Shown: positions 1-44,415, counted from the stretch's first letter. The stretch is 44,415 nt of DNA from a virus (IMGVR_UViG_3300037420_000784:1-44415); one strand, 5' to 3'. Notes: generated by a model from the sequence alone, not told the origin. Translations and numbers: made by a program.

Positions 1-127
1 GCCATCGGTTCGCTCGCAAGCTCAGTCATGGCAAAAGTCCCGGTTGTGCCGGCGGCCCCGGCGGAATAGGCGGCACGCGCCCGTTTTTCACGTCCTCGAT
101 CGCTGCCTTGATGTCCTCCCTCCGCTG
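1..127. repeat. Terminal direct repeat copy 1 (identical to 44289..44415); circular-assembly overlap
   Basis: Direct comparison shows that nt 1..127 match nt 44289..44415 exactly. This implies a 44,288-bp circular unit. Confidence 0.95.
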
Positions 128-424
128 CTTGCGGTCGAAGGTCTTCACGGTCGGGGTAATTTCCTGGTCGCCCAGTTCAAGATAGCGCTCACCCTGGGGG
201 TTGCCGCTGGGCAGATACGTGGCGCGCAGCCCGCGGAGACTGTCGTACATCTTGCCGTCCGCACCCCGGCACGGCTCGATATAGTCGGAGAGGATGCGCG
301 GGGCTGATATCTGCCGATGCGCATCCTCTCCGCACTCGCACGCCTGCACAGCCTCGAAATCGGCAAGCTTCACATGCCGTTCGAACCGGTGCCCTTCGGC
401 GCAAAGGAAATCGTAGAGGGGCAT
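26..424 (-). CDS. FmdB-like zinc-ribbon small protein in head module
   Basis: 132 aa. The N-terminus MPLYDFLCAEGHRFE...CEC resembles the FmdB zinc-ribbon. The start overlaps the upstream stop (TAATG). Its stop overlaps (ATGA) the scaffold start at 27..29, equivalent to 44315..44317 across the junction. Confidence 0.6.
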   Translation of the reverse strand: MPLYDFLCAEGHRFERHVKLADFEAVQACECGEDAHRQISAPRILSDYIEPCRGADGKMYDSLRGLRATYLPSGNPQGERYLELGDQEITPTVKTFDRKQRREDIKAAIEDVKNGRVPPIPPGPPAQPGLLP

Positions 425-603
425 TACCGCTCCACGCTCTCCCAGCCCTTGATCCAGACCTTGTGCCTGGCGTCGGACTGATCGTACGGCGCATCCTCTT
501 TGGAGATGCTGCCGGCGGCGGCCGTGCGGCCCTGTTCGAAGACAATGCGGTCCTCGGGGTCCTTGGGCGGATTGGCCGCCTTTGCGTGGTTCTTGTCGGT
601 CAT
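424..603 (-). CDS. hypothetical protein (59 aa)
   Basis: ATG at 603 has AGGAGAG 5 nt upstream. The ORF track extends to GTG 606. It is coupled to the downstream gene. Confidence 0.5.
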   Translation of the reverse strand: MTDKNHAKAANPPKDPEDRIVFEQGRTAAAGSISKEDAPYDQSDARHKVWIKGWESVER

Positions 604-634
604 CACTTCTCTCCTGAGCCCCCGCTCATTCGGT

Positions 635-889
635 TCACGCCTTCAGCGCGGCGATAATTGCGTTGACCTTGGTGGTGAGCGACGCGAGCTGGTTGGCCAG
701 GGTGGCCTCAGTATAGCTCGCCGGCACATCCACGATGGTGTCCGAGGGCGTGCCGCCGCTGCTGTCGGTCAGGGCGACCAGAGCCGCGATCTGGGTCTTG
801 GCGGCAACCGCGCCGCTGATCTGCGATGCGACTTCCTTGGCGAGGGGTGGAACCATGCTCAGTTCCGAAAGGCGTCGTGCGTCGGGCAT
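635..889 (-). CDS. hypothetical head-module protein (84 aa, Ala/Thr-rich)
   Basis: ATG at 889 is preceded by AAGGAG at about 7 nt. It lies between portal and scaffold. Confidence 0.55.
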   Translation of the reverse strand: MPDARRLSELSMVPPLAKEVASQISGAVAAKTQIAALVALTDSSGGTPSDTIVDVPASYTEATLANQLASLTTKVNAIIAALKA

Positions 890-908
890 TGGTCTTCTCC
901 TTCAAATA

Positions 909-1298
909 TCAGGTGAAATCGCCCACCGCGGTGACGGATACGCTCGCCCCCGTGGTGATCTTCCAGGCGCCGGATATGCTGTTGGCGCCGATTGGAACGG
1001 TGAAGGGCCTGAGATCGGCCACCGAGGTTGCGCCACCCGGGAAGGTGTAGATGGGCGTCGCGTTGTCGAGGATGATCACCGTGCCCGGCGAGGTGCTGGC
1101 AGGTTGGATCTCGATATGGCTGAGATAATCCCCGGTCGCGCCAGTAGCCCCCAAGACCTGCGCAGTCTGGCTCGCCGCGACGGTCTCATATTCTAGGCTC
1201 GCGCTCTTCGACGTGACCGGATCGGTTGGCGACCCCGCTCGGAACGCTGAACCATCCTTGCCAACCGGCGTGACTGGTGCTCCACCAACGGCCATCAT
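909..1298 (-). CDS. hypothetical head-module protein (129 aa)
   Basis: ATGA overlap with the portal stop, with an AAGGAG RBS. Composition is Gly/Thr/Ser-rich. Confidence 0.55.
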   Translation of the reverse strand: MMAVGGAPVTPVGKDGSAFRAGSPTDPVTSKSASLEYETVAASQTAQVLGATGATGDYLSHIEIQPASTSPGTVIILDNATPIYTFPGGATSVADLRPFTVPIGANSISGAWKITTGASVSVTAVGDFT

Positions 1299-3736
1299 TC
1301 TTCTCCTTCATTCATGGCTTGGCGTTCGGCGAGGGACATCTGCCGATCGCTGGATTCTTCGGTGAACTCCTGCTGGCGATCCGCGCGTTGCTCGCCATGG
1401 TCTGCGCGCTGGTGTTCGCGCTCGCGGAACTGCTGGTCAGCTGCAGCGCCCTCAACCGCCAATTGCTGGTCGACCTGCTGCGCCTGTGCCTGATTGGCTG
1501 CCGTGTATTCGGAAAGCTGCTGCTTACGCTCGTCCAGGCCGATGGACGCAAGTATCTTGGCAGTGTCGGCGGTGAGCTTGTTGATCTGCGCCTGCTGAAG
1601 CTCGTTCTTCTGGCCCATCTCGGCCAGCTTGACCTGTAGCTTTTCGGTTTCCTGCTGCGCGCGCTGCTGGTCAGCCATGGCCTTTTGCTGAAGCTCGGCC
1701 ATTTTACGCTCATTATCGGCCTGCGCGAGAGCGGCCTTGCTCTTCACGCCTTCCATAGCCGCTTTTGCCTTCATCTTCTCGGCATCGGCCAAGCCCTGCT
1801 GAGCCTTGATCAGCTCTTCGTTCTCTCCGCCGCCCTGCGCGGCCTGCGCCTTGGCAGCCATCTCGGGCGCGGCATCAATGAACTTGTCGATCGCGCCACT
1901 CAGCTGGCGGCCGGCGCGATAGGGCGCGAGCACGAACTTCAGCATCTCTCCGGCCAGAGCCGCACCTTGCTCACCCATCGCCATCAGCCCGGTCAGGCCC
2001 TGGCTGGCATTGGTGAACTCGGTGAGGAACTCGTTGCGAGACTGCTTCTCCTGCATCTCATCGGTGAGGATCGTGCTGTCCGTCTCGATCTCGAACGTGA
2101 AGTTGCGGGCCTTGCTGTCCCGGAGCAGCTTCATCACATCCTCGATCGGCACCTGTTGCTCTGCCTCGTGAAGCATGGGTGCGTACTTCTGGACGATCTG
2201 CTGCTGGGCCTGCTGGAGCATCTGCTGGGCTTGAGCCGGATCTGGCTGCTCTGTGCCCTGCTGGCCCTGCATCTGCTGCTGCGCGGCCTCCCTCGCCTTC
2301 TGGCCGAGCGCTTCAAGCTCCTGCTTCGCCGCAGCCTCGATGCCTTTGATGCGCTTCTCGATGTCAGCCTTGGTGTGGACCTCCATCTGGGACATCTCCA
2401 GCAAGGTCTCTTTGCTGAAGTTCTCCGAGATGATCTCCGCGGCGATCTTGACGGCTTCAGCCGCGACCCGCTGAAGCTCATCGATCTTGCACCGCACGCG
2501 CACCGAGCCGTACTGGGTTTTCAATTGCTGGGCGCCGAGCGTCTCTTCAGCTTCGGTCGCACCGCGCATGATGTCGCTGATGCCCGACAACTGGTAGAAG
2601 TCGTCGATCAGCTGAGCCCGGGCCGCAATGAGCCCCTGGATCGCCTCCGCGATCTCCTTGAGCGGAATCCACGACACGATATTGGCCGCGCCACCTGTTG
2701 CCATCATCGCGGCGCCAGGCACTGGGATCAGGATCTGGTCATCATCGCTGCGGATCAGCTCTTCCACCGCATCGCCGATATCGCCGCCGGCCGCGATCAG
2801 GCCCTTAAGACGCACCTTGTCGAGCAACAGATGGATGCGGGCGGTCAGTTCGCCGATCTTGTTGAAATGGACGGCATAGCGGCGATAATCCGGCACTGGG
2901 ACCAGACTGCGACGGCGCAGGGTGCCGAATGCGGGACGCGGGCACGGGAAGAAACCCGAGAGCTTCAGGTGGGGCTCGTCGCTGTCCAACAGAACGTCGA
3001 CACCCTCGGTGACCCAATAGACCTTGTTGTCGGCGCGGTGCCAGACTTCCCAGACCTTGGCCTTCTTGGTGGTCTGCCTCTCCTCAACGCCGTCCTGAGA
3101 ACGTCGAAGCATGAACTTGGCGTTCTGGTACGCATCCCCGCTTGTCTTCCGAAAGCGTTTGCGCATCTCACTTTTGGTCATCCAAGCAGCGCCAGCGACC
3201 CAGCCTACCTCTGACCATTTGCGGGCCGGCTCATGGAGAAAGTCGGTGCGGTCCTTGTGCTCCGAACACACCCGTTGGCCGTCGCTGTCCTTCTCGTAGG
3301 TGATCCACATCACCCCGCGGCCGTCGAACAACAGGTCGTCGCGCACTGCGGTCATCACATCGTCGATGCCGGTGACCTTGAACGTGCTGATTGCCACACG
3401 CTCGAGCATCTCGGCGGTGATGTTGTAGAGCTGGCGATTGTCCTGGAAGAGCGGTGCTACCGCCGGGATAGGCGGTTTGGCGTAGACTGCCGGCTTCAGG
3501 ATTTCATAGCTGGACCAGAACAGGTCGAACTCGCGGTCTGACCAGCCAGGACCGTCTGAATCGATAGACGGCGACACGTAATAGCCGATGCCTAGGCTGT
3601 AGACCTCATCGATGGTCTTGCACGTGGCAAGCCAGTCGTTGAACTCACGCTCAGCCCGCTTGAGGGCAGCAAGCACGCCGGCCGATGACTTGGGCTCAGG
3701 TCCGCTGAACGCGTCCTCGATATCTTCCTCGTTCAT
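1295..3736 (-). CDS. portal protein with long C-terminal Gln/Ala-rich helical extension
   Basis: 813 aa, immediately downstream of terL with an ATGA overlap. Size and position are typical of a portal. The C-terminal ~230 aa are a heptad-like Q/A/E/K-rich helix, reminiscent of a P22-type portal barrel. Confidence 0.85.
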   Translation of the reverse strand: MNEEDIEDAFSGPEPKSSAGVLAALKRAEREFNDWLATCKTIDEVYSLGIGYYVSPSIDSDGPGWSDREFDLFWSSYEILKPAVYAKPPIPAVAPLFQDNRQLYNITAEMLERVAISTFKVTGIDDVMTAVRDDLLFDGRGVMWITYEKDSDGQRVCSEHKDRTDFLHEPARKWSEVGWVAGAAWMTKSEMRKRFRKTSGDAYQNAKFMLRRSQDGVEERQTTKKAKVWEVWHRADNKVYWVTEGVDVLLDSDEPHLKLSGFFPCPRPAFGTLRRRSLVPVPDYRRYAVHFNKIGELTARIHLLLDKVRLKGLIAAGGDIGDAVEELIRSDDDQILIPVPGAAMMATGGAANIVSWIPLKEIAEAIQGLIAARAQLIDDFYQLSGISDIMRGATEAEETLGAQQLKTQYGSVRVRCKIDELQRVAAEAVKIAAEIISENFSKETLLEMSQMEVHTKADIEKRIKGIEAAAKQELEALGQKAREAAQQQMQGQQGTEQPDPAQAQQMLQQAQQQIVQKYAPMLHEAEQQVPIEDVMKLLRDSKARNFTFEIETDSTILTDEMQEKQSRNEFLTEFTNASQGLTGLMAMGEQGAALAGEMLKFVLAPYRAGRQLSGAIDKFIDAAPEMAAKAQAAQGGGENEELIKAQQGLADAEKMKAKAAMEGVKSKAALAQADNERKMAELQQKAMADQQRAQQETEKLQVKLAEMGQKNELQQAQINKLTADTAKILASIGLDERKQQLSEYTAANQAQAQQVDQQLAVEGAAADQQFREREHQRADHGEQRADRQQEFTEESSDRQMSLAERQAMNEGEE

Positions 3737-5307
3737 GCGCGCCTCCGCGTCGGCAGAGGCGGCGCAATAACGCCATCGGACACGACATGCGGATGATGAC
3801 GGGCCTTGCTTGTCTCGTCCTTGGGTTTAGAACCCATCTCCATGCGGTCCATCAGCTGGCCGATCAGGCCAAGCGCATCGACCTGATCGTCATGTACGCC
3901 AACGGGGAAGCTCATCATCTCGCTGATCAGGTCGGACAGCCATGGTGCGTCCTCGGATACGTAGAGCCCTTGGAGCGCCATGCGCCCACGGATGGACTGC
4001 GCACGCACGGCTTTGTCCCCGCGCGTCGGGAACTGCTCGCGAGCGACGTAGGCCTTCTGTTCGATCTGGCGCTTGATCAGGAACGGGCCAACGCCCGACT
4101 TGATCTGGCCGGTCTCCTCCGCCCAGCCGATCGGCCCCCACTTGCGAACCAGCGCGCAGAAGGCATCAACCCACACGTCGGAGCTGGCCTGCTGGCGCCA
4201 CAGGTCGAGCAGATACATGCGGCCCTCGGGATCGATGCCGATGACACCATGGACGGTGTAGTCGCCACCGTCCGCGGTCACGGCATAGTCCGAGCCGCCA
4301 TAGATGCTCATCGAGCGTCTGGGCGGTATCTGTGCAGCGGGGACAGTGTGGATCCACTCGCGCTTGAAATAGTCTCCGGTGTCTGGCGCGGGCTGCTGCT
4401 GATAAAGCGCGGACCACGTGCGCGGTAGGCGTTCGAACGTCGCCCAATGATCGCGGCCGAACCACTCTGGCCAGATGTAATCGCCTATGGCGCGGCCAAG
4501 CGGATCATCGAGGCGATTGCACTTGGCGGGAATGCAGATGACTTCCCACGTCTCGCCATCGCGGCACTCGATCAGTCCGCTCTCCCCTGCCCAGCCCTCT
4601 GGCAGGATGGAGCCGGCGAGGTCTGCCTCATGCCAACGGGTCTGCGTGATCATCACCGAGCCGCCAGGCTTAAGGCGAGTCAGCACGTCATCCTGATATG
4701 CCTCCAGCGTGCTCTTGCGGGTAACCTCGGAATCAGCTTCCTTGCGTCCCTTGATCGGGTCATCGATCGGAATGAAATCGGCACGGTTGCCGGTGATACC
4801 AGACAGGATGCCGCCGCCCATGTATTCCGAGCCGTTCTCAAGCGCCCACTCATCCGCAGCGCTACTCTCGGAGCTAAGCGAGGTGTCGAACAGCAGGTTG
4901 AACTTACGCTGCTTGGTGATCGACCGCATGCGACGCCCGAACTTGCGGGCAAGGTCAGAGCCGTAGCTGACGCCGATGACCTTGAAGCCTGGAATGCGGC
5001 CCATGGCGTGCGTGGGGGCCACAACGGTAGCGTAGGTGCTCTTGGCGCTACCCGGGGGCAGGAACAGCATCGTGCGGCCGCGATGCTTGTTGATGCACCG
5101 TTCTGTGGCGCGAAGAATGATCTCGTGATGCTGAGCTAGGACCGTCTCGACCGGGGCGAAGTCCTCGCAATCGTCATCCTCGTCAGTGACTGGCGCGCCG
5201 GGCACGTCAATGTACCGAGCATACTCGACCATGCTGTTGCGCGCCGCGCGGCGCCGAAGGATCTCAGACGCTGCATGCTGGGGGGAGATAGCTAGGGCCG
5301 CGGTCAT
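3733..5307 (-). CDS. terL: terminase large subunit
   Basis: 524 aa. Walker A-like LFLPPGSAKST, Walker B-like ADFIPIDDP, and the C-terminal nuclease motif FPVGVHDDQVDAL. ATGA-coupled to terS and portal. Confidence 0.9.
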   Translation of the reverse strand: MTAALAISPQHAASEILRRRAARNSMVEYARYIDVPGAPVTDEDDDCEDFAPVETVLAQHHEIILRATERCINKHRGRTMLFLPPGSAKSTYATVVAPTHAMGRIPGFKVIGVSYGSDLARKFGRRMRSITKQRKFNLLFDTSLSSESSAADEWALENGSEYMGGGILSGITGNRADFIPIDDPIKGRKEADSEVTRKSTLEAYQDDVLTRLKPGGSVMITQTRWHEADLAGSILPEGWAGESGLIECRDGETWEVICIPAKCNRLDDPLGRAIGDYIWPEWFGRDHWATFERLPRTWSALYQQQPAPDTGDYFKREWIHTVPAAQIPPRRSMSIYGGSDYAVTADGGDYTVHGVIGIDPEGRMYLLDLWRQQASSDVWVDAFCALVRKWGPIGWAEETGQIKSGVGPFLIKRQIEQKAYVAREQFPTRGDKAVRAQSIRGRMALQGLYVSEDAPWLSDLISEMMSFPVGVHDDQVDALGLIGQLMDRMEMGSKPKDETSKARHHPHVVSDGVIAPPLPTRRRA

Positions 5308-5756
5308 GCGCCTGCCGCAATCTTGGCAAGCTCATCATCGGTCAGGTCATCGGCTGCCCGCTTCACGCGAACGTCCAATTCCTGCTTATCTGTCCATGCG
5401 TCGCGGCGGCGGTTCTTCAACCAGAAAATCGCGGCAGTGGTGTCAGGCGCCACCTTCGCACGAAACGGAGCGTAGACCGGATGCTCAGCCCCCGCCGGCA
5501 TGAAGATTTTGACCTCTTCCTGCTCGTAACCGATGGCGCGCTGGTACAAGCTGCGCTCGACGCGCTCGTCAGCGATTTCCTTGCCGGTCTTTATGGCCTG
5601 ACAAAAATCATCATGGACGTGCTTCCACCGATAGATGGTCCGCACATCTACCTCGAAGAAATCCGCCATCTCTTGATCGGTGGCGCCGAACAGGGCCAGC
5701 TTTTCGGCCTGGCGCGCGTATTCGGGATTATATTCGGATGGGCGCCCTGCGCTCAC
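5304..5756 (-). CDS. terS: terminase small subunit (HTH type)
   Basis: 150 aa with a GTG start. The N-terminus GRPSEYNPEYARQAEKLALFGATDQEMADFFEVDVRTIYRWK is typical of small-terminase HTH proteins. It lies directly upstream of terL. Confidence 0.75.
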   Translation of the reverse strand: MSAGRPSEYNPEYARQAEKLALFGATDQEMADFFEVDVRTIYRWKHVHDDFCQAIKTGKEIADERVERSLYQRAIGYEQEEVKIFMPAGAEHPVYAPFRAKVAPDTTAAIFWLKNRRRDAWTDKQELDVRVKRAADDLTDDELAKIAAGA

Positions 5757-5890
5757 ACTGCACCAAGCAGCAGGTACACCGCGATGAGCACAACGGCCAC
5801 AGCGGTCAGGTCCACGCGGGATGCGACACCGAGGAGTGCGAGGACGCCGCAGATCAGCGCAGCGATCAGGAGGACTAGCGCGATTGTCAT
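5753..5890 (-). CDS. small membrane protein (45 aa, two hydrophobic segments)
   Basis: Hand translation gives MTIALVLLIAALICGVLALLGVASRVDLTAVAVVLIAVYLLLGAV. Its stop overlaps the terS GTG (GTGA). It falls below the 60-aa ORF-track cutoff. Confidence 0.45.
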   Translation of the reverse strand: MTIALVLLIAALICGVLALLGVASRVDLTAVAVVLIAVYLLLGAV

Positions 5891-5944
5891 AGCGCCGTAT
5901 CAGCTACAGCATTCGTAACGCCGTGTGACCAATGCATTAAATGC

Positions 5945-6130
5945 TTAGACTTGGCCCATGCGCTGGAGATCCCGGATGATGCGGCGAGCATCGTTGTAGC
6001 TATGCAGGTTGCAGCGCCGCGCCAGTTCCGCCCATGAGACACGGCCACGATCAGCTACCGTATCAGCATATGCCTGGAGCACCTGTTGTCGGCGGTGCGT
6101 CATGGTGAGCTTGGGACGCCCGCGGTTCAT
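5945..6130 (-). CDS. small HTH-like DNA-binding protein (61 aa)
   Basis: The internal ATG at 6130 has AAGGAGAG 5 nt upstream and an ATGA overlap with the upstream gene. The longer 124-aa track ORF is Arg/His-rich upstream of this start. It is the last gene before the terminase operon. Confidence 0.55.
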   Translation of the reverse strand: MNRGRPKLTMTHRRQQVLQAYADTVADRGRVSWAELARRCNLHSYNDARRIIRDLQRMGQV

Positions 6131-6327
6131 GTGTTCTCTCCTTGGGTGGTGTTGGTATTGCTGGGTTTTTCTGGCGAAGAAGGCGCCGCATAAGCCCTGA
6201 CCAACGCGGCGATGGCGATACAAATTGCCAGTGTGTTGGCATTGACCTGCGCACCCATCCAATCGAGCATCGCCAAAACTGCGAGCAGGACAGCTATGTG
6301 CCCAAGTGCTTTGAGCCATGGAATCAC
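6127..6327 (-). CDS. small membrane protein (66 aa)
   Basis: GTG start with a GGAGAAGG RBS. The core is hydrophobic (ALGHIAVLLAVLAMLDW...LAICIAIAALV). Confidence 0.5.
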   Translation of the reverse strand: MIPWLKALGHIAVLLAVLAMLDWMGAQVNANTLAICIAIAALVRAYAAPSSPEKPSNTNTTQGENT

Positions 6328-6382
6328 GCTGCCTTCTCCCCGCCTTTGAGTGGGTTGGATTGGGTTGATGTTGCTGGATTTT

Positions 6383-6940
6383 TCACGCTGCCAGCCCGAA
6401 CTTCTTGCGGATTAGTTCCATCTCGGCTTGCTGTGCGGCGGTCATCGGCTCTTCCGCTTCCGGTGCGCGGTATTCCGCATCATGCTTGGCGATGAGGTGC
6501 TTGATGCGAGCGAGACGGAAAGCCCGAAGCGACATTTCCGTGCTGCGCTCGCGCAGATCCTTGACCGTCGGGAAGAACTGGCAGGTCCGGATTGCGTCGC
6601 GGCATGCATTGGCCAGCACGTCGGGCGGAATGTCGGCCAGCCCGTCGCGGTACAAGCGATGGCGGGTTGTAGCTTCCTCGTCCGTGCTCTTGCCGCCAGG
6701 AAACGCGACGGCCAGCATGGTGATCGACTTGCCGATGTAGTCCGGTGTCGCCGGGGTGAGCGCAGCCTCGTATTGCGGGACCAGCTCAGCCAACGCGGCT
6801 CGCTCTGCCGGCGCGATCACCCGCTGGTAGTGCGGGTGCGTCTCGTCGACCAGCTTAGCCAGTTCCGAACTCTGCGAGGCCAACGCGGAACATGGCGTTC
6901 TGCGGCTCATTTCGGTGGTCGTTTGCAGGTCGTTTGCCAT
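6383..6940 (-). CDS. hypothetical protein; positional analogue of lambda P (replication partner)
   Basis: 185 aa, immediately downstream of the O-like gene and overlapping it by 86 nt. The function is inferred from position only. Confidence 0.45.
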   Translation of the reverse strand: MANDLQTTTEMSRRTPCSALASQSSELAKLVDETHPHYQRVIAPAERAALAELVPQYEAALTPATPDYIGKSITMLAVAFPGGKSTDEEATTRHRLYRDGLADIPPDVLANACRDAIRTCQFFPTVKDLRERSTEMSLRAFRLARIKHLIAKHDAEYRAPEAEEPMTAAQQAEMELIRKKFGLAA

Positions 6941-7457
6941 TGAATCCGCCCTTTCCGTCTCGTCGGTCTTGCTCGATCACCCAGTTCGCCCAGGTGGCTT
7001 GCCAATCGCGCTTTCGGGCGTTGGGGCCGTTTGCCGAACGCCAATGGTTTTCGAAGCTTTCGAGTGCGCAGCGTGCCCAGTCCTGCCCCCGAAGCTCGAC
7101 GATCTGGCCCGAGACGGTCGAGCGATCGAGCTTACCGGGCTTCCAACCAGCGGGAAGCCGAGCGCCTTGCGCGCGTACCCCCCGCTCGGGGTTAGGATTA
7201 ATTTCTTTAGGGGGTCTGGGGGACGTTTCTTTATCAAGGGAGGGGGGTGCGTCTGTGACATCATGTGACGTCACGCTATCTCCCGTTATGTCACGTGACG
7301 TCACGTTACGACGAGAGGCCTGACGGTCGCGATCAGCGCGGCGACGGCTCTCAATCGCCTCCTTGTCCAAGCGTGACTGAGCGACCAGCATGGCGACCTC
7401 TTCTATAAGGTCAGCCGGCGTGCCTGCGGCGATCAGACGGGCAATGAGACCACTCAC
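6855..7457 (-). CDS. replication initiator-like protein (lambda O analogue)
   Basis: 200 aa with a GTGA overlap with rusA. The C-terminal motif LPAGWKP...FENHWRSANGPNARKRDWQATWANWV is common in alphaproteobacterial prophage replication proteins. The gene contains an iteron cluster. Confidence 0.55.
   Translation of the reverse strand: MSGLIARLIAAGTPADLIEEVAMLVAQSRLDKEAIESRRRADRDRQASRRNVTSRDITGDSVTSHDVTDAPPSLDKETSPRPPKEINPNPERGVRAQGARLPAGWKPGKLDRSTVSGQIVELRGQDWARCALESFENHWRSANGPNARKRDWQATWANWVIEQDRRDGKGGFNGKRPANDHRNEPQNAMFRVGLAEFGTG
7254..7310. repeat. putative origin iterons (GTGACGTCAC x2 plus half-sites) inside the O-like gene
   Basis: Perfect 10-bp palindromes lie at 7265..7274 and 7295..7304, 30 bp apart. 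Half-sites GTGACAT (7255..7261) and ATGTCAC (7288..7294) flank them. An A+T-rich patch lies at 7195..7210. Confidence 0.55.
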
Positions 7458-7855
7458 AGGGCGATCACCCGCACATGAAGTCCCGGGGTACCGCCATAGA
7501 CCTTGAGAACACGCATCGATGCGACCTGGCTGTCATCGGCCCAGCAGACGCCGTTCAGGCCGTCGCCAAGGGCTTTGACGATGTTGTCGGCATCGGGGCG
7601 GCTGGTATGCCAATGGGCCGCGTTCTGGCGCTTCTTCGACCAGCTTGGCGGGATAGCGAAGATCGCCGTGGCCTCGATGGCTACAGGGCCGTCATAGGGC
7701 GGCGCGCTGTCCATGGCCTGTTGCCCTGCCTGCGCGATCAGACCCTCATAGGCTACCGTCTTGGCCGGGGTGTAGGCGCGCGCGAAGCCGCCACGCGTGG
7801 AGATGCGGGGGCGGCCCTTTGCTATGGGCTGTCCAGGCACGACGAAGCTGATCAC
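7454..7855 (-). CDS. rusA: RusA-family Holliday junction resolvase
   Basis: Motifs GQPIAKGRPR, RPDADNIVKALGDGLNG and WADDSQV. The likely GTG start at 7855 has GGAGG 7 nt upstream. The track ORF extends to 7921. Confidence 0.85.
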   Translation of the reverse strand: MISFVVPGQPIAKGRPRISTRGGFARAYTPAKTVAYEGLIAQAGQQAMDSAPPYDGPVAIEATAIFAIPPSWSKKRQNAAHWHTSRPDADNIVKALGDGLNGVCWADDSQVASMRVLKVYGGTPGLHVRVIAL

Positions 7856-7868
7856 CCGCGCGCCTCCA

Positions 7869-8387
7869 TCAATAGGCGTCCATTTGTTGGCGCTCGTGCT
7901 TGAGGCGCATGTTGAGGGCATTGTTCGCTACCTGTCGGCGAGCGTGTTCGGCCGTACCTGGAATATCGGCCTCGATGATGCGGCGCGCTTCTGCTGCGCC
8001 CACCTTCTTGCGAAGGATCTGATATTCGGCGCGGCGCTCTTCCGGGCACCATTGCAGGAAGCGGAATCGCATGACGGCGGCAGTTCCCGCGGCGCGGCGC
8101 TCTTGCACCTCAGGCGACGCGAGATAGATCGATCGAAGCCGATCCCCGCCGGCCCGGCGCATGGCCTGCCACTCGGGATCGTCCTTGCGCTCTTCCTCGA
8201 GGCGATAGCGGGAGGCGCTGATCTTGGCCCGGTGCTCCGGTGATTTTACGGTGTCGCGCAAGCGATCCAGTCGCTTCGCGTTGATCTCAGGATCACTGAT
8301 CAGCCGAGCCAGGCAACACGATCGGCACCGCCCACCCTTCGACCATCTGCTGACAGGAGCAGGGCAATCGAGACAGATGCGTGTCAT
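7869..8387 (-). CDS. zinc-finger protein, unknown function (172 aa)
   Basis: N-terminal CLDC...CRSCC cysteine cluster. ATGA-coupled upstream. Confidence 0.55.
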   Translation of the reverse strand: MTRICLDCPAPVSRWSKGGRCRSCCLARLISDPEINAKRLDRLRDTVKSPEHRAKISASRYRLEEERKDDPEWQAMRRAGGDRLRSIYLASPEVQERRAAGTAAVMRFRFLQWCPEERRAEYQILRKKVGAAEARRIIEADIPGTAEHARRQVANNALNMRLKHERQQMDAY

Positions 8388-8542
8388 GCTCCAGCCCTCC
8401 GAGTCTTCCAGCCTTTGCGGGCTGCGTCACGGCGAGCGGCGTAGAGTTGGATATTGGGCTGCGCGCGGGTCTGCGCGACAATCTCGGCGAGGCGGCGGCG
8501 CGCCTTGCGCTCGCGAAACTTCCGCAAGATTTTGGTTAGCAT
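8384..8542 (-). CDS. small basic protein (52 aa)
   Basis: The ATG at 8542 lies just past the upstream stop at 8536..8538. Sequence begins MLTKILRKFRERKARRRLAEIV. Confidence 0.4.
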   Translation of the reverse strand: MLTKILRKFRERKARRRLAEIVAQTRAQPNIQLYAARRDAARKGWKTRRAGA

Positions 8543-8871
8543 GCCTGCGCTCCCAGATCGGCGCGGATGCGGGCCCAAACATAGTGGCCGCGATCCTTCT
8601 TCACGCCGTGGATGCGCTCCCATCCTGCGATGGTGCCGCCCTCAGCCATATGCTCGGCGAGAGACACCTTCTCCGGAGCGAGACGCGCCTCCGCTTCAGG
8701 GCCCTTCGATGACGCTTGCGTCCATTTGGGCCGGTACACACCGGCGCGGCGCAGCATACCGCGCACGGCCGGCGGGTTGACGCTGAACTGGAATGCGATC
8801 TCGGGGACAGGGACGCCGCGCTGGTACATGGCGCAGACGCGTTCGCGGTCGGATGCGATAGGACGGCTCAT
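8536..8871 (-). CDS. HTH DNA-binding protein (111 aa)
   Basis: ATG at 8871 with a GAGGG RBS. The segment RERVCAMYQRGVPVPEIAFQFSVNPPAVRGMLRRAG is a resolvase/sigma-r4-like HTH. Confidence 0.55.
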   Translation of the reverse strand: MSRPIASDRERVCAMYQRGVPVPEIAFQFSVNPPAVRGMLRRAGVYRPKWTQASSKGPEAEARLAPEKVSLAEHMAEGGTIAGWERIHGVKKDRGHYVWARIRADLGAQAC

Positions 8872-8990
8872 AGAACCCTCGCTGGCAAGAGGATGTGGAA
8901 ACCCCAGTTCTGTCCCTTCCAACCGAACAGCAGCGGATAGGGAGCAACGCGCTCTGGGATCATGAAGAGGTCGAAGGCGGGCGCGTTCAT
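8868..8990 (-). CDS. microprotein (40 aa), translationally coupled at both ends
   Basis: Hand translation gives MNAPAFDLFMIPERVAPYPLLFGWKGQNWGFHILLPARVL. ATGA overlaps occur with both the upstream stop (8987..8989) and the downstream start (8869..8871). Confidence 0.45.
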   Translation of the reverse strand: MNAPAFDLFMIPERVAPYPLLFGWKGQNWGFHILLPARVL

Positions 8991-9463
8991 GCTGCGGCAC
9001 TCAGCGCGACAAGTTGCGCCCCCCGGCTGACCAAGCGCGTACCAACCACCTTCAGGTCTTTGCGCTCGTCCTTGTCGAAGACGCCATCACGCGCGGCACG
9101 GGTCACAACCGCATTGTCGTCGGCATTGTCCGCTGCCAGCTCGCCCGGTGCAGGCTCGTCACCCGGGAGCCAGAACGCGCCCTGCTGGGCGGGCTGAAGC
9201 AATTCGGTGGTGAAGTCCGGTCCGATGAACGATGCCAGTGTCAACACCTCTTCAAGATCCGGCTTGCGGAAATCGGTGCTGTCGACCTGCGCCATGAAGC
9301 TTTCCAGCATCCGATCCTTGATGCCGGTGCCGTTCGAAACCTGCTTGACGCTGTAGCGCTTGCCGCGACCGACAAACATGCGCAGCGCCTCTCGGAAGCG
9401 CTCGTTTGCTGCGCTGCGGGAAATAAGCAGACCGATGTCCGCTGAATCGTTACGGTCGCTCAT
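8987..9463 (-). CDS. hypothetical protein with possible HTH (158 aa)
   Basis: ATGA-coupled. The segment YSVKQVSNGTGIKDRMLESFM is HTH-like. Confidence 0.5.
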   Translation of the reverse strand: MSDRNDSADIGLLISRSAANERFREALRMFVGRGKRYSVKQVSNGTGIKDRMLESFMAQVDSTDFRKPDLEEVLTLASFIGPDFTTELLQPAQQGAFWLPGDEPAPGELAADNADDNAVVTRAARDGVFDKDERKDLKVVGTRLVSRGAQLVALSAAA

Positions 9464-9654
9464 CTAGATGCTCCGTTATGGATGGAATTGGAATCCCGAT
9501 CGGCAAGGCTGTGAGACTGGCTTGGGCTAGGACGTGCCTGAGGATGGTTGCGACGCGCTTTGCGCTCAGCGATCAGCCATGCGACGATGACGAACAGAAC
9601 GTCGAACGCCACAATGGGCGCCAGGATCGTGAGTGCGATGTTGAGCGGGCTCAT
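9460..9654 (-). CDS. small single-pass membrane protein (64 aa)
   Basis: Hydrophobic N-terminus LNIALTILAPIVAFDVLFVIVAWLI. ATGA-coupled to the methyltransferase gene. Confidence 0.5.
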   Translation of the reverse strand: MSPLNIALTILAPIVAFDVLFVIVAWLIAERKARRNHPQARPSPSQSHSLADRDSNSIHNGASR

Positions 9655-10322
9655 GCTGCCGCTCCGAACAAGGAGCCCTGCCTTTGAGCATCCTCAATCC
9701 GCTTGCAGGCGATGTCGAAGTATTTGGGCTCGCGCTCGATGCCGAGGAACTGGCGATGCATCTGGACCGCGGCAACGCCGGTGGTGCCGGACCCCATGAA
9801 GGGATCGAGGATCATCTGAGATACGCCGGTCTTCTCAATGCACCAACGCATGATACCGATGGGCTTCTCTGTCGGATGATGACGTTCGCGGGTATGACTG
9901 GCGAGGCTCGTGTCGCGACGACAGTAAACGCCGTGTCCGCCTTTCATCCACGCAACTTCGGCGTCAGAAAGGAAAGAGCCGAAGCCAGCGTCAGAACGCT
10001 TGATCCACACCAAGGTCGTTCCGACAGGAAGACGTTCGGCGTAATGGTTGCTACCCCAGAGCACTACCTTAGGAAAAGCGAGCCAAGGAGCCGGGTCGAA
10101 CGCTTGATCGTCTTCCGCGATTGCGCCCCAATCCGATCGGCCCCGGCCACGTTTGAAGGCGCTGCTAGGCTGCCCGCCGGAGAAACGGGAACTGTCAGTG
10201 TTCCACTTCATTCCATAAGGCGGATCGGTCACGACAGCATCGACCTTGCCGAGCGTCGGCAGGATCTCGCGGCAATCGCCCAAATGGAGCACCGCGTTGC
10301 CGATATGCTCGACGCGGCTCAT
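9651..10322 (-). CDS. orphan DNA methyltransferase, beta-class (N6-adenine or N4-cytosine)
   Basis: Motif IV (VVTDPPYG) lies N-terminal of motif I (LDPFMGSGTTGVAA). No adjacent endonuclease gene. Confidence 0.85.
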   Translation of the reverse strand: MSRVEHIGNAVLHLGDCREILPTLGKVDAVVTDPPYGMKWNTDSSRFSGGQPSSAFKRGRGRSDWGAIAEDDQAFDPAPWLAFPKVVLWGSNHYAERLPVGTTLVWIKRSDAGFGSFLSDAEVAWMKGGHGVYCRRDTSLASHTRERHHPTEKPIGIMRWCIEKTGVSQMILDPFMGSGTTGVAAVQMHRQFLGIEREPKYFDIACKRIEDAQRQGSLFGAAA

Positions 10323-10744
10323 GACCGACGCTCGGAATTAAGCACCCGCGCAAAGGAGTGGGAGGACAATGCGCGGGTGCCTCCGGTCGGGGGGATGTCC
10401 GCCGGAGTATTGCTGTGATCGAGAGTATCTGCTTGGCAGAGGATGCAAAGAAGCTCGAAGTGGTCGCGACAGACCTGCGCGGGCGCGCGGGATTTGATGC
10501 GCCGGAGCGTTTCCCGGAAAGCGTCGCTTACCTCGTCATCGATCTTGCGGAAGCGGCGAGCATCCCAGCCCCATTCGTCGCGCGCGGAGGGGTCTTCGGC
10601 CAAATCGACCCAAACGCCCCATCGCGCTTTCCCCATTGCTTCAATACGATAATAATCCCCGCGCTTGGGATGCCAGTTAGCTGGATTCCCACCAGGCCGG
10701 CCGTCTACACAGATGACGACATCGCCGGGCTGGAAGCTGCTCAC
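10319..10744 (-). CDS. hypothetical protein (141 aa)
   Basis: GTG start with GTGA coupling to the upstream gene. Confidence 0.5.
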   Translation of the reverse strand: MSSFQPGDVVICVDGRPGGNPANWHPKRGDYYRIEAMGKARWGVWVDLAEDPSARDEWGWDARRFRKIDDEVSDAFRETLRRIKSRAPAQVCRDHFELLCILCQADTLDHSNTPADIPPTGGTRALSSHSFARVLNSERRS

Positions 10745-11004
10745 TTGCCTGTCTCCGGTGCTTCGGTGACCAGCAGTTCGCGCTTGTGCACCTTCTCGAC
10801 CCGATATGTATTGGGGGTCGGGAAGTGACGCAGCACCTTAAGCGCGTCCGCCTTGGTTTCGTACCACCCGTGGCAATCGGTGAACTTCCGCGCACCCGGA
10901 TCTTCCGCGCGGCAGAAGTTGCCGTCCGGCGCGAAAAATATGTCGTACTTGAGCACCCAAATAGGTGCGTCGACCATCCGCTCGATGGGTTGCCAGCCGG
11001 TCAT
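10741..11004 (-). CDS. hypothetical protein (87 aa)
   Basis: ATGA coupling to the cro-like gene. Confidence 0.5.
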   Translation of the reverse strand: MTGWQPIERMVDAPIWVLKYDIFFAPDGNFCRAEDPGARKFTDCHGWYETKADALKVLRHFPTPNTYRVEKVHKRELLVTEAPETGK

Positions 11005-11243
11005 GCCGCCTCAGCTTCGTTAGAAACCTCAGGGCGGCGCGCCTTGGATTTGAGATATGCCAGCGCCTCAGCAGACAGCGCCTCGCCCTCGATCGGCTTA
11101 ATGGCGAGCAACGCCTTGCGCCTCCAAGGCGGAATGCGCTCGTTGGCTTTCCAGCTATGTACTGTCTGGACGGGATCGCCGGTTGCCGTGGCGATGGCAG
11201 TAGCCTCGCCAAGCACCTTGAAGATGTGATCGATGACCTGCAT
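11001..11243 (-). CDS. cro: Cro-like early regulator
   Basis: 80 aa, divergent from the repressor gene and first in the leftward operon. Its ATG lies only 9 nt downstream of a GATAAT -10 box. Confidence 0.6.
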   Translation of the reverse strand: MQVIDHIFKVLGEATAIATATGDPVQTVHSWKANERIPPWRRKALLAIKPIEGEALSAEALAYLKSKARRPEVSNEAEAA

Positions 11244-11252
11244 GGCCCGACC

Positions 11253-11280
11253 ATTATCCGAAAACCGGATAGTTTGGCAA
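11253..11280 (-). promoter_or_regulatory. leftward early promoter (TTGCCA-16 nt-GATAAT)
   Basis: The minus strand reads TTGCCA aactatccggttttcg GATAAT ggtcgggcc ATG. The operator palindrome overlaps the -10 box and the spacer. Confidence 0.6.
11255..11271. promoter_or_regulatory. operator palindrome TATCCGAAAACCGGATA
   Basis: Perfect 6+5+6 inverted repeat, with near copies at 11928..11943 and 11954..11968. Confidence 0.65.
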
Positions 11281-11340
11281 GCCCCCGCGAATCCGATTTT
11301 AGCGGAGGCGGGAATTTACCCAGCCTGTCACTATGTGGGA

Positions 11341-11919
11341 ATGGATGAAGCCGCGTTTATCATATTGATGCAGGATCGAATGGCCGCCCACAAGGTGAGC
11401 CAGACCGAGCTGGCGAAGATCGCCGGCCTCCCTTCTCAGTCAGCGGTGTCCAACCTGTTCAAGGGCAAGCGGCGCTTACGGATGGACGAGCGCGCGAAGA
11501 TAGCTGCTTACCTGGGAATCGAAGAAGAGCCCAACATTCATTGGGTTCCGCTGATTGGCCTTGCATCTGCCGGCGCTTGGGCCGAAGCTACGCAAGTGTC
11601 AGGGAAATCAATTCCTATTATGCGCCGGGTTGCCGGACCCCGTGCATTTGCCGTTACCATCAAAGGCGACAGCATGAACTTGCTACTCCCCGAAGGTGGT
11701 TACGCAATCGTTGACCCTGACCAGACCAGTCTTTACGCAGGCAAGGTCTACGTGCTTGAGAACGCTGACTGCGACACCACGGTCAAGCGCTACAAGGGAG
11801 ACCCTGCCAGGTTTGAGCCGGTCTCCAACAATCCCGACCACCAACCTCTCGATTTATCCGAAACGCAGTTCCGGGTGATCGGTCGCGTTGTCAGCTATGG
11901 AAGCGACGACGGCCTCTAA
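11341..11919 (+). CDS. cI: cI-like repressor, HTH_XRE + peptidase S24 (LexA-type autocleavage)
   Basis: HTH segment VSQTELAKIAGLPSQSAVSNLFKGKR, an Ala-Gly cleavage candidate in LASAGAW, catalytic Ser in KGDSM and Lys in TVKRY. Start taken at ATG 11341. The track ORF from 11233 would overlap cro and its promoter. Confidence 0.85.
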   Translation: MDEAAFIILMQDRMAAHKVSQTELAKIAGLPSQSAVSNLFKGKRRLRMDERAKIAAYLGIEEEPNIHWVPLIGLASAGAWAEATQVSGKSIPIMRRVAGPRAFAVTIKGDSMNLLLPEGGYAIVDPDQTSLYAGKVYVLENADCDTTVKRYKGDPARFEPVSNNPDHQPLDLSETQFRVIGRVVSYGSDDGL

Positions 11920-11927
11920 ATGAAAAA

Positions 11928-11943
11928 TATCCGAAAACCGGAT
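11928..11943. promoter_or_regulatory. operator copy TATCCGAAAACCGGAT abutting the -35 box
   Basis: Same sequence as 11255..11270. Confidence 0.6.
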
Positions 11944-11971
11944 TGACAGACTAATCCGAATATCGGATAAC
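11943..11971 (+). promoter_or_regulatory. rightward early promoter (TTGACA-17 nt-GATAAC)
   Basis: A consensus -35 TTGACA at 11943..11948, a 17-nt spacer containing an operator, and -10 GATAAC at 11966..11971. It precedes the plus-strand operon. Confidence 0.6.
11954..11968. promoter_or_regulatory. operator variant ATCCGAATATCGGAT
   Basis: Perfect 5+5+5 inverted repeat with the same half-sites as the other operators. It lies in the promoter spacer and -10 region. Confidence 0.6.
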
Positions 11972-12019
11972 CCCTCCCAGAAGCAAAGCCCTCTGGCTTG
12001 CCTCTGGGAGGTTCTACCG

Positions 12020-12232
12020 ATGGCTATCTTCGCGAAAGGCGATAGCGTTACAGACAGCGCCGCCGCTGCGTATCGCTACAGGGTCGAGACTGTGCACCGC
12101 GACGGGACCTACACCGTCCAGGCTCTGTTCGCGCTCGATGAGCACGGCAAAGATCAGCCCGGCTTCCTTGGCTATCGCTATCGCGTCAGCGCCAACAATC
12201 TTGCGCCCCTCGCTCGCACGGTGTCGGCATGA
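12020..12232 (+). CDS. hypothetical protein (70 aa), first gene of rightward operon
   Basis: GGGAGG lies 8 nt upstream of the ATG. Confidence 0.55.
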   Translation: MAIFAKGDSVTDSAAAAYRYRVETVHRDGTYTVQALFALDEHGKDQPGFLGYRYRVSANNLAPLARTVSA

Positions 12233-12561
12233 CCCAGATACCCGAAGAGCTTGTAGAGCGGATGATCGCGCTGATCCGCTGTATGGCAGCAGCAGATGTT
12301 TCCCGGGTGCCAGCGGACTTGGATATCAACTGCATAGGCGTCGGAACTGACTACGACGATGCCCGTGCCATCGCAGCCCTGCTCCCCGAGTCCGTTGATC
12401 CGGACGTACTGATCGTACGCGCCGTGCTGCATGCTCACCAGCGGGCCATGACACCGCCTGACAGCGGTTGGGGTGACATGTCCTATCTCAAAGGCAGCTA
12501 CGATCATCTGCCAGTATTTGAGGCCGCTCTGGCCGCATACAGGGCGGAGTTGGGCAAGTGA
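12229..12561 (+). CDS. hypothetical protein (110 aa)
   Basis: ATGA coupling; acidic composition. Confidence 0.5.
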   Translation: MTQIPEELVERMIALIRCMAAADVSRVPADLDINCIGVGTDYDDARAIAALLPESVDPDVLIVRAVLHAHQRAMTPPDSGWGDMSYLKGSYDHLPVFEAALAAYRAELGK

Positions 12562-12761
12562 CCGGCGCTCCCGAAGAGGATGTGGGCGAGTGGATCGAGT
12601 GGGCTCGCGCTGGCGAATGCCCGGTTGATCCGAATGTCATGGTCGAGATCATGGCGGTTCTTGCAGAAGACGGCGAGCCCCGCAAGCTGTTCAAACGTCG
12701 CGCCTGGGTCAGCGCTTGGGATAACCCGCGCGTCATCGCCTACCGGGTCGTGCGGCCATGA
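12558..12761 (+). CDS. hypothetical protein (67 aa)
   Basis: GTG start with GTGA coupling. Confidence 0.45.
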   Translation: MTGAPEEDVGEWIEWARAGECPVDPNVMVEIMAVLAEDGEPRKLFKRRAWVSAWDNPRVIAYRVVRP

Positions 12762-12958
12762 ACGCCCATACGATCCGCCATCCTACCTCTGTACCCTCAG
12801 TAGAGGAACTGGCGAAGGAATATCGCCGGTTGAACCCTCCTGCGAGAGGGGCGCCGTTCCCGGAAAGCACAGAGCCTTGGGGCTGGGATGCTGGCGAGGA
12901 TGGCGATCCGTGGAGCGGCATGGAGGGTTACGGCCACGGGCTGGGGAGGACTCGATGA
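12758..12958 (+). CDS. hypothetical protein (66 aa)
   Basis: ATGA coupling. Confidence 0.45.
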   Translation: MNAHTIRHPTSVPSVEELAKEYRRLNPPARGAPFPESTEPWGWDAGEDGDPWSGMEGYGHGLGRTR

Positions 12959-13290
12959 CCGCTGACATAATCACGATGACGCCGGAGCAGATGCTTATCC
13001 TTGACCGGATGAGCGACGATCTCGGTTACCCGTTCCGCGACATTGCATCCGACACCCTCGTGCCAGAACGGCAGTGCCGACAGATCATCCGTGGTTTCCA
13101 CGCCTCTGGGCTGGCCGCCTATGGCCCGCTGTTTGATCAGGATGGACCTGGAATTCGCGGCAAAGGCTACTGGCTGACCCGCAATGGATACGAGGCGCAG
13201 CGCTTCGTGCGTCGCATAGCTAGGGCGCAACTCGCTCATCTTTTCAATCACCCTGACACCAGCCCGTTTGGGCAGCGGAGGACCGTATGA
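12955..13290 (+). CDS. hypothetical protein (111 aa), possible winged-helix
   Basis: ATG at 12955 with a GGGGAGGA RBS and an ATGA overlap. This is the C-terminal part of track ORF 12580..13290, whose upstream part overlaps other genes. Confidence 0.5.
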   Translation: MTADIITMTPEQMLILDRMSDDLGYPFRDIASDTLVPERQCRQIIRGFHASGLAAYGPLFDQDGPGIRGKGYWLTRNGYEAQRFVRRIARAQLAHLFNHPDTSPFGQRRTV

Positions 13291-13676
13291 GCAAGGATTC
13301 GGAGCGACCCCTTACGGGGCAACCGGCTGGCGGGGCTTCGCCCCCGAGCCCTTCGGTCTCGGCCCTGTCGGGCGCTCATCAGGCGCATACGCCGGGGCCT
13401 TGGCGCCACAATCAGGTTTTCAATGGCTACGAGTTGGTCAGGGATGAAATCCTGTCAGACTCAGGGGTCATAGCTGACGATATCCGTGACCCTCGGGACG
13501 CCTGCCTGATCGCCGCCGCTCCGGATATGCTGTCTGCGCTGGAAGAGGCGGATGCACGCATTTCCATGCTGCACTCAGCTCTCGATATCAGCGCTAAGCG
13601 CAATCAGGCGGGGGTTCTGGACGCCGAGCAACGCAAGCGCCGCACCGCCATCGCCAAAGCCCGAGGTCTCTCATGA
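13287..13676 (+). CDS. hypothetical protein (129 aa)
   Basis: GGAGG lies 5 nt upstream, with an ATGA overlap. Confidence 0.5.
   Translation: MSKDSERPLTGQPAGGASPPSPSVSALSGAHQAHTPGPWRHNQVFNGYELVRDEILSDSGVIADDIRDPRDACLIAAAPDMLSALEEADARISMLHSALDISAKRNQAGVLDAEQRKRRTAIAKARGLS
13344..13364 (+). repeat. 21-nt exact repeat / cUUCGg-capped hairpin (partner at 21972..21992)
   Basis: CCGAGCCCTTCGGTCTCGGCC is identical at both loci but is read in different frames (PSPSVSA versus TEPFGLG). Confidence 0.7.
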
Positions 13677-13912
13677 GCGCGCCCGAAAATCCGCAGGCAT
13701 TTCCGGGCGGCGCGCCATCGAAATACGACGGCAGCGTAGCATCAGGAATGTCCCTGCGAGATTACTTCGCTGGGCAGGCGCTGGCAATGTCCATGCCTGA
13801 CAGCCCGCAACACTTGGCTGATTGGGCATACCGAGTTGCCGACGCCATGGTCGCCGAGCGCGCAAAGGCAGTTCGTTCCCACCATTCCGATACTAAGGGA
13901 GGAGGCCTGTGA
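13673..13912 (+). CDS. hypothetical protein (79 aa)
   Basis: ATGA coupling. Confidence 0.45.
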   Translation: MSAPENPQAFPGGAPSKYDGSVASGMSLRDYFAGQALAMSMPDSPQHLADWAYRVADAMVAERAKAVRSHHSDTKGGGL

Positions 13913-14118
13913 CCAACGCTGAACTCGCGAAAGAGATTTCGGCGCGCGCGGTCATCGCCGCCGTGATTTTCGGGCTGGTTTATCTGCTCGGCGCATTTAA
14001 CGCGGCTTCTTTCGACATAACGAAATGGGACATTGGCCTTCGAGCTTTCGTGTCTTTCATGGGCGGGGTCGTCGCGCTGCTGATCAGTGCATATCCGTTC
14101 GAACGGTTCACGTCATGA
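13909..14118 (+). CDS. small membrane protein (69 aa, two TM)
   Basis: GTG start after AAGGGAGGAGG. Two hydrophobic segments. Confidence 0.5.
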   Translation: MTNAELAKEISARAVIAAVIFGLVYLLGAFNAASFDITKWDIGLRAFVSFMGGVVALLISAYPFERFTS

Positions 14119-14219
14119 TCTCCCCTCCCTCACAGGCTCAGGACGATATCTGGAAGCTTGTTGCTGCTGGGTTGGTCGTTGGGACTTTGGCTACCTGGAT
14201 TTATGAGGTGTTGAAATGA
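14115..14219 (+). CDS. membrane microprotein (34 aa)
   Basis: ATGA overlap at 14115..14118. Sequence MISPPSQAQDDIWKLVAAGLVVGTLATWIYEVLK. Confidence 0.4.
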   Translation: MISPPSQAQDDIWKLVAAGLVVGTLATWIYEVLK

Positions 14220-14581
14220 CACAGGAAAATGGCGTTACCCCTTCGGGGTCCGGGCTCTCGCCTTCGGTCGAGCCGGTTCCCGTCTCGCCGGCTGACGCCG
14301 CTTCGATCCCTAACGCGGGCGCCTTGCGCGCCGTCGCTCGCCAAATTCGGCACCGCCTCTCCGACATGGAGTTGCGACAGAACGTCTCATGGCCTTCATC
14401 GTCTCCAGCCGCAAAGACATCGGGCTACGTAATCTCCGAGGTCGCCGACTGGCAGCTTAGGCAGTGGCTCGAGATAATCGAGAATGTTGCGTCAGCGATG
14501 AGCGCGCGAAGCGCTGAGACAGCGCAGACCGGCTCAGTCCGTCAGGACGCCAGCGCGGTCCCGCTTGCGGGAGACGCCTAA
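14216..14581 (+). CDS. hypothetical protein (121 aa)
   Basis: ATGA coupling. Confidence 0.5.
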   Translation: MTQENGVTPSGSGLSPSVEPVPVSPADAASIPNAGALRAVARQIRHRLSDMELRQNVSWPSSSPAAKTSGYVISEVADWQLRQWLEIIENVASAMSARSAETAQTGSVRQDASAVPLAGDA

Positions 14582-14582
14582 C

Positions 14583-14801
14583 ATGCGCACCCCTATCCAC
14601 ACCCTCCCCTTCCTAGGTCCCGAACCTGAATACCATCATGCAAATGGGTTCATGAGGGAAGAGGGAGCGATGCCGCTGGTTCGGCTCGTGATGCTCCCTC
14701 TGGACGTGCAGATGGCCGCCCTGGAGCGCGATCTGGCTGAGTACCGCAGGCGCGCCGACGAAATCGTAAGATCACAGGAGAATACCAATGGAGGTCTTTA
14801 A
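14583..14801 (+). CDS. hypothetical protein (72 aa)
   Basis: ATG at 14583 with GGGAGA 8 nt upstream. The track ORF starts at TTG 14565. Confidence 0.4.
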   Translation: MRTPIHTLPFLGPEPEYHHANGFMREEGAMPLVRLVMLPLDVQMAALERDLAEYRRRADEIVRSQENTNGGL

Positions 14802-15543
14802 GGCCATCTCGGACGTGCAGGCTGCTTTAGCGCCGCGCGGCATCGCCAAGGGCAGGAAGAACACGCAGGGCGCCGGGTTCAACTTCCGCGGCATCGACGA
14901 CATCCTGAACGCGCTTGGGCCGCTTATGCCACAGCACGGGCTGACCGTCATTCCCCGGATGGTGGAACGCGAGATTTCCGAGCGCCAGAGCAAGAGCGGC
15001 GGCGTGCTGTTCTTCGTCACGGTCAAGGCCGACTTCGATTTCGTCGCCGTCTCGGATGGCAGCAAGATCACCGCGACCACCTTCGGCGAGGCGATGGACA
15101 GCAGCGACAAGGCCACCACCAAGGCTATGTCGGTTGCCTGGAAAAGCGCGGCGATCCTGACCTTCCAGATCCCGGTGCAGGGCGAGAATGACGCCGATGC
15201 CACGTCGCATCAGGTCAAGCCTATCAAGCAGGAAGTCGAGAAGCCTTTCCCGAACGGGCCAGCGCGCGGCCTGTCCGATCTCAAGCAGCTTTGGCGCGCC
15301 TTCTGGAGCGAGGTCGAATCCTGCGACGATGCTGACCAGCTCGATGCGCTTCTGGCCATCGAAGGCAACCGCAAGCTCATGCGCCAGCTCAAGGAGGCAC
15401 TTCCGGACTGGTGGAACGGCGGCAAGGCCAAGGGTGAGGAATATGAGGGCGCTGGGGAACGGCTAGCGAAAATCCAGACCGACTTGGCGGACAAAGCGAA
15501 CGGTGGCGACGGATGGAAGTCCGACGTGACGCGGGCCGGCTGA
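14788..15543 (+). CDS. erf: ERF-family single-strand annealing recombinase
   Basis: The N-terminal signature GAGFNFRGIDDILNALGPLMPQHGLTVIP...TTKAMSVAWKSA is typical of ERF. AGGAG RBS. Confidence 0.75.
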   Translation: MEVFKAISDVQAALAPRGIAKGRKNTQGAGFNFRGIDDILNALGPLMPQHGLTVIPRMVEREISERQSKSGGVLFFVTVKADFDFVAVSDGSKITATTFGEAMDSSDKATTKAMSVAWKSAAILTFQIPVQGENDADATSHQVKPIKQEVEKPFPNGPARGLSDLKQLWRAFWSEVESCDDADQLDALLAIEGNRKLMRQLKEALPDWWNGGKAKGEEYEGAGERLAKIQTDLADKANGGDGWKSDVTRAG

Positions 15544-15544
15544 T

Positions 15545-15757
15545 ATGACGCGCCACCCCTCCCCCAGCGAAATCCGCATGGAAGAGCTTTGCGCCCTGCG
15601 TCGCGACCTGACGGAGGACGAGCAGGCCGAGATCATGGCCCTAAAGCGCCGCATCACCAATGCGCGCTGCGTGCGTCGCCGGTACGCGCGAGACCCGCAA
15701 TTCCGCCAGAGCGAGATTGAGCGCAATCTGCGTCGCTACCGGGAGCTACGGGCATGA
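15545..15757 (+). CDS. hypothetical basic protein (70 aa)
   Basis: Tightly packed between erf and the next gene. Confidence 0.45.
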   Translation: MTRHPSPSEIRMEELCALRRDLTEDEQAEIMALKRRITNARCVRRRYARDPQFRQSEIERNLRRYRELRA

Positions 15758-16179
15758 GAGGCTATCTCGGCCCCGCTGCCCTGCGAAACCGCAAGAAGAA
15801 CGCGCCGCGCCCTGCGTGGAAAGTCACGGACAGCTATCTGTCTTGGCTCCGCAAGCGCCCGTGCTTTCTTGATGGCCGTGGTTGCGGCGTGGCCGATCCC
15901 CCGCGCCGTGCACCCGTTGAGGCGGCGCACGTGAATCACGCGGGTGATGCAGGCACGGGCACCAAGGCGAGCGATCGGTTCGCCGTGCCCTTGTGTCAGC
16001 GGCACCACGACGAGCAACATGGCAAGATCGGCGCCTTCAGCCAGCGCGGCGGATGGCCGACGTTCCAGATCAAATACGGCTTCAACGCCATCGATGTCGC
16101 CGCGGAATATTGGGCTGCATGGCTCAAGACCCCTATGGGCAAGAAGTGGCTCGCTGAAGGGGAGGACCCCCGTGGTTGA
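15754..16179 (+). CDS. DUF968-like / HNH-related protein
   Basis: The pattern [15 protein letters not shown]...AAHVNH...[19 protein letters not shown] resembles the lambdoid DUF968 Cys/His motif. Confidence 0.5.
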
Positions 16180-16645
16180 CCCGAAGCGCTGCAAGCATTG
16201 CGGCGAACCGCTGCGCCAGCGGGACAACGAGCAAAATAAGGATTGGATGGGGCGCCAGAGCTGCTCTCGCTCTTGCCACGTCGCGTCCAAAAATGCGGTT
16301 CCTGTTTGGGAGAGGTTCGCCATAAATGCGCAGCTAGTACCGAGCGGATGTATCGAATGGACGGGCAATATCGATGCTGAGGGCTATGGTCGCATCGAGA
16401 CTCGCGGGATCGTTCTAGCGCATCGGCTCGCATATGTGATGCACCACGGTGCCATCCCCGATGGTCTCCTGATCTGCCACCGCTGCGACAACAGGCGGTG
16501 CGTAAATCCCCATCATCTGTTCGCCGGCACCCACCAAGACAATAGCGACGATATGGTCCGCAAGGGTCGCTCTGCCGACAATCGCGGCAGGAAGAACCCG
16601 AATTGGCGGCATGGTCTCAAGGTAAGGAGTACGCACGATGCGTGA
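16172..16645 (+). CDS. HNH homing-type endonuclease
   Basis: The segment [16 protein letters not shown]...[42 protein letters not shown] is a classical HNH_3 signature. GTG at 16172 after GGGGAGGA. Confidence 0.8.
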
Positions 16646-17045
16646 CGTTGGTACCTTCGCCAAGGAAGGCTTTTCGCTGATCCCCAAGGACTTCGATGCG
16701 CGATCGATCATCGGGCGCTTGAAGGAAGGGGATCGCCTGTTCGTCGAGGTTTGGAAGCCTCGCAACATGGCGCAGCACCGAGCCTACTTCGCGATGCTGA
16801 ACAATGTCGTTCAGGCATCGGGCATGTGGTCCTCGCGCGAGGCGCTGGAATACGAACTCGCCCTGGCCCTTCAGCGCGGCCACTTCGTCGAGCTTCGCAA
16901 CGGCAAGCGCCGCTTTGAGCCCGATAGTCGCTCGGTCGCCAGCATGAAGAAGGAGGACTTCGAACGCCTCCACAACGACACCGTAGCCCTGCTGACCGAA
17001 TGGCTGGGCTGCGATCCCGAGATGCTTCGCGAGGAAGCAGCGTGA
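16638..17045 (+). CDS. hypothetical protein (135 aa)
   Basis: AAGGAG lies 8 nt upstream. Confidence 0.5.
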
Positions 17046-17073
17046 CCCCTTCAAATCACTCAGGACCATCCTC

Positions 17074-17874
17074 ATGACAAACGATATAGCCGAGACAGCG
17101 GCTGAACTTGAGGGCTACATCGCCCGTCGCCGCGATTGGTCGAGCAAAACATCTATGATGTCGATCCCTCAGCCAGTGATCGAGCGGACGATAGTCGTAT
17201 TGAGAGGCCTCGCCACACAATCACCAGCATCGCTGGAGCGGGAGGCACTGTCGGACAATGCCGATGATGATCTCGCATATGTGAAACAAACGCTGGTGAT
17301 GCTGTTCGAAAAACGCAGCAAGTTGCGCGACGGCGTCCTAGCATCACGCATAAATATCGCCGCCCATCGCCTCGAAGACGCGCGACGGAAGCTCACCACC
17401 CCGCCATCGGATCACATTGCCAGCCCGGAGGGGGAGGAGATCACGCGCGTTCTCAAAGCGGAACTCGACCGCCAATGCAGTATCGGTGCCGGATCGTTTC
17501 ACGTCGAGCACGAAACCGGCTTGTGGGAGTTGGCTGCCGACATCGATCCGAACGGCCTGCGTCGGGCCCTACTTCGCGCTCTAGCCACCCCCTCTCCAGC
17601 CCAGCAGAGCTTATCCTCTGACCGGGAGAGGTTAGCGCGGACGCTGTACACTGCTTGGTACAAGACCCTAGATTGGGATAATGAGCAGGCGCAGCGGGAT
17701 ATTTGGTATCGCCTAGCCGACGCAGTTCTAGCCCTCGGGGTAAGATCAAGTTGCGGCACTTATGGGGAGGAGCCGACCTATCAAGGTTGCCACCGCCCCC
17801 CAGAAGGCTGGTGGTGCTCTCGCCCATTTGGGCATGAGGGCCCTTGCCCGACGCGTCGATTGGGTGAAATGTGA
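17074..17874 (+). CDS. hypothetical protein (266 aa) with Cys/His-rich C-terminus
   Basis: The C-terminus reads CGTYGEEPTYQGCHRPPEGWWCSRPFGHEGPCP. Confidence 0.5.
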   Translation: MTNDIAETAAELEGYIARRRDWSSKTSMMSIPQPVIERTIVVLRGLATQSPASLEREALSDNADDDLAYVKQTLVMLFEKRSKLRDGVLASRINIAAHRLEDARRKLTTPPSDHIASPEGEEITRVLKAELDRQCSIGAGSFHVEHETGLWELAADIDPNGLRRALLRALATPSPAQQSLSSDRERLARTLYTAWYKTLDWDNEQAQRDIWYRLADAVLALGVRSSCGTYGEEPTYQGCHRPPEGWWCSRPFGHEGPCPTRRLGEM

Positions 17875-18698
17875 TGGGACGCATTTCACCTCCGAGCGCC
17901 ATCGCAAAAAGCCGCACCGCACCTTTCTTGGCTCAGTACACGGCAGGCACGGCATCGATTCGCCATATCCTCGCCAAAGCTTACGAACTGGGTGTCAAGG
18001 ACAGCGCGCAAGCTCTAGCCGACCAGCAGAGCGGGGAACTGCGGGAGGCTTGGGACCGCGTCATGGTCGGCGGGAACCACTTGGCCAACGTGTTGATCGC
18101 GAAACTCGGCCCATACTTCCCTTCAAAGTGGCCGCCCGAGATGCACCCAGAAGAGGCGATCCGCACGCTCTGTGCAACCGTAGAGTATGACGTGTGGTGT
18201 TGCTGGCGAGCAATCATGCTGAGCCGCCAAGCCCTCGCATCCACCCCATCGTCTTCTCCATCAGAGATGGGACGGGAAGCGATTATTGCTGCGATCAAGG
18301 CACGACGGGAAGAGCTGCAGACATGGCCTTTGACCGAGGGCCAGATCGCAGACGCCATCCTCGCCATGCTCTCCGCCACTCCCGCCGCTGTTAAGGGGGG
18401 TGAAGTACAGCAAGAACAAGAGGTTATGGGCGGCGCTGACGCGCAACCTGCCCTAGTCGCTTCGCTCCCCGAGCCCGAAACGGTCTCGGCCCATTCGGGT
18501 GACGGTCAGGCGCAGGGATGGTCGCCTGAACGCGAGGCATATTACCTAGCGCTGATCAGCGCGATTGACGGCACCGGCATCTCTCCGGGGTTCGCGCGTG
18601 TCAGCCACCAATGCGCGGATGGGTTCGAAATCACGCTGACGATACCCCAATCCATAGTCGATGAGCACGCCGCCTCACCATCGGAGGAAGTCCAATGA
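17871..18698 (+). CDS. hypothetical protein (275 aa)
   Basis: Coupled start GTGATG overlapping the upstream stop. Confidence 0.5.
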   Translation: MMGRISPPSAIAKSRTAPFLAQYTAGTASIRHILAKAYELGVKDSAQALADQQSGELREAWDRVMVGGNHLANVLIAKLGPYFPSKWPPEMHPEEAIRTLCATVEYDVWCCWRAIMLSRQALASTPSSSPSEMGREAIIAAIKARREELQTWPLTEGQIADAILAMLSATPAAVKGGEVQQEQEVMGGADAQPALVASLPEPETVSAHSGDGQAQGWSPEREAYYLALISAIDGTGISPGFARVSHQCADGFEITLTIPQSIVDEHAASPSEEVQ

Positions 18699-18877
18699 CC
18701 TCTATCCAAAGAGCCCGTCGCAAGGTGCCTGGAGCATTTCGACGCATGCCCGTCTATCACCATGATGAGGGCACGCGCTGCCCTGACTGCGATCGCCAGC
18801 AATGGAACGTCGGACGCGTATCCGCTGAGTGCGCATTCTGCGGTGCCATCCTCCCCTTTGCGAGGGAAGCGGCATGA
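18695..18877 (+). CDS. zinc-ribbon protein (60 aa)
   Basis: CPDC...CAFC cysteine pairs with a GGAGGAAG RBS. Confidence 0.5.
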   Translation: MTSIQRARRKVPGAFRRMPVYHHDEGTRCPDCDRQQWNVGRVSAECAFCGAILPFAREAA

Positions 18878-19164
18878 GCGACGATCATGACAAAGCGGTC
18901 GAACGCCGCGGGTACGCTAAGGGTTACTTCGCGGCCCGGAAACGCGGGGATCGTGACGACCTTGCTGCAGAGATCCGCGGTCGGCGGGATGCCTTCCGAC
19001 AAGAGGTGTTTCTGGCGATCCTACCGACTTTGGTTTCGCAAGGAACTTGGGGAGTAAAGGACCCTGTGACCGGTGAGCATAAGCCGTGGACTACGACTGA
19101 GCAATTTGTGAGCGGCGCTTGGCGGTTCGCAGATAAAGCAGCAGAAGGGACAACATTCTCATGA
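18874..19164 (+). CDS. hypothetical protein (96 aa)
   Basis: ATGA overlap with a GAGGGAAG RBS. Confidence 0.45.
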   Translation: MSDDHDKAVERRGYAKGYFAARKRGDRDDLAAEIRGRRDAFRQEVFLAILPTLVSQGTWGVKDPVTGEHKPWTTTEQFVSGAWRFADKAAEGTTFS

Positions 19165-19194
19165 ACACTTTCTGTTCGAGGGAAGCGGCCTGAC

Positions 19195-19518
19195 ATGACT
19201 GCGCCCCGCCCCTTCAGTCCGGAGACGCTTTCTGAGCGCTGGGGTTGCAGCGCGGAGAAAGTCCGGCGCATGTACCACGATGGCGAGCTTTCCGGGTTCC
19301 GGCTCGGCAAGCTGATTCGCATCACTGCCAACGAGGTCGAGCGCTACGAGTGTCAGAATACCGAATTGTCGAACACCGCGGAAGATTCTCCCTCGCCTAC
19401 AACGACGACGAGCGAGGACGCGTTCGAATTGCGCTTGGCACGGATGACCGCGGGATCGCGGAGGCTCGCGCTCGCGACATCTGGCGCACCCGCACTACGC
19501 CCCAAAGCGAGCGGGTAG
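19195..19518 (+). CDS. xis: excisionase-family HTH protein
   Basis: The segment LSERWGCSAEKVRRMYHDGELSGFRLGKLIRITANEVERYE matches the MerR/AlpA-type excisionase HTH. It lies directly upstream of int. Its tail overlaps the int reading frame. Confidence 0.6.
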   Translation: MTAPRPFSPETLSERWGCSAEKVRRMYHDGELSGFRLGKLIRITANEVERYECQNTELSNTAEDSPSPTTTTSEDAFELRLARMTAGSRRLALATSGAPALRPKASG

Positions 19519-20318
19519 CGGACCTATGGCCTGTCTATGTCGCCGATCGCCAACGGGAGGTCTCTCGCAAGGACAGGTTCGACAGCCTGTGGAAGGCCCT
19601 CGCCCCGCATTTCGGGCACCGACTGGGCACCGCCATATCCCGCGACGATTGCCGGGAATACCACAAGGCGCGCAAGCGGGCGGGCAAGAGCAACAGTACC
19701 GTCAAGACCGAGCTGGAGTTTCTCCGCGCGTGCCTGCGCTTCCACTACAAGGCCAATGCGCCGAGCATATGGATGCCGCCGGACAGCAAGCCCCGAGAGC
19801 GCTATCTGAACGAAGCCGAGCGCGACAAGCTGCTGGCGTCGATCGACGCGCCGCACGTCAAGCTGTTCGTCATCCTGGCACTGACCACCGGAGCGCGAAT
19901 GAGCGCGTTGCTGGACCTGACATGGGATCGCGTCGACCTCAATGTGGGTACCGTGGATCTGAACCCCGCCGGCCGGGAGATCACCAACAAGCGCCGCACC
20001 ATCGTCAAGCTGAACGAGCGGGCGATAAACGCCCTGCGCGAGGCACGGGAAGCGCGCCAGACAGATCATGTGATCGAATATGGCCGGGAGCCGGTCAAGA
20101 GCATCCGCAAGGCCATACGGGCGGCGGCGGCACGTTCTGGGGTCCCATGCTCCCCGCACGTCTTCCGGCACACGGCTGGCGTATGGATGGCGAATGCCAA
20201 TGTCTCTATGGATCGGATCGCGCAGCGGCTGGGAACGACCGTCCGGATAGCCGAGAAGCACTATGCTAGGTTTAGCCCATCGTACCAGCAAGAGGCTGCA
20301 GACGCGCTCAACTGGTAG
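19350..20318 (+). CDS. int: tyrosine integrase
   Basis: Catalytic pattern TTGARMSALLDLTW (Arg), HVFRHTAGVWM (His-x-x-Arg) and EKHYARF (Tyr). The start is unresolved. GTG 19350 is proposed, while the track ORF reaches back to 19245. Confidence 0.85.
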   Translation: MSEYRIVEHRGRFSLAYNDDERGRVRIALGTDDRGIAEARARDIWRTRTTPQSERVADLWPVYVADRQREVSRKDRFDSLWKALAPHFGHRLGTAISRDDCREYHKARKRAGKSNSTVKTELEFLRACLRFHYKANAPSIWMPPDSKPRERYLNEAERDKLLASIDAPHVKLFVILALTTGARMSALLDLTWDRVDLNVGTVDLNPAGREITNKRRTIVKLNERAINALREAREARQTDHVIEYGREPVKSIRKAIRAAAARSGVPCSPHVFRHTAGVWMANANVSMDRIAQRLGTTVRIAEKHYARFSPSYQQEAADALNW

Positions 20319-20333
20319 CTCGGCCGGTTCCGC

Positions 20334-20355
20334 GGTACCACCCGAACCTCTCGGG
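20334..20355 (+). repeat. attP arm-type repeat GGTACCACCCGAACCTCTCGGG
   Basis: A 21/22 direct repeat of 20533..20554. The two copies flank the tRNA-like core. Confidence 0.6.
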
Positions 20356-20382
20356 CAACCCTCGGAAACCCGCAGAAATGCG

Positions 20383-20430
20383 TGGTGGGCGCTGAGAGAC
20401 TTGAACTCCCGACCCTCTCGGTGTAAACGG
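20383..20430 (-). other. attP core: 3' fragment of a tRNA-Val(UAC)-like gene (anticodon loop to CCA)
   Basis: The minus strand reads CCG TTTACAC CGAGA GGGTC GGGAG TTCAAGT CTCTC AGCGCCC A CCA. It contains a T-arm, a 3' acceptor strand, CCA and a 7-nt loop with TAC. There is no matching 5' acceptor strand or D-arm upstream. Confidence 0.65.
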
Positions 20431-20532
20431 TAGGGACGCCAGCCAATCTGGGATTTTCTTGCCAACAAACGACGGGATTTCGCCACTTTAGGCCGGTTTC
20501 GTTCCGATTGCGTTCGCGTCAGTGGTACATCT

Positions 20533-20554
20533 GGTACCAGCCGAACCTCTCGGG
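20533..20554 (+). repeat. attP arm-type repeat GGTACCAGCCGAACCTCTCGGG
   Basis: Partner of 20334..20355. Confidence 0.6.
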
Positions 20555-20558
20555 AAAT

Positions 20559-20711
20559 TCAGCCCTGTTTGCGTCGCTCCAGCTCACGCTCCACTGCCTG
20601 GCGGATGAACTGTGCCCGCCCGTACGTGCCCGCCAGCGCATCGATCTGCGCGACCACATCGGGCGGTAGCCTTACCGGCAGCACCTTCATGTTGAGCGGC
20701 GGGCGTCCCAT
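20559..20711 (-). CDS. ribbon-helix-helix (CopG/Arc-like) regulator
   Basis: 50 aa from ATG 20711. The sequence MGRPPLNMKVLPVRLPPDVVAQIDALAGTYGRAQFIRQAVERELERRK follows a beta-strand then helix-helix pattern. The track ORF uses an upstream TTG. Confidence 0.6.
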   Translation of the reverse strand: MGRPPLNMKVLPVRLPPDVVAQIDALAGTYGRAQFIRQAVERELERRKQG

Positions 20712-20767
20712 GGGCCGCGGCTTAGCCAAGGTTTCTGTCTCAGGCAAGAAAACGATACTCTTTTCTG

Positions 20768-20800
20768 TTGACCGGCTAAACAATGTCGTTTACATAAACG
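20768..20800 (+). promoter_or_regulatory. candidate promoter (TTGACC-17-TACATA) with 14-bp palindrome CGTTTACATAAACG
   Basis: Lies in an A+T-rich divergent intergenic region. The palindrome at 20787..20800 overlaps the -10 candidate and could be the RHH operator. Confidence 0.4.
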
Positions 20801-20823
20801 GTATTCTTTACGGAGGCAAGCAC

Positions 20824-20946
20824 ATGGTTCAGATCATCGAAATCCAGGAAGCCTACGGCACCGATTTCTATGTCTATCGCGGTGAGACGCTGGTGCGGGT
20901 TTGCCCCTCTCTGGGTATGGCTCGTGAAGTGGCTGCTGGCTTGTGA
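20824..20946 (+). CDS. microprotein (40 aa) leading the accessory operon
   Basis: GGAGG lies 7 nt upstream. GTGA coupling to the C5-methyltransferase gene. Confidence 0.45.
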   Translation: MVQIIEIQEAYGTDFYVYRGETLVRVCPSLGMAREVAAGL

Positions 20947-21617
20947 ACCGTCCAAAGCTTCTCGACCTGTTCTGCTGCGCTGGCGGTGCCGCGATGGGCT
21001 ATCATCTGGCCGGCTTCGATGTGGTTGGCGTAGATAAGGTGCGCCGGCCGCGGTACCCGTTCGAGTTCATACAGGCGGACGTGCTGGACCTGTATCCGGC
21101 TTTCGTCGCGGGGTTCGATGCGGTGCACGCAAGTCCGCCGTGCCAGAAGCACACCAGCATGAAAACGATGCCAGACGCTCGGGAACATGTCGACCTGATA
21201 CCCGAGACGCGCGCGCTTCTGAAGCTCGCTGGCATCCCCTACGTGATCGAGAACGTTGTCGGCGCGCGCGCCCATCTAGTCCGCCCGACGCTCTTCTGCG
21301 GCTCTATGTTCGGGCTCGGCGCCAAAGGTGCGCAACTTCAACGTCATCGCCTGTTCGAGGCCAGCTTCTTCCTGATGTCGCCCGGCGAGTGTGCTCACAG
21401 CGCGCCGACTATCGGCATCTATGGCGAGGGCTGTCGGGACAGCCGGCGTAAGTACGACAAGACCATTCCTGAGTTCACCGTGGAGGATGGCCGCATCGCT
21501 ATGGGCATGCCCTGGGCATCGATCGCTGAGCTGTGTGAGGCGATCCCGCCAGCCTACACCGAGTTCATCGGGCGGCAGCTTCTCGCTCACATCGAAGCGC
21601 GAAGGCTTGCAGCATGA
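20943..21617 (+). CDS. miniature DNA (cytosine-5) methyltransferase, orphan
   Basis: 224 aa with motif I LDLFCCAGGAAMG, motif IV SPPCQ, motif VI ENV, motif VIII LQRHRLF, and IX/X-like FTVEDGRIAMGMPW and EAIPPAYTEFIG. The variable region is very short. Confidence 0.8.
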   Translation: MNRPKLLDLFCCAGGAAMGYHLAGFDVVGVDKVRRPRYPFEFIQADVLDLYPAFVAGFDAVHASPPCQKHTSMKTMPDAREHVDLIPETRALLKLAGIPYVIENVVGARAHLVRPTLFCGSMFGLGAKGAQLQRHRLFEASFFLMSPGECAHSAPTIGIYGEGCRDSRRKYDKTIPEFTVEDGRIAMGMPWASIAELCEAIPPAYTEFIGRQLLAHIEARRLAA

Positions 21618-21647
21618 TATCCCGCCTCAACGAGCATGGAGGGTTTG

Positions 21648-21896
21648 ATGGGCTCCTATGATGGTTACGTTTACCCGGAATGGTCGGGGTTGAACGATGA
21701 CGACAAATCCCTTTCTGTTGAAGATGCACTGAAGCATGCAATCAACAGCGTGCGATATATTTGGCGGGAAAGCGGCGAACAGCGGGCAAGCAAGGAGGTC
21801 CTAGCGCGGCACATCACTGGCTCCGAGTGCATCTCTCTTCTGTTCGCGCTTGAGGGCGCAATTCGGATGCTCCCGCCGGCCCAACCCCCTGCTTGA
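21648..21896 (+). CDS. hypothetical protein (82 aa)
   Basis: ATG at 21648 with GGAGGG 4 nt upstream. The track start is 21636. Confidence 0.45.
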   Translation: MGSYDGYVYPEWSGLNDDDKSLSVEDALKHAINSVRYIWRESGEQRASKEVLARHITGSECISLLFALEGAIRMLPPAQPPA

Positions 21897-21925
21897 CCAC
21901 TCTCTATAGCATGGAAGGAATGTCA

Positions 21926-22033
21926 ATGACTTACGGGCGATCCCTACGGGCCGGGCTACCCGTGCTCCGCACCGAGCCCTTCGGTCTCGGCCATTCGGCG
22001 GGTATCCCTATCGCGTGGAAAGACGGACGATGA
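21926..22033 (+). CDS. microprotein (35 aa)
   Basis: GGAAGGA lies 6 nt upstream. ATGA overlap with the next start. Contains the 21-nt repeat. Confidence 0.35.
   Translation: MTYGRSLRAGLPVLRTEPFGLGHSAGIPIAWKDGR
21972..21992 (+). repeat. 21-nt exact repeat / hairpin (partner at 13344..13364)
   Basis: Identical CCGAGCCCTTCGGTCTCGGCC. CTTACGGG also lies upstream at both loci (13311, 21930). Confidence 0.7.
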
Positions 22034-22260
22034 GCGAAGCCTTTGAGAAATTACTCGATACTCTCGAACTGCTTTCGAAAGCCGGCGAGTACAAGCCCGA
22101 ACCAGCGGAGGCGCGGAGCCTAAGCACGGCGCTTCAGGAGTTGCTCAGCGTATATGCCAAGCGCGGCTTTGCAGAGGGCGAAGAAGCGCAATGGTCCTAT
22201 CGTGGCGTATTGGGGAATTGGGATCTCATTCTGCGCCCCGCCCCTCCATCCAAGGACTGA
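22030..22260 (+). CDS. hypothetical protein (76 aa)
   Basis: ATG at 22030, coupled to the upstream microORF. Confidence 0.45.
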   Translation: MSEAFEKLLDTLELLSKAGEYKPEPAEARSLSTALQELLSVYAKRGFAEGEEAQWSYRGVLGNWDLILRPAPPSKD

Positions 22261-22262
22261 AC

Positions 22263-22508
22263 ATGTCTGAGATGATCGAACGCGACGAGATATATTCCCG
22301 CCTGGAAGCCGCGGCGATCGATCTTTCAGATGCGTTGACTGGCGGGGGATCTTTCGCGATTCACGGTGCGGACCCCTTCGACATCTTGGAGGCTTCGCGC
22401 CGAAGGGATGCGCGCCTAATATCGTCGGTGATCGCCATGCATGATATGCTCCGGGAATTGGACAGGCGGCGCAAAAATCCCGACGCAGCTCTAGGAGATC
22501 AACCATGA
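22263..22508 (+). CDS. hypothetical protein (81 aa)
   Basis: ATG at 22263 with AAGGA upstream. The track ORF's N-terminal extension overlaps the previous gene. Confidence 0.45.
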   Translation: MSEMIERDEIYSRLEAAAIDLSDALTGGGSFAIHGADPFDILEASRRRDARLISSVIAMHDMLRELDRRRKNPDAALGDQP

Positions 22509-22699
22509 CGGATACGGTAGAGCGGCTGGAGTTCCTCGCCAGACAGGATGCGCAGGCGGCTGCGAACGCTGCCTGCTGCGGCTCGCATTGGTATGAATAC
22601 TATGGGGACGCTTTGGCCTCCCGGCAGCGGGGTGAAGCGCTGCCAATCCGTGCTGGGCTATATTCTGTCGTCAACGTTGTGCTCTGCAGGTTTTGGTGA
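22505..22699 (+). CDS. hypothetical protein (64 aa)
   Basis: ATGA coupling. Confidence 0.45.
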   Translation: MTDTVERLEFLARQDAQAAANAACCGSHWYEYYGDALASRQRGEALPIRAGLYSVVNVVLCRFW

Positions 22700-22733
22700 C
22701 CCTCTCCCCTACCCCGTCGCCGATAGGAGATAG

Positions 22734-22982
22734 ATGATGCCAATGGGCAATCCGAAGCCGTGTGACTGGCAGCAGATCACCGAAGAAGAATATTATGCGC
22801 TCGGCGGCAAGGAGGGCGGCGGGTTCATGGGCTGTGTGTTTTGCTATGATGCGGAGGGGGAATTACTCGGCAGGCGTAGCTTTGACGATGGCGACTTGGG
22901 GCCGACGATCTGGCAATACCACAAGGCTATTCCGCCCGGTCCTAACGACCGGCCCATACTAGGCGAACGCAGGTACAAATGA
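22734..22982 (+). CDS. hypothetical protein (82 aa)
   Basis: AGGAG RBS. Confidence 0.45.
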   Translation: MMPMGNPKPCDWQQITEEEYYALGGKEGGGFMGCVFCYDAEGELLGRRSFDDGDLGPTIWQYHKAIPPGPNDRPILGERRYK

Positions 22983-23224
22983 AAGCTGCCATGATCGACC
23001 GCCGCAGACCTTTCGAGATCTGGATCGAAGGCTATGCTGCGACTGGTGGCCATGGCGAGGCGTCCATGCTTGGCGTTGGCTACGGTGACACCTTTGAAGC
23101 CGCTGCCCACGAACTAGGCCATCGCCTCGGCCGCCAGTTCAAGACAAACGAAGCTGGAGCCCTTCATGATTGGGGATGCCGGCTTTTCGACAATGAGCAG
23201 GACGCACGGAAAGGGTTCGACTGA
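22979..23224 (+). CDS. hypothetical protein (81 aa)
   Basis: ATGA coupling. Confidence 0.45.
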   Translation: MKAAMIDRRRPFEIWIEGYAATGGHGEASMLGVGYGDTFEAAAHELGHRLGRQFKTNEAGALHDWGCRLFDNEQDARKGFD

Positions 23225-23356
23225 GGCCCATTCCCCCTTGGCGCGCCAGTGTTGACTTGTAGGTTTCCACAATCGACCACCGTTCCGTCGCAGGCGGTCT
23301 CCTTCTGAGTCGCGTTAGATCGGACCGTCTGCGGCATCGGCGACGAGAGGGTAATC

Positions 23357-23533
23357 ATGTTGTGGCTATATCTGGGGCTGGTGGTCTGTCTGGTCGGAGC
23401 CCTGATTATCAGTATGCGTAGGGCGCCTGGAGAAACCGGCACCTCACCTGTCGCGATTGTCCTGATCTGCGTATTCGTAGGCGTGTTCCTGGCCGGCGCA
23501 GGGCTGCTTCTTAAGGCTATGTCGCTTGGCTGA
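23357..23533 (+). CDS. membrane microprotein (58 aa, two TM)
   Basis: Hand translation gives MLWLYLGLVVCLVGALIISMRRAPGETGTSPVAIVLICVFVGVFLAGAGLLLKAMSLG. GAGAGGG RBS. Its end converges on and overlaps the 3' end of the acyltransferase gene by 17 nt. Confidence 0.5.
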   Translation: MLWLYLGLVVCLVGALIISMRRAPGETGTSPVAIVLICVFVGVFLAGAGLLLKAMSLG

Positions 23534-25265
23534 TCCGCTGCTTGTTGGTGATGATGGAGGCCATCGCCACGCCGTCGCTCTTCCGGCTCAAGGTGGCCTC
23601 GATTAAAATCCCGTCCACATCCTCTTCCCAGACAGAGGCCCGGTAGATAATTGAATCGTCCGGGGAGCAATTGGCGAAATAGCACACATCGCGTGCGATC
23701 GTGCTGAACTCGGTCGAAAGCCTCGAGCCGCCAATGGCATTGGCGCAGAGGTCGGCAATCGTCGGATAGGCCGCGAAATAGAGCAGGCCCACCCCGTTGA
23801 TATCGTGCGGCGGTTGAAGCGCATATTCCGTCTCGTGCAGAACGGGCTTGGCCTCTGCCGAGCGCCGCTCCCGATATTCCAGCCCGAATGCCGGCATGGA
23901 TTCCAGCGCAGGGATAGGACAGCCTTCAGGGATATGCGGCTGGCCCTTGAGCAGCGAAGTGTTCTGGCCATGCTCGCCGAAGCGGGCGAAGCTACTCATC
24001 ACCTGGGCCTTGAGCGAGCCCGTTGGGGCATCCAGCTCGGCATCCCCGAAGAAGATCCCGGCCCCTAGTCGACTTGCGCTCATATCGATCGAGAAGGCGT
24101 CATTCTCCCGGAACGAAGTCAGGGGTTGTTCGGCTTCCCAGCGCACACGGGTGAAGGTGGCGTAGAGACGTGATCCGGTATCGTCCGCGATGGCCGCGCT
24201 GGTGGTATCGAGACCTCGGGTGATGTTGGCCCAGTGGATATCCCCAAGCTCCTTGAACAGCCATGCCTCCGACAGGCCGCTGAGCGCCATCTGGGGCATG
24301 TTCAGGAGGTAGGAGCGCTTTTCCCCCGCGCCATGGGCTTCGGTGGCCGGTGGGGCAACCTGCGCCATCGTGGGGGCGATATGGATCGTTTTGCCTCCGG
24401 GAATGCGCAGCATGTCGCGCGGCGTCTGTATCCGCCCCCAGGCCGCGTCGCTGATCGAGGCTTTCCCTACTGCCTCGAGCGAGAGCCGGAGATTGATCAG
24501 ACCGAAACTGTCGATAGGCAGCTCCGACAGAGGCGTATCCCAATCGTCGAACTCCGGCATTTCCTTGCGCAGGCATTCGAGCAACTGGGCTTCGGTGAAA
24601 AGCGGTGTTTCAGGCTCGACATCCTGGACCTTGGAGAAGTCCGGAACCTCCCGGCAAATCCGCGTGATGAAGGATATCGCCCCGCCTACGCTGGGATTGG
24701 TCAAGAACTCCGGGATATGCGCCGTGGCGGCCTTCAGGTCCTCGGGCTCGAGTTCCCACCAACGGGTCGCTTCCAGCGCCTCGATAACATCGGGGGGAAA
24801 GCGGAACCGAGCCAATATGGCGGGCGCGCCGATCATGATCGCATAGGGCGGAACGTCCCGTGAGACGACCGCCCCGGCCCCGATCACGGCACCGCGTCCG
24901 ACACGCTTGCATTCCGGGGTGATGATGCAGTTATGGCCTAGCCATACGTCATCCTCTATGACGGTCTGGCTCGAATGGACCTGATCATCAGCGACGAGGC
25001 CCATGCTCTTCATGTAGAAGACGGGATGGGTCGAAAGCGATCCCGTGGGATGGTTCGCGTCGATGATCCGGGCAGATCCGGCAATCGAGCAATAGCGCCC
25101 TATCCGGGTCCCCGGAGGAATGCGCCAGCGGTCGAAGGCGCCTATCGTATGGCCTCCGATCTCGATACCGTATTTTCTTGCGAAGCGGCTCCGGAGAGCG
25201 GTGCTGTTGGCATGGTCGCGGATCAGCTTGACCAGCGCCTTGTCGACCAGATTTTGAACCATCAC
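23517..25265 (-). CDS. tri-domain fusion: hexapeptide (XAT/Vat-type) acyltransferase + ACP-like domain + LnmK-like double hot-dog domain
   Basis: 582 aa. Residues 1-190 carry IGRYCSIAGSARII, STHPVFY, DDVWLGHNCIITPECKRVGRGAVIGAGAVVSRDVPPYAIMIGAPAILARFRF and WWEL. Residues ~225-290 carry LSELPIDSFGLINLRLSLE. Residues ~315-582 carry MPQMALSGLSEAWLFKELGDIHWANI and HDINGVGLLYFAAYPTIADL. Confidence 0.75.
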   Translation of the reverse strand: MMVQNLVDKALVKLIRDHANSTALRSRFARKYGIEIGGHTIGAFDRWRIPPGTRIGRYCSIAGSARIIDANHPTGSLSTHPVFYMKSMGLVADDQVHSSQTVIEDDVWLGHNCIITPECKRVGRGAVIGAGAVVSRDVPPYAIMIGAPAILARFRFPPDVIEALEATRWWELEPEDLKAATAHIPEFLTNPSVGGAISFITRICREVPDFSKVQDVEPETPLFTEAQLLECLRKEMPEFDDWDTPLSELPIDSFGLINLRLSLEAVGKASISDAAWGRIQTPRDMLRIPGGKTIHIAPTMAQVAPPATEAHGAGEKRSYLLNMPQMALSGLSEAWLFKELGDIHWANITRGLDTTSAAIADDTGSRLYATFTRVRWEAEQPLTSFRENDAFSIDMSASRLGAGIFFGDAELDAPTGSLKAQVMSSFARFGEHGQNTSLLKGQPHIPEGCPIPALESMPAFGLEYRERRSAEAKPVLHETEYALQPPHDINGVGLLYFAAYPTIADLCANAIGGSRLSTEFSTIARDVCYFANCSPDDSIIYRASVWEEDVDGILIEATLSRKSDGVAMASIITNKQRISQAT

Positions 25266-25274
25266 GCTTTCTAC

Positions 25275-25293
25275 CCTCCCTCGGGAAGGGAGG
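25275..25293 (-). promoter_or_regulatory. stem-loop pairing the acyltransferase Shine-Dalgarno (AGGGAGG) with CCUCCCU
   Basis: A 7-bp perfect stem (25275..25281 with 25287..25293) and a 5-nt loop. It lies between the tailspike stop and the acyltransferase start, and may also act as a terminator-like element. Confidence 0.5.
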
Positions 25294-25322
25294 CAAGGCG
25301 GCAGGGTTCTCGTCTTAGGACA

Positions 25323-27971
25323 CTAGCCGTTCGCTCCAATAGGAGTTACGCCCGCAACGCGTTGAACCCCGGCATATGTCCAGCCAGGCCGCGCGCTGGC
25401 GCAAGTCGGGACGCTTGTGCCCGCCGTGATCGTAAAGGCCGCGTTAGTGGTCACCGACCCGACATTTCCGGTGCCCGGAAGCGTGCCGCGGCGCGCGCGG
25501 TTGTTTTCGTACAGGGCATTTTCCGGCGCGCCTGGGAACGAGCCGCTTTCGTTCTCGAAAGCCTCCATCAGGCAATCCACGACCGACAGCCCATCGGCAC
25601 AGGCACGGCTGGGCGGTGTGGGTGTCTGATCGTCCCGGAACAGGAACCCGGCGGTATTGGCGACGGCCTGTGTCGGGCCGCTGAAGATCGTGGAGGTGCG
25701 AAGGCTGAAATTGGTGATCGCATCCACCCATTGTGCCAGGACGCCCGTCTCCCCGCACGACAGGATGCAGTCCTTCCAGAAGATATTCTTGGCCGACTTT
25801 ATGAGCCCGTATTGCTGGCCTGCAGCAACTGTTATCGCCTTCGAAAGCGTCCCGGCCTGGGCGGCATAGGTGACGATTCTCGCATACTGGCCCTTGTTCG
25901 CACCTGTGCGGATCTTGAGGAAGTCCTCTCCGGCGACGGGTGAAATCGCGACGCTGGTCGTGTAGGTGTTGCCAGTCCCGGTGATATCGATGGTTCCGGA
26001 TTGCGCAGCCGTGGTGTTCGCAGGCTGGAGCAGCATTAGGTTGCCGATAGCCGCGCCCGACGCCTTCCAGCGATAGACGAACAGGCCGTCCGGGCATGGA
26101 TTGGCCGCGCCCTGCGTTGCGTACTGGCAGAGATCGGCGTGACCGATAATGGCGCCGACGATCTGGTCTCCGACGCTGGTAAAGCCGGTCGCGGTCGAGA
26201 AATCGCCCGAGACGATCAGGCCCGTCATGGTGCAGGTATGCGTGCCAGATCCCGCCGAAGAGGTGGCGATGGCCGCGCCGCCGCGCGTCGCTGCGATCTG
26301 GAAGCTGTTCGCGGTAAAGCCGGTGGCGATGATATAGTACGTCGTGCCCGCCGTAATGCCGGTTGGGAGGGCGCCCGTGGTGGTGAAGACGACCGGAGTT
26401 CCGACAATCAGGCGATGGCCGGTCGCGGAAATAACCGCCGGAGTGGCATTGCTGATCGTCGCCGTGAACGCGCGGTTCTGCGCCTGAAGATGGGCACCTC
26501 CATACCAAAGGCTCTCATCATTCCCACCCGTGCCCGAGGCGCGGCTGCCACCATTGAGACCGTTGGTCGCGTTGGTGCCGGTCTTCCACTTGTAGAAGCT
26601 TGCCGGCTGGTCGTTCGGATTGGCCTGGATAGTGACCCCGCCGACGCCGTTGATTTCGTCGACCGCGATATAGGTCGCGCCCGTGCCGTCGTAGACTGCC
26701 TCGTTGATGGTCAGGTGATCGACATCGTGGCGGCGCTGCGGGAATGGCGTATCAATGGCGATATTGCCGTTGACCAGCCGCGTGTTGTTCATCGTGTTCA
26801 CGATGCCCGAAATATCGGCTGAGATGTACAGAACGTCGAAGGTGATATTCCCGACGATGTTGCGCGCCAGGCTTAGCTGCGTCATCCCGATCATCGAGAT
26901 GTTGCATTCGCGCGCCGAGTATTTCTGGCCCTCATTCGCGCGGAAGGTGTTCTGCAATATGCCGTAGTTGTAGTACCCGGTGCCAAGCATCGGAGCGGTC
27001 GCGGACTTCGCGCCGCCCTGGCGCCACCAGTTGCCGGTCTCCTGAGGGCCTCCGACCCCGTTGCTGTCGATATGATCGCACTTGTAGAAATCGACGAAGG
27101 TGGCGTTCGACACTTCGCGCCCGCTGATCTGGGCCATGGTCGCCCAGTCGAAGGTGATTTCCTGGAAATTGACCTGAGACAGCGCCACGCGCCACACGCC
27201 ATTGCCTCGGGTGATGCTGTTGGTCGTGCGGCTCAGCCACGTGATGGTGACGCTCGAACGGGTGTTGCCCACAGTCGGAGTGACGGTTACCTGGCGAGTG
27301 TTGACCGTGACCGTGTAGTTCGTGTCCTCGACATAGGAGCCCGGCGCAACGCGGAGGATGCCGCCCTTGAAGGCTGCGTCGGTCATCTGCGTCATCGCAT
27401 AGCCGATATGGCGCCACGGCGACCCGGCGGTGCCGGTATTGGCATCGCTGCCCGTGGTGGATACGAAGCGCTCGGCGCGCGTGAGCAATCCGGTCACGCT
27501 GGTATTGAGCGTACACGTCCAGGTGACCCGTTTCACATAGCCGTTGAGCGGGTAGATATCCGCGGTATAGGTCACTTCCCCATTGAAACCGGGGACGCTC
27601 TCGGGCTTGAAGTGGAAGGCCGGCAGCGAAAGTGTGGTGTTCCACGTCTCGGCGGTGATATCGGTAGCAGTCCCGGTGTAATCGTAGATGCGGACCTTCG
27701 CGATGTAGTTCGCCGCACCGCCGCCCACGTCTCCACCGATCGGACAAGTATAGGTCAGATCATCATTGATGCCATCATAACCAACCCAGATCTTTTCCGC
27801 CTCCAGGAACCCACCTCCGGCGGAATATGGCCACCCGCTTCCCTGCAGCGTGGCATCCACGGCAGGAGGCGCGACGGGGGTCGCGTTCATGAGAATGACG
27901 GGCACGGATGGCGCAACCGCCGCGCCAAAGCTCTGCGTCGCCGCCACCATGAGGATGTCTTTGAAGTTCAT
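25323..27971 (-). CDS. tailspike with right-handed beta-helix (depolymerase-type) domain
   Basis: 882 aa. RFVSTTGSDANTGTAGSPWRHIGYAMTQ...VAPGSYVED is the typical entry motif of pectate-lyase-fold tailspikes. The protein is long, Gly/Thr/Asn-rich and of beta-type composition. Confidence 0.75.
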   Translation of the reverse strand: MNFKDILMVAATQSFGAAVAPSVPVILMNATPVAPPAVDATLQGSGWPYSAGGGFLEAEKIWVGYDGINDDLTYTCPIGGDVGGGAANYIAKVRIYDYTGTATDITAETWNTTLSLPAFHFKPESVPGFNGEVTYTADIYPLNGYVKRVTWTCTLNTSVTGLLTRAERFVSTTGSDANTGTAGSPWRHIGYAMTQMTDAAFKGGILRVAPGSYVEDTNYTVTVNTRQVTVTPTVGNTRSSVTITWLSRTTNSITRGNGVWRVALSQVNFQEITFDWATMAQISGREVSNATFVDFYKCDHIDSNGVGGPQETGNWWRQGGAKSATAPMLGTGYYNYGILQNTFRANEGQKYSARECNISMIGMTQLSLARNIVGNITFDVLYISADISGIVNTMNNTRLVNGNIAIDTPFPQRRHDVDHLTINEAVYDGTGATYIAVDEINGVGGVTIQANPNDQPASFYKWKTGTNATNGLNGGSRASGTGGNDESLWYGGAHLQAQNRAFTATISNATPAVISATGHRLIVGTPVVFTTTGALPTGITAGTTYYIIATGFTANSFQIAATRGGAAIATSSAGSGTHTCTMTGLIVSGDFSTATGFTSVGDQIVGAIIGHADLCQYATQGAANPCPDGLFVYRWKASGAAIGNLMLLQPANTTAAQSGTIDITGTGNTYTTSVAISPVAGEDFLKIRTGANKGQYARIVTYAAQAGTLSKAITVAAGQQYGLIKSAKNIFWKDCILSCGETGVLAQWVDAITNFSLRTSTIFSGPTQAVANTAGFLFRDDQTPTPPSRACADGLSVVDCLMEAFENESGSFPGAPENALYENNRARRGTLPGTGNVGSVTTNAAFTITAGTSVPTCASARPGWTYAGVQRVAGVTPIGANG

Positions 27972-28495
27972 GGTGTGGGTCCGTTCACATTTACGCGGTG
28001 CTGCGCTTCAACCCAAGTGATCAGCGCATCGAGCTGGATCGCCTGTTCCGTCGCTAGGAGACGGTCGGCGATAGAAAATCCGTCACCGGGCGCTTCAAGA
28101 GCGGCGCTGGCGGAGACGGGTACGGTGGGCAGTTGCGCTGCTCCGGAAGCACGGGGATTGGCTTGGGCGTTGATGCGCAGCCTGAGAGTATCAGCGCGCT
28201 TGCGAGCATCGGCCAGACGAGCTTCGTAGTCATTGGACACCTCTTGCGTGATTTGCTGCTGTTCGGCTTTCACCCTCGCTGCGTTTACCAGATCGTCGGC
28301 ACGGGCCTTTGCGGCGGCTGCGCGGTAATCTGCCACCGTTCGGTCAAATGCCGCCTGTGTGGCTTCCTGGCGCTTCTGCCAGTGCCTCGCGTCGCTGCGG
28401 GCGATCAGCAGGGCAACGGTGAGCGAGAGGACGGCAGCGGCCCCGAGAAGGGCTTTCCAGTGCTTGGCGGCGAGGGCGATAGCTTCGGTCATCAC
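27968..28495 (-). CDS. i-spanin (Rz-like)
   Basis: N-terminal TM (ALLGAAAVLSLTVALLIA) followed by a coiled-coil with Ala/Arg/Gln richness. Follows lysozyme and a holin candidate. Contains an embedded lipoprotein ORF. Confidence 0.75.
   Translation of the reverse strand: MMTEAIALAAKHWKALLGAAAVLSLTVALLIARSDARHWQKRQEATQAAFDRTVADYRAAAAKARADDLVNAARVKAEQQQITQEVSNDYEARLADARKRADTLRLRINAQANPRASGAAQLPTVPVSASAALEAPGDGFSIADRLLATEQAIQLDALITWVEAQHRVNVNGPTP
28054..28233 (-). CDS. o-spanin (Rz1-like lipoprotein), fully embedded in +1 frame of the i-spanin gene
   Basis: Hand translation gives MTTKLVWPMLASALILSGCASTPKPIPVLPEQRNCPPYPSPPAPLLKRPVTDFLSPTVS. Lipobox LSGC, a Pro-rich mature part, and a GAGG RBS 6 nt upstream. 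At 59 aa it is absent from the ORF track. Confidence 0.8.
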   Translation of the reverse strand: MTTKLVWPMLASALILSGCASTPKPIPVLPEQRNCPPYPSPPAPLLKRPVTDFLSPTVS

Positions 28496-28686
28496 TTCAT
28501 ATTCACGTCGCCGGTTTCGGTCGAACCGGTGGGGGGATTCTTCGGTCGGAACGTGCCCAGCACGCCGATAAGGCCGGTCATGATGGCGAGGTCCGCGGGC
28601 TTGCCGGTGAAGGCGCCGAGCGCGGAGAGGACCACCAGCGCCACGATGATCGCGAGGAAGGCGATGAGGTTTTCGCGTTCGGTCAT
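28492..28686 (-). CDS. holin candidate (64 aa, two TM)
   Basis: Hydrophobic segments LIAFLAIIVALVVLSALGAF and LAIMTGLIGVLGTF. Lies between the lysozyme and spanin genes and is coupled to both. Confidence 0.55.
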   Translation of the reverse strand: MTERENLIAFLAIIVALVVLSALGAFTGKPADLAIMTGLIGVLGTFRPKNPPTGSTETGDVNMK

Positions 28687-29237
28687 GCCGCCCTCCCGTA
28701 CAACGCGGCCTCAGCAGCCCGGCGCTTCACCAGTCCATTGAGCTTCACGCCATTGTCGTTGACCCACCGGCCGAACTGGAGCTTGGCGGCGAAATAGTCG
28801 CCCTCATTGTGCAGGCGCCGTAGTGTCGATTCCTTGAGCTGCCCGGCGCCGAGATTGAAGGTGAAGCTCACCAGCGCGTCGAACTGGTTCTGCGTGGTGA
28901 TCGGGCAGAGCTTGCGCACCGCGTCTTCGGCTTCGACCACATCCCGGCGCAGCAGTTCGTCCGCCCGGGCCTCGGTGATGGTCTGGCCGACCTTCACGTC
29001 GGGGCCGGTGTGACCATAGCCGATGGTCCAGACACCGCCTGTGTCCTGATAGGCGACGAGACGCAGTCCTTCGCTGTCCTTGATGATCTGGAGGCCGGCG
29101 TCCGAAATGTGCTTCTCGGCGTCGTCACGAGGCACGCCAAGACTGTCCAAGGCATTGTCGAACAGCGCAACCGCGCCTTCACGGTTGAAGTCAGCGCCCG
29201 CTGCCCGGGCTGCGTCGAATACGGCTTTGCGGGTCAT
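28683..29237 (-). CDS. endolysin, GH24 (T4/P22-type) lysozyme
   Basis: The segment IKDSEGLRLVAYQDTGGVWTIGYGHTG carries the Glu/Asp/Thr catalytic triad pattern. FDALVSFTFNLG is also present. Confidence 0.9.
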   Translation of the reverse strand: MTRKAVFDAARAAGADFNREGAVALFDNALDSLGVPRDDAEKHISDAGLQIIKDSEGLRLVAYQDTGGVWTIGYGHTGPDVKVGQTITEARADELLRRDVVEAEDAVRKLCPITTQNQFDALVSFTFNLGAGQLKESTLRRLHNEGDYFAAKLQFGRWVNDNGVKLNGLVKRRAAEAALYGRAA

Positions 29238-29695
29238 TGCTTCCCTACCTTGTCGAGCTGATCGATCATCGAGAGCATGGCCGGGGAAAGGCCGTCGCCA
29301 TGGAGGCTTGCGGAGGTGATCTGGAATTGACGCATCTGCGCGACCATGCCGCTGATGATCGTGCGCAACTCATCCACTTCCCGGACGTGGGCGCGTCGAG
29401 CCGCTTCGTTCTCCTGCGCGTGCTCACGGCGGATCTCCGCCATCTCTTCGCGAAGCTTGCGCTGGCCTTCCATGCATTCCCCGTGCCGCGCGTCGCCGGC
29501 CGCGATCTGCATCTCAAGCCGCTTGATTTCGCGCTCGCGATGCTCCCGCTCTCGGGCAACCGAGTTGGACCATGAATCGAGCAGGGCCGGCAGTCCCTTC
29601 CACAGCATCCCGAGGAAGCTGGCCGCCATGATCCAGCCCGGGACGCTGCCCGCCCAGGCCGGGATATTCTTGAGGGATTCGAAGAACTCAGTCAC
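29234..29695 (-). CDS. membrane-anchored coiled-coil protein (lysis-cassette associated)
   Basis: 153 aa with an N-terminal TM (GWIMAASFLGMLW) followed by a charged helix. GTGA and ATGA coupling. Confidence 0.5.
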   Translation of the reverse strand: MTEFFESLKNIPAWAGSVPGWIMAASFLGMLWKGLPALLDSWSNSVAREREHREREIKRLEMQIAAGDARHGECMEGQRKLREEMAEIRREHAQENEAARRAHVREVDELRTIISGMVAQMRQFQITSASLHGDGLSPAMLSMIDQLDKVGKQ

Positions 29696-30150
29696 GCCGC
29701 CGCCGCTTGGCGATATGCTGGTAGCAGCGCACGAAAACGATCACGCACGCTGCGGCCAATACGGTTTGAAGCATGCCCACCCCCGGGAAACGCGACCGCG
29801 ACGATCATCCACACGAAGGTCGCGTTCAGCGCATGGAAGTAGGGGACGAGGAACGCATGACCGGTCAGGGCGTCGAGGACGTGAAGCTCGAGCCTGACAA
29901 AGGTGGTTTTGACGAAGATGGCGGACCAGTCGGTGCGCCGCGTCCACCATATCGGCAACGCGACGACACCGGCCCAGAGGTCGAGCAGCGGGAATGCCCA
30001 CAGTGCATTCAGCAGCCACGCGACATTCATCAGCGCCCATACTGCGATCAGCACCAGCGCAAGCCGTCGCACGTCGTGGTCCCCGGATTGCTCCGCGGAC
30101 CACAGCGCAACGGCCAGCGTCAGGCCGAAAAGGACGGGCACCGCGTCCAC
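29692..30150 (-). CDS. multi-pass membrane protein (152 aa; holin/antiholin or exclusion candidate)
   Basis: About four hydrophobic segments. GTG start directly after the upstream stop. Confidence 0.5.
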   Translation of the reverse strand: MDAVPVLFGLTLAVALWSAEQSGDHDVRRLALVLIAVWALMNVAWLLNALWAFPLLDLWAGVVALPIWWTRRTDWSAIFVKTTFVRLELHVLDALTGHAFLVPYFHALNATFVWMIVAVAFPGGGHASNRIGRSVRDRFRALLPAYRQAAAA

Positions 30151-30267
30151 TTAGCCACCCGGCGTCGGGGTAGGCGTGGGCGTCGGGGTCGGGCTGGGCG
30201 GTGGCTTCGGCGTCACCTGCAGATCATCCGGCGGAAGCGGCGGCAGTTCAGGCGGTTCGGTAGCCAT
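30151..30267 (-). CDS. Pro/Thr-rich microprotein (38 aa)
   Basis: AAGGAG lies 6 nt upstream of the ATG. Sequence MATEPPELPPLPPDDLQVTPKPPPSPTPTPTPTPTPGG. Confidence 0.45.
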   Translation of the reverse strand: MATEPPELPPLPPDDLQVTPKPPPSPTPTPTPTPTPGG

Positions 30268-30284
30268 GGTCTTCTCCTTGGTTG

Positions 30285-32180
30285 TCAGATCGGAAGCAGG
30301 GGGATGTTGGGAGAGAAGAGGATCTGCTTGACATCGCGGATCACGAACTCGCCGCTGCCGGCGAACTGCCATACGCCCAGCAGCCCGGACTGGTAGCCAT
30401 GGGTGAGCGTGAAGGTCGTCGCGAGCGGTGCCGCGCCATCTACCGCGATACTCAGGATGCCGCCGGAAGTGATTTTCACCCGGTAGGTGTGCTCCGCAGC
30501 GGTATAGTCGATGCTGTTGCTGATCATGGCGGAGGTGAAGGAGCCACCTTGAGCATCCGCCTCCCATACGGTCAGATCGGTCCCGTTGACGCCGACGATG
30601 ATATGCTGGGATGCAGCAGGGCCGGAAGTGAGCGTGCCCGTACATGCGCCGATGACGAAGCCGGTCGACCCGGCGAACTTGACCTTGAACTCAAGCTCGA
30701 GGTCATCTTCGCGCCAATCGACCAGGAAATCATCGAACAGCGAGACGCCCGCGCCCGTGATCGACATGGCCGGCGTGAGCGCGCTATCGGTCCTTCCAGG
30801 CGAACCGTAATAGGGTAGCGGCACCGTCGCAGGACGCGAGCGAATATAGCCCACATTGACCGCCCCGGTATTCGTGGTCTGCATATAAAGCAGATGGAAA
30901 CCCGCACCGATGCGACGCGCGACGTAGATCTCGTCGAACTCGAATGTGGTGGTCCAGCCTGGACGATACTGGCGGAGGGGGTTTCTGGCATAGCCGTCGA
31001 TGCTGACCGCGATGGCGCTATCCCCAGCGGCATAGCAAAGCATCTCGATGGAGATATCCATTTCCGGCGCGTCCGGAGGCACATAGAAGATGATACGCAT
31101 CGTGTTACCGGTGGCCTGCGCAGAGCCGACCACAACGCCCGTCCGCGAGGTGGGTGCCTGATAGATGACCTCGTTGCTGGCGCGGTGGAACGAGCCCGAC
31201 AGACCGGCGATCCGGCCCGGCGCGTCGAACGTGACCGCCTGCCCGCCCAGCAACGCCATGGCGAGATTGTTGCCGGCAAAGATATAGGCGCCGTGGTCGC
31301 TGGCCTGTGTTCCGTGAACGCCATCGATCAGCGTCGAGACCGGATCTACCCCCTGATCGAAGCGCGCGCGGAACAACGCGAACTGATCGACAAGGATGAC
31401 GTTCATGTTCTCCGCGACATCGCGCATGACCTGCGCGAAACGGGCCGTGTTCTCCGCGCGCAAGCGCGAGCCGAAGCCGGTAGGGGCGGCGGGATAGTTC
31501 AGGCACGGGAAGGGCGTCGCGAGGATCGGCACGATGTCATTGGCGCGGCAAGTCAGGGCGAATGCCTCCAGTGCCGTACGATACTCTTCCGGCGTGGTGG
31601 CGTAGTCGCCCTCGGCGTCATTGACACCGTGGTTGCAGATCATGGCGCTTGCCGACGAAGACGCTGCCTTGGCGGCGAAGGTGGAGCCAGAACCGTCCGT
31701 GCCAGCGATCATCTGGGTAGCCGTCGTTCCGATGATGCCTCGGTTGACGACTGTTAACGCTGAATTGCCATGCCAGTTATTAACGCAATTCTGCATTTGC
31801 AGCGGGGAAGGCGTGGCGACCTGAGCGAAACCGTTGTTGGCATCCGCACCCCACATCGTGCTGTCGCCGAATGCTTCGATAGTGCGCGCAGTGCCGGCGG
31901 CGAGCGCGGTGACAAGCATCTCTATGCGAGCGCGGTCGGAGAAATTGTCGTCTACCGCATCAAGAGCCTCTTGCACGGTTTGGCCCGACGCGGTGCCCAC
32001 CAGAGTGGCGCCGGTATTCGCTGCCAGGTCGGTACGGAGGCTCAGATCGCCTCCGCCGGCCTGCACGATTTCGTCTGGCGTCGTCCGATAGACCCCGGCG
32101 CCCGTGTCCACTATAAGCGCGTCATCCCCGCTCAAGGCGGGAACCGGCGGCAAACTTTGGGGTCGGATTGGGGTGGCCAT
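30285..32180 (-). CDS. tail protein with SGNH/GDSL esterase domain
   Basis: All SGNH blocks are present: FGDSTMWG (I), NRGIIGTTA (II), NHGVNDA (III) and DGVHGT (V). It has a fibre-like N-terminus and a beta-rich C-terminal domain. TGATG-coupled to the collar fibre gene. Confidence 0.8.
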   Translation of the reverse strand: MATPIRPQSLPPVPALSGDDALIVDTGAGVYRTTPDEIVQAGGGDLSLRTDLAANTGATLVGTASGQTVQEALDAVDDNFSDRARIEMLVTALAAGTARTIEAFGDSTMWGADANNGFAQVATPSPLQMQNCVNNWHGNSALTVVNRGIIGTTATQMIAGTDGSGSTFAAKAASSSASAMICNHGVNDAEGDYATTPEEYRTALEAFALTCRANDIVPILATPFPCLNYPAAPTGFGSRLRAENTARFAQVMRDVAENMNVILVDQFALFRARFDQGVDPVSTLIDGVHGTQASDHGAYIFAGNNLAMALLGGQAVTFDAPGRIAGLSGSFHRASNEVIYQAPTSRTGVVVGSAQATGNTMRIIFYVPPDAPEMDISIEMLCYAAGDSAIAVSIDGYARNPLRQYRPGWTTTFEFDEIYVARRIGAGFHLLYMQTTNTGAVNVGYIRSRPATVPLPYYGSPGRTDSALTPAMSITGAGVSLFDDFLVDWREDDLELEFKVKFAGSTGFVIGACTGTLTSGPAASQHIIVGVNGTDLTVWEADAQGGSFTSAMISNSIDYTAAEHTYRVKITSGGILSIAVDGAAPLATTFTLTHGYQSGLLGVWQFAGSGEFVIRDVKQILFSPNIPLLPI

Positions 32181-32980
32181 CAGCTCGCTCGGATCAGTTT
32201 GTTGAAGAGGATAGTGGGTTGCACGTTCGGGTGCGCTTCGTTGCCACCGGTGTTGTCCAGGCTCATTGTGTGCGTATGTGCGCCGGCAGCATCCGTGGAC
32301 CCGCCGACATCGCCCGAGGCTGTCTGAGCACCGCCAACGCCGGTATTGATGCTACCGCCGGGGCTGATCCCATGGCTGTGCGTGCCTGCGGAAGAGGTGG
32401 ATCCAGTATGCGTGTGCGCCGCGAGTTGGGCCTGCGTCAGAACGACGGATTGCGCGCCGCCAGTTGCGCCAAGCGTCACCCCGTCAGGTGACATGGTAGT
32501 AGTCAGGCGGCCAGCGACGCCGCTTTGGCTGAAATCTCGACCAGCCGTGACCCTGCCACGGCAATCTGGCAGGCTGAACGTAGTGCCGCTTAGTGAGCCA
32601 TAAGTTGTGCCGATCGCCGTGAAGAGATCTGGATAATCGGCGCGCAAGATCGATTGGCCTCCGCAGATCAGCCAGCCTGAAGGCGCGACGCTGCCGGCGA
32701 AATCAATCACCGTGCCAACGGGAATGCCAGTACCGCCAACCAGTTGTCCGACTGTTGCCGCATCAGTGGGATTGGTGCCGGGCGCGAGGTTCTGAATCGC
32801 GAACCCACCCATGCTCAAGACAGAGCGCATACCGCCGAGCCCGTCCCGATCGAGCGAGGCGCTTACCGCCGAAGCCAGATCCTGCATTGGCGGATTGTGC
32901 TGGGACGTGAGCAGGGTATCGCCGGTATTGACCAGCGTGCCGCTAGGTAGGGAGTAAGTGCCGTCCGGGGATCGGGGCAT
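32180..32980 (-). CDS. tail fibre with phage tail-collar domain
   Basis: The segment VGTVIDFAGSVAPSGWLICGGQSILRADYPDLFTAIGTTYGSLSGTTFSLPDCRGRV matches the Collar domain consensus. The C-terminus has AHTHT/THSHG repeats and a NVQPT motif. Confidence 0.85.
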   Translation of the reverse strand: MPRSPDGTYSLPSGTLVNTGDTLLTSQHNPPMQDLASAVSASLDRDGLGGMRSVLSMGGFAIQNLAPGTNPTDAATVGQLVGGTGIPVGTVIDFAGSVAPSGWLICGGQSILRADYPDLFTAIGTTYGSLSGTTFSLPDCRGRVTAGRDFSQSGVAGRLTTTMSPDGVTLGATGGAQSVVLTQAQLAAHTHTGSTSSAGTHSHGISPGGSINTGVGGAQTASGDVGGSTDAAGAHTHTMSLDNTGGNEAHPNVQPTILFNKLIRAS

Positions 32981-33032
32981 TCGCGCTTTCCATCAAAGAT
33001 GAAAAGCTCGCGAAGGCGTCAGCCGAGCTTGA

Positions 33033-33047
33033 TTAGGCGAAGCCTAA
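33033..33047. promoter_or_regulatory. perfect palindrome TTAGGCGAAGCCTAA in low-GC intergenic region
   Basis: A 6-bp arm and 3-nt loop hairpin lying between the fibre gene start and the plus-strand moron. Confidence 0.35.
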
Positions 33048-33091
33048 CAGAAACCATGGTGGCGAGCAAGGCGATGTGGTATCGATGACTT

Positions 33092-33346
33092 GTGACTGAC
33101 TACCACCGCATCGCCGCGGTCGCGGCATGTTCGGCGTTCCTGCGCGCGGCCATCTATTTCGGCTGGGAGCGCTACAAGGCCAAAAAAGCCAAAGACCCCG
33201 TACCGCTACGACTTAGAAACGGCGTCTACGAACCATGGGGATTTGCGGAGAGATCTGCATGGTGGTGGAGGCGGATTGGCGAAGTGGCGCTGATCTATTT
33301 TGCCTTGCTCGCCGGTATGCTCATTCTCGGAATACACCCGTTGTGA
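33092..33346 (+). CDS. opposite-strand membrane protein (84 aa; moron candidate)
   Basis: GTG start and two hydrophobic segments (IAAVAACSAFLRAAIYFGW and VALIYFALLAGMLILGI). It is the only plus-strand ORF with coding-like composition inside the minus-strand virion block. Confidence 0.45.
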   Translation: MTDYHRIAAVAACSAFLRAAIYFGWERYKAKKAKDPVPLRLRNGVYEPWGFAERSAWWWRRIGEVALIYFALLAGMLILGIHPL

Positions 33347-35975
33347 CCGCAGGTGCGGCAAGAAGCCCCGCAATGCGGTTGTTATCGTAGAGACTTTGCC
33401 CAGCACGCGCCAAGGCCGCTGGGCGCTCGGCCAACATCATGCGCTGCAACGTAGCTCGCGCAGCATTCGAATATGGTGCGGCGGCGAGAAGCGCTGCGAT
33501 TGTACCGGCAGCGGCGCTGCTAGGGGCGCCTTCCTCACCTTGAGCGGCATATGAACCTCCGCCCGCCAAACTGCCAGCGATAGCCGGCACAAGATACCGT
33601 CCAGCCGTACCGCTATCCGGCACGGCGCTAGGGAGCACCTCCTGACCTGCGCGGGTGAGATCGTAAAACGGCTGGTTGGTCGTCCCCTGGGCATTTCCAA
33701 AACGCCGAGCATTAGCTGAAGCGGCGTTCGAAAGCTGCGACGGCATGAACATGCCCGATTGTTCGAGGCGGCTCCCGCTGCTGCGGGCGGCGTTCACGGC
33801 CTCCCGAAGGGTCTCGACATTGCGGTTGACCTCATTGGCTGTGCGCAAAGCGCCGGCAGTCCCAGGAGACTGCCGTTCAAGCAATCCCTCTAGGACTCCT
33901 TCAGCTTGCCTCGTAACACCGCCAAAATCGTGCCCGAATGGCAGATTTTCCATCGCGCTGGCATCGCCACGAAGACCACGAAGGGCCTGTTGATACTCAC
34001 GACCGGTCATGTTGCCAGCATTATCGAATGCCTGCCCTACGCGCGTCGGCAGCGTATAATCCATTGCGCCGCGCATCGGCTCTGGCAGCTGCCGCCCTGC
34101 CTCGATCACCCCCCGCATGTCCGTCTCAAAGGGCTCGTCAGCCGATAGACGCACAGGACCAAGTACTTCGTCATAATTATTGCCGCGCAACACTCGCGCA
34201 ATATCGATACCAGGCTCACCAACTATACCGCCAGTCGTCTGTCCTATCGGTGCTGTGGCCTGATCAAAAGCAGTGCGATTAAAATCGGCGATGCTCTGGC
34301 CGCGACGTGCATTGATGGCATCGCCCAGAAACGGGATGCTGGTCAGTTTGTCTTCGATGCTCTTCGCCGTGCCCCCAAGAACCTGACCCGGCGTCATGCG
34401 CACGCCGGCACGATCAAGGAGAATACGAGCTTGATTCTGCACGCCAGTGCCTACACGCCCGAGGGTGCGGGCGCCGGCTCTTCCCGCCATGCCGCCAGCC
34501 ACCCCTGCTGCCCCGCCCATGAGAGCCCCAATAATGCGGCTTTCTGCCGGATCATCGGTGCTCCCCGCTCCGTAGGCCGCCCCGAACAGCGCATCCCCCG
34601 CTCGAGCCCTCGCTAATCCATTTAGTCCAAGCCTTGCTAAACCAGCCTCACCGGCGAGACTGGCAATAGTGCCCCCGCCGATCTCTCCAACGAGAGACGC
34701 GGTGGGATTTTGCTCGCGAATGCCGCCCATGATGGCGCGCGTGATTTCAGGGTTAGAAGTTAAGTTATCCAACGTGCCGAGCGTAACTGCATCCGCAGCA
34801 CCAAGTGTGGTTGCGCCAACTGGGCCGCTTCCAACCTGATTAAACATCTGCTGCGTGCCGCTCATCGGAACCGCGCGGTTCTCGATGTCAACGTTATACG
34901 ATCCGCCATATTCCGGATGCTTGGCGCGCCAGTCGATTACCTGGGGAATGTTGGTCGAGCCAGGCGGGACACCGACCTTGTTCAGATAGGCGTAAATTTC
35001 CTCTGCGGATTTGCCGCTGCGCATCATTTCGTTGACGCGGTTATTCACGCCAGCACGTGCTGGATCGGCCTCCATGCGCGTGGCGCCCGTGGGGATGCTG
35101 ACACCCGCACCGCCGGGGCCGCCGTCTACAACAAGTCTGGACGAGCGATCCAAGTCGGCGCCTCCCCCTCCCCCAGCTTGAGGAGAAGCTGCACCACCAG
35201 AACCGCTCGGAGGCAATGTCGCCATGCCCGCGACGCCATATTTCTTGGCAACTTCTGGCTGGCGGGGATCTTCGTTGTTCAGCAGCGCGAGTGCATTGCG
35301 ATAATGCCTCTCAACGCGCTCTAGGTTGCGCTTGAGGCTTTCGCTGTCCTGGGTCTGCTGGAGCGCGCCGACTGCGGCCGAAAGGCGCTGTGCCTCGGTC
35401 TCGGTCAGAGATCCGTAGCCGGACGCACCATTGGCCGATGCCGCCTTCAGCGCCGCCAAGGTGTCATTGATGATCGAGCCTTGGATACCGCTCAAAGTCG
35501 CGTGCAGGTTCGCCGAGTTTTGCCCAACCCATGGCACGCCCTGAAAAGCGCCCGTACCCGCGAAATTGCCTGTCGACCAACCATCATCGATCTGGCGTCG
35601 CGCCGTTCCGATCGCGCCCAGCACGCTGTCGGTTTTGAGCGCATTCTGGACTCGCGCGATTGCTGGGTCGGGGGCCGCTGCCTGCTCCTTGGCGGCGGCC
35701 GCAGCTTTAGAAGTTGCTATCGTCGCTTCAGCTTGAGCTTTTTGCACGTCATAGGGCAGCGTGGCCTGCTGCCGGGCCTCCGCGCTCTGAGACACGCCAA
35801 GTTGACTTTGCGAGATGCCAAGTTGCGCGTCCTTACGCGCTTGGTCCCGCGCCTCGTTCGGATCGGACAGGATCGCTCCCGACTGCGGCGGCTGCTGCGC
35901 GGGGCCGACAAGCTGCCAAGGCTGGCCCGGACCCGAGCGCCGATAGACATGGCCTTGGTAGATGCGTTCTTCCAT
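33321..35975 (-). CDS. large internal virion / ejection protein (884 aa)
   Basis: Position after the smaller internal proteins, long Gly/Ala/Gln-rich composition and TAATG coupling. No tape-measure-type context. Confidence 0.5.
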   Translation of the reverse strand: MEERIYQGHVYRRSGPGQPWQLVGPAQQPPQSGAILSDPNEARDQARKDAQLGISQSQLGVSQSAEARQQATLPYDVQKAQAEATIATSKAAAAAKEQAAAPDPAIARVQNALKTDSVLGAIGTARRQIDDGWSTGNFAGTGAFQGVPWVGQNSANLHATLSGIQGSIINDTLAALKAASANGASGYGSLTETEAQRLSAAVGALQQTQDSESLKRNLERVERHYRNALALLNNEDPRQPEVAKKYGVAGMATLPPSGSGGAASPQAGGGGGADLDRSSRLVVDGGPGGAGVSIPTGATRMEADPARAGVNNRVNEMMRSGKSAEEIYAYLNKVGVPPGSTNIPQVIDWRAKHPEYGGSYNVDIENRAVPMSGTQQMFNQVGSGPVGATTLGAADAVTLGTLDNLTSNPEITRAIMGGIREQNPTASLVGEIGGGTIASLAGEAGLARLGLNGLARARAGDALFGAAYGAGSTDDPAESRIIGALMGGAAGVAGGMAGRAGARTLGRVGTGVQNQARILLDRAGVRMTPGQVLGGTAKSIEDKLTSIPFLGDAINARRGQSIADFNRTAFDQATAPIGQTTGGIVGEPGIDIARVLRGNNYDEVLGPVRLSADEPFETDMRGVIEAGRQLPEPMRGAMDYTLPTRVGQAFDNAGNMTGREYQQALRGLRGDASAMENLPFGHDFGGVTRQAEGVLEGLLERQSPGTAGALRTANEVNRNVETLREAVNAARSSGSRLEQSGMFMPSQLSNAASANARRFGNAQGTTNQPFYDLTRAGQEVLPSAVPDSGTAGRYLVPAIAGSLAGGGSYAAQGEEGAPSSAAAGTIAALLAAAPYSNAARATLQRMMLAERPAALARAGQSLYDNNRIAGLLAAPAVTTGVFRE

Positions 35976-36418
35976 TATCGGCGCCCTCGGGGCTCAAGGT
36001 GGACGTGGTCGCCTTCCTGGATCACCTGGAGGCCCGGGTTCAGTTCGCGGAGCAGCGTCGCATAAGCGGACATGCTCATGCCCCTCGGTGGCACGCTATC
36101 GCGCGCAAGCGGATTGCCCATGGCGTCGCGGCGCGTGTGATAGCTATTCGGGACACCGCCAACCGCCGCATTGTGGGCGGGCGTGCGATATGTGCTGGTG
36201 ATTGTCTCACCTTCAACGCCTCGGAAAGCCGCCCGACGCGGTGGGCGTCGGACCTCCCTTGTCGAAGCCGTCGAAATCCGGGGGAAGCGTCGCTGGGGGC
36301 TGTGCACCCCCCGGAGCCGTAGATGCTGGACCACCTCCTCCCAATAGTGACGGAATTGCCGAGCGCGGGCCAAGAGCCACGCGGTTGCCCGGAAGCGGGA
36401 TGCTGACCACGGGGTCAT
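35975..36418 (-). CDS. peptidase M15 (zinc D,D-/L,D-peptidase) domain; start codon unresolved
   Basis: The last ~80 codons read TSTYRTPAHNAAVGGVPNSYHTRRD...ARD...EGDHVHLEP (SxHxxxD ... HxH pattern). The upstream ~68 codons are Arg-rich, overlap the preceding gene, and show no ATG/GTG/TTG near the domain boundary. Confidence 0.6.
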   Translation of the reverse strand: MTPWSASRFRATAWLLARARQFRHYWEEVVQHLRLRGVHSPQRRFPRISTASTREVRRPPRRAAFRGVEGETITSTYRTPAHNAAVGGVPNSYHTRRDAMGNPLARDSVPPRGMSMSAYATLLRELNPGLQVIQEGDHVHLEPRGRR

Positions 36419-37043
36419 TCAGTGCCGTGATGCGATCCTGCGCCGCCTTGCGCACATATTCAGGCTGCGTCAGGTCATTCGCCAGGTTCGCCAAGCGCAC
36501 GATTTCCGGCTGCTCCGGTGCCGTCCGGAAATCGCCAAGAACCTTGCTCGTTGTCGGATCAATGAGTTGCCCGTTGATCTCGATGGGTTCCGCGCGCTTC
36601 GTTGCCCGCGTGTATTGGTCCATCGCCAGCTTGCGAACCGAGGGGTCGATATACTGGTTTGCCAGCGCGGCCGAAATAGCCGGGTTGATAGGGGCGCCCC
36701 CCGGCGCCGGGACTTCGCCGCCGGGGGACATAGGAGGCGTGCCCGGAGCGGCGCCGGGGTTCATAAGGGCCTGGAGGACGCGGTCGCTTTCGGCCGCATT
36801 GCGCTCGGCGGCACGGTCGGCCGACTTCTCGCGGAAAGCTCCCAGAATATTGCCCGAAAGCCGCGCAAGGCCCTGCGTCCAGTGCTGGACCGGCGAATAG
36901 TCCGGCTGCATTAACGAGGCTGCGATCTGACGCTCGCGCTCGATCTGGTCGGGCGTCAGGCGTCGCCCCCCTGCACCCCAGACAAAGGGCTGCGAGGTCG
37001 TCTGCATCTGGCCCAAGGCCGAAGGGGTGAGGCTGATAGCCAT
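36213..37043 (-). CDS. internal virion protein (276 aa)
   Basis: ATG at 37043 in a TAATG overlap with the upstream stop. Gly/Pro-rich C-terminus. Confidence 0.55.
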   Translation of the reverse strand: MAISLTPSALGQMQTTSQPFVWGAGGRRLTPDQIERERQIAASLMQPDYSPVQHWTQGLARLSGNILGAFREKSADRAAERNAAESDRVLQALMNPGAAPGTPPMSPGGEVPAPGGAPINPAISAALANQYIDPSVRKLAMDQYTRATKRAEPIEINGQLIDPTTSKVLGDFRTAPEQPEIVRLANLANDLTQPEYVRKAAQDRITALNDPVVSIPLPGNRVALGPRSAIPSLLGGGGPASTAPGGAQPPATLPPDFDGFDKGGPTPTASGGFPRR

Positions 37044-37834
37044 TATCCCCACTTTCCTATGGCGGCACCGCCAAGATTACCCGCGAGACCAAACAGGCCG
37101 CCAAGCAACGCATTGCTGTTCTGAAGCTTCGACTGGTACTGTTGGTTGACGAGCCCAGTATAATCCACGCCCCCGACGCTCGCTTGCGGCGTTGGCCCGG
37201 ACATCTGCGCAGGGTTGGACACCTGCGAGCCCGAGAGCAGAGCAGTGATCTCGTTGATGGGCTGATTGCGCGTCGCCAGGGCTTCGCCGAATGCCTGCCC
37301 GCGACCGGTCAGCGCCAACTGGTTCATCTGGTCCGTGTTGGCATTGGTCATGCGGGACATCTCGCTGTCCCATGCCTGGGTACCTGGACGGAGGCCGGAA
37401 TTGACCAACCTCGAGCGCAGGGCTTCTTCATTGCGCTGCTGTTCGGGCCGAATGCGGGAGGCGCCCAGATCATATGCCCAGTCCGCCGCGTCCTGATTAT
37501 TGAACTCGAACGGGTCCTTCAGATAGTCGCCAATCGCAGCAGACTGATCCTGTGCGATGCCGGCGATGTTCGATTGCGCCGCCTGCGACTTATCGAAAAT
37601 GCCCTGCTGTTCGGGACTTAGTGTGGTTGTCTGCGTGTACTGCGGAACCGTGACGGTCTTGCCCGTGGAATCAACGAAACTCTGGGAACCGGTCGGGTTG
37701 TAGTTGACGCTACCCCAAGGGTTCACTTGGTTCGTCATGTTGATGAGGTTTTGCGAAGTCGCCGTGTCGCGATTCATCCCCGACTGGGCGGCGGCTGTTG
37801 CCATCGGATCGGGGGCTTTGGGCGTCGAGACCAC
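37043..37834 (-). CDS. internal virion protein (263 aa, Gln/Asn/Ser-rich)
   Basis: Composition and position in the podovirus-like internal-protein series. GTG start at 37834, with an alternative ATG at 37804. Confidence 0.5.
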   Translation of the reverse strand: MVSTPKAPDPMATAAAQSGMNRDTATSQNLINMTNQVNPWGSVNYNPTGSQSFVDSTGKTVTVPQYTQTTTLSPEQQGIFDKSQAAQSNIAGIAQDQSAAIGDYLKDPFEFNNQDAADWAYDLGASRIRPEQQRNEEALRSRLVNSGLRPGTQAWDSEMSRMTNANTDQMNQLALTGRGQAFGEALATRNQPINEITALLSGSQVSNPAQMSGPTPQASVGGVDYTGLVNQQYQSKLQNSNALLGGLFGLAGNLGGAAIGKWG

Positions 37835-37838
37835 GTGC

Positions 37839-37870
37839 GGACCTACTCTAAACGTGCCCGAAGTAGGTCC
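37839..37870 (-). promoter_or_regulatory. 9-bp perfect stem-loop (GGACCTACT / AGTAGGTCC)
   Basis: Lies in the 82-nt gap after the GNAT gene stop. There is no U-run, so it could be an attenuator or a processing site. Confidence 0.35.
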
Positions 37871-37916
37871 AGCGGCACAAATGCAGGGCCTTGTCTAAAC
37901 TATTTCGCGCCGCGGT

Positions 37917-38294
37917 TCAATAGCGCCACTCCTCCCGGAGAATGCCCGCCACGAGCCCGTTCTTGCCCGGCCCGAAATGGTTCCGCAGGCAGCCTTCATA
38001 TTGCCCACCAAGTCGCTCAGCGAAAGTTGCCGTGATCTCATCGGCCGTTATCGCCGTCATCCGCTCACAGCCAAGCTGGTCGAATACATAGGTCCCCACG
38101 GCCTTGAGGAAATCCTTGGTCCATCCCCTGCCCGCTACGGTGACGTGCAAATCGGCGCCCTCGAAGTGATTGAACACCACGCCGCCGATGATCTCCCCGT
38201 CCCGCTCTATGCCCATGGCGGTGAATGGGGGGCACAGGCCAAATCCGAGCCTTTCGGATACGAACTGGGCGCAGCGATCGTCTGCCACGATCAT
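37917..38294 (-). CDS. GNAT-like acetyltransferase (short, 125 aa) in virion module
   Basis: The pattern GIERDGEIIGGVVFNHFEGADLHVTVAGRGWTKDFLKAV...ERMTAITADEITATFAERLGGQYEGCLRN resembles the GNAT core beta4-alpha3-beta5. ATGA-coupled to the upstream tail gene. Confidence 0.5.
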   Translation of the reverse strand: MIVADDRCAQFVSERLGFGLCPPFTAMGIERDGEIIGGVVFNHFEGADLHVTVAGRGWTKDFLKAVGTYVFDQLGCERMTAITADEITATFAERLGGQYEGCLRNHFGPGKNGLVAGILREEWRY

Positions 38295-40216
38295 GTGACA
38301 ATTTCCGCCGTCTCAAAGGTGGTGTCGATGCGGATCAACTCGGCATCGATCGGCGCAATTGCGCCACTGGTGATCTGGAGCGAAACCGAGCATGCGTATC
38401 CAAGGCCGGAGACCGAGCGCCAATTCTCCGAGATAACCTGGGGTGTTTCAGCACCCCAAATGGACTCACCCCAGACGCCCGCGCCCCAGATGCTTTGTGC
38501 CCCGCCTACGACGGTCGAACTGGGGGGCGCCGGGAGGCTGAGATTGAAATCGCTATGCCATTGCAGCTGGTCATTAACTGGCGTGGTTGCTCTGACCACC
38601 GCCCGGGCGAGCTTGCCGATCTTGGCTGAAGCAGGCGTTCCGAAATCCTCGAACAGCGGCATCACCGCTCCAGTGTAGGGAGCGCCGTCGTCCTGCCCGG
38701 AAGCGTTGGCGATGAACACCTTGCCGTCCGGAGATCCGAAGTAAAGCCGCCCCTCATAGACCTCGAAGCACAGCGCCTGCCAGCCGGTGAACCGCGCCCA
38801 TGCTCCCGTCTCCGTATTGGTGATGAAGATCACCGGGACCGGGAAGGAATCAGGCGTCGGCGGTGCGAAGGCTGCGATCTTGAGTTCCGGCCAGACTTCA
38901 CCTTGCCAGCCATCCAGCCCGCGCAGCTGCACCGCATCCGACCACGCATCCGCTATATTGTACGAGACAGTGGCGACGTTCAGCGACGTGATATCGAGGG
39001 AAATGGCCTTGGACAGGGGAACGAGTCCTACACTGGTAGCAACGGCGATGTCACCGCCACCACGGATGAAGCCGCGGTTCCCCAACGGCTTGCCGATGCG
39101 GTAGACACCTACCTTCGACCATGTATCCGCCTCGCCAGGATAAATGCCCTGATAGACGGCAACCTCGCCCTCTGTTGAAACGAAGATGTTCTGCTCGGAC
39201 ATGCCGCCTTCAAGGCTACCTTCAAGCGACCAAGTCTGCCCGAACAGCAAGGATCCGCCGCGACCGAATACCCCGGACAGTGGGAAAATGACGGCGCCCC
39301 CGCCGATCGCGTCGACATTTTCCAGGTACCACGCATTCATGCTGTCCTTCTGCGCGAACCAGAGCCTGTTCTTGTAGACCCACACATAGGACATGTCGGC
39401 AGTGGTCAGGCCGCCCGTGAAGGTGATACCGGGAGCCGCGACGACATCCGCCCCGTTGGCAGTCGCGTCGCCGGTCGCATCGTCGGTGATCGTCTCATTG
39501 TCCTGAAACGGTCCCCCAGTCAGATCGGTCAGCCAAAGCACACCAACCCCGCCGGCATCTGGGATCACGCGGTTGATCGTGGCGGTAGCCCCTGAAGTTC
39601 CCCCCGTGAGAGTCGCGCCTTCGGTGAAATCATCAACCAAAGCGTCATAAGCCAGCGTATAGACCCCGCCCGGCACAGATGGGTAGAAGGTCGTGCCGTC
39701 ATAGAGAAAGCCGGTGTCCTCGCCATTGACGCCCACCAGATATACTCCTCCTGTCGTCGCGAACTGGACAACGATCCAATTGCCGCCAGTGAAGCCTCCC
39801 ATTACATCGCTGAACTCGGTTGAACTCCACCCGAACCAGTTGCCGTTCTCATCCCCCAACAGGTCGCCGTCCTCGTTTACCAGCTCGCCATCATAAGGGA
39901 ACTCGATATTGGTGATGTCGTAGATCGTGGTGGGGGTAGCCCCGAAAAGGTGCTTGTTTGCCCCGTCCTTGTAGGAGAACAGGCTCAGCGCGTCCTGAGC
40001 GCCGTTGCCGAGCGTGCAATACAGCACCTTGCCGCGCCGCAACTGCACACTTGTCGCCCGTGGGATGAAATTGTCCAGCACGGCAGCGCCTTGCGGCTGG
40101 CCAGGCTGACCCGGTACCGCCAGCGAGCGGTTACTGATCCATCCGGCGATCGGCGCCGCGAAGGACTTCAGGTCCGATTTTCTCGGCTTGGGCCGTGTCT
40201 GGCGCCGCGCATACAT
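38291..40216 (-). CDS. tail tube/nozzle protein candidate (T7 gp12-like position)
   Basis: 641 aa and beta-rich. Follows a ~230-aa protein downstream of the capsid genes, as in podoviruses. Confidence 0.45.
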   Translation of the reverse strand: MYARRQTRPKPRKSDLKSFAAPIAGWISNRSLAVPGQPGQPQGAAVLDNFIPRATSVQLRRGKVLYCTLGNGAQDALSLFSYKDGANKHLFGATPTTIYDITNIEFPYDGELVNEDGDLLGDENGNWFGWSSTEFSDVMGGFTGGNWIVVQFATTGGVYLVGVNGEDTGFLYDGTTFYPSVPGGVYTLAYDALVDDFTEGATLTGGTSGATATINRVIPDAGGVGVLWLTDLTGGPFQDNETITDDATGDATANGADVVAAPGITFTGGLTTADMSYVWVYKNRLWFAQKDSMNAWYLENVDAIGGGAVIFPLSGVFGRGGSLLFGQTWSLEGSLEGGMSEQNIFVSTEGEVAVYQGIYPGEADTWSKVGVYRIGKPLGNRGFIRGGGDIAVATSVGLVPLSKAISLDITSLNVATVSYNIADAWSDAVQLRGLDGWQGEVWPELKIAAFAPPTPDSFPVPVIFITNTETGAWARFTGWQALCFEVYEGRLYFGSPDGKVFIANASGQDDGAPYTGAVMPLFEDFGTPASAKIGKLARAVVRATTPVNDQLQWHSDFNLSLPAPPSSTVVGGAQSIWGAGVWGESIWGAETPQVISENWRSVSGLGYACSVSLQITSGAIAPIDAELIRIDTTFETAEIVT

Positions 40217-40220
40217 GCTC

Positions 40221-40913
40221 TTACCCTAGCGCCCAGGGCCACGCGACGCCGACGCCGGGGATCCTGCGGCGCGAATTACTGCGATAGACGCGCGCGCCCT
40301 TGTCGCTTGACCCATATTCGTCGAGCGCCTTGATGAAGGCCTCCTGATCCCCTGAAGCGTCGAGTTTCTTATTCTCCCGCCAGCGCCAGACAAGGCCGAG
40401 AGTGAGTAGTCGTTCGGGCAGCAGGAAGGTGTCGGTGTCGGAGGTAAACGCGGCCTTGAGCTCAAGCGTAGCTGCATCCCGAGCCCAGTTCTTGCTGATA
40501 TACGGATAGGTAGCTGTCTGCGTGGGAGCCGGCGTGAAATGCAGGCCGCTGTTATACATCGCCCACACGCCGGGGAACGGCCCCCAGCCACTGTTTACGA
40601 GATAGATATATTCGTTGAGATCCAAGATGCGGCAATAGCCCCACGCCCATGTGGTGACATCCTGCACCTCTGCCGTCTTCAGCATGCGATCGTAATCATC
40701 GGGGAGCGAAAACTCAGTCGTCGAACCATCCCCGGCGATCGTCGCGAAGTGGGTCAAGCCCTGCCAATCCTGATATTTGGCGATGTCAGCCGCCACCTCG
40801 TTGACGAGGTCTGCAATTTCGGTCTCAAACACATTCGACGAGCCGAAAAAGGTGCCGGGCTTCTGGCCCAACAACCTTATCGTCGCCGACTGCATGGCCG
40901 AGAGAATCGCCAT
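40221..40913 (-). CDS. tail adaptor/tubular protein A candidate
   Basis: 230 aa. The call rests on position (TGATG-coupled) upstream of the large tail protein. Confidence 0.4.
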   Translation of the reverse strand: MAILSAMQSATIRLLGQKPGTFFGSSNVFETEIADLVNEVAADIAKYQDWQGLTHFATIAGDGSTTEFSLPDDYDRMLKTAEVQDVTTWAWGYCRILDLNEYIYLVNSGWGPFPGVWAMYNSGLHFTPAPTQTATYPYISKNWARDAATLELKAAFTSDTDTFLLPERLLTLGLVWRWRENKKLDASGDQEAFIKALDEYGSSDKGARVYRSNSRRRIPGVGVAWPWALG

Positions 40914-41635
40914 CAGGCAGCCTCTAAACTGCTCAACATGGAGACCAAGGTGGCTCGCGATGGATTGCCGCGCGGGCGCGCGCCTGCCAGTTCCTCGATC
41001 TTGTCTTTGATCTGGCCGTCATTCATCGCCGCATAGGCATCGTCCGCGGCCTTCACCGCCGCGTCGATCTCTGCCGGCGTGCTATCCTTCTCAGGAACCA
41101 GTGTTGAGCGGCCTTCCAGCTCGGCGATACGGGCCCGGAGAGATTCCAGCTCGCCGAACGCACCCATATTCGCCATACGCTCGGCCATATAGGCGTTGGC
41201 GGCCTCCTTGAGGCGGTTACCGTTCATACCCAGCGCCTTCAGGCCAGGGCCTTCGAGATGGTGCAGCGCCTCGATGCTGTAGATGCGCAGCGCCCGGCAG
41301 ACGGAGAGCAATTCTGGCGTCACGCCATACTGGCGCAGGGCTTCCAGCGGGGTGCCGCGAGCCTCTTGCGGGTTGCCCTCCTTGAAGGCGCGATACTGTT
41401 CAGCCCAGCGCTCGGCATAGCTGATCACCGTGTTACCCTCGCGGCTCGACATTTCGTGCACCGGGAACACGGGAGAATAGTTCTTGGAGCCCGCAAAGCG
41501 GACTTCAACGACCTCCATCATTTCCATCACCGCATGACCAGCGGTTTCCGATTTCGGGATGTTCTCGATTTCGATGATCTTGAATACCGGAGTGATGGTG
41601 ATTTCGCGGGGGTCGATTTCGACAATGCGGTTCAT
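40913..41635 (-). CDS. hypothetical virion protein (240 aa) with C-terminal coiled coil
   Basis: ATG at 41635 with GGAGG 7 nt upstream. The track ORF extends to 41695 through the terminator hairpin. Confidence 0.5.
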   Translation of the reverse strand: MNRIVEIDPREITITPVFKIIEIENIPKSETAGHAVMEMMEVVEVRFAGSKNYSPVFPVHEMSSREGNTVISYAERWAEQYRAFKEGNPQEARGTPLEALRQYGVTPELLSVCRALRIYSIEALHHLEGPGLKALGMNGNRLKEAANAYMAERMANMGAFGELESLRARIAELEGRSTLVPEKDSTPAEIDAAVKAADDAYAAMNDGQIKDKIEELAGARPRGNPSRATLVSMLSSLEAA

Positions 41636-41664
41636 GGAAAGTCCTCCAAAAGGTGGGAAAGGGT

Positions 41665-41688
41665 GGGCGGGTGCCGAAACCCCCGCCC
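41665..41688 (-). terminator. GC-rich hairpin after capsid/decoration genes (partial terminator candidate)
   Basis: A GGGCGGG/CCCGCCC stem is followed on the minus strand by ACCCTTTCCCACCTTTTGG. Confidence 0.45.
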
Positions 41689-41698
41689 GGCTCATGGA

Positions 41699-42073
41699 TT
41701 AGGGAGCGGTGCCCTTTGCGACCCAGAAGCGGTCGCCAGCAACCAGCGTCCCGCTGTAGAAGCCCGTGTGCGGGGCGTACCAGCCGCCGGCACCCGTCGC
41801 CGCCGTCACGCGCGGGTTGGTACCCGCGGCGTTGACGGTGAGCGCGACCTGCGTGCCAGGCGACGCAGCGACCGTGATGGTGCCCGACGCCTCGACCCAC
41901 ATATATTCGCGGCCATCGTCGCCGGACGCCTTATCGCCGGTCTGGGGGCTCATTACCTGCCCGGCACCGGCAGCTGCACGGCCAGGGCCGTCGTACCAAG
42001 CCTGATCGTCCTTCACGACCTGAGAGAGGTTCGGGCCCAGCGAGGGGTTCATGCGGAAAGGAGAGGTGGTCAT
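41699..42073 (-). CDS. hypothetical protein after capsid gene (decoration candidate, 124 aa)
   Basis: Position immediately downstream of the major capsid gene. Gly/Ala/Thr-rich. Confidence 0.45.
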   Translation of the reverse strand: MTTSPFRMNPSLGPNLSQVVKDDQAWYDGPGRAAAGAGQVMSPQTGDKASGDDGREYMWVEASGTITVAASPGTQVALTVNAAGTNPRVTAATGAGGWYAPHTGFYSGTLVAGDRFWVAKGTAP

Positions 42074-42085
42074 GTCATTTGCTCC

Positions 42086-43099
42086 TTACGAAGTGGTGCG
42101 GATGCGATAGGAGAACAGCGGGTTCTCCAGCACGACCTGGCCGCTCCACACAATGCCCTGCGCGACCGCGTCCTGATTGATCGGACGAAGGCCATTGCCG
42201 GGGTGGAACGGCACGAACGACTGGCCGGGGAACTCGTAGATCGAGAGCCCGTCTGTATCGATGCCGAACACCGTGTTGGCGGGCATGACGTTGCCGATGC
42301 CGCCGGCCGCCATGATGTCCACCGGACCCGCAGGCGTGATGTACGAAAGACCAGAGAAGCCGAGCCTCCCAAGCCGCTCGGACACAATACGCTGGTGCGC
42401 AACGAACGAAGCCGAGATGGGCTCGTAGGCCAGCGCGTCGGCGATCAGCAGGTCAGCATAGCGACCGTTGCGCGAGCGATTGAGCGAGATGCGCTCGATG
42501 ATCGGGCGCACGGTGGTGACATCCCAGGCGGTGTAGCCCGCCACATCGCCGGAGACGATGTTGAAGGTGCTCGTGCGCCAGTTCGCCACGGTGCTGCGGT
42601 CGATGCCGCCATAGATGCCGGTATTCGGGACGATTGGGATCGCGCCACCGAGACCGATCATCTGCCGGCCACCGTCTGCGGTGCCGTCCCCAACCATACC
42701 GACCTCGAAGGTCTCCTTGGCAGCCTTCTCGGCGGAGTCGATATAGAACTCCATGAGGTCGATGATCTCTTCCTCACCCTGGTTGTACATCAGCTCGGTG
42801 CCGTTCAAAGAGAACGGTGCGACCACGCGCGACCAGTTGAACACGGCGCTGTTCAGCAGCTCCTTCGGCGTGATTTCGATCTTGTCGTAACCGGTGAACC
42901 ACTGCGCGGTCAGCTTGTCGAACTGGACCGGGATGCGAAGCTCTGGGCCGCCGGCACGCTTGACCTTGATGCGCCCACGGTCACGAAGGATCGCGGTCAG
43001 CGGGGTCGAGTTGTAGACGATATCCTGCACATTGCGCGATCGGCGCGCCACCGAGGCAGTCAGCAACTGCCCGTAATTGCGGTCAGAAATGATAGACAT
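42086..43099 (-). CDS. major capsid protein
   Basis: 337 aa, directly after the scaffold gene. Strong coding bias and typical size. Confidence 0.8.
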   Translation of the reverse strand: MSIISDRNYGQLLTASVARRSRNVQDIVYNSTPLTAILRDRGRIKVKRAGGPELRIPVQFDKLTAQWFTGYDKIEITPKELLNSAVFNWSRVVAPFSLNGTELMYNQGEEEIIDLMEFYIDSAEKAAKETFEVGMVGDGTADGGRQMIGLGGAIPIVPNTGIYGGIDRSTVANWRTSTFNIVSGDVAGYTAWDVTTVRPIIERISLNRSRNGRYADLLIADALAYEPISASFVAHQRIVSERLGRLGFSGLSYITPAGPVDIMAAGGIGNVMPANTVFGIDTDGLSIYEFPGQSFVPFHPGNGLRPINQDAVAQGIVWSGQVVLENPLFSYRIRTTS

Positions 43100-43114
43100 G
43101 AAGCGATGCTCCTA

Positions 43115-44317
43115 TTACGAGCGCCTCTGTCGACGTAGTTCGTCCTGAAGCAACTCGCGGATTGAACCGCCGCGCTCGGATTCCATGTCGGTAGTGACGG
43201 CACCGGGCGCGGATTTGATGGATTTTTGGCCGACGAGGCTATCCGCAGCTCGGCTTTCAGGAGCAGGCGCTTGCTGGGCTTCGTCTGGAGCGGGTGAGGA
43301 AGGCGGGTGTAGCCGCTCAGCCATCACATATGCCGCTTCAAGACGCTCCGCAGCGCTCAAGCTGGGGGAAATCATAGCAGATTGTAGAATTGCTGCAATT
43401 GGTTCTTGCAATTCGTCAAATCGCGGATGGTCGGCTTTGAATGGAGCGATAACTTCTACCGCGATCAGTCTCGCTTTGGTCTCGGCGAGCTCCTGCTGAG
43501 CCCGTTGGACTTCGGGATCTGGCTGGCGCGGCTGCTCCTGCTGCGCCTGCGCCATGATCTGCTGGTAGCCTTGTGGCCCCTGCTGGACGATATGCTGCGC
43601 AACCTCGTAAAGGGAGATGGCCCCGCCATCGGTCTTGCGGGGCCCGATCTCCTTGAGGATCGCGTCCAGTCCGGCAATGGGGTTGCGGCGCATCAGATTT
43701 TCGACATGATTCATCTGCGCCAGGCTCTCACGAAGATCCCTGCCATTGCTGCGGGCGAGTTCGTCGAAGGGACGGATGCTCTCGTAGCGCTCGGTGTGCG
43801 CCTTGGTGCGGTCCATCGCTTCGGTGTGCTCGCGCACCATGATCTCGATGTCCCGGCGCACCGGACGCGGCACGTTGCGCCACATCTCCTTGCTGTCGGG
43901 CAGGAAGTTCTTCGGCGGCTCGGGATAGTGTTTGTTCTCCCCCGACTTCTCTTCCGCCTTCGCAGCAGCATCGTCGACCTTGCCGGTGTCGTTGGCAGCT
44001 TCATCCTTGGCCTTGGGCACGAACTTGCCATCGGGCGCGCGGTCGGCGACCTTGGGCTTGTCCTCCGCCTTCTCGTCGGCTTTGATTTCGGGCTTCTCGC
44101 CCTTTTGCTCCTTGGCGTCCTTAGGATCGGTCTCAACCTTCTCGCGAGCGTCGCCCTCTTCCTTGACGACCGCGGCGATCGTGTCGCGCAGGCTCGGTTC
44201 CGGCTTGTCCTCGGTCAGTTTTGGCACCCCGCCGCCGCTAGGGCCGGCTTCGGTGTTCGTGTCTATTACCGTGGAAAGCGGCTCAGCCGCCATCGGTTCG
44301 CTCGCAAGCTCAGTCAT
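43115..44317 (-). CDS. scaffolding protein
   Basis: 400 aa with a highly charged Lys/Glu/Asp/Ala-rich N-half and a helical C-half, upstream of the capsid gene. Its start lies inside the terminal repeat. Confidence 0.6.
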   Translation of the reverse strand: MTELASEPMAAEPLSTVIDTNTEAGPSGGGVPKLTEDKPEPSLRDTIAAVVKEEGDAREKVETDPKDAKEQKGEKPEIKADEKAEDKPKVADRAPDGKFVPKAKDEAANDTGKVDDAAAKAEEKSGENKHYPEPPKNFLPDSKEMWRNVPRPVRRDIEIMVREHTEAMDRTKAHTERYESIRPFDELARSNGRDLRESLAQMNHVENLMRRNPIAGLDAILKEIGPRKTDGGAISLYEVAQHIVQQGPQGYQQIMAQAQQEQPRQPDPEVQRAQQELAETKARLIAVEVIAPFKADHPRFDELQEPIAAILQSAMISPSLSAAERLEAAYVMAERLHPPSSPAPDEAQQAPAPESRAADSLVGQKSIKSAPGAVTTDMESERGGSIRELLQDELRRQRRS

Positions 44318-44415
44318 GGCAAAAGTCCCGGTTGTGCCGGCGGCCCCGGCGGAATAGGCGGCACGCGCCCGTTTTTCACGTCCTCGATCGCTGCCTTGAT
44401 GTCCTCCCTCCGCTG
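44289..44415. repeat. Terminal direct repeat copy 2 (identical to 1..127)
   Basis: See copy 1. It contains the scaffold start codon and the 3' end of the zinc-ribbon gene. Confidence 0.95.

Follow-up and report, generated by a model that had tools for sequence, protein, structure and literature searches.

The 44,415-nt viral stretch that we analyzed (IMGVR_UViG_3300037420_000784:1-44415; hereafter, the window) contains a minus-strand gene that encodes, in one 582-residue polypeptide, a xenobiotic-acetyltransferase (XAT)-type left-handed beta-helix (LbH) acyltransferase domain, an acyl carrier protein (ACP)-like domain, and a double hot-dog domain of the LnmK family (Table 1). A preliminary description of the window had proposed this open reading frame and this three-module anatomy, and we recovered the same frame, on the minus strand, with domain limits almost exactly as proposed. 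The start codon in our reading is GTG; the JGI start is an ATG one codon later, which gives 581 residues. The fusion gene is the last of the late block and lies about 3 kb from the integrase gene and attP, in agreement with the earlier view that the window is of phage origin and that the gene is attP-proximal; the attP region is flanked by 25-nt direct repeats. A 57-nt spacer separates the fusion gene from the preceding late gene on the same strand and contains a hairpin (CCTCCC-N7-GGGAGG), the 3′ arm of which is a Shine–Dalgarno sequence (GGAGG) 9 nt ahead of the GTG. We detected neither a separate promoter nor an intervening terminator for the fusion gene using an E. coli-type consensus, which is weak for an alphaproteobacterial host. 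The gene lacks phase-variation repeats like those of neuO, and neither it nor its neighbours matched a known defence system in PADLOC.

Table 1. Positions of the fusion gene, its domains and key residues, and neighbouring features in the window.
Feature	Position	Strand	Basis
Tyrosine integrase	19245..20318	+	PHROG integrase, 1.6e-46
attP region by integrase: tRNA 3′ fragment	about 20378-20440	-	Readable T-arm/acceptor/CCA sequence
XAT-ACP-LnmK fusion gene, 582 aa	23517..25265	-	ORF list, domain matches; stop codon 23517-23519
LnmK-family double hot-dog domain, residues 312-582	23520..24332	-	TIGR04098, Foldseek, conservation
Invariant motif HDINGVGLLYFAAYP	residues 487-501, LnmK-family domain	-	Conservation among homologues
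Phe371, counterpart of LnmK Phe65	24153-24155	-	Alignment
Tyr368, counterpart of LnmK Tyr62	24162-24164	-	Alignment
Flexible linker, residues 293-311	24333..24389	-	pLDDT <50 at 294-310; length and sequence vary among homologues
Acyl carrier domain, residues 223-292	24390..24599	-	Segment profile, conservation, AF2
Ser253, predicted phosphopantetheine site, after Asp252	24507-24509	-	Aligned on modified Ser of ACPs
Helical connector, residues 191-222	24600..24695	-	AF2 helices 193-202 and 211-214; length varies among homologues
XAT-type left-handed beta-helix acyltransferase domain, residues 1-190	24696..25265	-	Hexapep, CatB structure match
Trp108	24942-24944	-	Conservation among homologues
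Catalytic His72, protruding loop	25050-25052	-	Aligned on CatB NxxH-motif His
Hairpin in the 57-nt spacer	25275..25293	-	Read directly from sequence
882-aa ORFan, upstream neighbour, candidate receptor-binding protein/tailspike	25323..27971	-	Same adjacency in L090

The fusion gene had been described as standing right after the tailspike gene, an identification that our searches did not bear out. The 882-residue product of this neighbour, which lies downstream of the lysis cassette, is an ORFan without a match in PHROGs, Pfam, the PDB, or a tblastn search of INPHARED; compared with 5.8 billion proteins, it matched only itself, and its single-sequence AF2 model (pLDDT 31.5) was unusable. Because an independent assembly (L090), built from different reads, shows 100% identity across 2.1 kb, both flanking genes included, and because full-length homologues number more than 100, the fusion is real, and the assembly chimera or frameshift artefact that the preliminary description had raised is ruled out. 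GC content is 0.612 for the gene and 0.616 for the phage genome, with a similar match at third codon positions (GC3), and all family-invariant residues in an alignment of 51 homologues are intact in the phage protein. The AF2 model of the 582-residue fusion (mean pLDDT 86.3) and the Pfam and NCBIfam profiles revealed three soluble folds, with neither an AT3 domain nor a membrane segment.

The N-terminal domain (residues ~1–190) matched Pfam Hexapep (1.1e-8), and its best solved relatives were CatB, XAT, and Vat enzymes (top match 6mfk, 2.2e-20). CatB, Vat, PaXAT, and ApmA were also its best relatives in sequence, sharing the loop histidine and a C-terminal helical region with a WWxL motif. The structural features of the XAT class are present: LbH coils, a protruding loop bearing the catalytic histidine, and a conserved tryptophan. 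His72 falls on the catalytic histidine in alignments to 6mfk, 6pu9, and 8j40, and both His72 and Trp108 are kept in at least 90% of the 51 homologues; the function of this His/Trp pair in LbH enzymes has been described (PMC3046976). Scores against the NCBIfam equivalogs for CatB (80.9 bits; cutoff 350) and Vat (77.1 bits; cutoff 300) were far below the cutoffs, and the domain should be classed as neither. The phosphonate-operon LbH family TIGR03308 scored 108.8 bits, the structure of NeuO (PDB 3jqy) was a weak match (2e-4), and LpxA and LpxD appeared among the weak LbH matches. The nearest relatives of this domain are xenobiotic (small-molecule) acetyltransferases and not known sugar acyltransferases, a counterpoint to the glycan acceptor considered below.

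Three profile matches had been anticipated for the protein, one per module. Hexapep and TIGR04098 were found; Pfam PP-binding (PF00550) was not, as the phage sequence alone scored 15.1 bits (E=0.029) against a gathering threshold of 20.8, although many homologues of this segment do reach that threshold. A profile built from 23 homologues of the segment matched 148 solved ACPs (best 7.7e-7), NodF among them, and aligned the Asp–Ser pair on the phosphopantetheine serine. Asp252, Ser253, Arg260, and Trp276 are invariant in the 51 homologues, and the AF2 model of the domain contains helices at residues 225–235, 253–267, 273–277, and 282–287, with Ser253 at the N-terminus of the second. The ACP-like segment and the role of Ser253 suggested in the preliminary description are thus upheld, and Ser253 is probably the site of phosphopantetheinylation, as judged from these alignments. 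No phosphopantetheinyl transferase or glycan genes were found elsewhere in the phage among the ORFs tested.

Assignment of the C-terminal domain to the LnmK/Pnap_2097 family, also made earlier, was supported by profile and structure searches. Residues 319–573 matched positions 2–270 of the 270-position TIGR04098 model (LnmK_bifunc) at 169.9 bits (cutoff 100), whereas TIGR04099 (Pnap_2097 family) scored 126.0 bits, barely above its cutoff of 125; NCBI naming of the homologues is likewise mixed, some being called Pnap_2097 family and others LnmK family. LnmK was the sole match of a profile of this domain among solved structures (2.7e-8). AF2 pLDDT is mostly >85 across residues 312–582, and in a Foldseek search with the predicted structure LnmK took the first seven places, with E values of 4e-18 to 4e-16 and target TM 0.69–0.72, followed by FatA-type acyl-ACP thioesterases (E about 1e-13). 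LnmK is a bifunctional methylmalonyl-CoA:ACP acyltransferase/decarboxylase whose substrate is (2R)-methylmalonyl-CoA and which delivers propionyl to a dedicated ACP. In LnmK, Tyr62 is the nucleophile and Phe65 stabilizes the enolate (PMC11350588). The LnmK segment PT-Y-LA-F corresponds to RL-Y368-AT-F371 in the phage protein, a pairwise alignment that is weak alone but agrees with the full-length HMM match; Tyr368 is invariant and Phe371 is kept in at least 90% of the 51 homologues. Because identity to LnmK is only ~21%, the substrate, and even decarboxylase activity, could differ from those of LnmK. Our literature searches found no paper on Pnap_2097, TIGR04098, or TIGR04099, and none of the papers mentioning LnmK concerns glycans; nothing of use emerged from searches on carrier-dependent N-acylation of O-antigens or on glycans bearing propionyl or malonyl groups.

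The three modules had been called normally separate proteins. However, the same XAT–ACP–LnmK fusion, already named by NCBI, occurs in more than 100 bacterial clusters, chiefly from Alphaproteobacteria, and the full triple fusion is present at 36 of 79 genome loci; LnmK-family/Pnap_2097 fusions as a whole form 542 clusters at 50% identity. The clade nearest the phage protein (50–72% identity) consists of chromosomal singletons amid housekeeping genes without glycan neighbours, so genomic context does not point to an acceptor for this clade. Since the triple fusion is common and the closest relatives of the phage protein (55–72% identity) are chromosomal, the phage did not invent it, and the phage copy looks like a gene captured from an alphaproteobacterial chromosome. 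With no bacterial relative closer than 72% identity, this capture was not recent. The full fusion was not found in other phages in INPHARED or, using single-sequence patterns, in IMG/VR, and when 159 loci from bacteria and metagenomes were searched by tblastn with 39 phage proteins, no phage structural genes emerged near the homologues. A profile scan for further phage copies yielded only a split version, an LbH gene and an ACP–LnmK gene beside baseplate and tail-fibre genes on an unrelated phage contig (L088); a second phage lineage has acquired the ACP–LnmK cassette independently.

Across these loci, ACP–LnmK is joined or adjacent to five types of acyltransferase. XAT domains are fused to its N-terminus (36 loci); a NeuD/PglD-type LbH domain is fused to its C-terminus in a protein adjoining a DegT aminotransferase (L075); a WcaF/Mac-type LbH is encoded by a separate gene with a 4-nt stop/start overlap (L088); a GNAT lies directly upstream in Acidobacteria sugar operons; and an MBOAT with a GDSL/SGNH protein lies downstream in Xanthobacteraceae. 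We rejected an XAT-type identity for the LbH partners of L088 and of Bacteroidota, which are WcaF/Mac-like or generic LbH proteins (24% identity). A 58-residue convergent ORF was also rejected as a second gene of the cassette, the same-position 58-residue ORF in Rhodobacter (L093) being unrelated. The two-domain ACP–LnmK forms are located within nucleotide-sugar or polysaccharide loci, and glycan genes thin out with distance around ACP–LnmK loci, from 2.9 per 10 kb close by to 0.3 farther away. For full fusions, the corresponding decay, from 0.68 to 0.22 per 10 kb, is based on small counts, with seed proteins drawn from some of the same loci. Divergent full fusions adjoin genes for PMT_2, an epimerase, and MurJ; for AT3-SGNH and Wza; or for SGNH, Wzy, and Bac_transf proteins. 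Megasynthases as long as 6,499 residues also begin with an LnmK-like domain, consistent with in-cis ACP loading, and no ketosynthase or lipid genes recur near ACP–LnmK. The repeated pairing of ACP–LnmK with acyltransferases in sugar and polysaccharide loci leaves the logic of loading, carrying, and transfer, put forward in the preliminary description, well supported.

We give about an even chance to the explanation that the phage protein is a self-contained, carrier-dependent acyltransferase, captured from an alphaproteobacterial chromosome, that serves surface-glycan modification and lysogenic conversion. In the scheme that we infer for its chemical steps, acyl group, acceptor, and time of expression in lysogens, a host phosphopantetheinyl transferase would first attach the pantetheine arm to Ser253 in the carrier domain, giving its holo form. 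The LnmK-like double hot-dog would take a carboxylated short acyl-CoA, either malonyl- or methylmalonyl-CoA, decarboxylate it, and pass the acyl group via Tyr368 to the tethered pantetheine arm, yielding acetyl- or propionyl-S-ACP. Flexible linkers would allow the loaded arm to reach the thioester tunnel of the XAT-type beta-helix, where an acceptor hydroxyl or amino group, activated by His72, would receive the acyl group. The acceptor would most probably be a surface glycan (LPS/O-antigen, capsule/EPS, or glycolipid) at a precursor stage, still in the cytoplasm, and the gene may serve as a moron for lysogenic conversion or receptor masking, by analogy with neuO of CUS-3.

The phage C-terminal domain shares its double hot-dog fold, NCBIfam family, and Tyr62/Phe65 counterparts with LnmK of the leinamycin LnmK/LnmL pair, but the phage ACP is fused in cis and no PKS genes lie nearby; the acyl group of LnmK enters a polyketide beta-branching cassette, whereas that of the phage protein is predicted to pass to an LbH transferase. 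Carrier-dependent acylations of the envelope include those by LpxA/LpxD (LbH enzymes using acyl-ACP), DltC–DltB (a carrier and an MBOAT), NodF–NodA, and RfbK-O of Vibrio cholerae O1, all of which move a phosphopantetheine-borne acyl or aminoacyl group to a sugar or glycan. Their carriers are loaded by FAS, adenylation, or ligase enzymes and not by a decarboxylating hot-dog, and to our knowledge none of these systems is a single polypeptide or occurs in phages. The Xanthobacteraceae cassette of ACP–LnmK, MBOAT, and SGNH resembles the Dlt layout. GNAT-type PKS loading domains such as that of CurA, which decarboxylate malonyl-CoA and load acetyl on an adjacent in-cis ACP, are functional analogues of the LnmK-like domain, which also occurs N-terminally in megasynthases; however, the folds are unrelated and the CurA product goes to chain extension instead of one-step transfer. 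Stand-alone xenobiotic acetyltransferases (CatB, Vat, PaXAT, and ApmA; ~210 residues) transfer acetyl from acetyl-CoA onto antibiotics, whereas the phage XAT domain shares its polypeptide with a module that would make the donor.

[quoted passage not shown] The integral-membrane Acyl_transf_3 proteins of the Oac/OafA type differ from the soluble phage fusion, which has no AT3 domain. NeuO, like the phage enzyme, is a soluble, phage-encoded LbH acyltransferase with a catalytic histidine and an opposing tryptophan, and the CUS-3 topology (attL-int-neuO<-tailspike) matches the int/att position of the fusion gene, with the 882-residue gene only a candidate for the tailspike. NeuO belongs to a different LbH subfamily from the phage XAT domain, uses free acetyl-CoA without a carrier or loading domain, and is phase-variable through heptanucleotide repeats. 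NeuO is reported to modify the phage receptor and to raise phage resistance (PMC13001214).

A different acceptor is conceivable. The XAT domain might use the built-in ACP to acylate a diffusible xenobiotic, antibiotic, or metabolite, making the gene a resistance-type or metabolic moron, as the affinity of residues 1–190 for CatB, Vat, and ApmA and for TIGR03308 would suggest; moreover, nearest full-length relatives that stand alone amid housekeeping genes are what a self-sufficient detoxifying enzyme should have. We nevertheless consider this unlikely, because the CatB and Vat cutoffs were missed widely (about 80 bits against 300–350), the recurrent contexts of the ACP–LnmK cassette are all glycan-related, both phage copies adjoin tail or candidate receptor-binding genes, and we know of no XAT enzyme that requires a carrier protein. 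A decidedly unlikely arrangement is one without a relay, in which the XAT domain uses free acetyl-CoA while ACP–LnmK primes another pathway (lipid or polyketide), or in which the C-terminal domain is a thioesterase-like hydrolase. The His/Trp pair is a standard acetyl-CoA site, and the rank of FatA-type thioesterases directly after LnmK, together with the low identity to LnmK itself, fits a hydrolase. Independent pairing of ACP–LnmK with five acyltransferase types, however, is hard to explain without a donor–transferase relationship; the TIGR04098 score is well above its cutoff with the Tyr62 and Phe65 counterparts kept, and the genes expected of another pathway do not recur nearby.

The position of the gene in the late block allows a role in the lytic cycle, in which late co-transcription would provide an enzyme that masks receptors on lysing cells and debris, sparing progeny, or that alters some host molecule in favour of the burst. 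Such a role is highly unlikely in our estimate: the short spacer on the same strand and the lack of a detected promoter or terminator favour it, but the scan that found none relied on the E. coli-type consensus, surface-glycan change is slow against a lytic cycle, and the neuO-like position by int/att is typical of conversion genes. That the gene is a recently captured passenger without a selected function in the phage, as its absence from other phages in INPHARED and IMG/VR and the lack of phage genes near the 159 other loci might suggest, is extremely unlikely given the intact invariant residues, the genome-like GC and GC3, the 72% identity to the nearest bacterial relative, and the independent gain of the same cassette by a second phage lineage.

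A broader form of the surface-glycan explanation is possible but doubtful. Here, ACP–LnmK would be a widespread donor module for glycan acylation that supplies a non-standard, short, carrier-bound acyl group to interchangeable transferases, and two unrelated phages would have captured it to re-decorate their receptor; the new acyl group (e.g., propionyl from methylmalonyl-CoA) would be poorly handled by ordinary acetyl-esterase tail enzymes. If so, one self-loading polypeptide would provide a new lysogenic-conversion chemistry. If the surface-glycan explanation is right, such a polypeptide is an unusual means for a phage to re-decorate its host, and a function could be given to the named but uncharacterised LnmK-family/Pnap_2097 fusions, so far understood through one polyketide enzyme. 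Bacteria and at least two phages would then acylate surface sugars from a decarboxylatively loaded carrier and not directly from acetyl-CoA, which could account for unusual acyl decorations of O-antigens and exopolysaccharides, and NeuO would gain company among the few soluble acyltransferases that phages encode to modify a receptor. As a single polypeptide, the phage protein offers a compact and directly testable system.

The tail module of the phage itself contains an SGNH esterase domain, carried by a 631-residue protein. Kinship of this domain with the SGNH gene beside a Sphingomonas fusion was rejected, as the two are unrelated; its presence in the tail suggests that acylated glycans matter for the phage.

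The preliminary description divided the 582-aa product of the target gene into an N-terminal left-handed beta-helix (LbH) acyltransferase, an acyl carrier protein (ACP) segment and a C-terminal LnmK-like domain, and searches of Pfam, NCBIfam and solved structures agreed with it on the three modules and their boundaries. Pfam detected Hexapep (1.1e-8), and PP-binding on the target sequence alone was sub-threshold (15.1 bits vs a cutoff of 20.8). TIGR04098 (LnmK family) scored 169.9 bits vs a cutoff of 100, with the model covered over its full length by residues 319-573, and TIGR04099 (Pnap_2097) scored 126.0 bits vs 125; the CatB and Vat models matched residues 55-185 at about 80 and about 77 bits, vs cutoffs of 350 and 300. 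Among solved structures, the N-terminal third resembled CatB, xenobiotic acetyltransferases (XAT), Vat and ApmA (best 2.2e-20), and LnmK was the sole match for the C-terminal part. The fusion is genuine: L090, a contig assembled independently from other reads, shows 100% identity across 2.1 kb that cover the end of the neighbouring 882-aa gene, the target gene and the next small ORF, which rules out an artefact. The GC content of the gene is 0.612 vs 0.616 for the genome.

In an alignment of 51 full-length homologues (37-73% identity), Asp252-Ser253 (the ACP 'DS' motif), Arg260 and Trp276 are invariant, and the beta-helix residues His72 and Trp108 are kept in at least 90% of sequences. [quoted passage not shown] A profile of the carrier segment only matched 148 solved ACPs, with their modified serine aligned to the DS motif. 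Conservation is highest in the C-terminal domain, with stretches such as PQMAL-GLSE-W, RLY368ATF371TR and the invariant HDINGVGLLYFAAYP, and the profile of this domain matched only LnmK (2.7e-8), placing PT-Y-LA-F of LnmK on RL-Y368-AT-F371. In LnmK, Tyr62 acts as the nucleophile that accepts the acyl group, and the enolate formed when (2R)-methylmalonyl-CoA is decarboxylated is stabilised by Phe65 (2024 review, PMC11350588). The 51-sequence alignment yielded a confident AlphaFold2 model (mean pLDDT 86.3), in which Ser253 is the first residue of helix 253-267 and residues 294-310 form a disordered tether.

We consider it probable that the protein operates as a three-step relay of loading, carrying and transfer. 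A host PPTase would turn the carrier domain into holo-ACP, acetyl or propionyl would be loaded decarboxylatively via Tyr368 onto the Ser253-pantetheine, and His72 would catalyse acyl transfer in the beta-helix domain. The closest enzymology system is LnmK/LnmL, and the relay principle resembles that of LpxA/LpxD, DltC-DltB and NodF-NodA. Domains working independently, or a C-terminus that is thioesterase-like, would be an improbable alternative. In Foldseek, LnmK entries make up the seven best matches (E about 1e-17, target TM about 0.7), and FatA-type acyl-ACP thioesterases rank directly after them.

The window begins and ends with the same 127 nt in direct orientation, an exact match which shows that the genome is complete, either circular or terminally redundant, and 44,288 bp long. 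Its products include portal, large terminase, major head and tail proteins, lysozyme, integrase, RusA and ERF recombinase, and no nucleotide-level relative was found in the phage database. The genome has 61% GC and encodes an integrase, unlike the virulent Tb-group phages, and appears to belong to a temperate relative of Brucella phages with an alphaproteobacterial host. A tRNA 3' fragment is probably the attP core, and the 25-nt direct repeats flanking it could be integrase arm sites; ARAGORN found no complete tRNA in this region. The late block reads, in transcription order, 884-aa gene, tail collar/fibre gene (266 aa), 631-aa GDSL/SGNH gene, lysis cassette, 882-aa ORFan and target gene. Because the corresponding block of phage Tb ends collar - fibre - P22-like tailspike - endolysin, the last two genes are an addition at the end of the window's late block, some 3 kb from attP. 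The 882-aa gene had been taken for a tailspike, an identity that the searches did not support: the protein matched only itself among 5.8 billion proteins, had no Pfam, PHROG, PDB or phage match, and is encoded downstream of the lysis cassette, where related Tb-group phages do not place their tailspike.

Features of the window and of comparison loci
Feature	Coordinates	Strand	Remarks
Terminal direct repeat, 127 nt	1-127 and 44289-44415		exact
DNA methyltransferase	9651-10322	-	N6_N4_Mtase domain
Direct repeats, 25 nt	20334-20358 and 20533-20557		92% identical
tRNA 3' fragment	about 20378-20440	-	T-arm, acceptor stem, CCA; just after integrase gene
DNA methyltransferase	20943-21617	+	matches PHROG 363; adjoins attP region
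58-aa ORF	23357-23533	+	two predicted membrane spans; converges on target gene
Target gene	23517-25265	-	582 aa
Hairpin CCTCCC-TTCCCGA-GGGAGG	25275-25293	-	in 57-nt spacer 5' of target gene
882-aa ORFan	25323-27971	-	directly upstream of target gene
175-aa Rz-like ORF	27968-28495	-	lysis cassette
59-aa ORF	28054-28233	-	lipoprotein signal (…LILSGCAS…); other frame within 175-aa ORF
631-aa late protein	30285-32180	-	between tail collar/fibre gene and lysis cassette
Major head protein	42086-43099	-	82% identical to virulent Brucella Tb-group podophages (Perisivirus)
L088 (phage contig) region	5298-11617		Baseplate_J, Mu Gp48, fibre-like ORF; converging cassette
L039 (Xanthobacteraceae MAG) cassette	6987-13705		shared with MAGs L033 and L037
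L075 (Chitinophagaceae MAG) gene	9959-11695		578 aa; ACP - LnmK-like - PglD_N/NeuD-type LbH

The target gene starts with GTG, 9 nt 3' of GGAGG (JGI starts it at an ATG one codon downstream, giving 581 aa). Its Shine-Dalgarno sequence is the 3' arm of the spacer hairpin, and translation initiation may therefore be structure-controlled. The convergent 58-aa ORF overlaps the 3' end of the gene by 17 nt and is also present in L090; the 58-aa ORF that a Rhodobacter locus (L093) has in the equivalent place proved unrelated. In the lysis cassette, the nested 175-aa and 59-aa ORFs are a predicted Rz/Rz1-type spanin pair.

A protein search with the target returned 603 matches, more than 100 of them full-length fusions of 580-630 aa, named by NCBI 'LnmK family bifunctional acyltransferase/decarboxylase' or 'Pnap_2097 family protein' and found in Sandaracinobacteroides, Phenylobacterium, Caulobacteraceae, Sphingomonas and Xanthobacteraceae. 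The triple fusion arose in bacteria. The nearest relatives (72, 63, 59, 55 and 53% identity) are all chromosomal, beside rpmA and a GNAT gene, murI-plsY-dprA-topA, or hisS and a GST gene, so the phage copy is a captured host gene, and the capture was not recent given only 72% identity to the nearest relative. The architecture is already catalogued in bacteria, where it is functionally uncharacterised (no papers on Pnap_2097/TIGR04098 fusions were found in a search outside the subscription literature); what is new is that a phage carries it, at a neuO-like position.

Genomes of 185,579 species, one per species, contained 176 relatives, and neighbours of the best 79 loci (36 full fusions, 37 two-domain ACP-LnmK, 6 LnmK only) were clustered, with recurrent ones annotated by Pfam and NCBIfam. 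The two-domain form turned up repeatedly in several contexts. Sugar-nucleotide operons of Acidobacteria contain, in this order, NTP-transferase, 4,6-dehydratase, C-methyltransferase, RmlC-like, DegT aminotransferase, GNAT, ACP-LnmK, O-methyltransferase and GT2 genes. A Xanthobacteraceae cassette joins NDP-sugar dehydratase, Acyl_transf_3, ACP-LnmK (about 450 aa, of which about 100 aa are an N-terminal addition), MBOAT and GDSL/SGNH genes; this ACP-LnmK, MBOAT and SGNH layout resembles Dlt and Alg systems and suggests that an acyl group carried on ACP is exported to a glycan outside the cytoplasm. The L075 protein, whose LbH part matches TIGR03570 (160.3 bits) and whose gene lies directly 3' of a DegT aminotransferase gene, is an independent fusion with a domain order unlike that of the target, and at other two-domain loci the LbH gene next to ACP-LnmK is a separate one, PglD-like or generic. 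Acyltransferases of five kinds have therefore been combined independently with the carrier-plus-loader cassette, as would be expected if the cassette provides their acyl donor.

Glycan-family genes are densest close to the target: moving outwards from ACP-LnmK in 2.5-kb steps, there are 2.9, 1.6, 0.9 and 0.3 hits per 10 kb. The same steps give 0.68, 0.51, 0.34 and 0.22 around full fusions, a trend that is no more than suggestive because counts are small and seed proteins came partly from the same loci. Three divergent full fusions examined through precomputed Pfam annotation all lie in envelope-glycan surroundings: one beside MurJ, PMT_2, epimerase, NTP-transferase-GT2 and HldE, one beside Wza and AT3-SGNH, and one beside Wzy_C and Bac_transf/EpsI/EpsH, with an SGNH gene 24 nt downstream on the same strand.

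The sole relative of the target in IMG/VR lies on L088 (IMGVR_UViG_3300005511_000510), a 12.7-kb contig. Its cassette comprises a 266-aa ORF without assigned function, a Hexapep gene of WcaF/Mac type and an ACP-LnmK gene, the latter two with a 4-nt stop/start overlap; this ACP-LnmK shares 43% identity with that of the window. As this cassette converges on baseplate and fibre genes, two unrelated phages have placed an LbH transferase and ACP-LnmK beside host-recognition genes. The other 159 loci examined (2.07 Mb) had no phage structural genes near the homologues, so phage carriage of the module is rare.

The closest phage analogue of the target is NeuO, a soluble, acetyl-CoA-dependent LbH O-acetyltransferase (PMC3046976). 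Its substrate is the K1 capsule, the receptor of the phage (PMC13001214, PMC3046976). The CUS-3 record reads attL, int (+), neuO (-), endosialidase tailspike (-), and the window matches this topology around int/att, with an ORFan as the upstream gene. The target differs from NeuO in its XAT-subtype LbH domain, its added carrier and loader domains and its lack of phase-variation repeats. That the acceptor is a glycan and that the gene serves receptor masking or conversion is a tentative reading, to which we give slightly less than even weight; its main gap is that the clade nearest the phage gene lacks glycan-gene neighbours. Relay and glycan role, taken as one statement, are evenly balanced, and the functional interpretation in the preliminary description is borne out only in part. 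Acylation of a small molecule is unlikely. A lytic-cycle role is more doubtful still; that the gene is a mere passenger is very improbable.

In the 631-aa protein, residues 103-279 match a GDSL/SGNH esterase domain (Lipase_GDSL_2, 1.8e-11) and the N-terminus gives a weak tail-spike PHROG match; the protein may be a virion-borne glycan deacylase by analogy with G7C-type phage esterase tail proteins. If so, one phage would carry both acyl-removing and acyl-adding enzymes.

An exhaustive search of 1.84 billion representatives found the LnmK-like domain in only 542 clusters (50% identity), in four architectures: triple fusion, ACP-LnmK (about 340-395 aa), stand-alone (about 270-300 aa) and megasynthase N-terminus (up to 6,499 aa). 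In proteins P0178-P0254 (713 to 6,499 aa), presumably PKS/NRPS megasynthases, the domain lies at the extreme N-terminus, a placement that fits an in-cis ACP loader and suggests a starter-unit loading role undescribed for LnmK itself.
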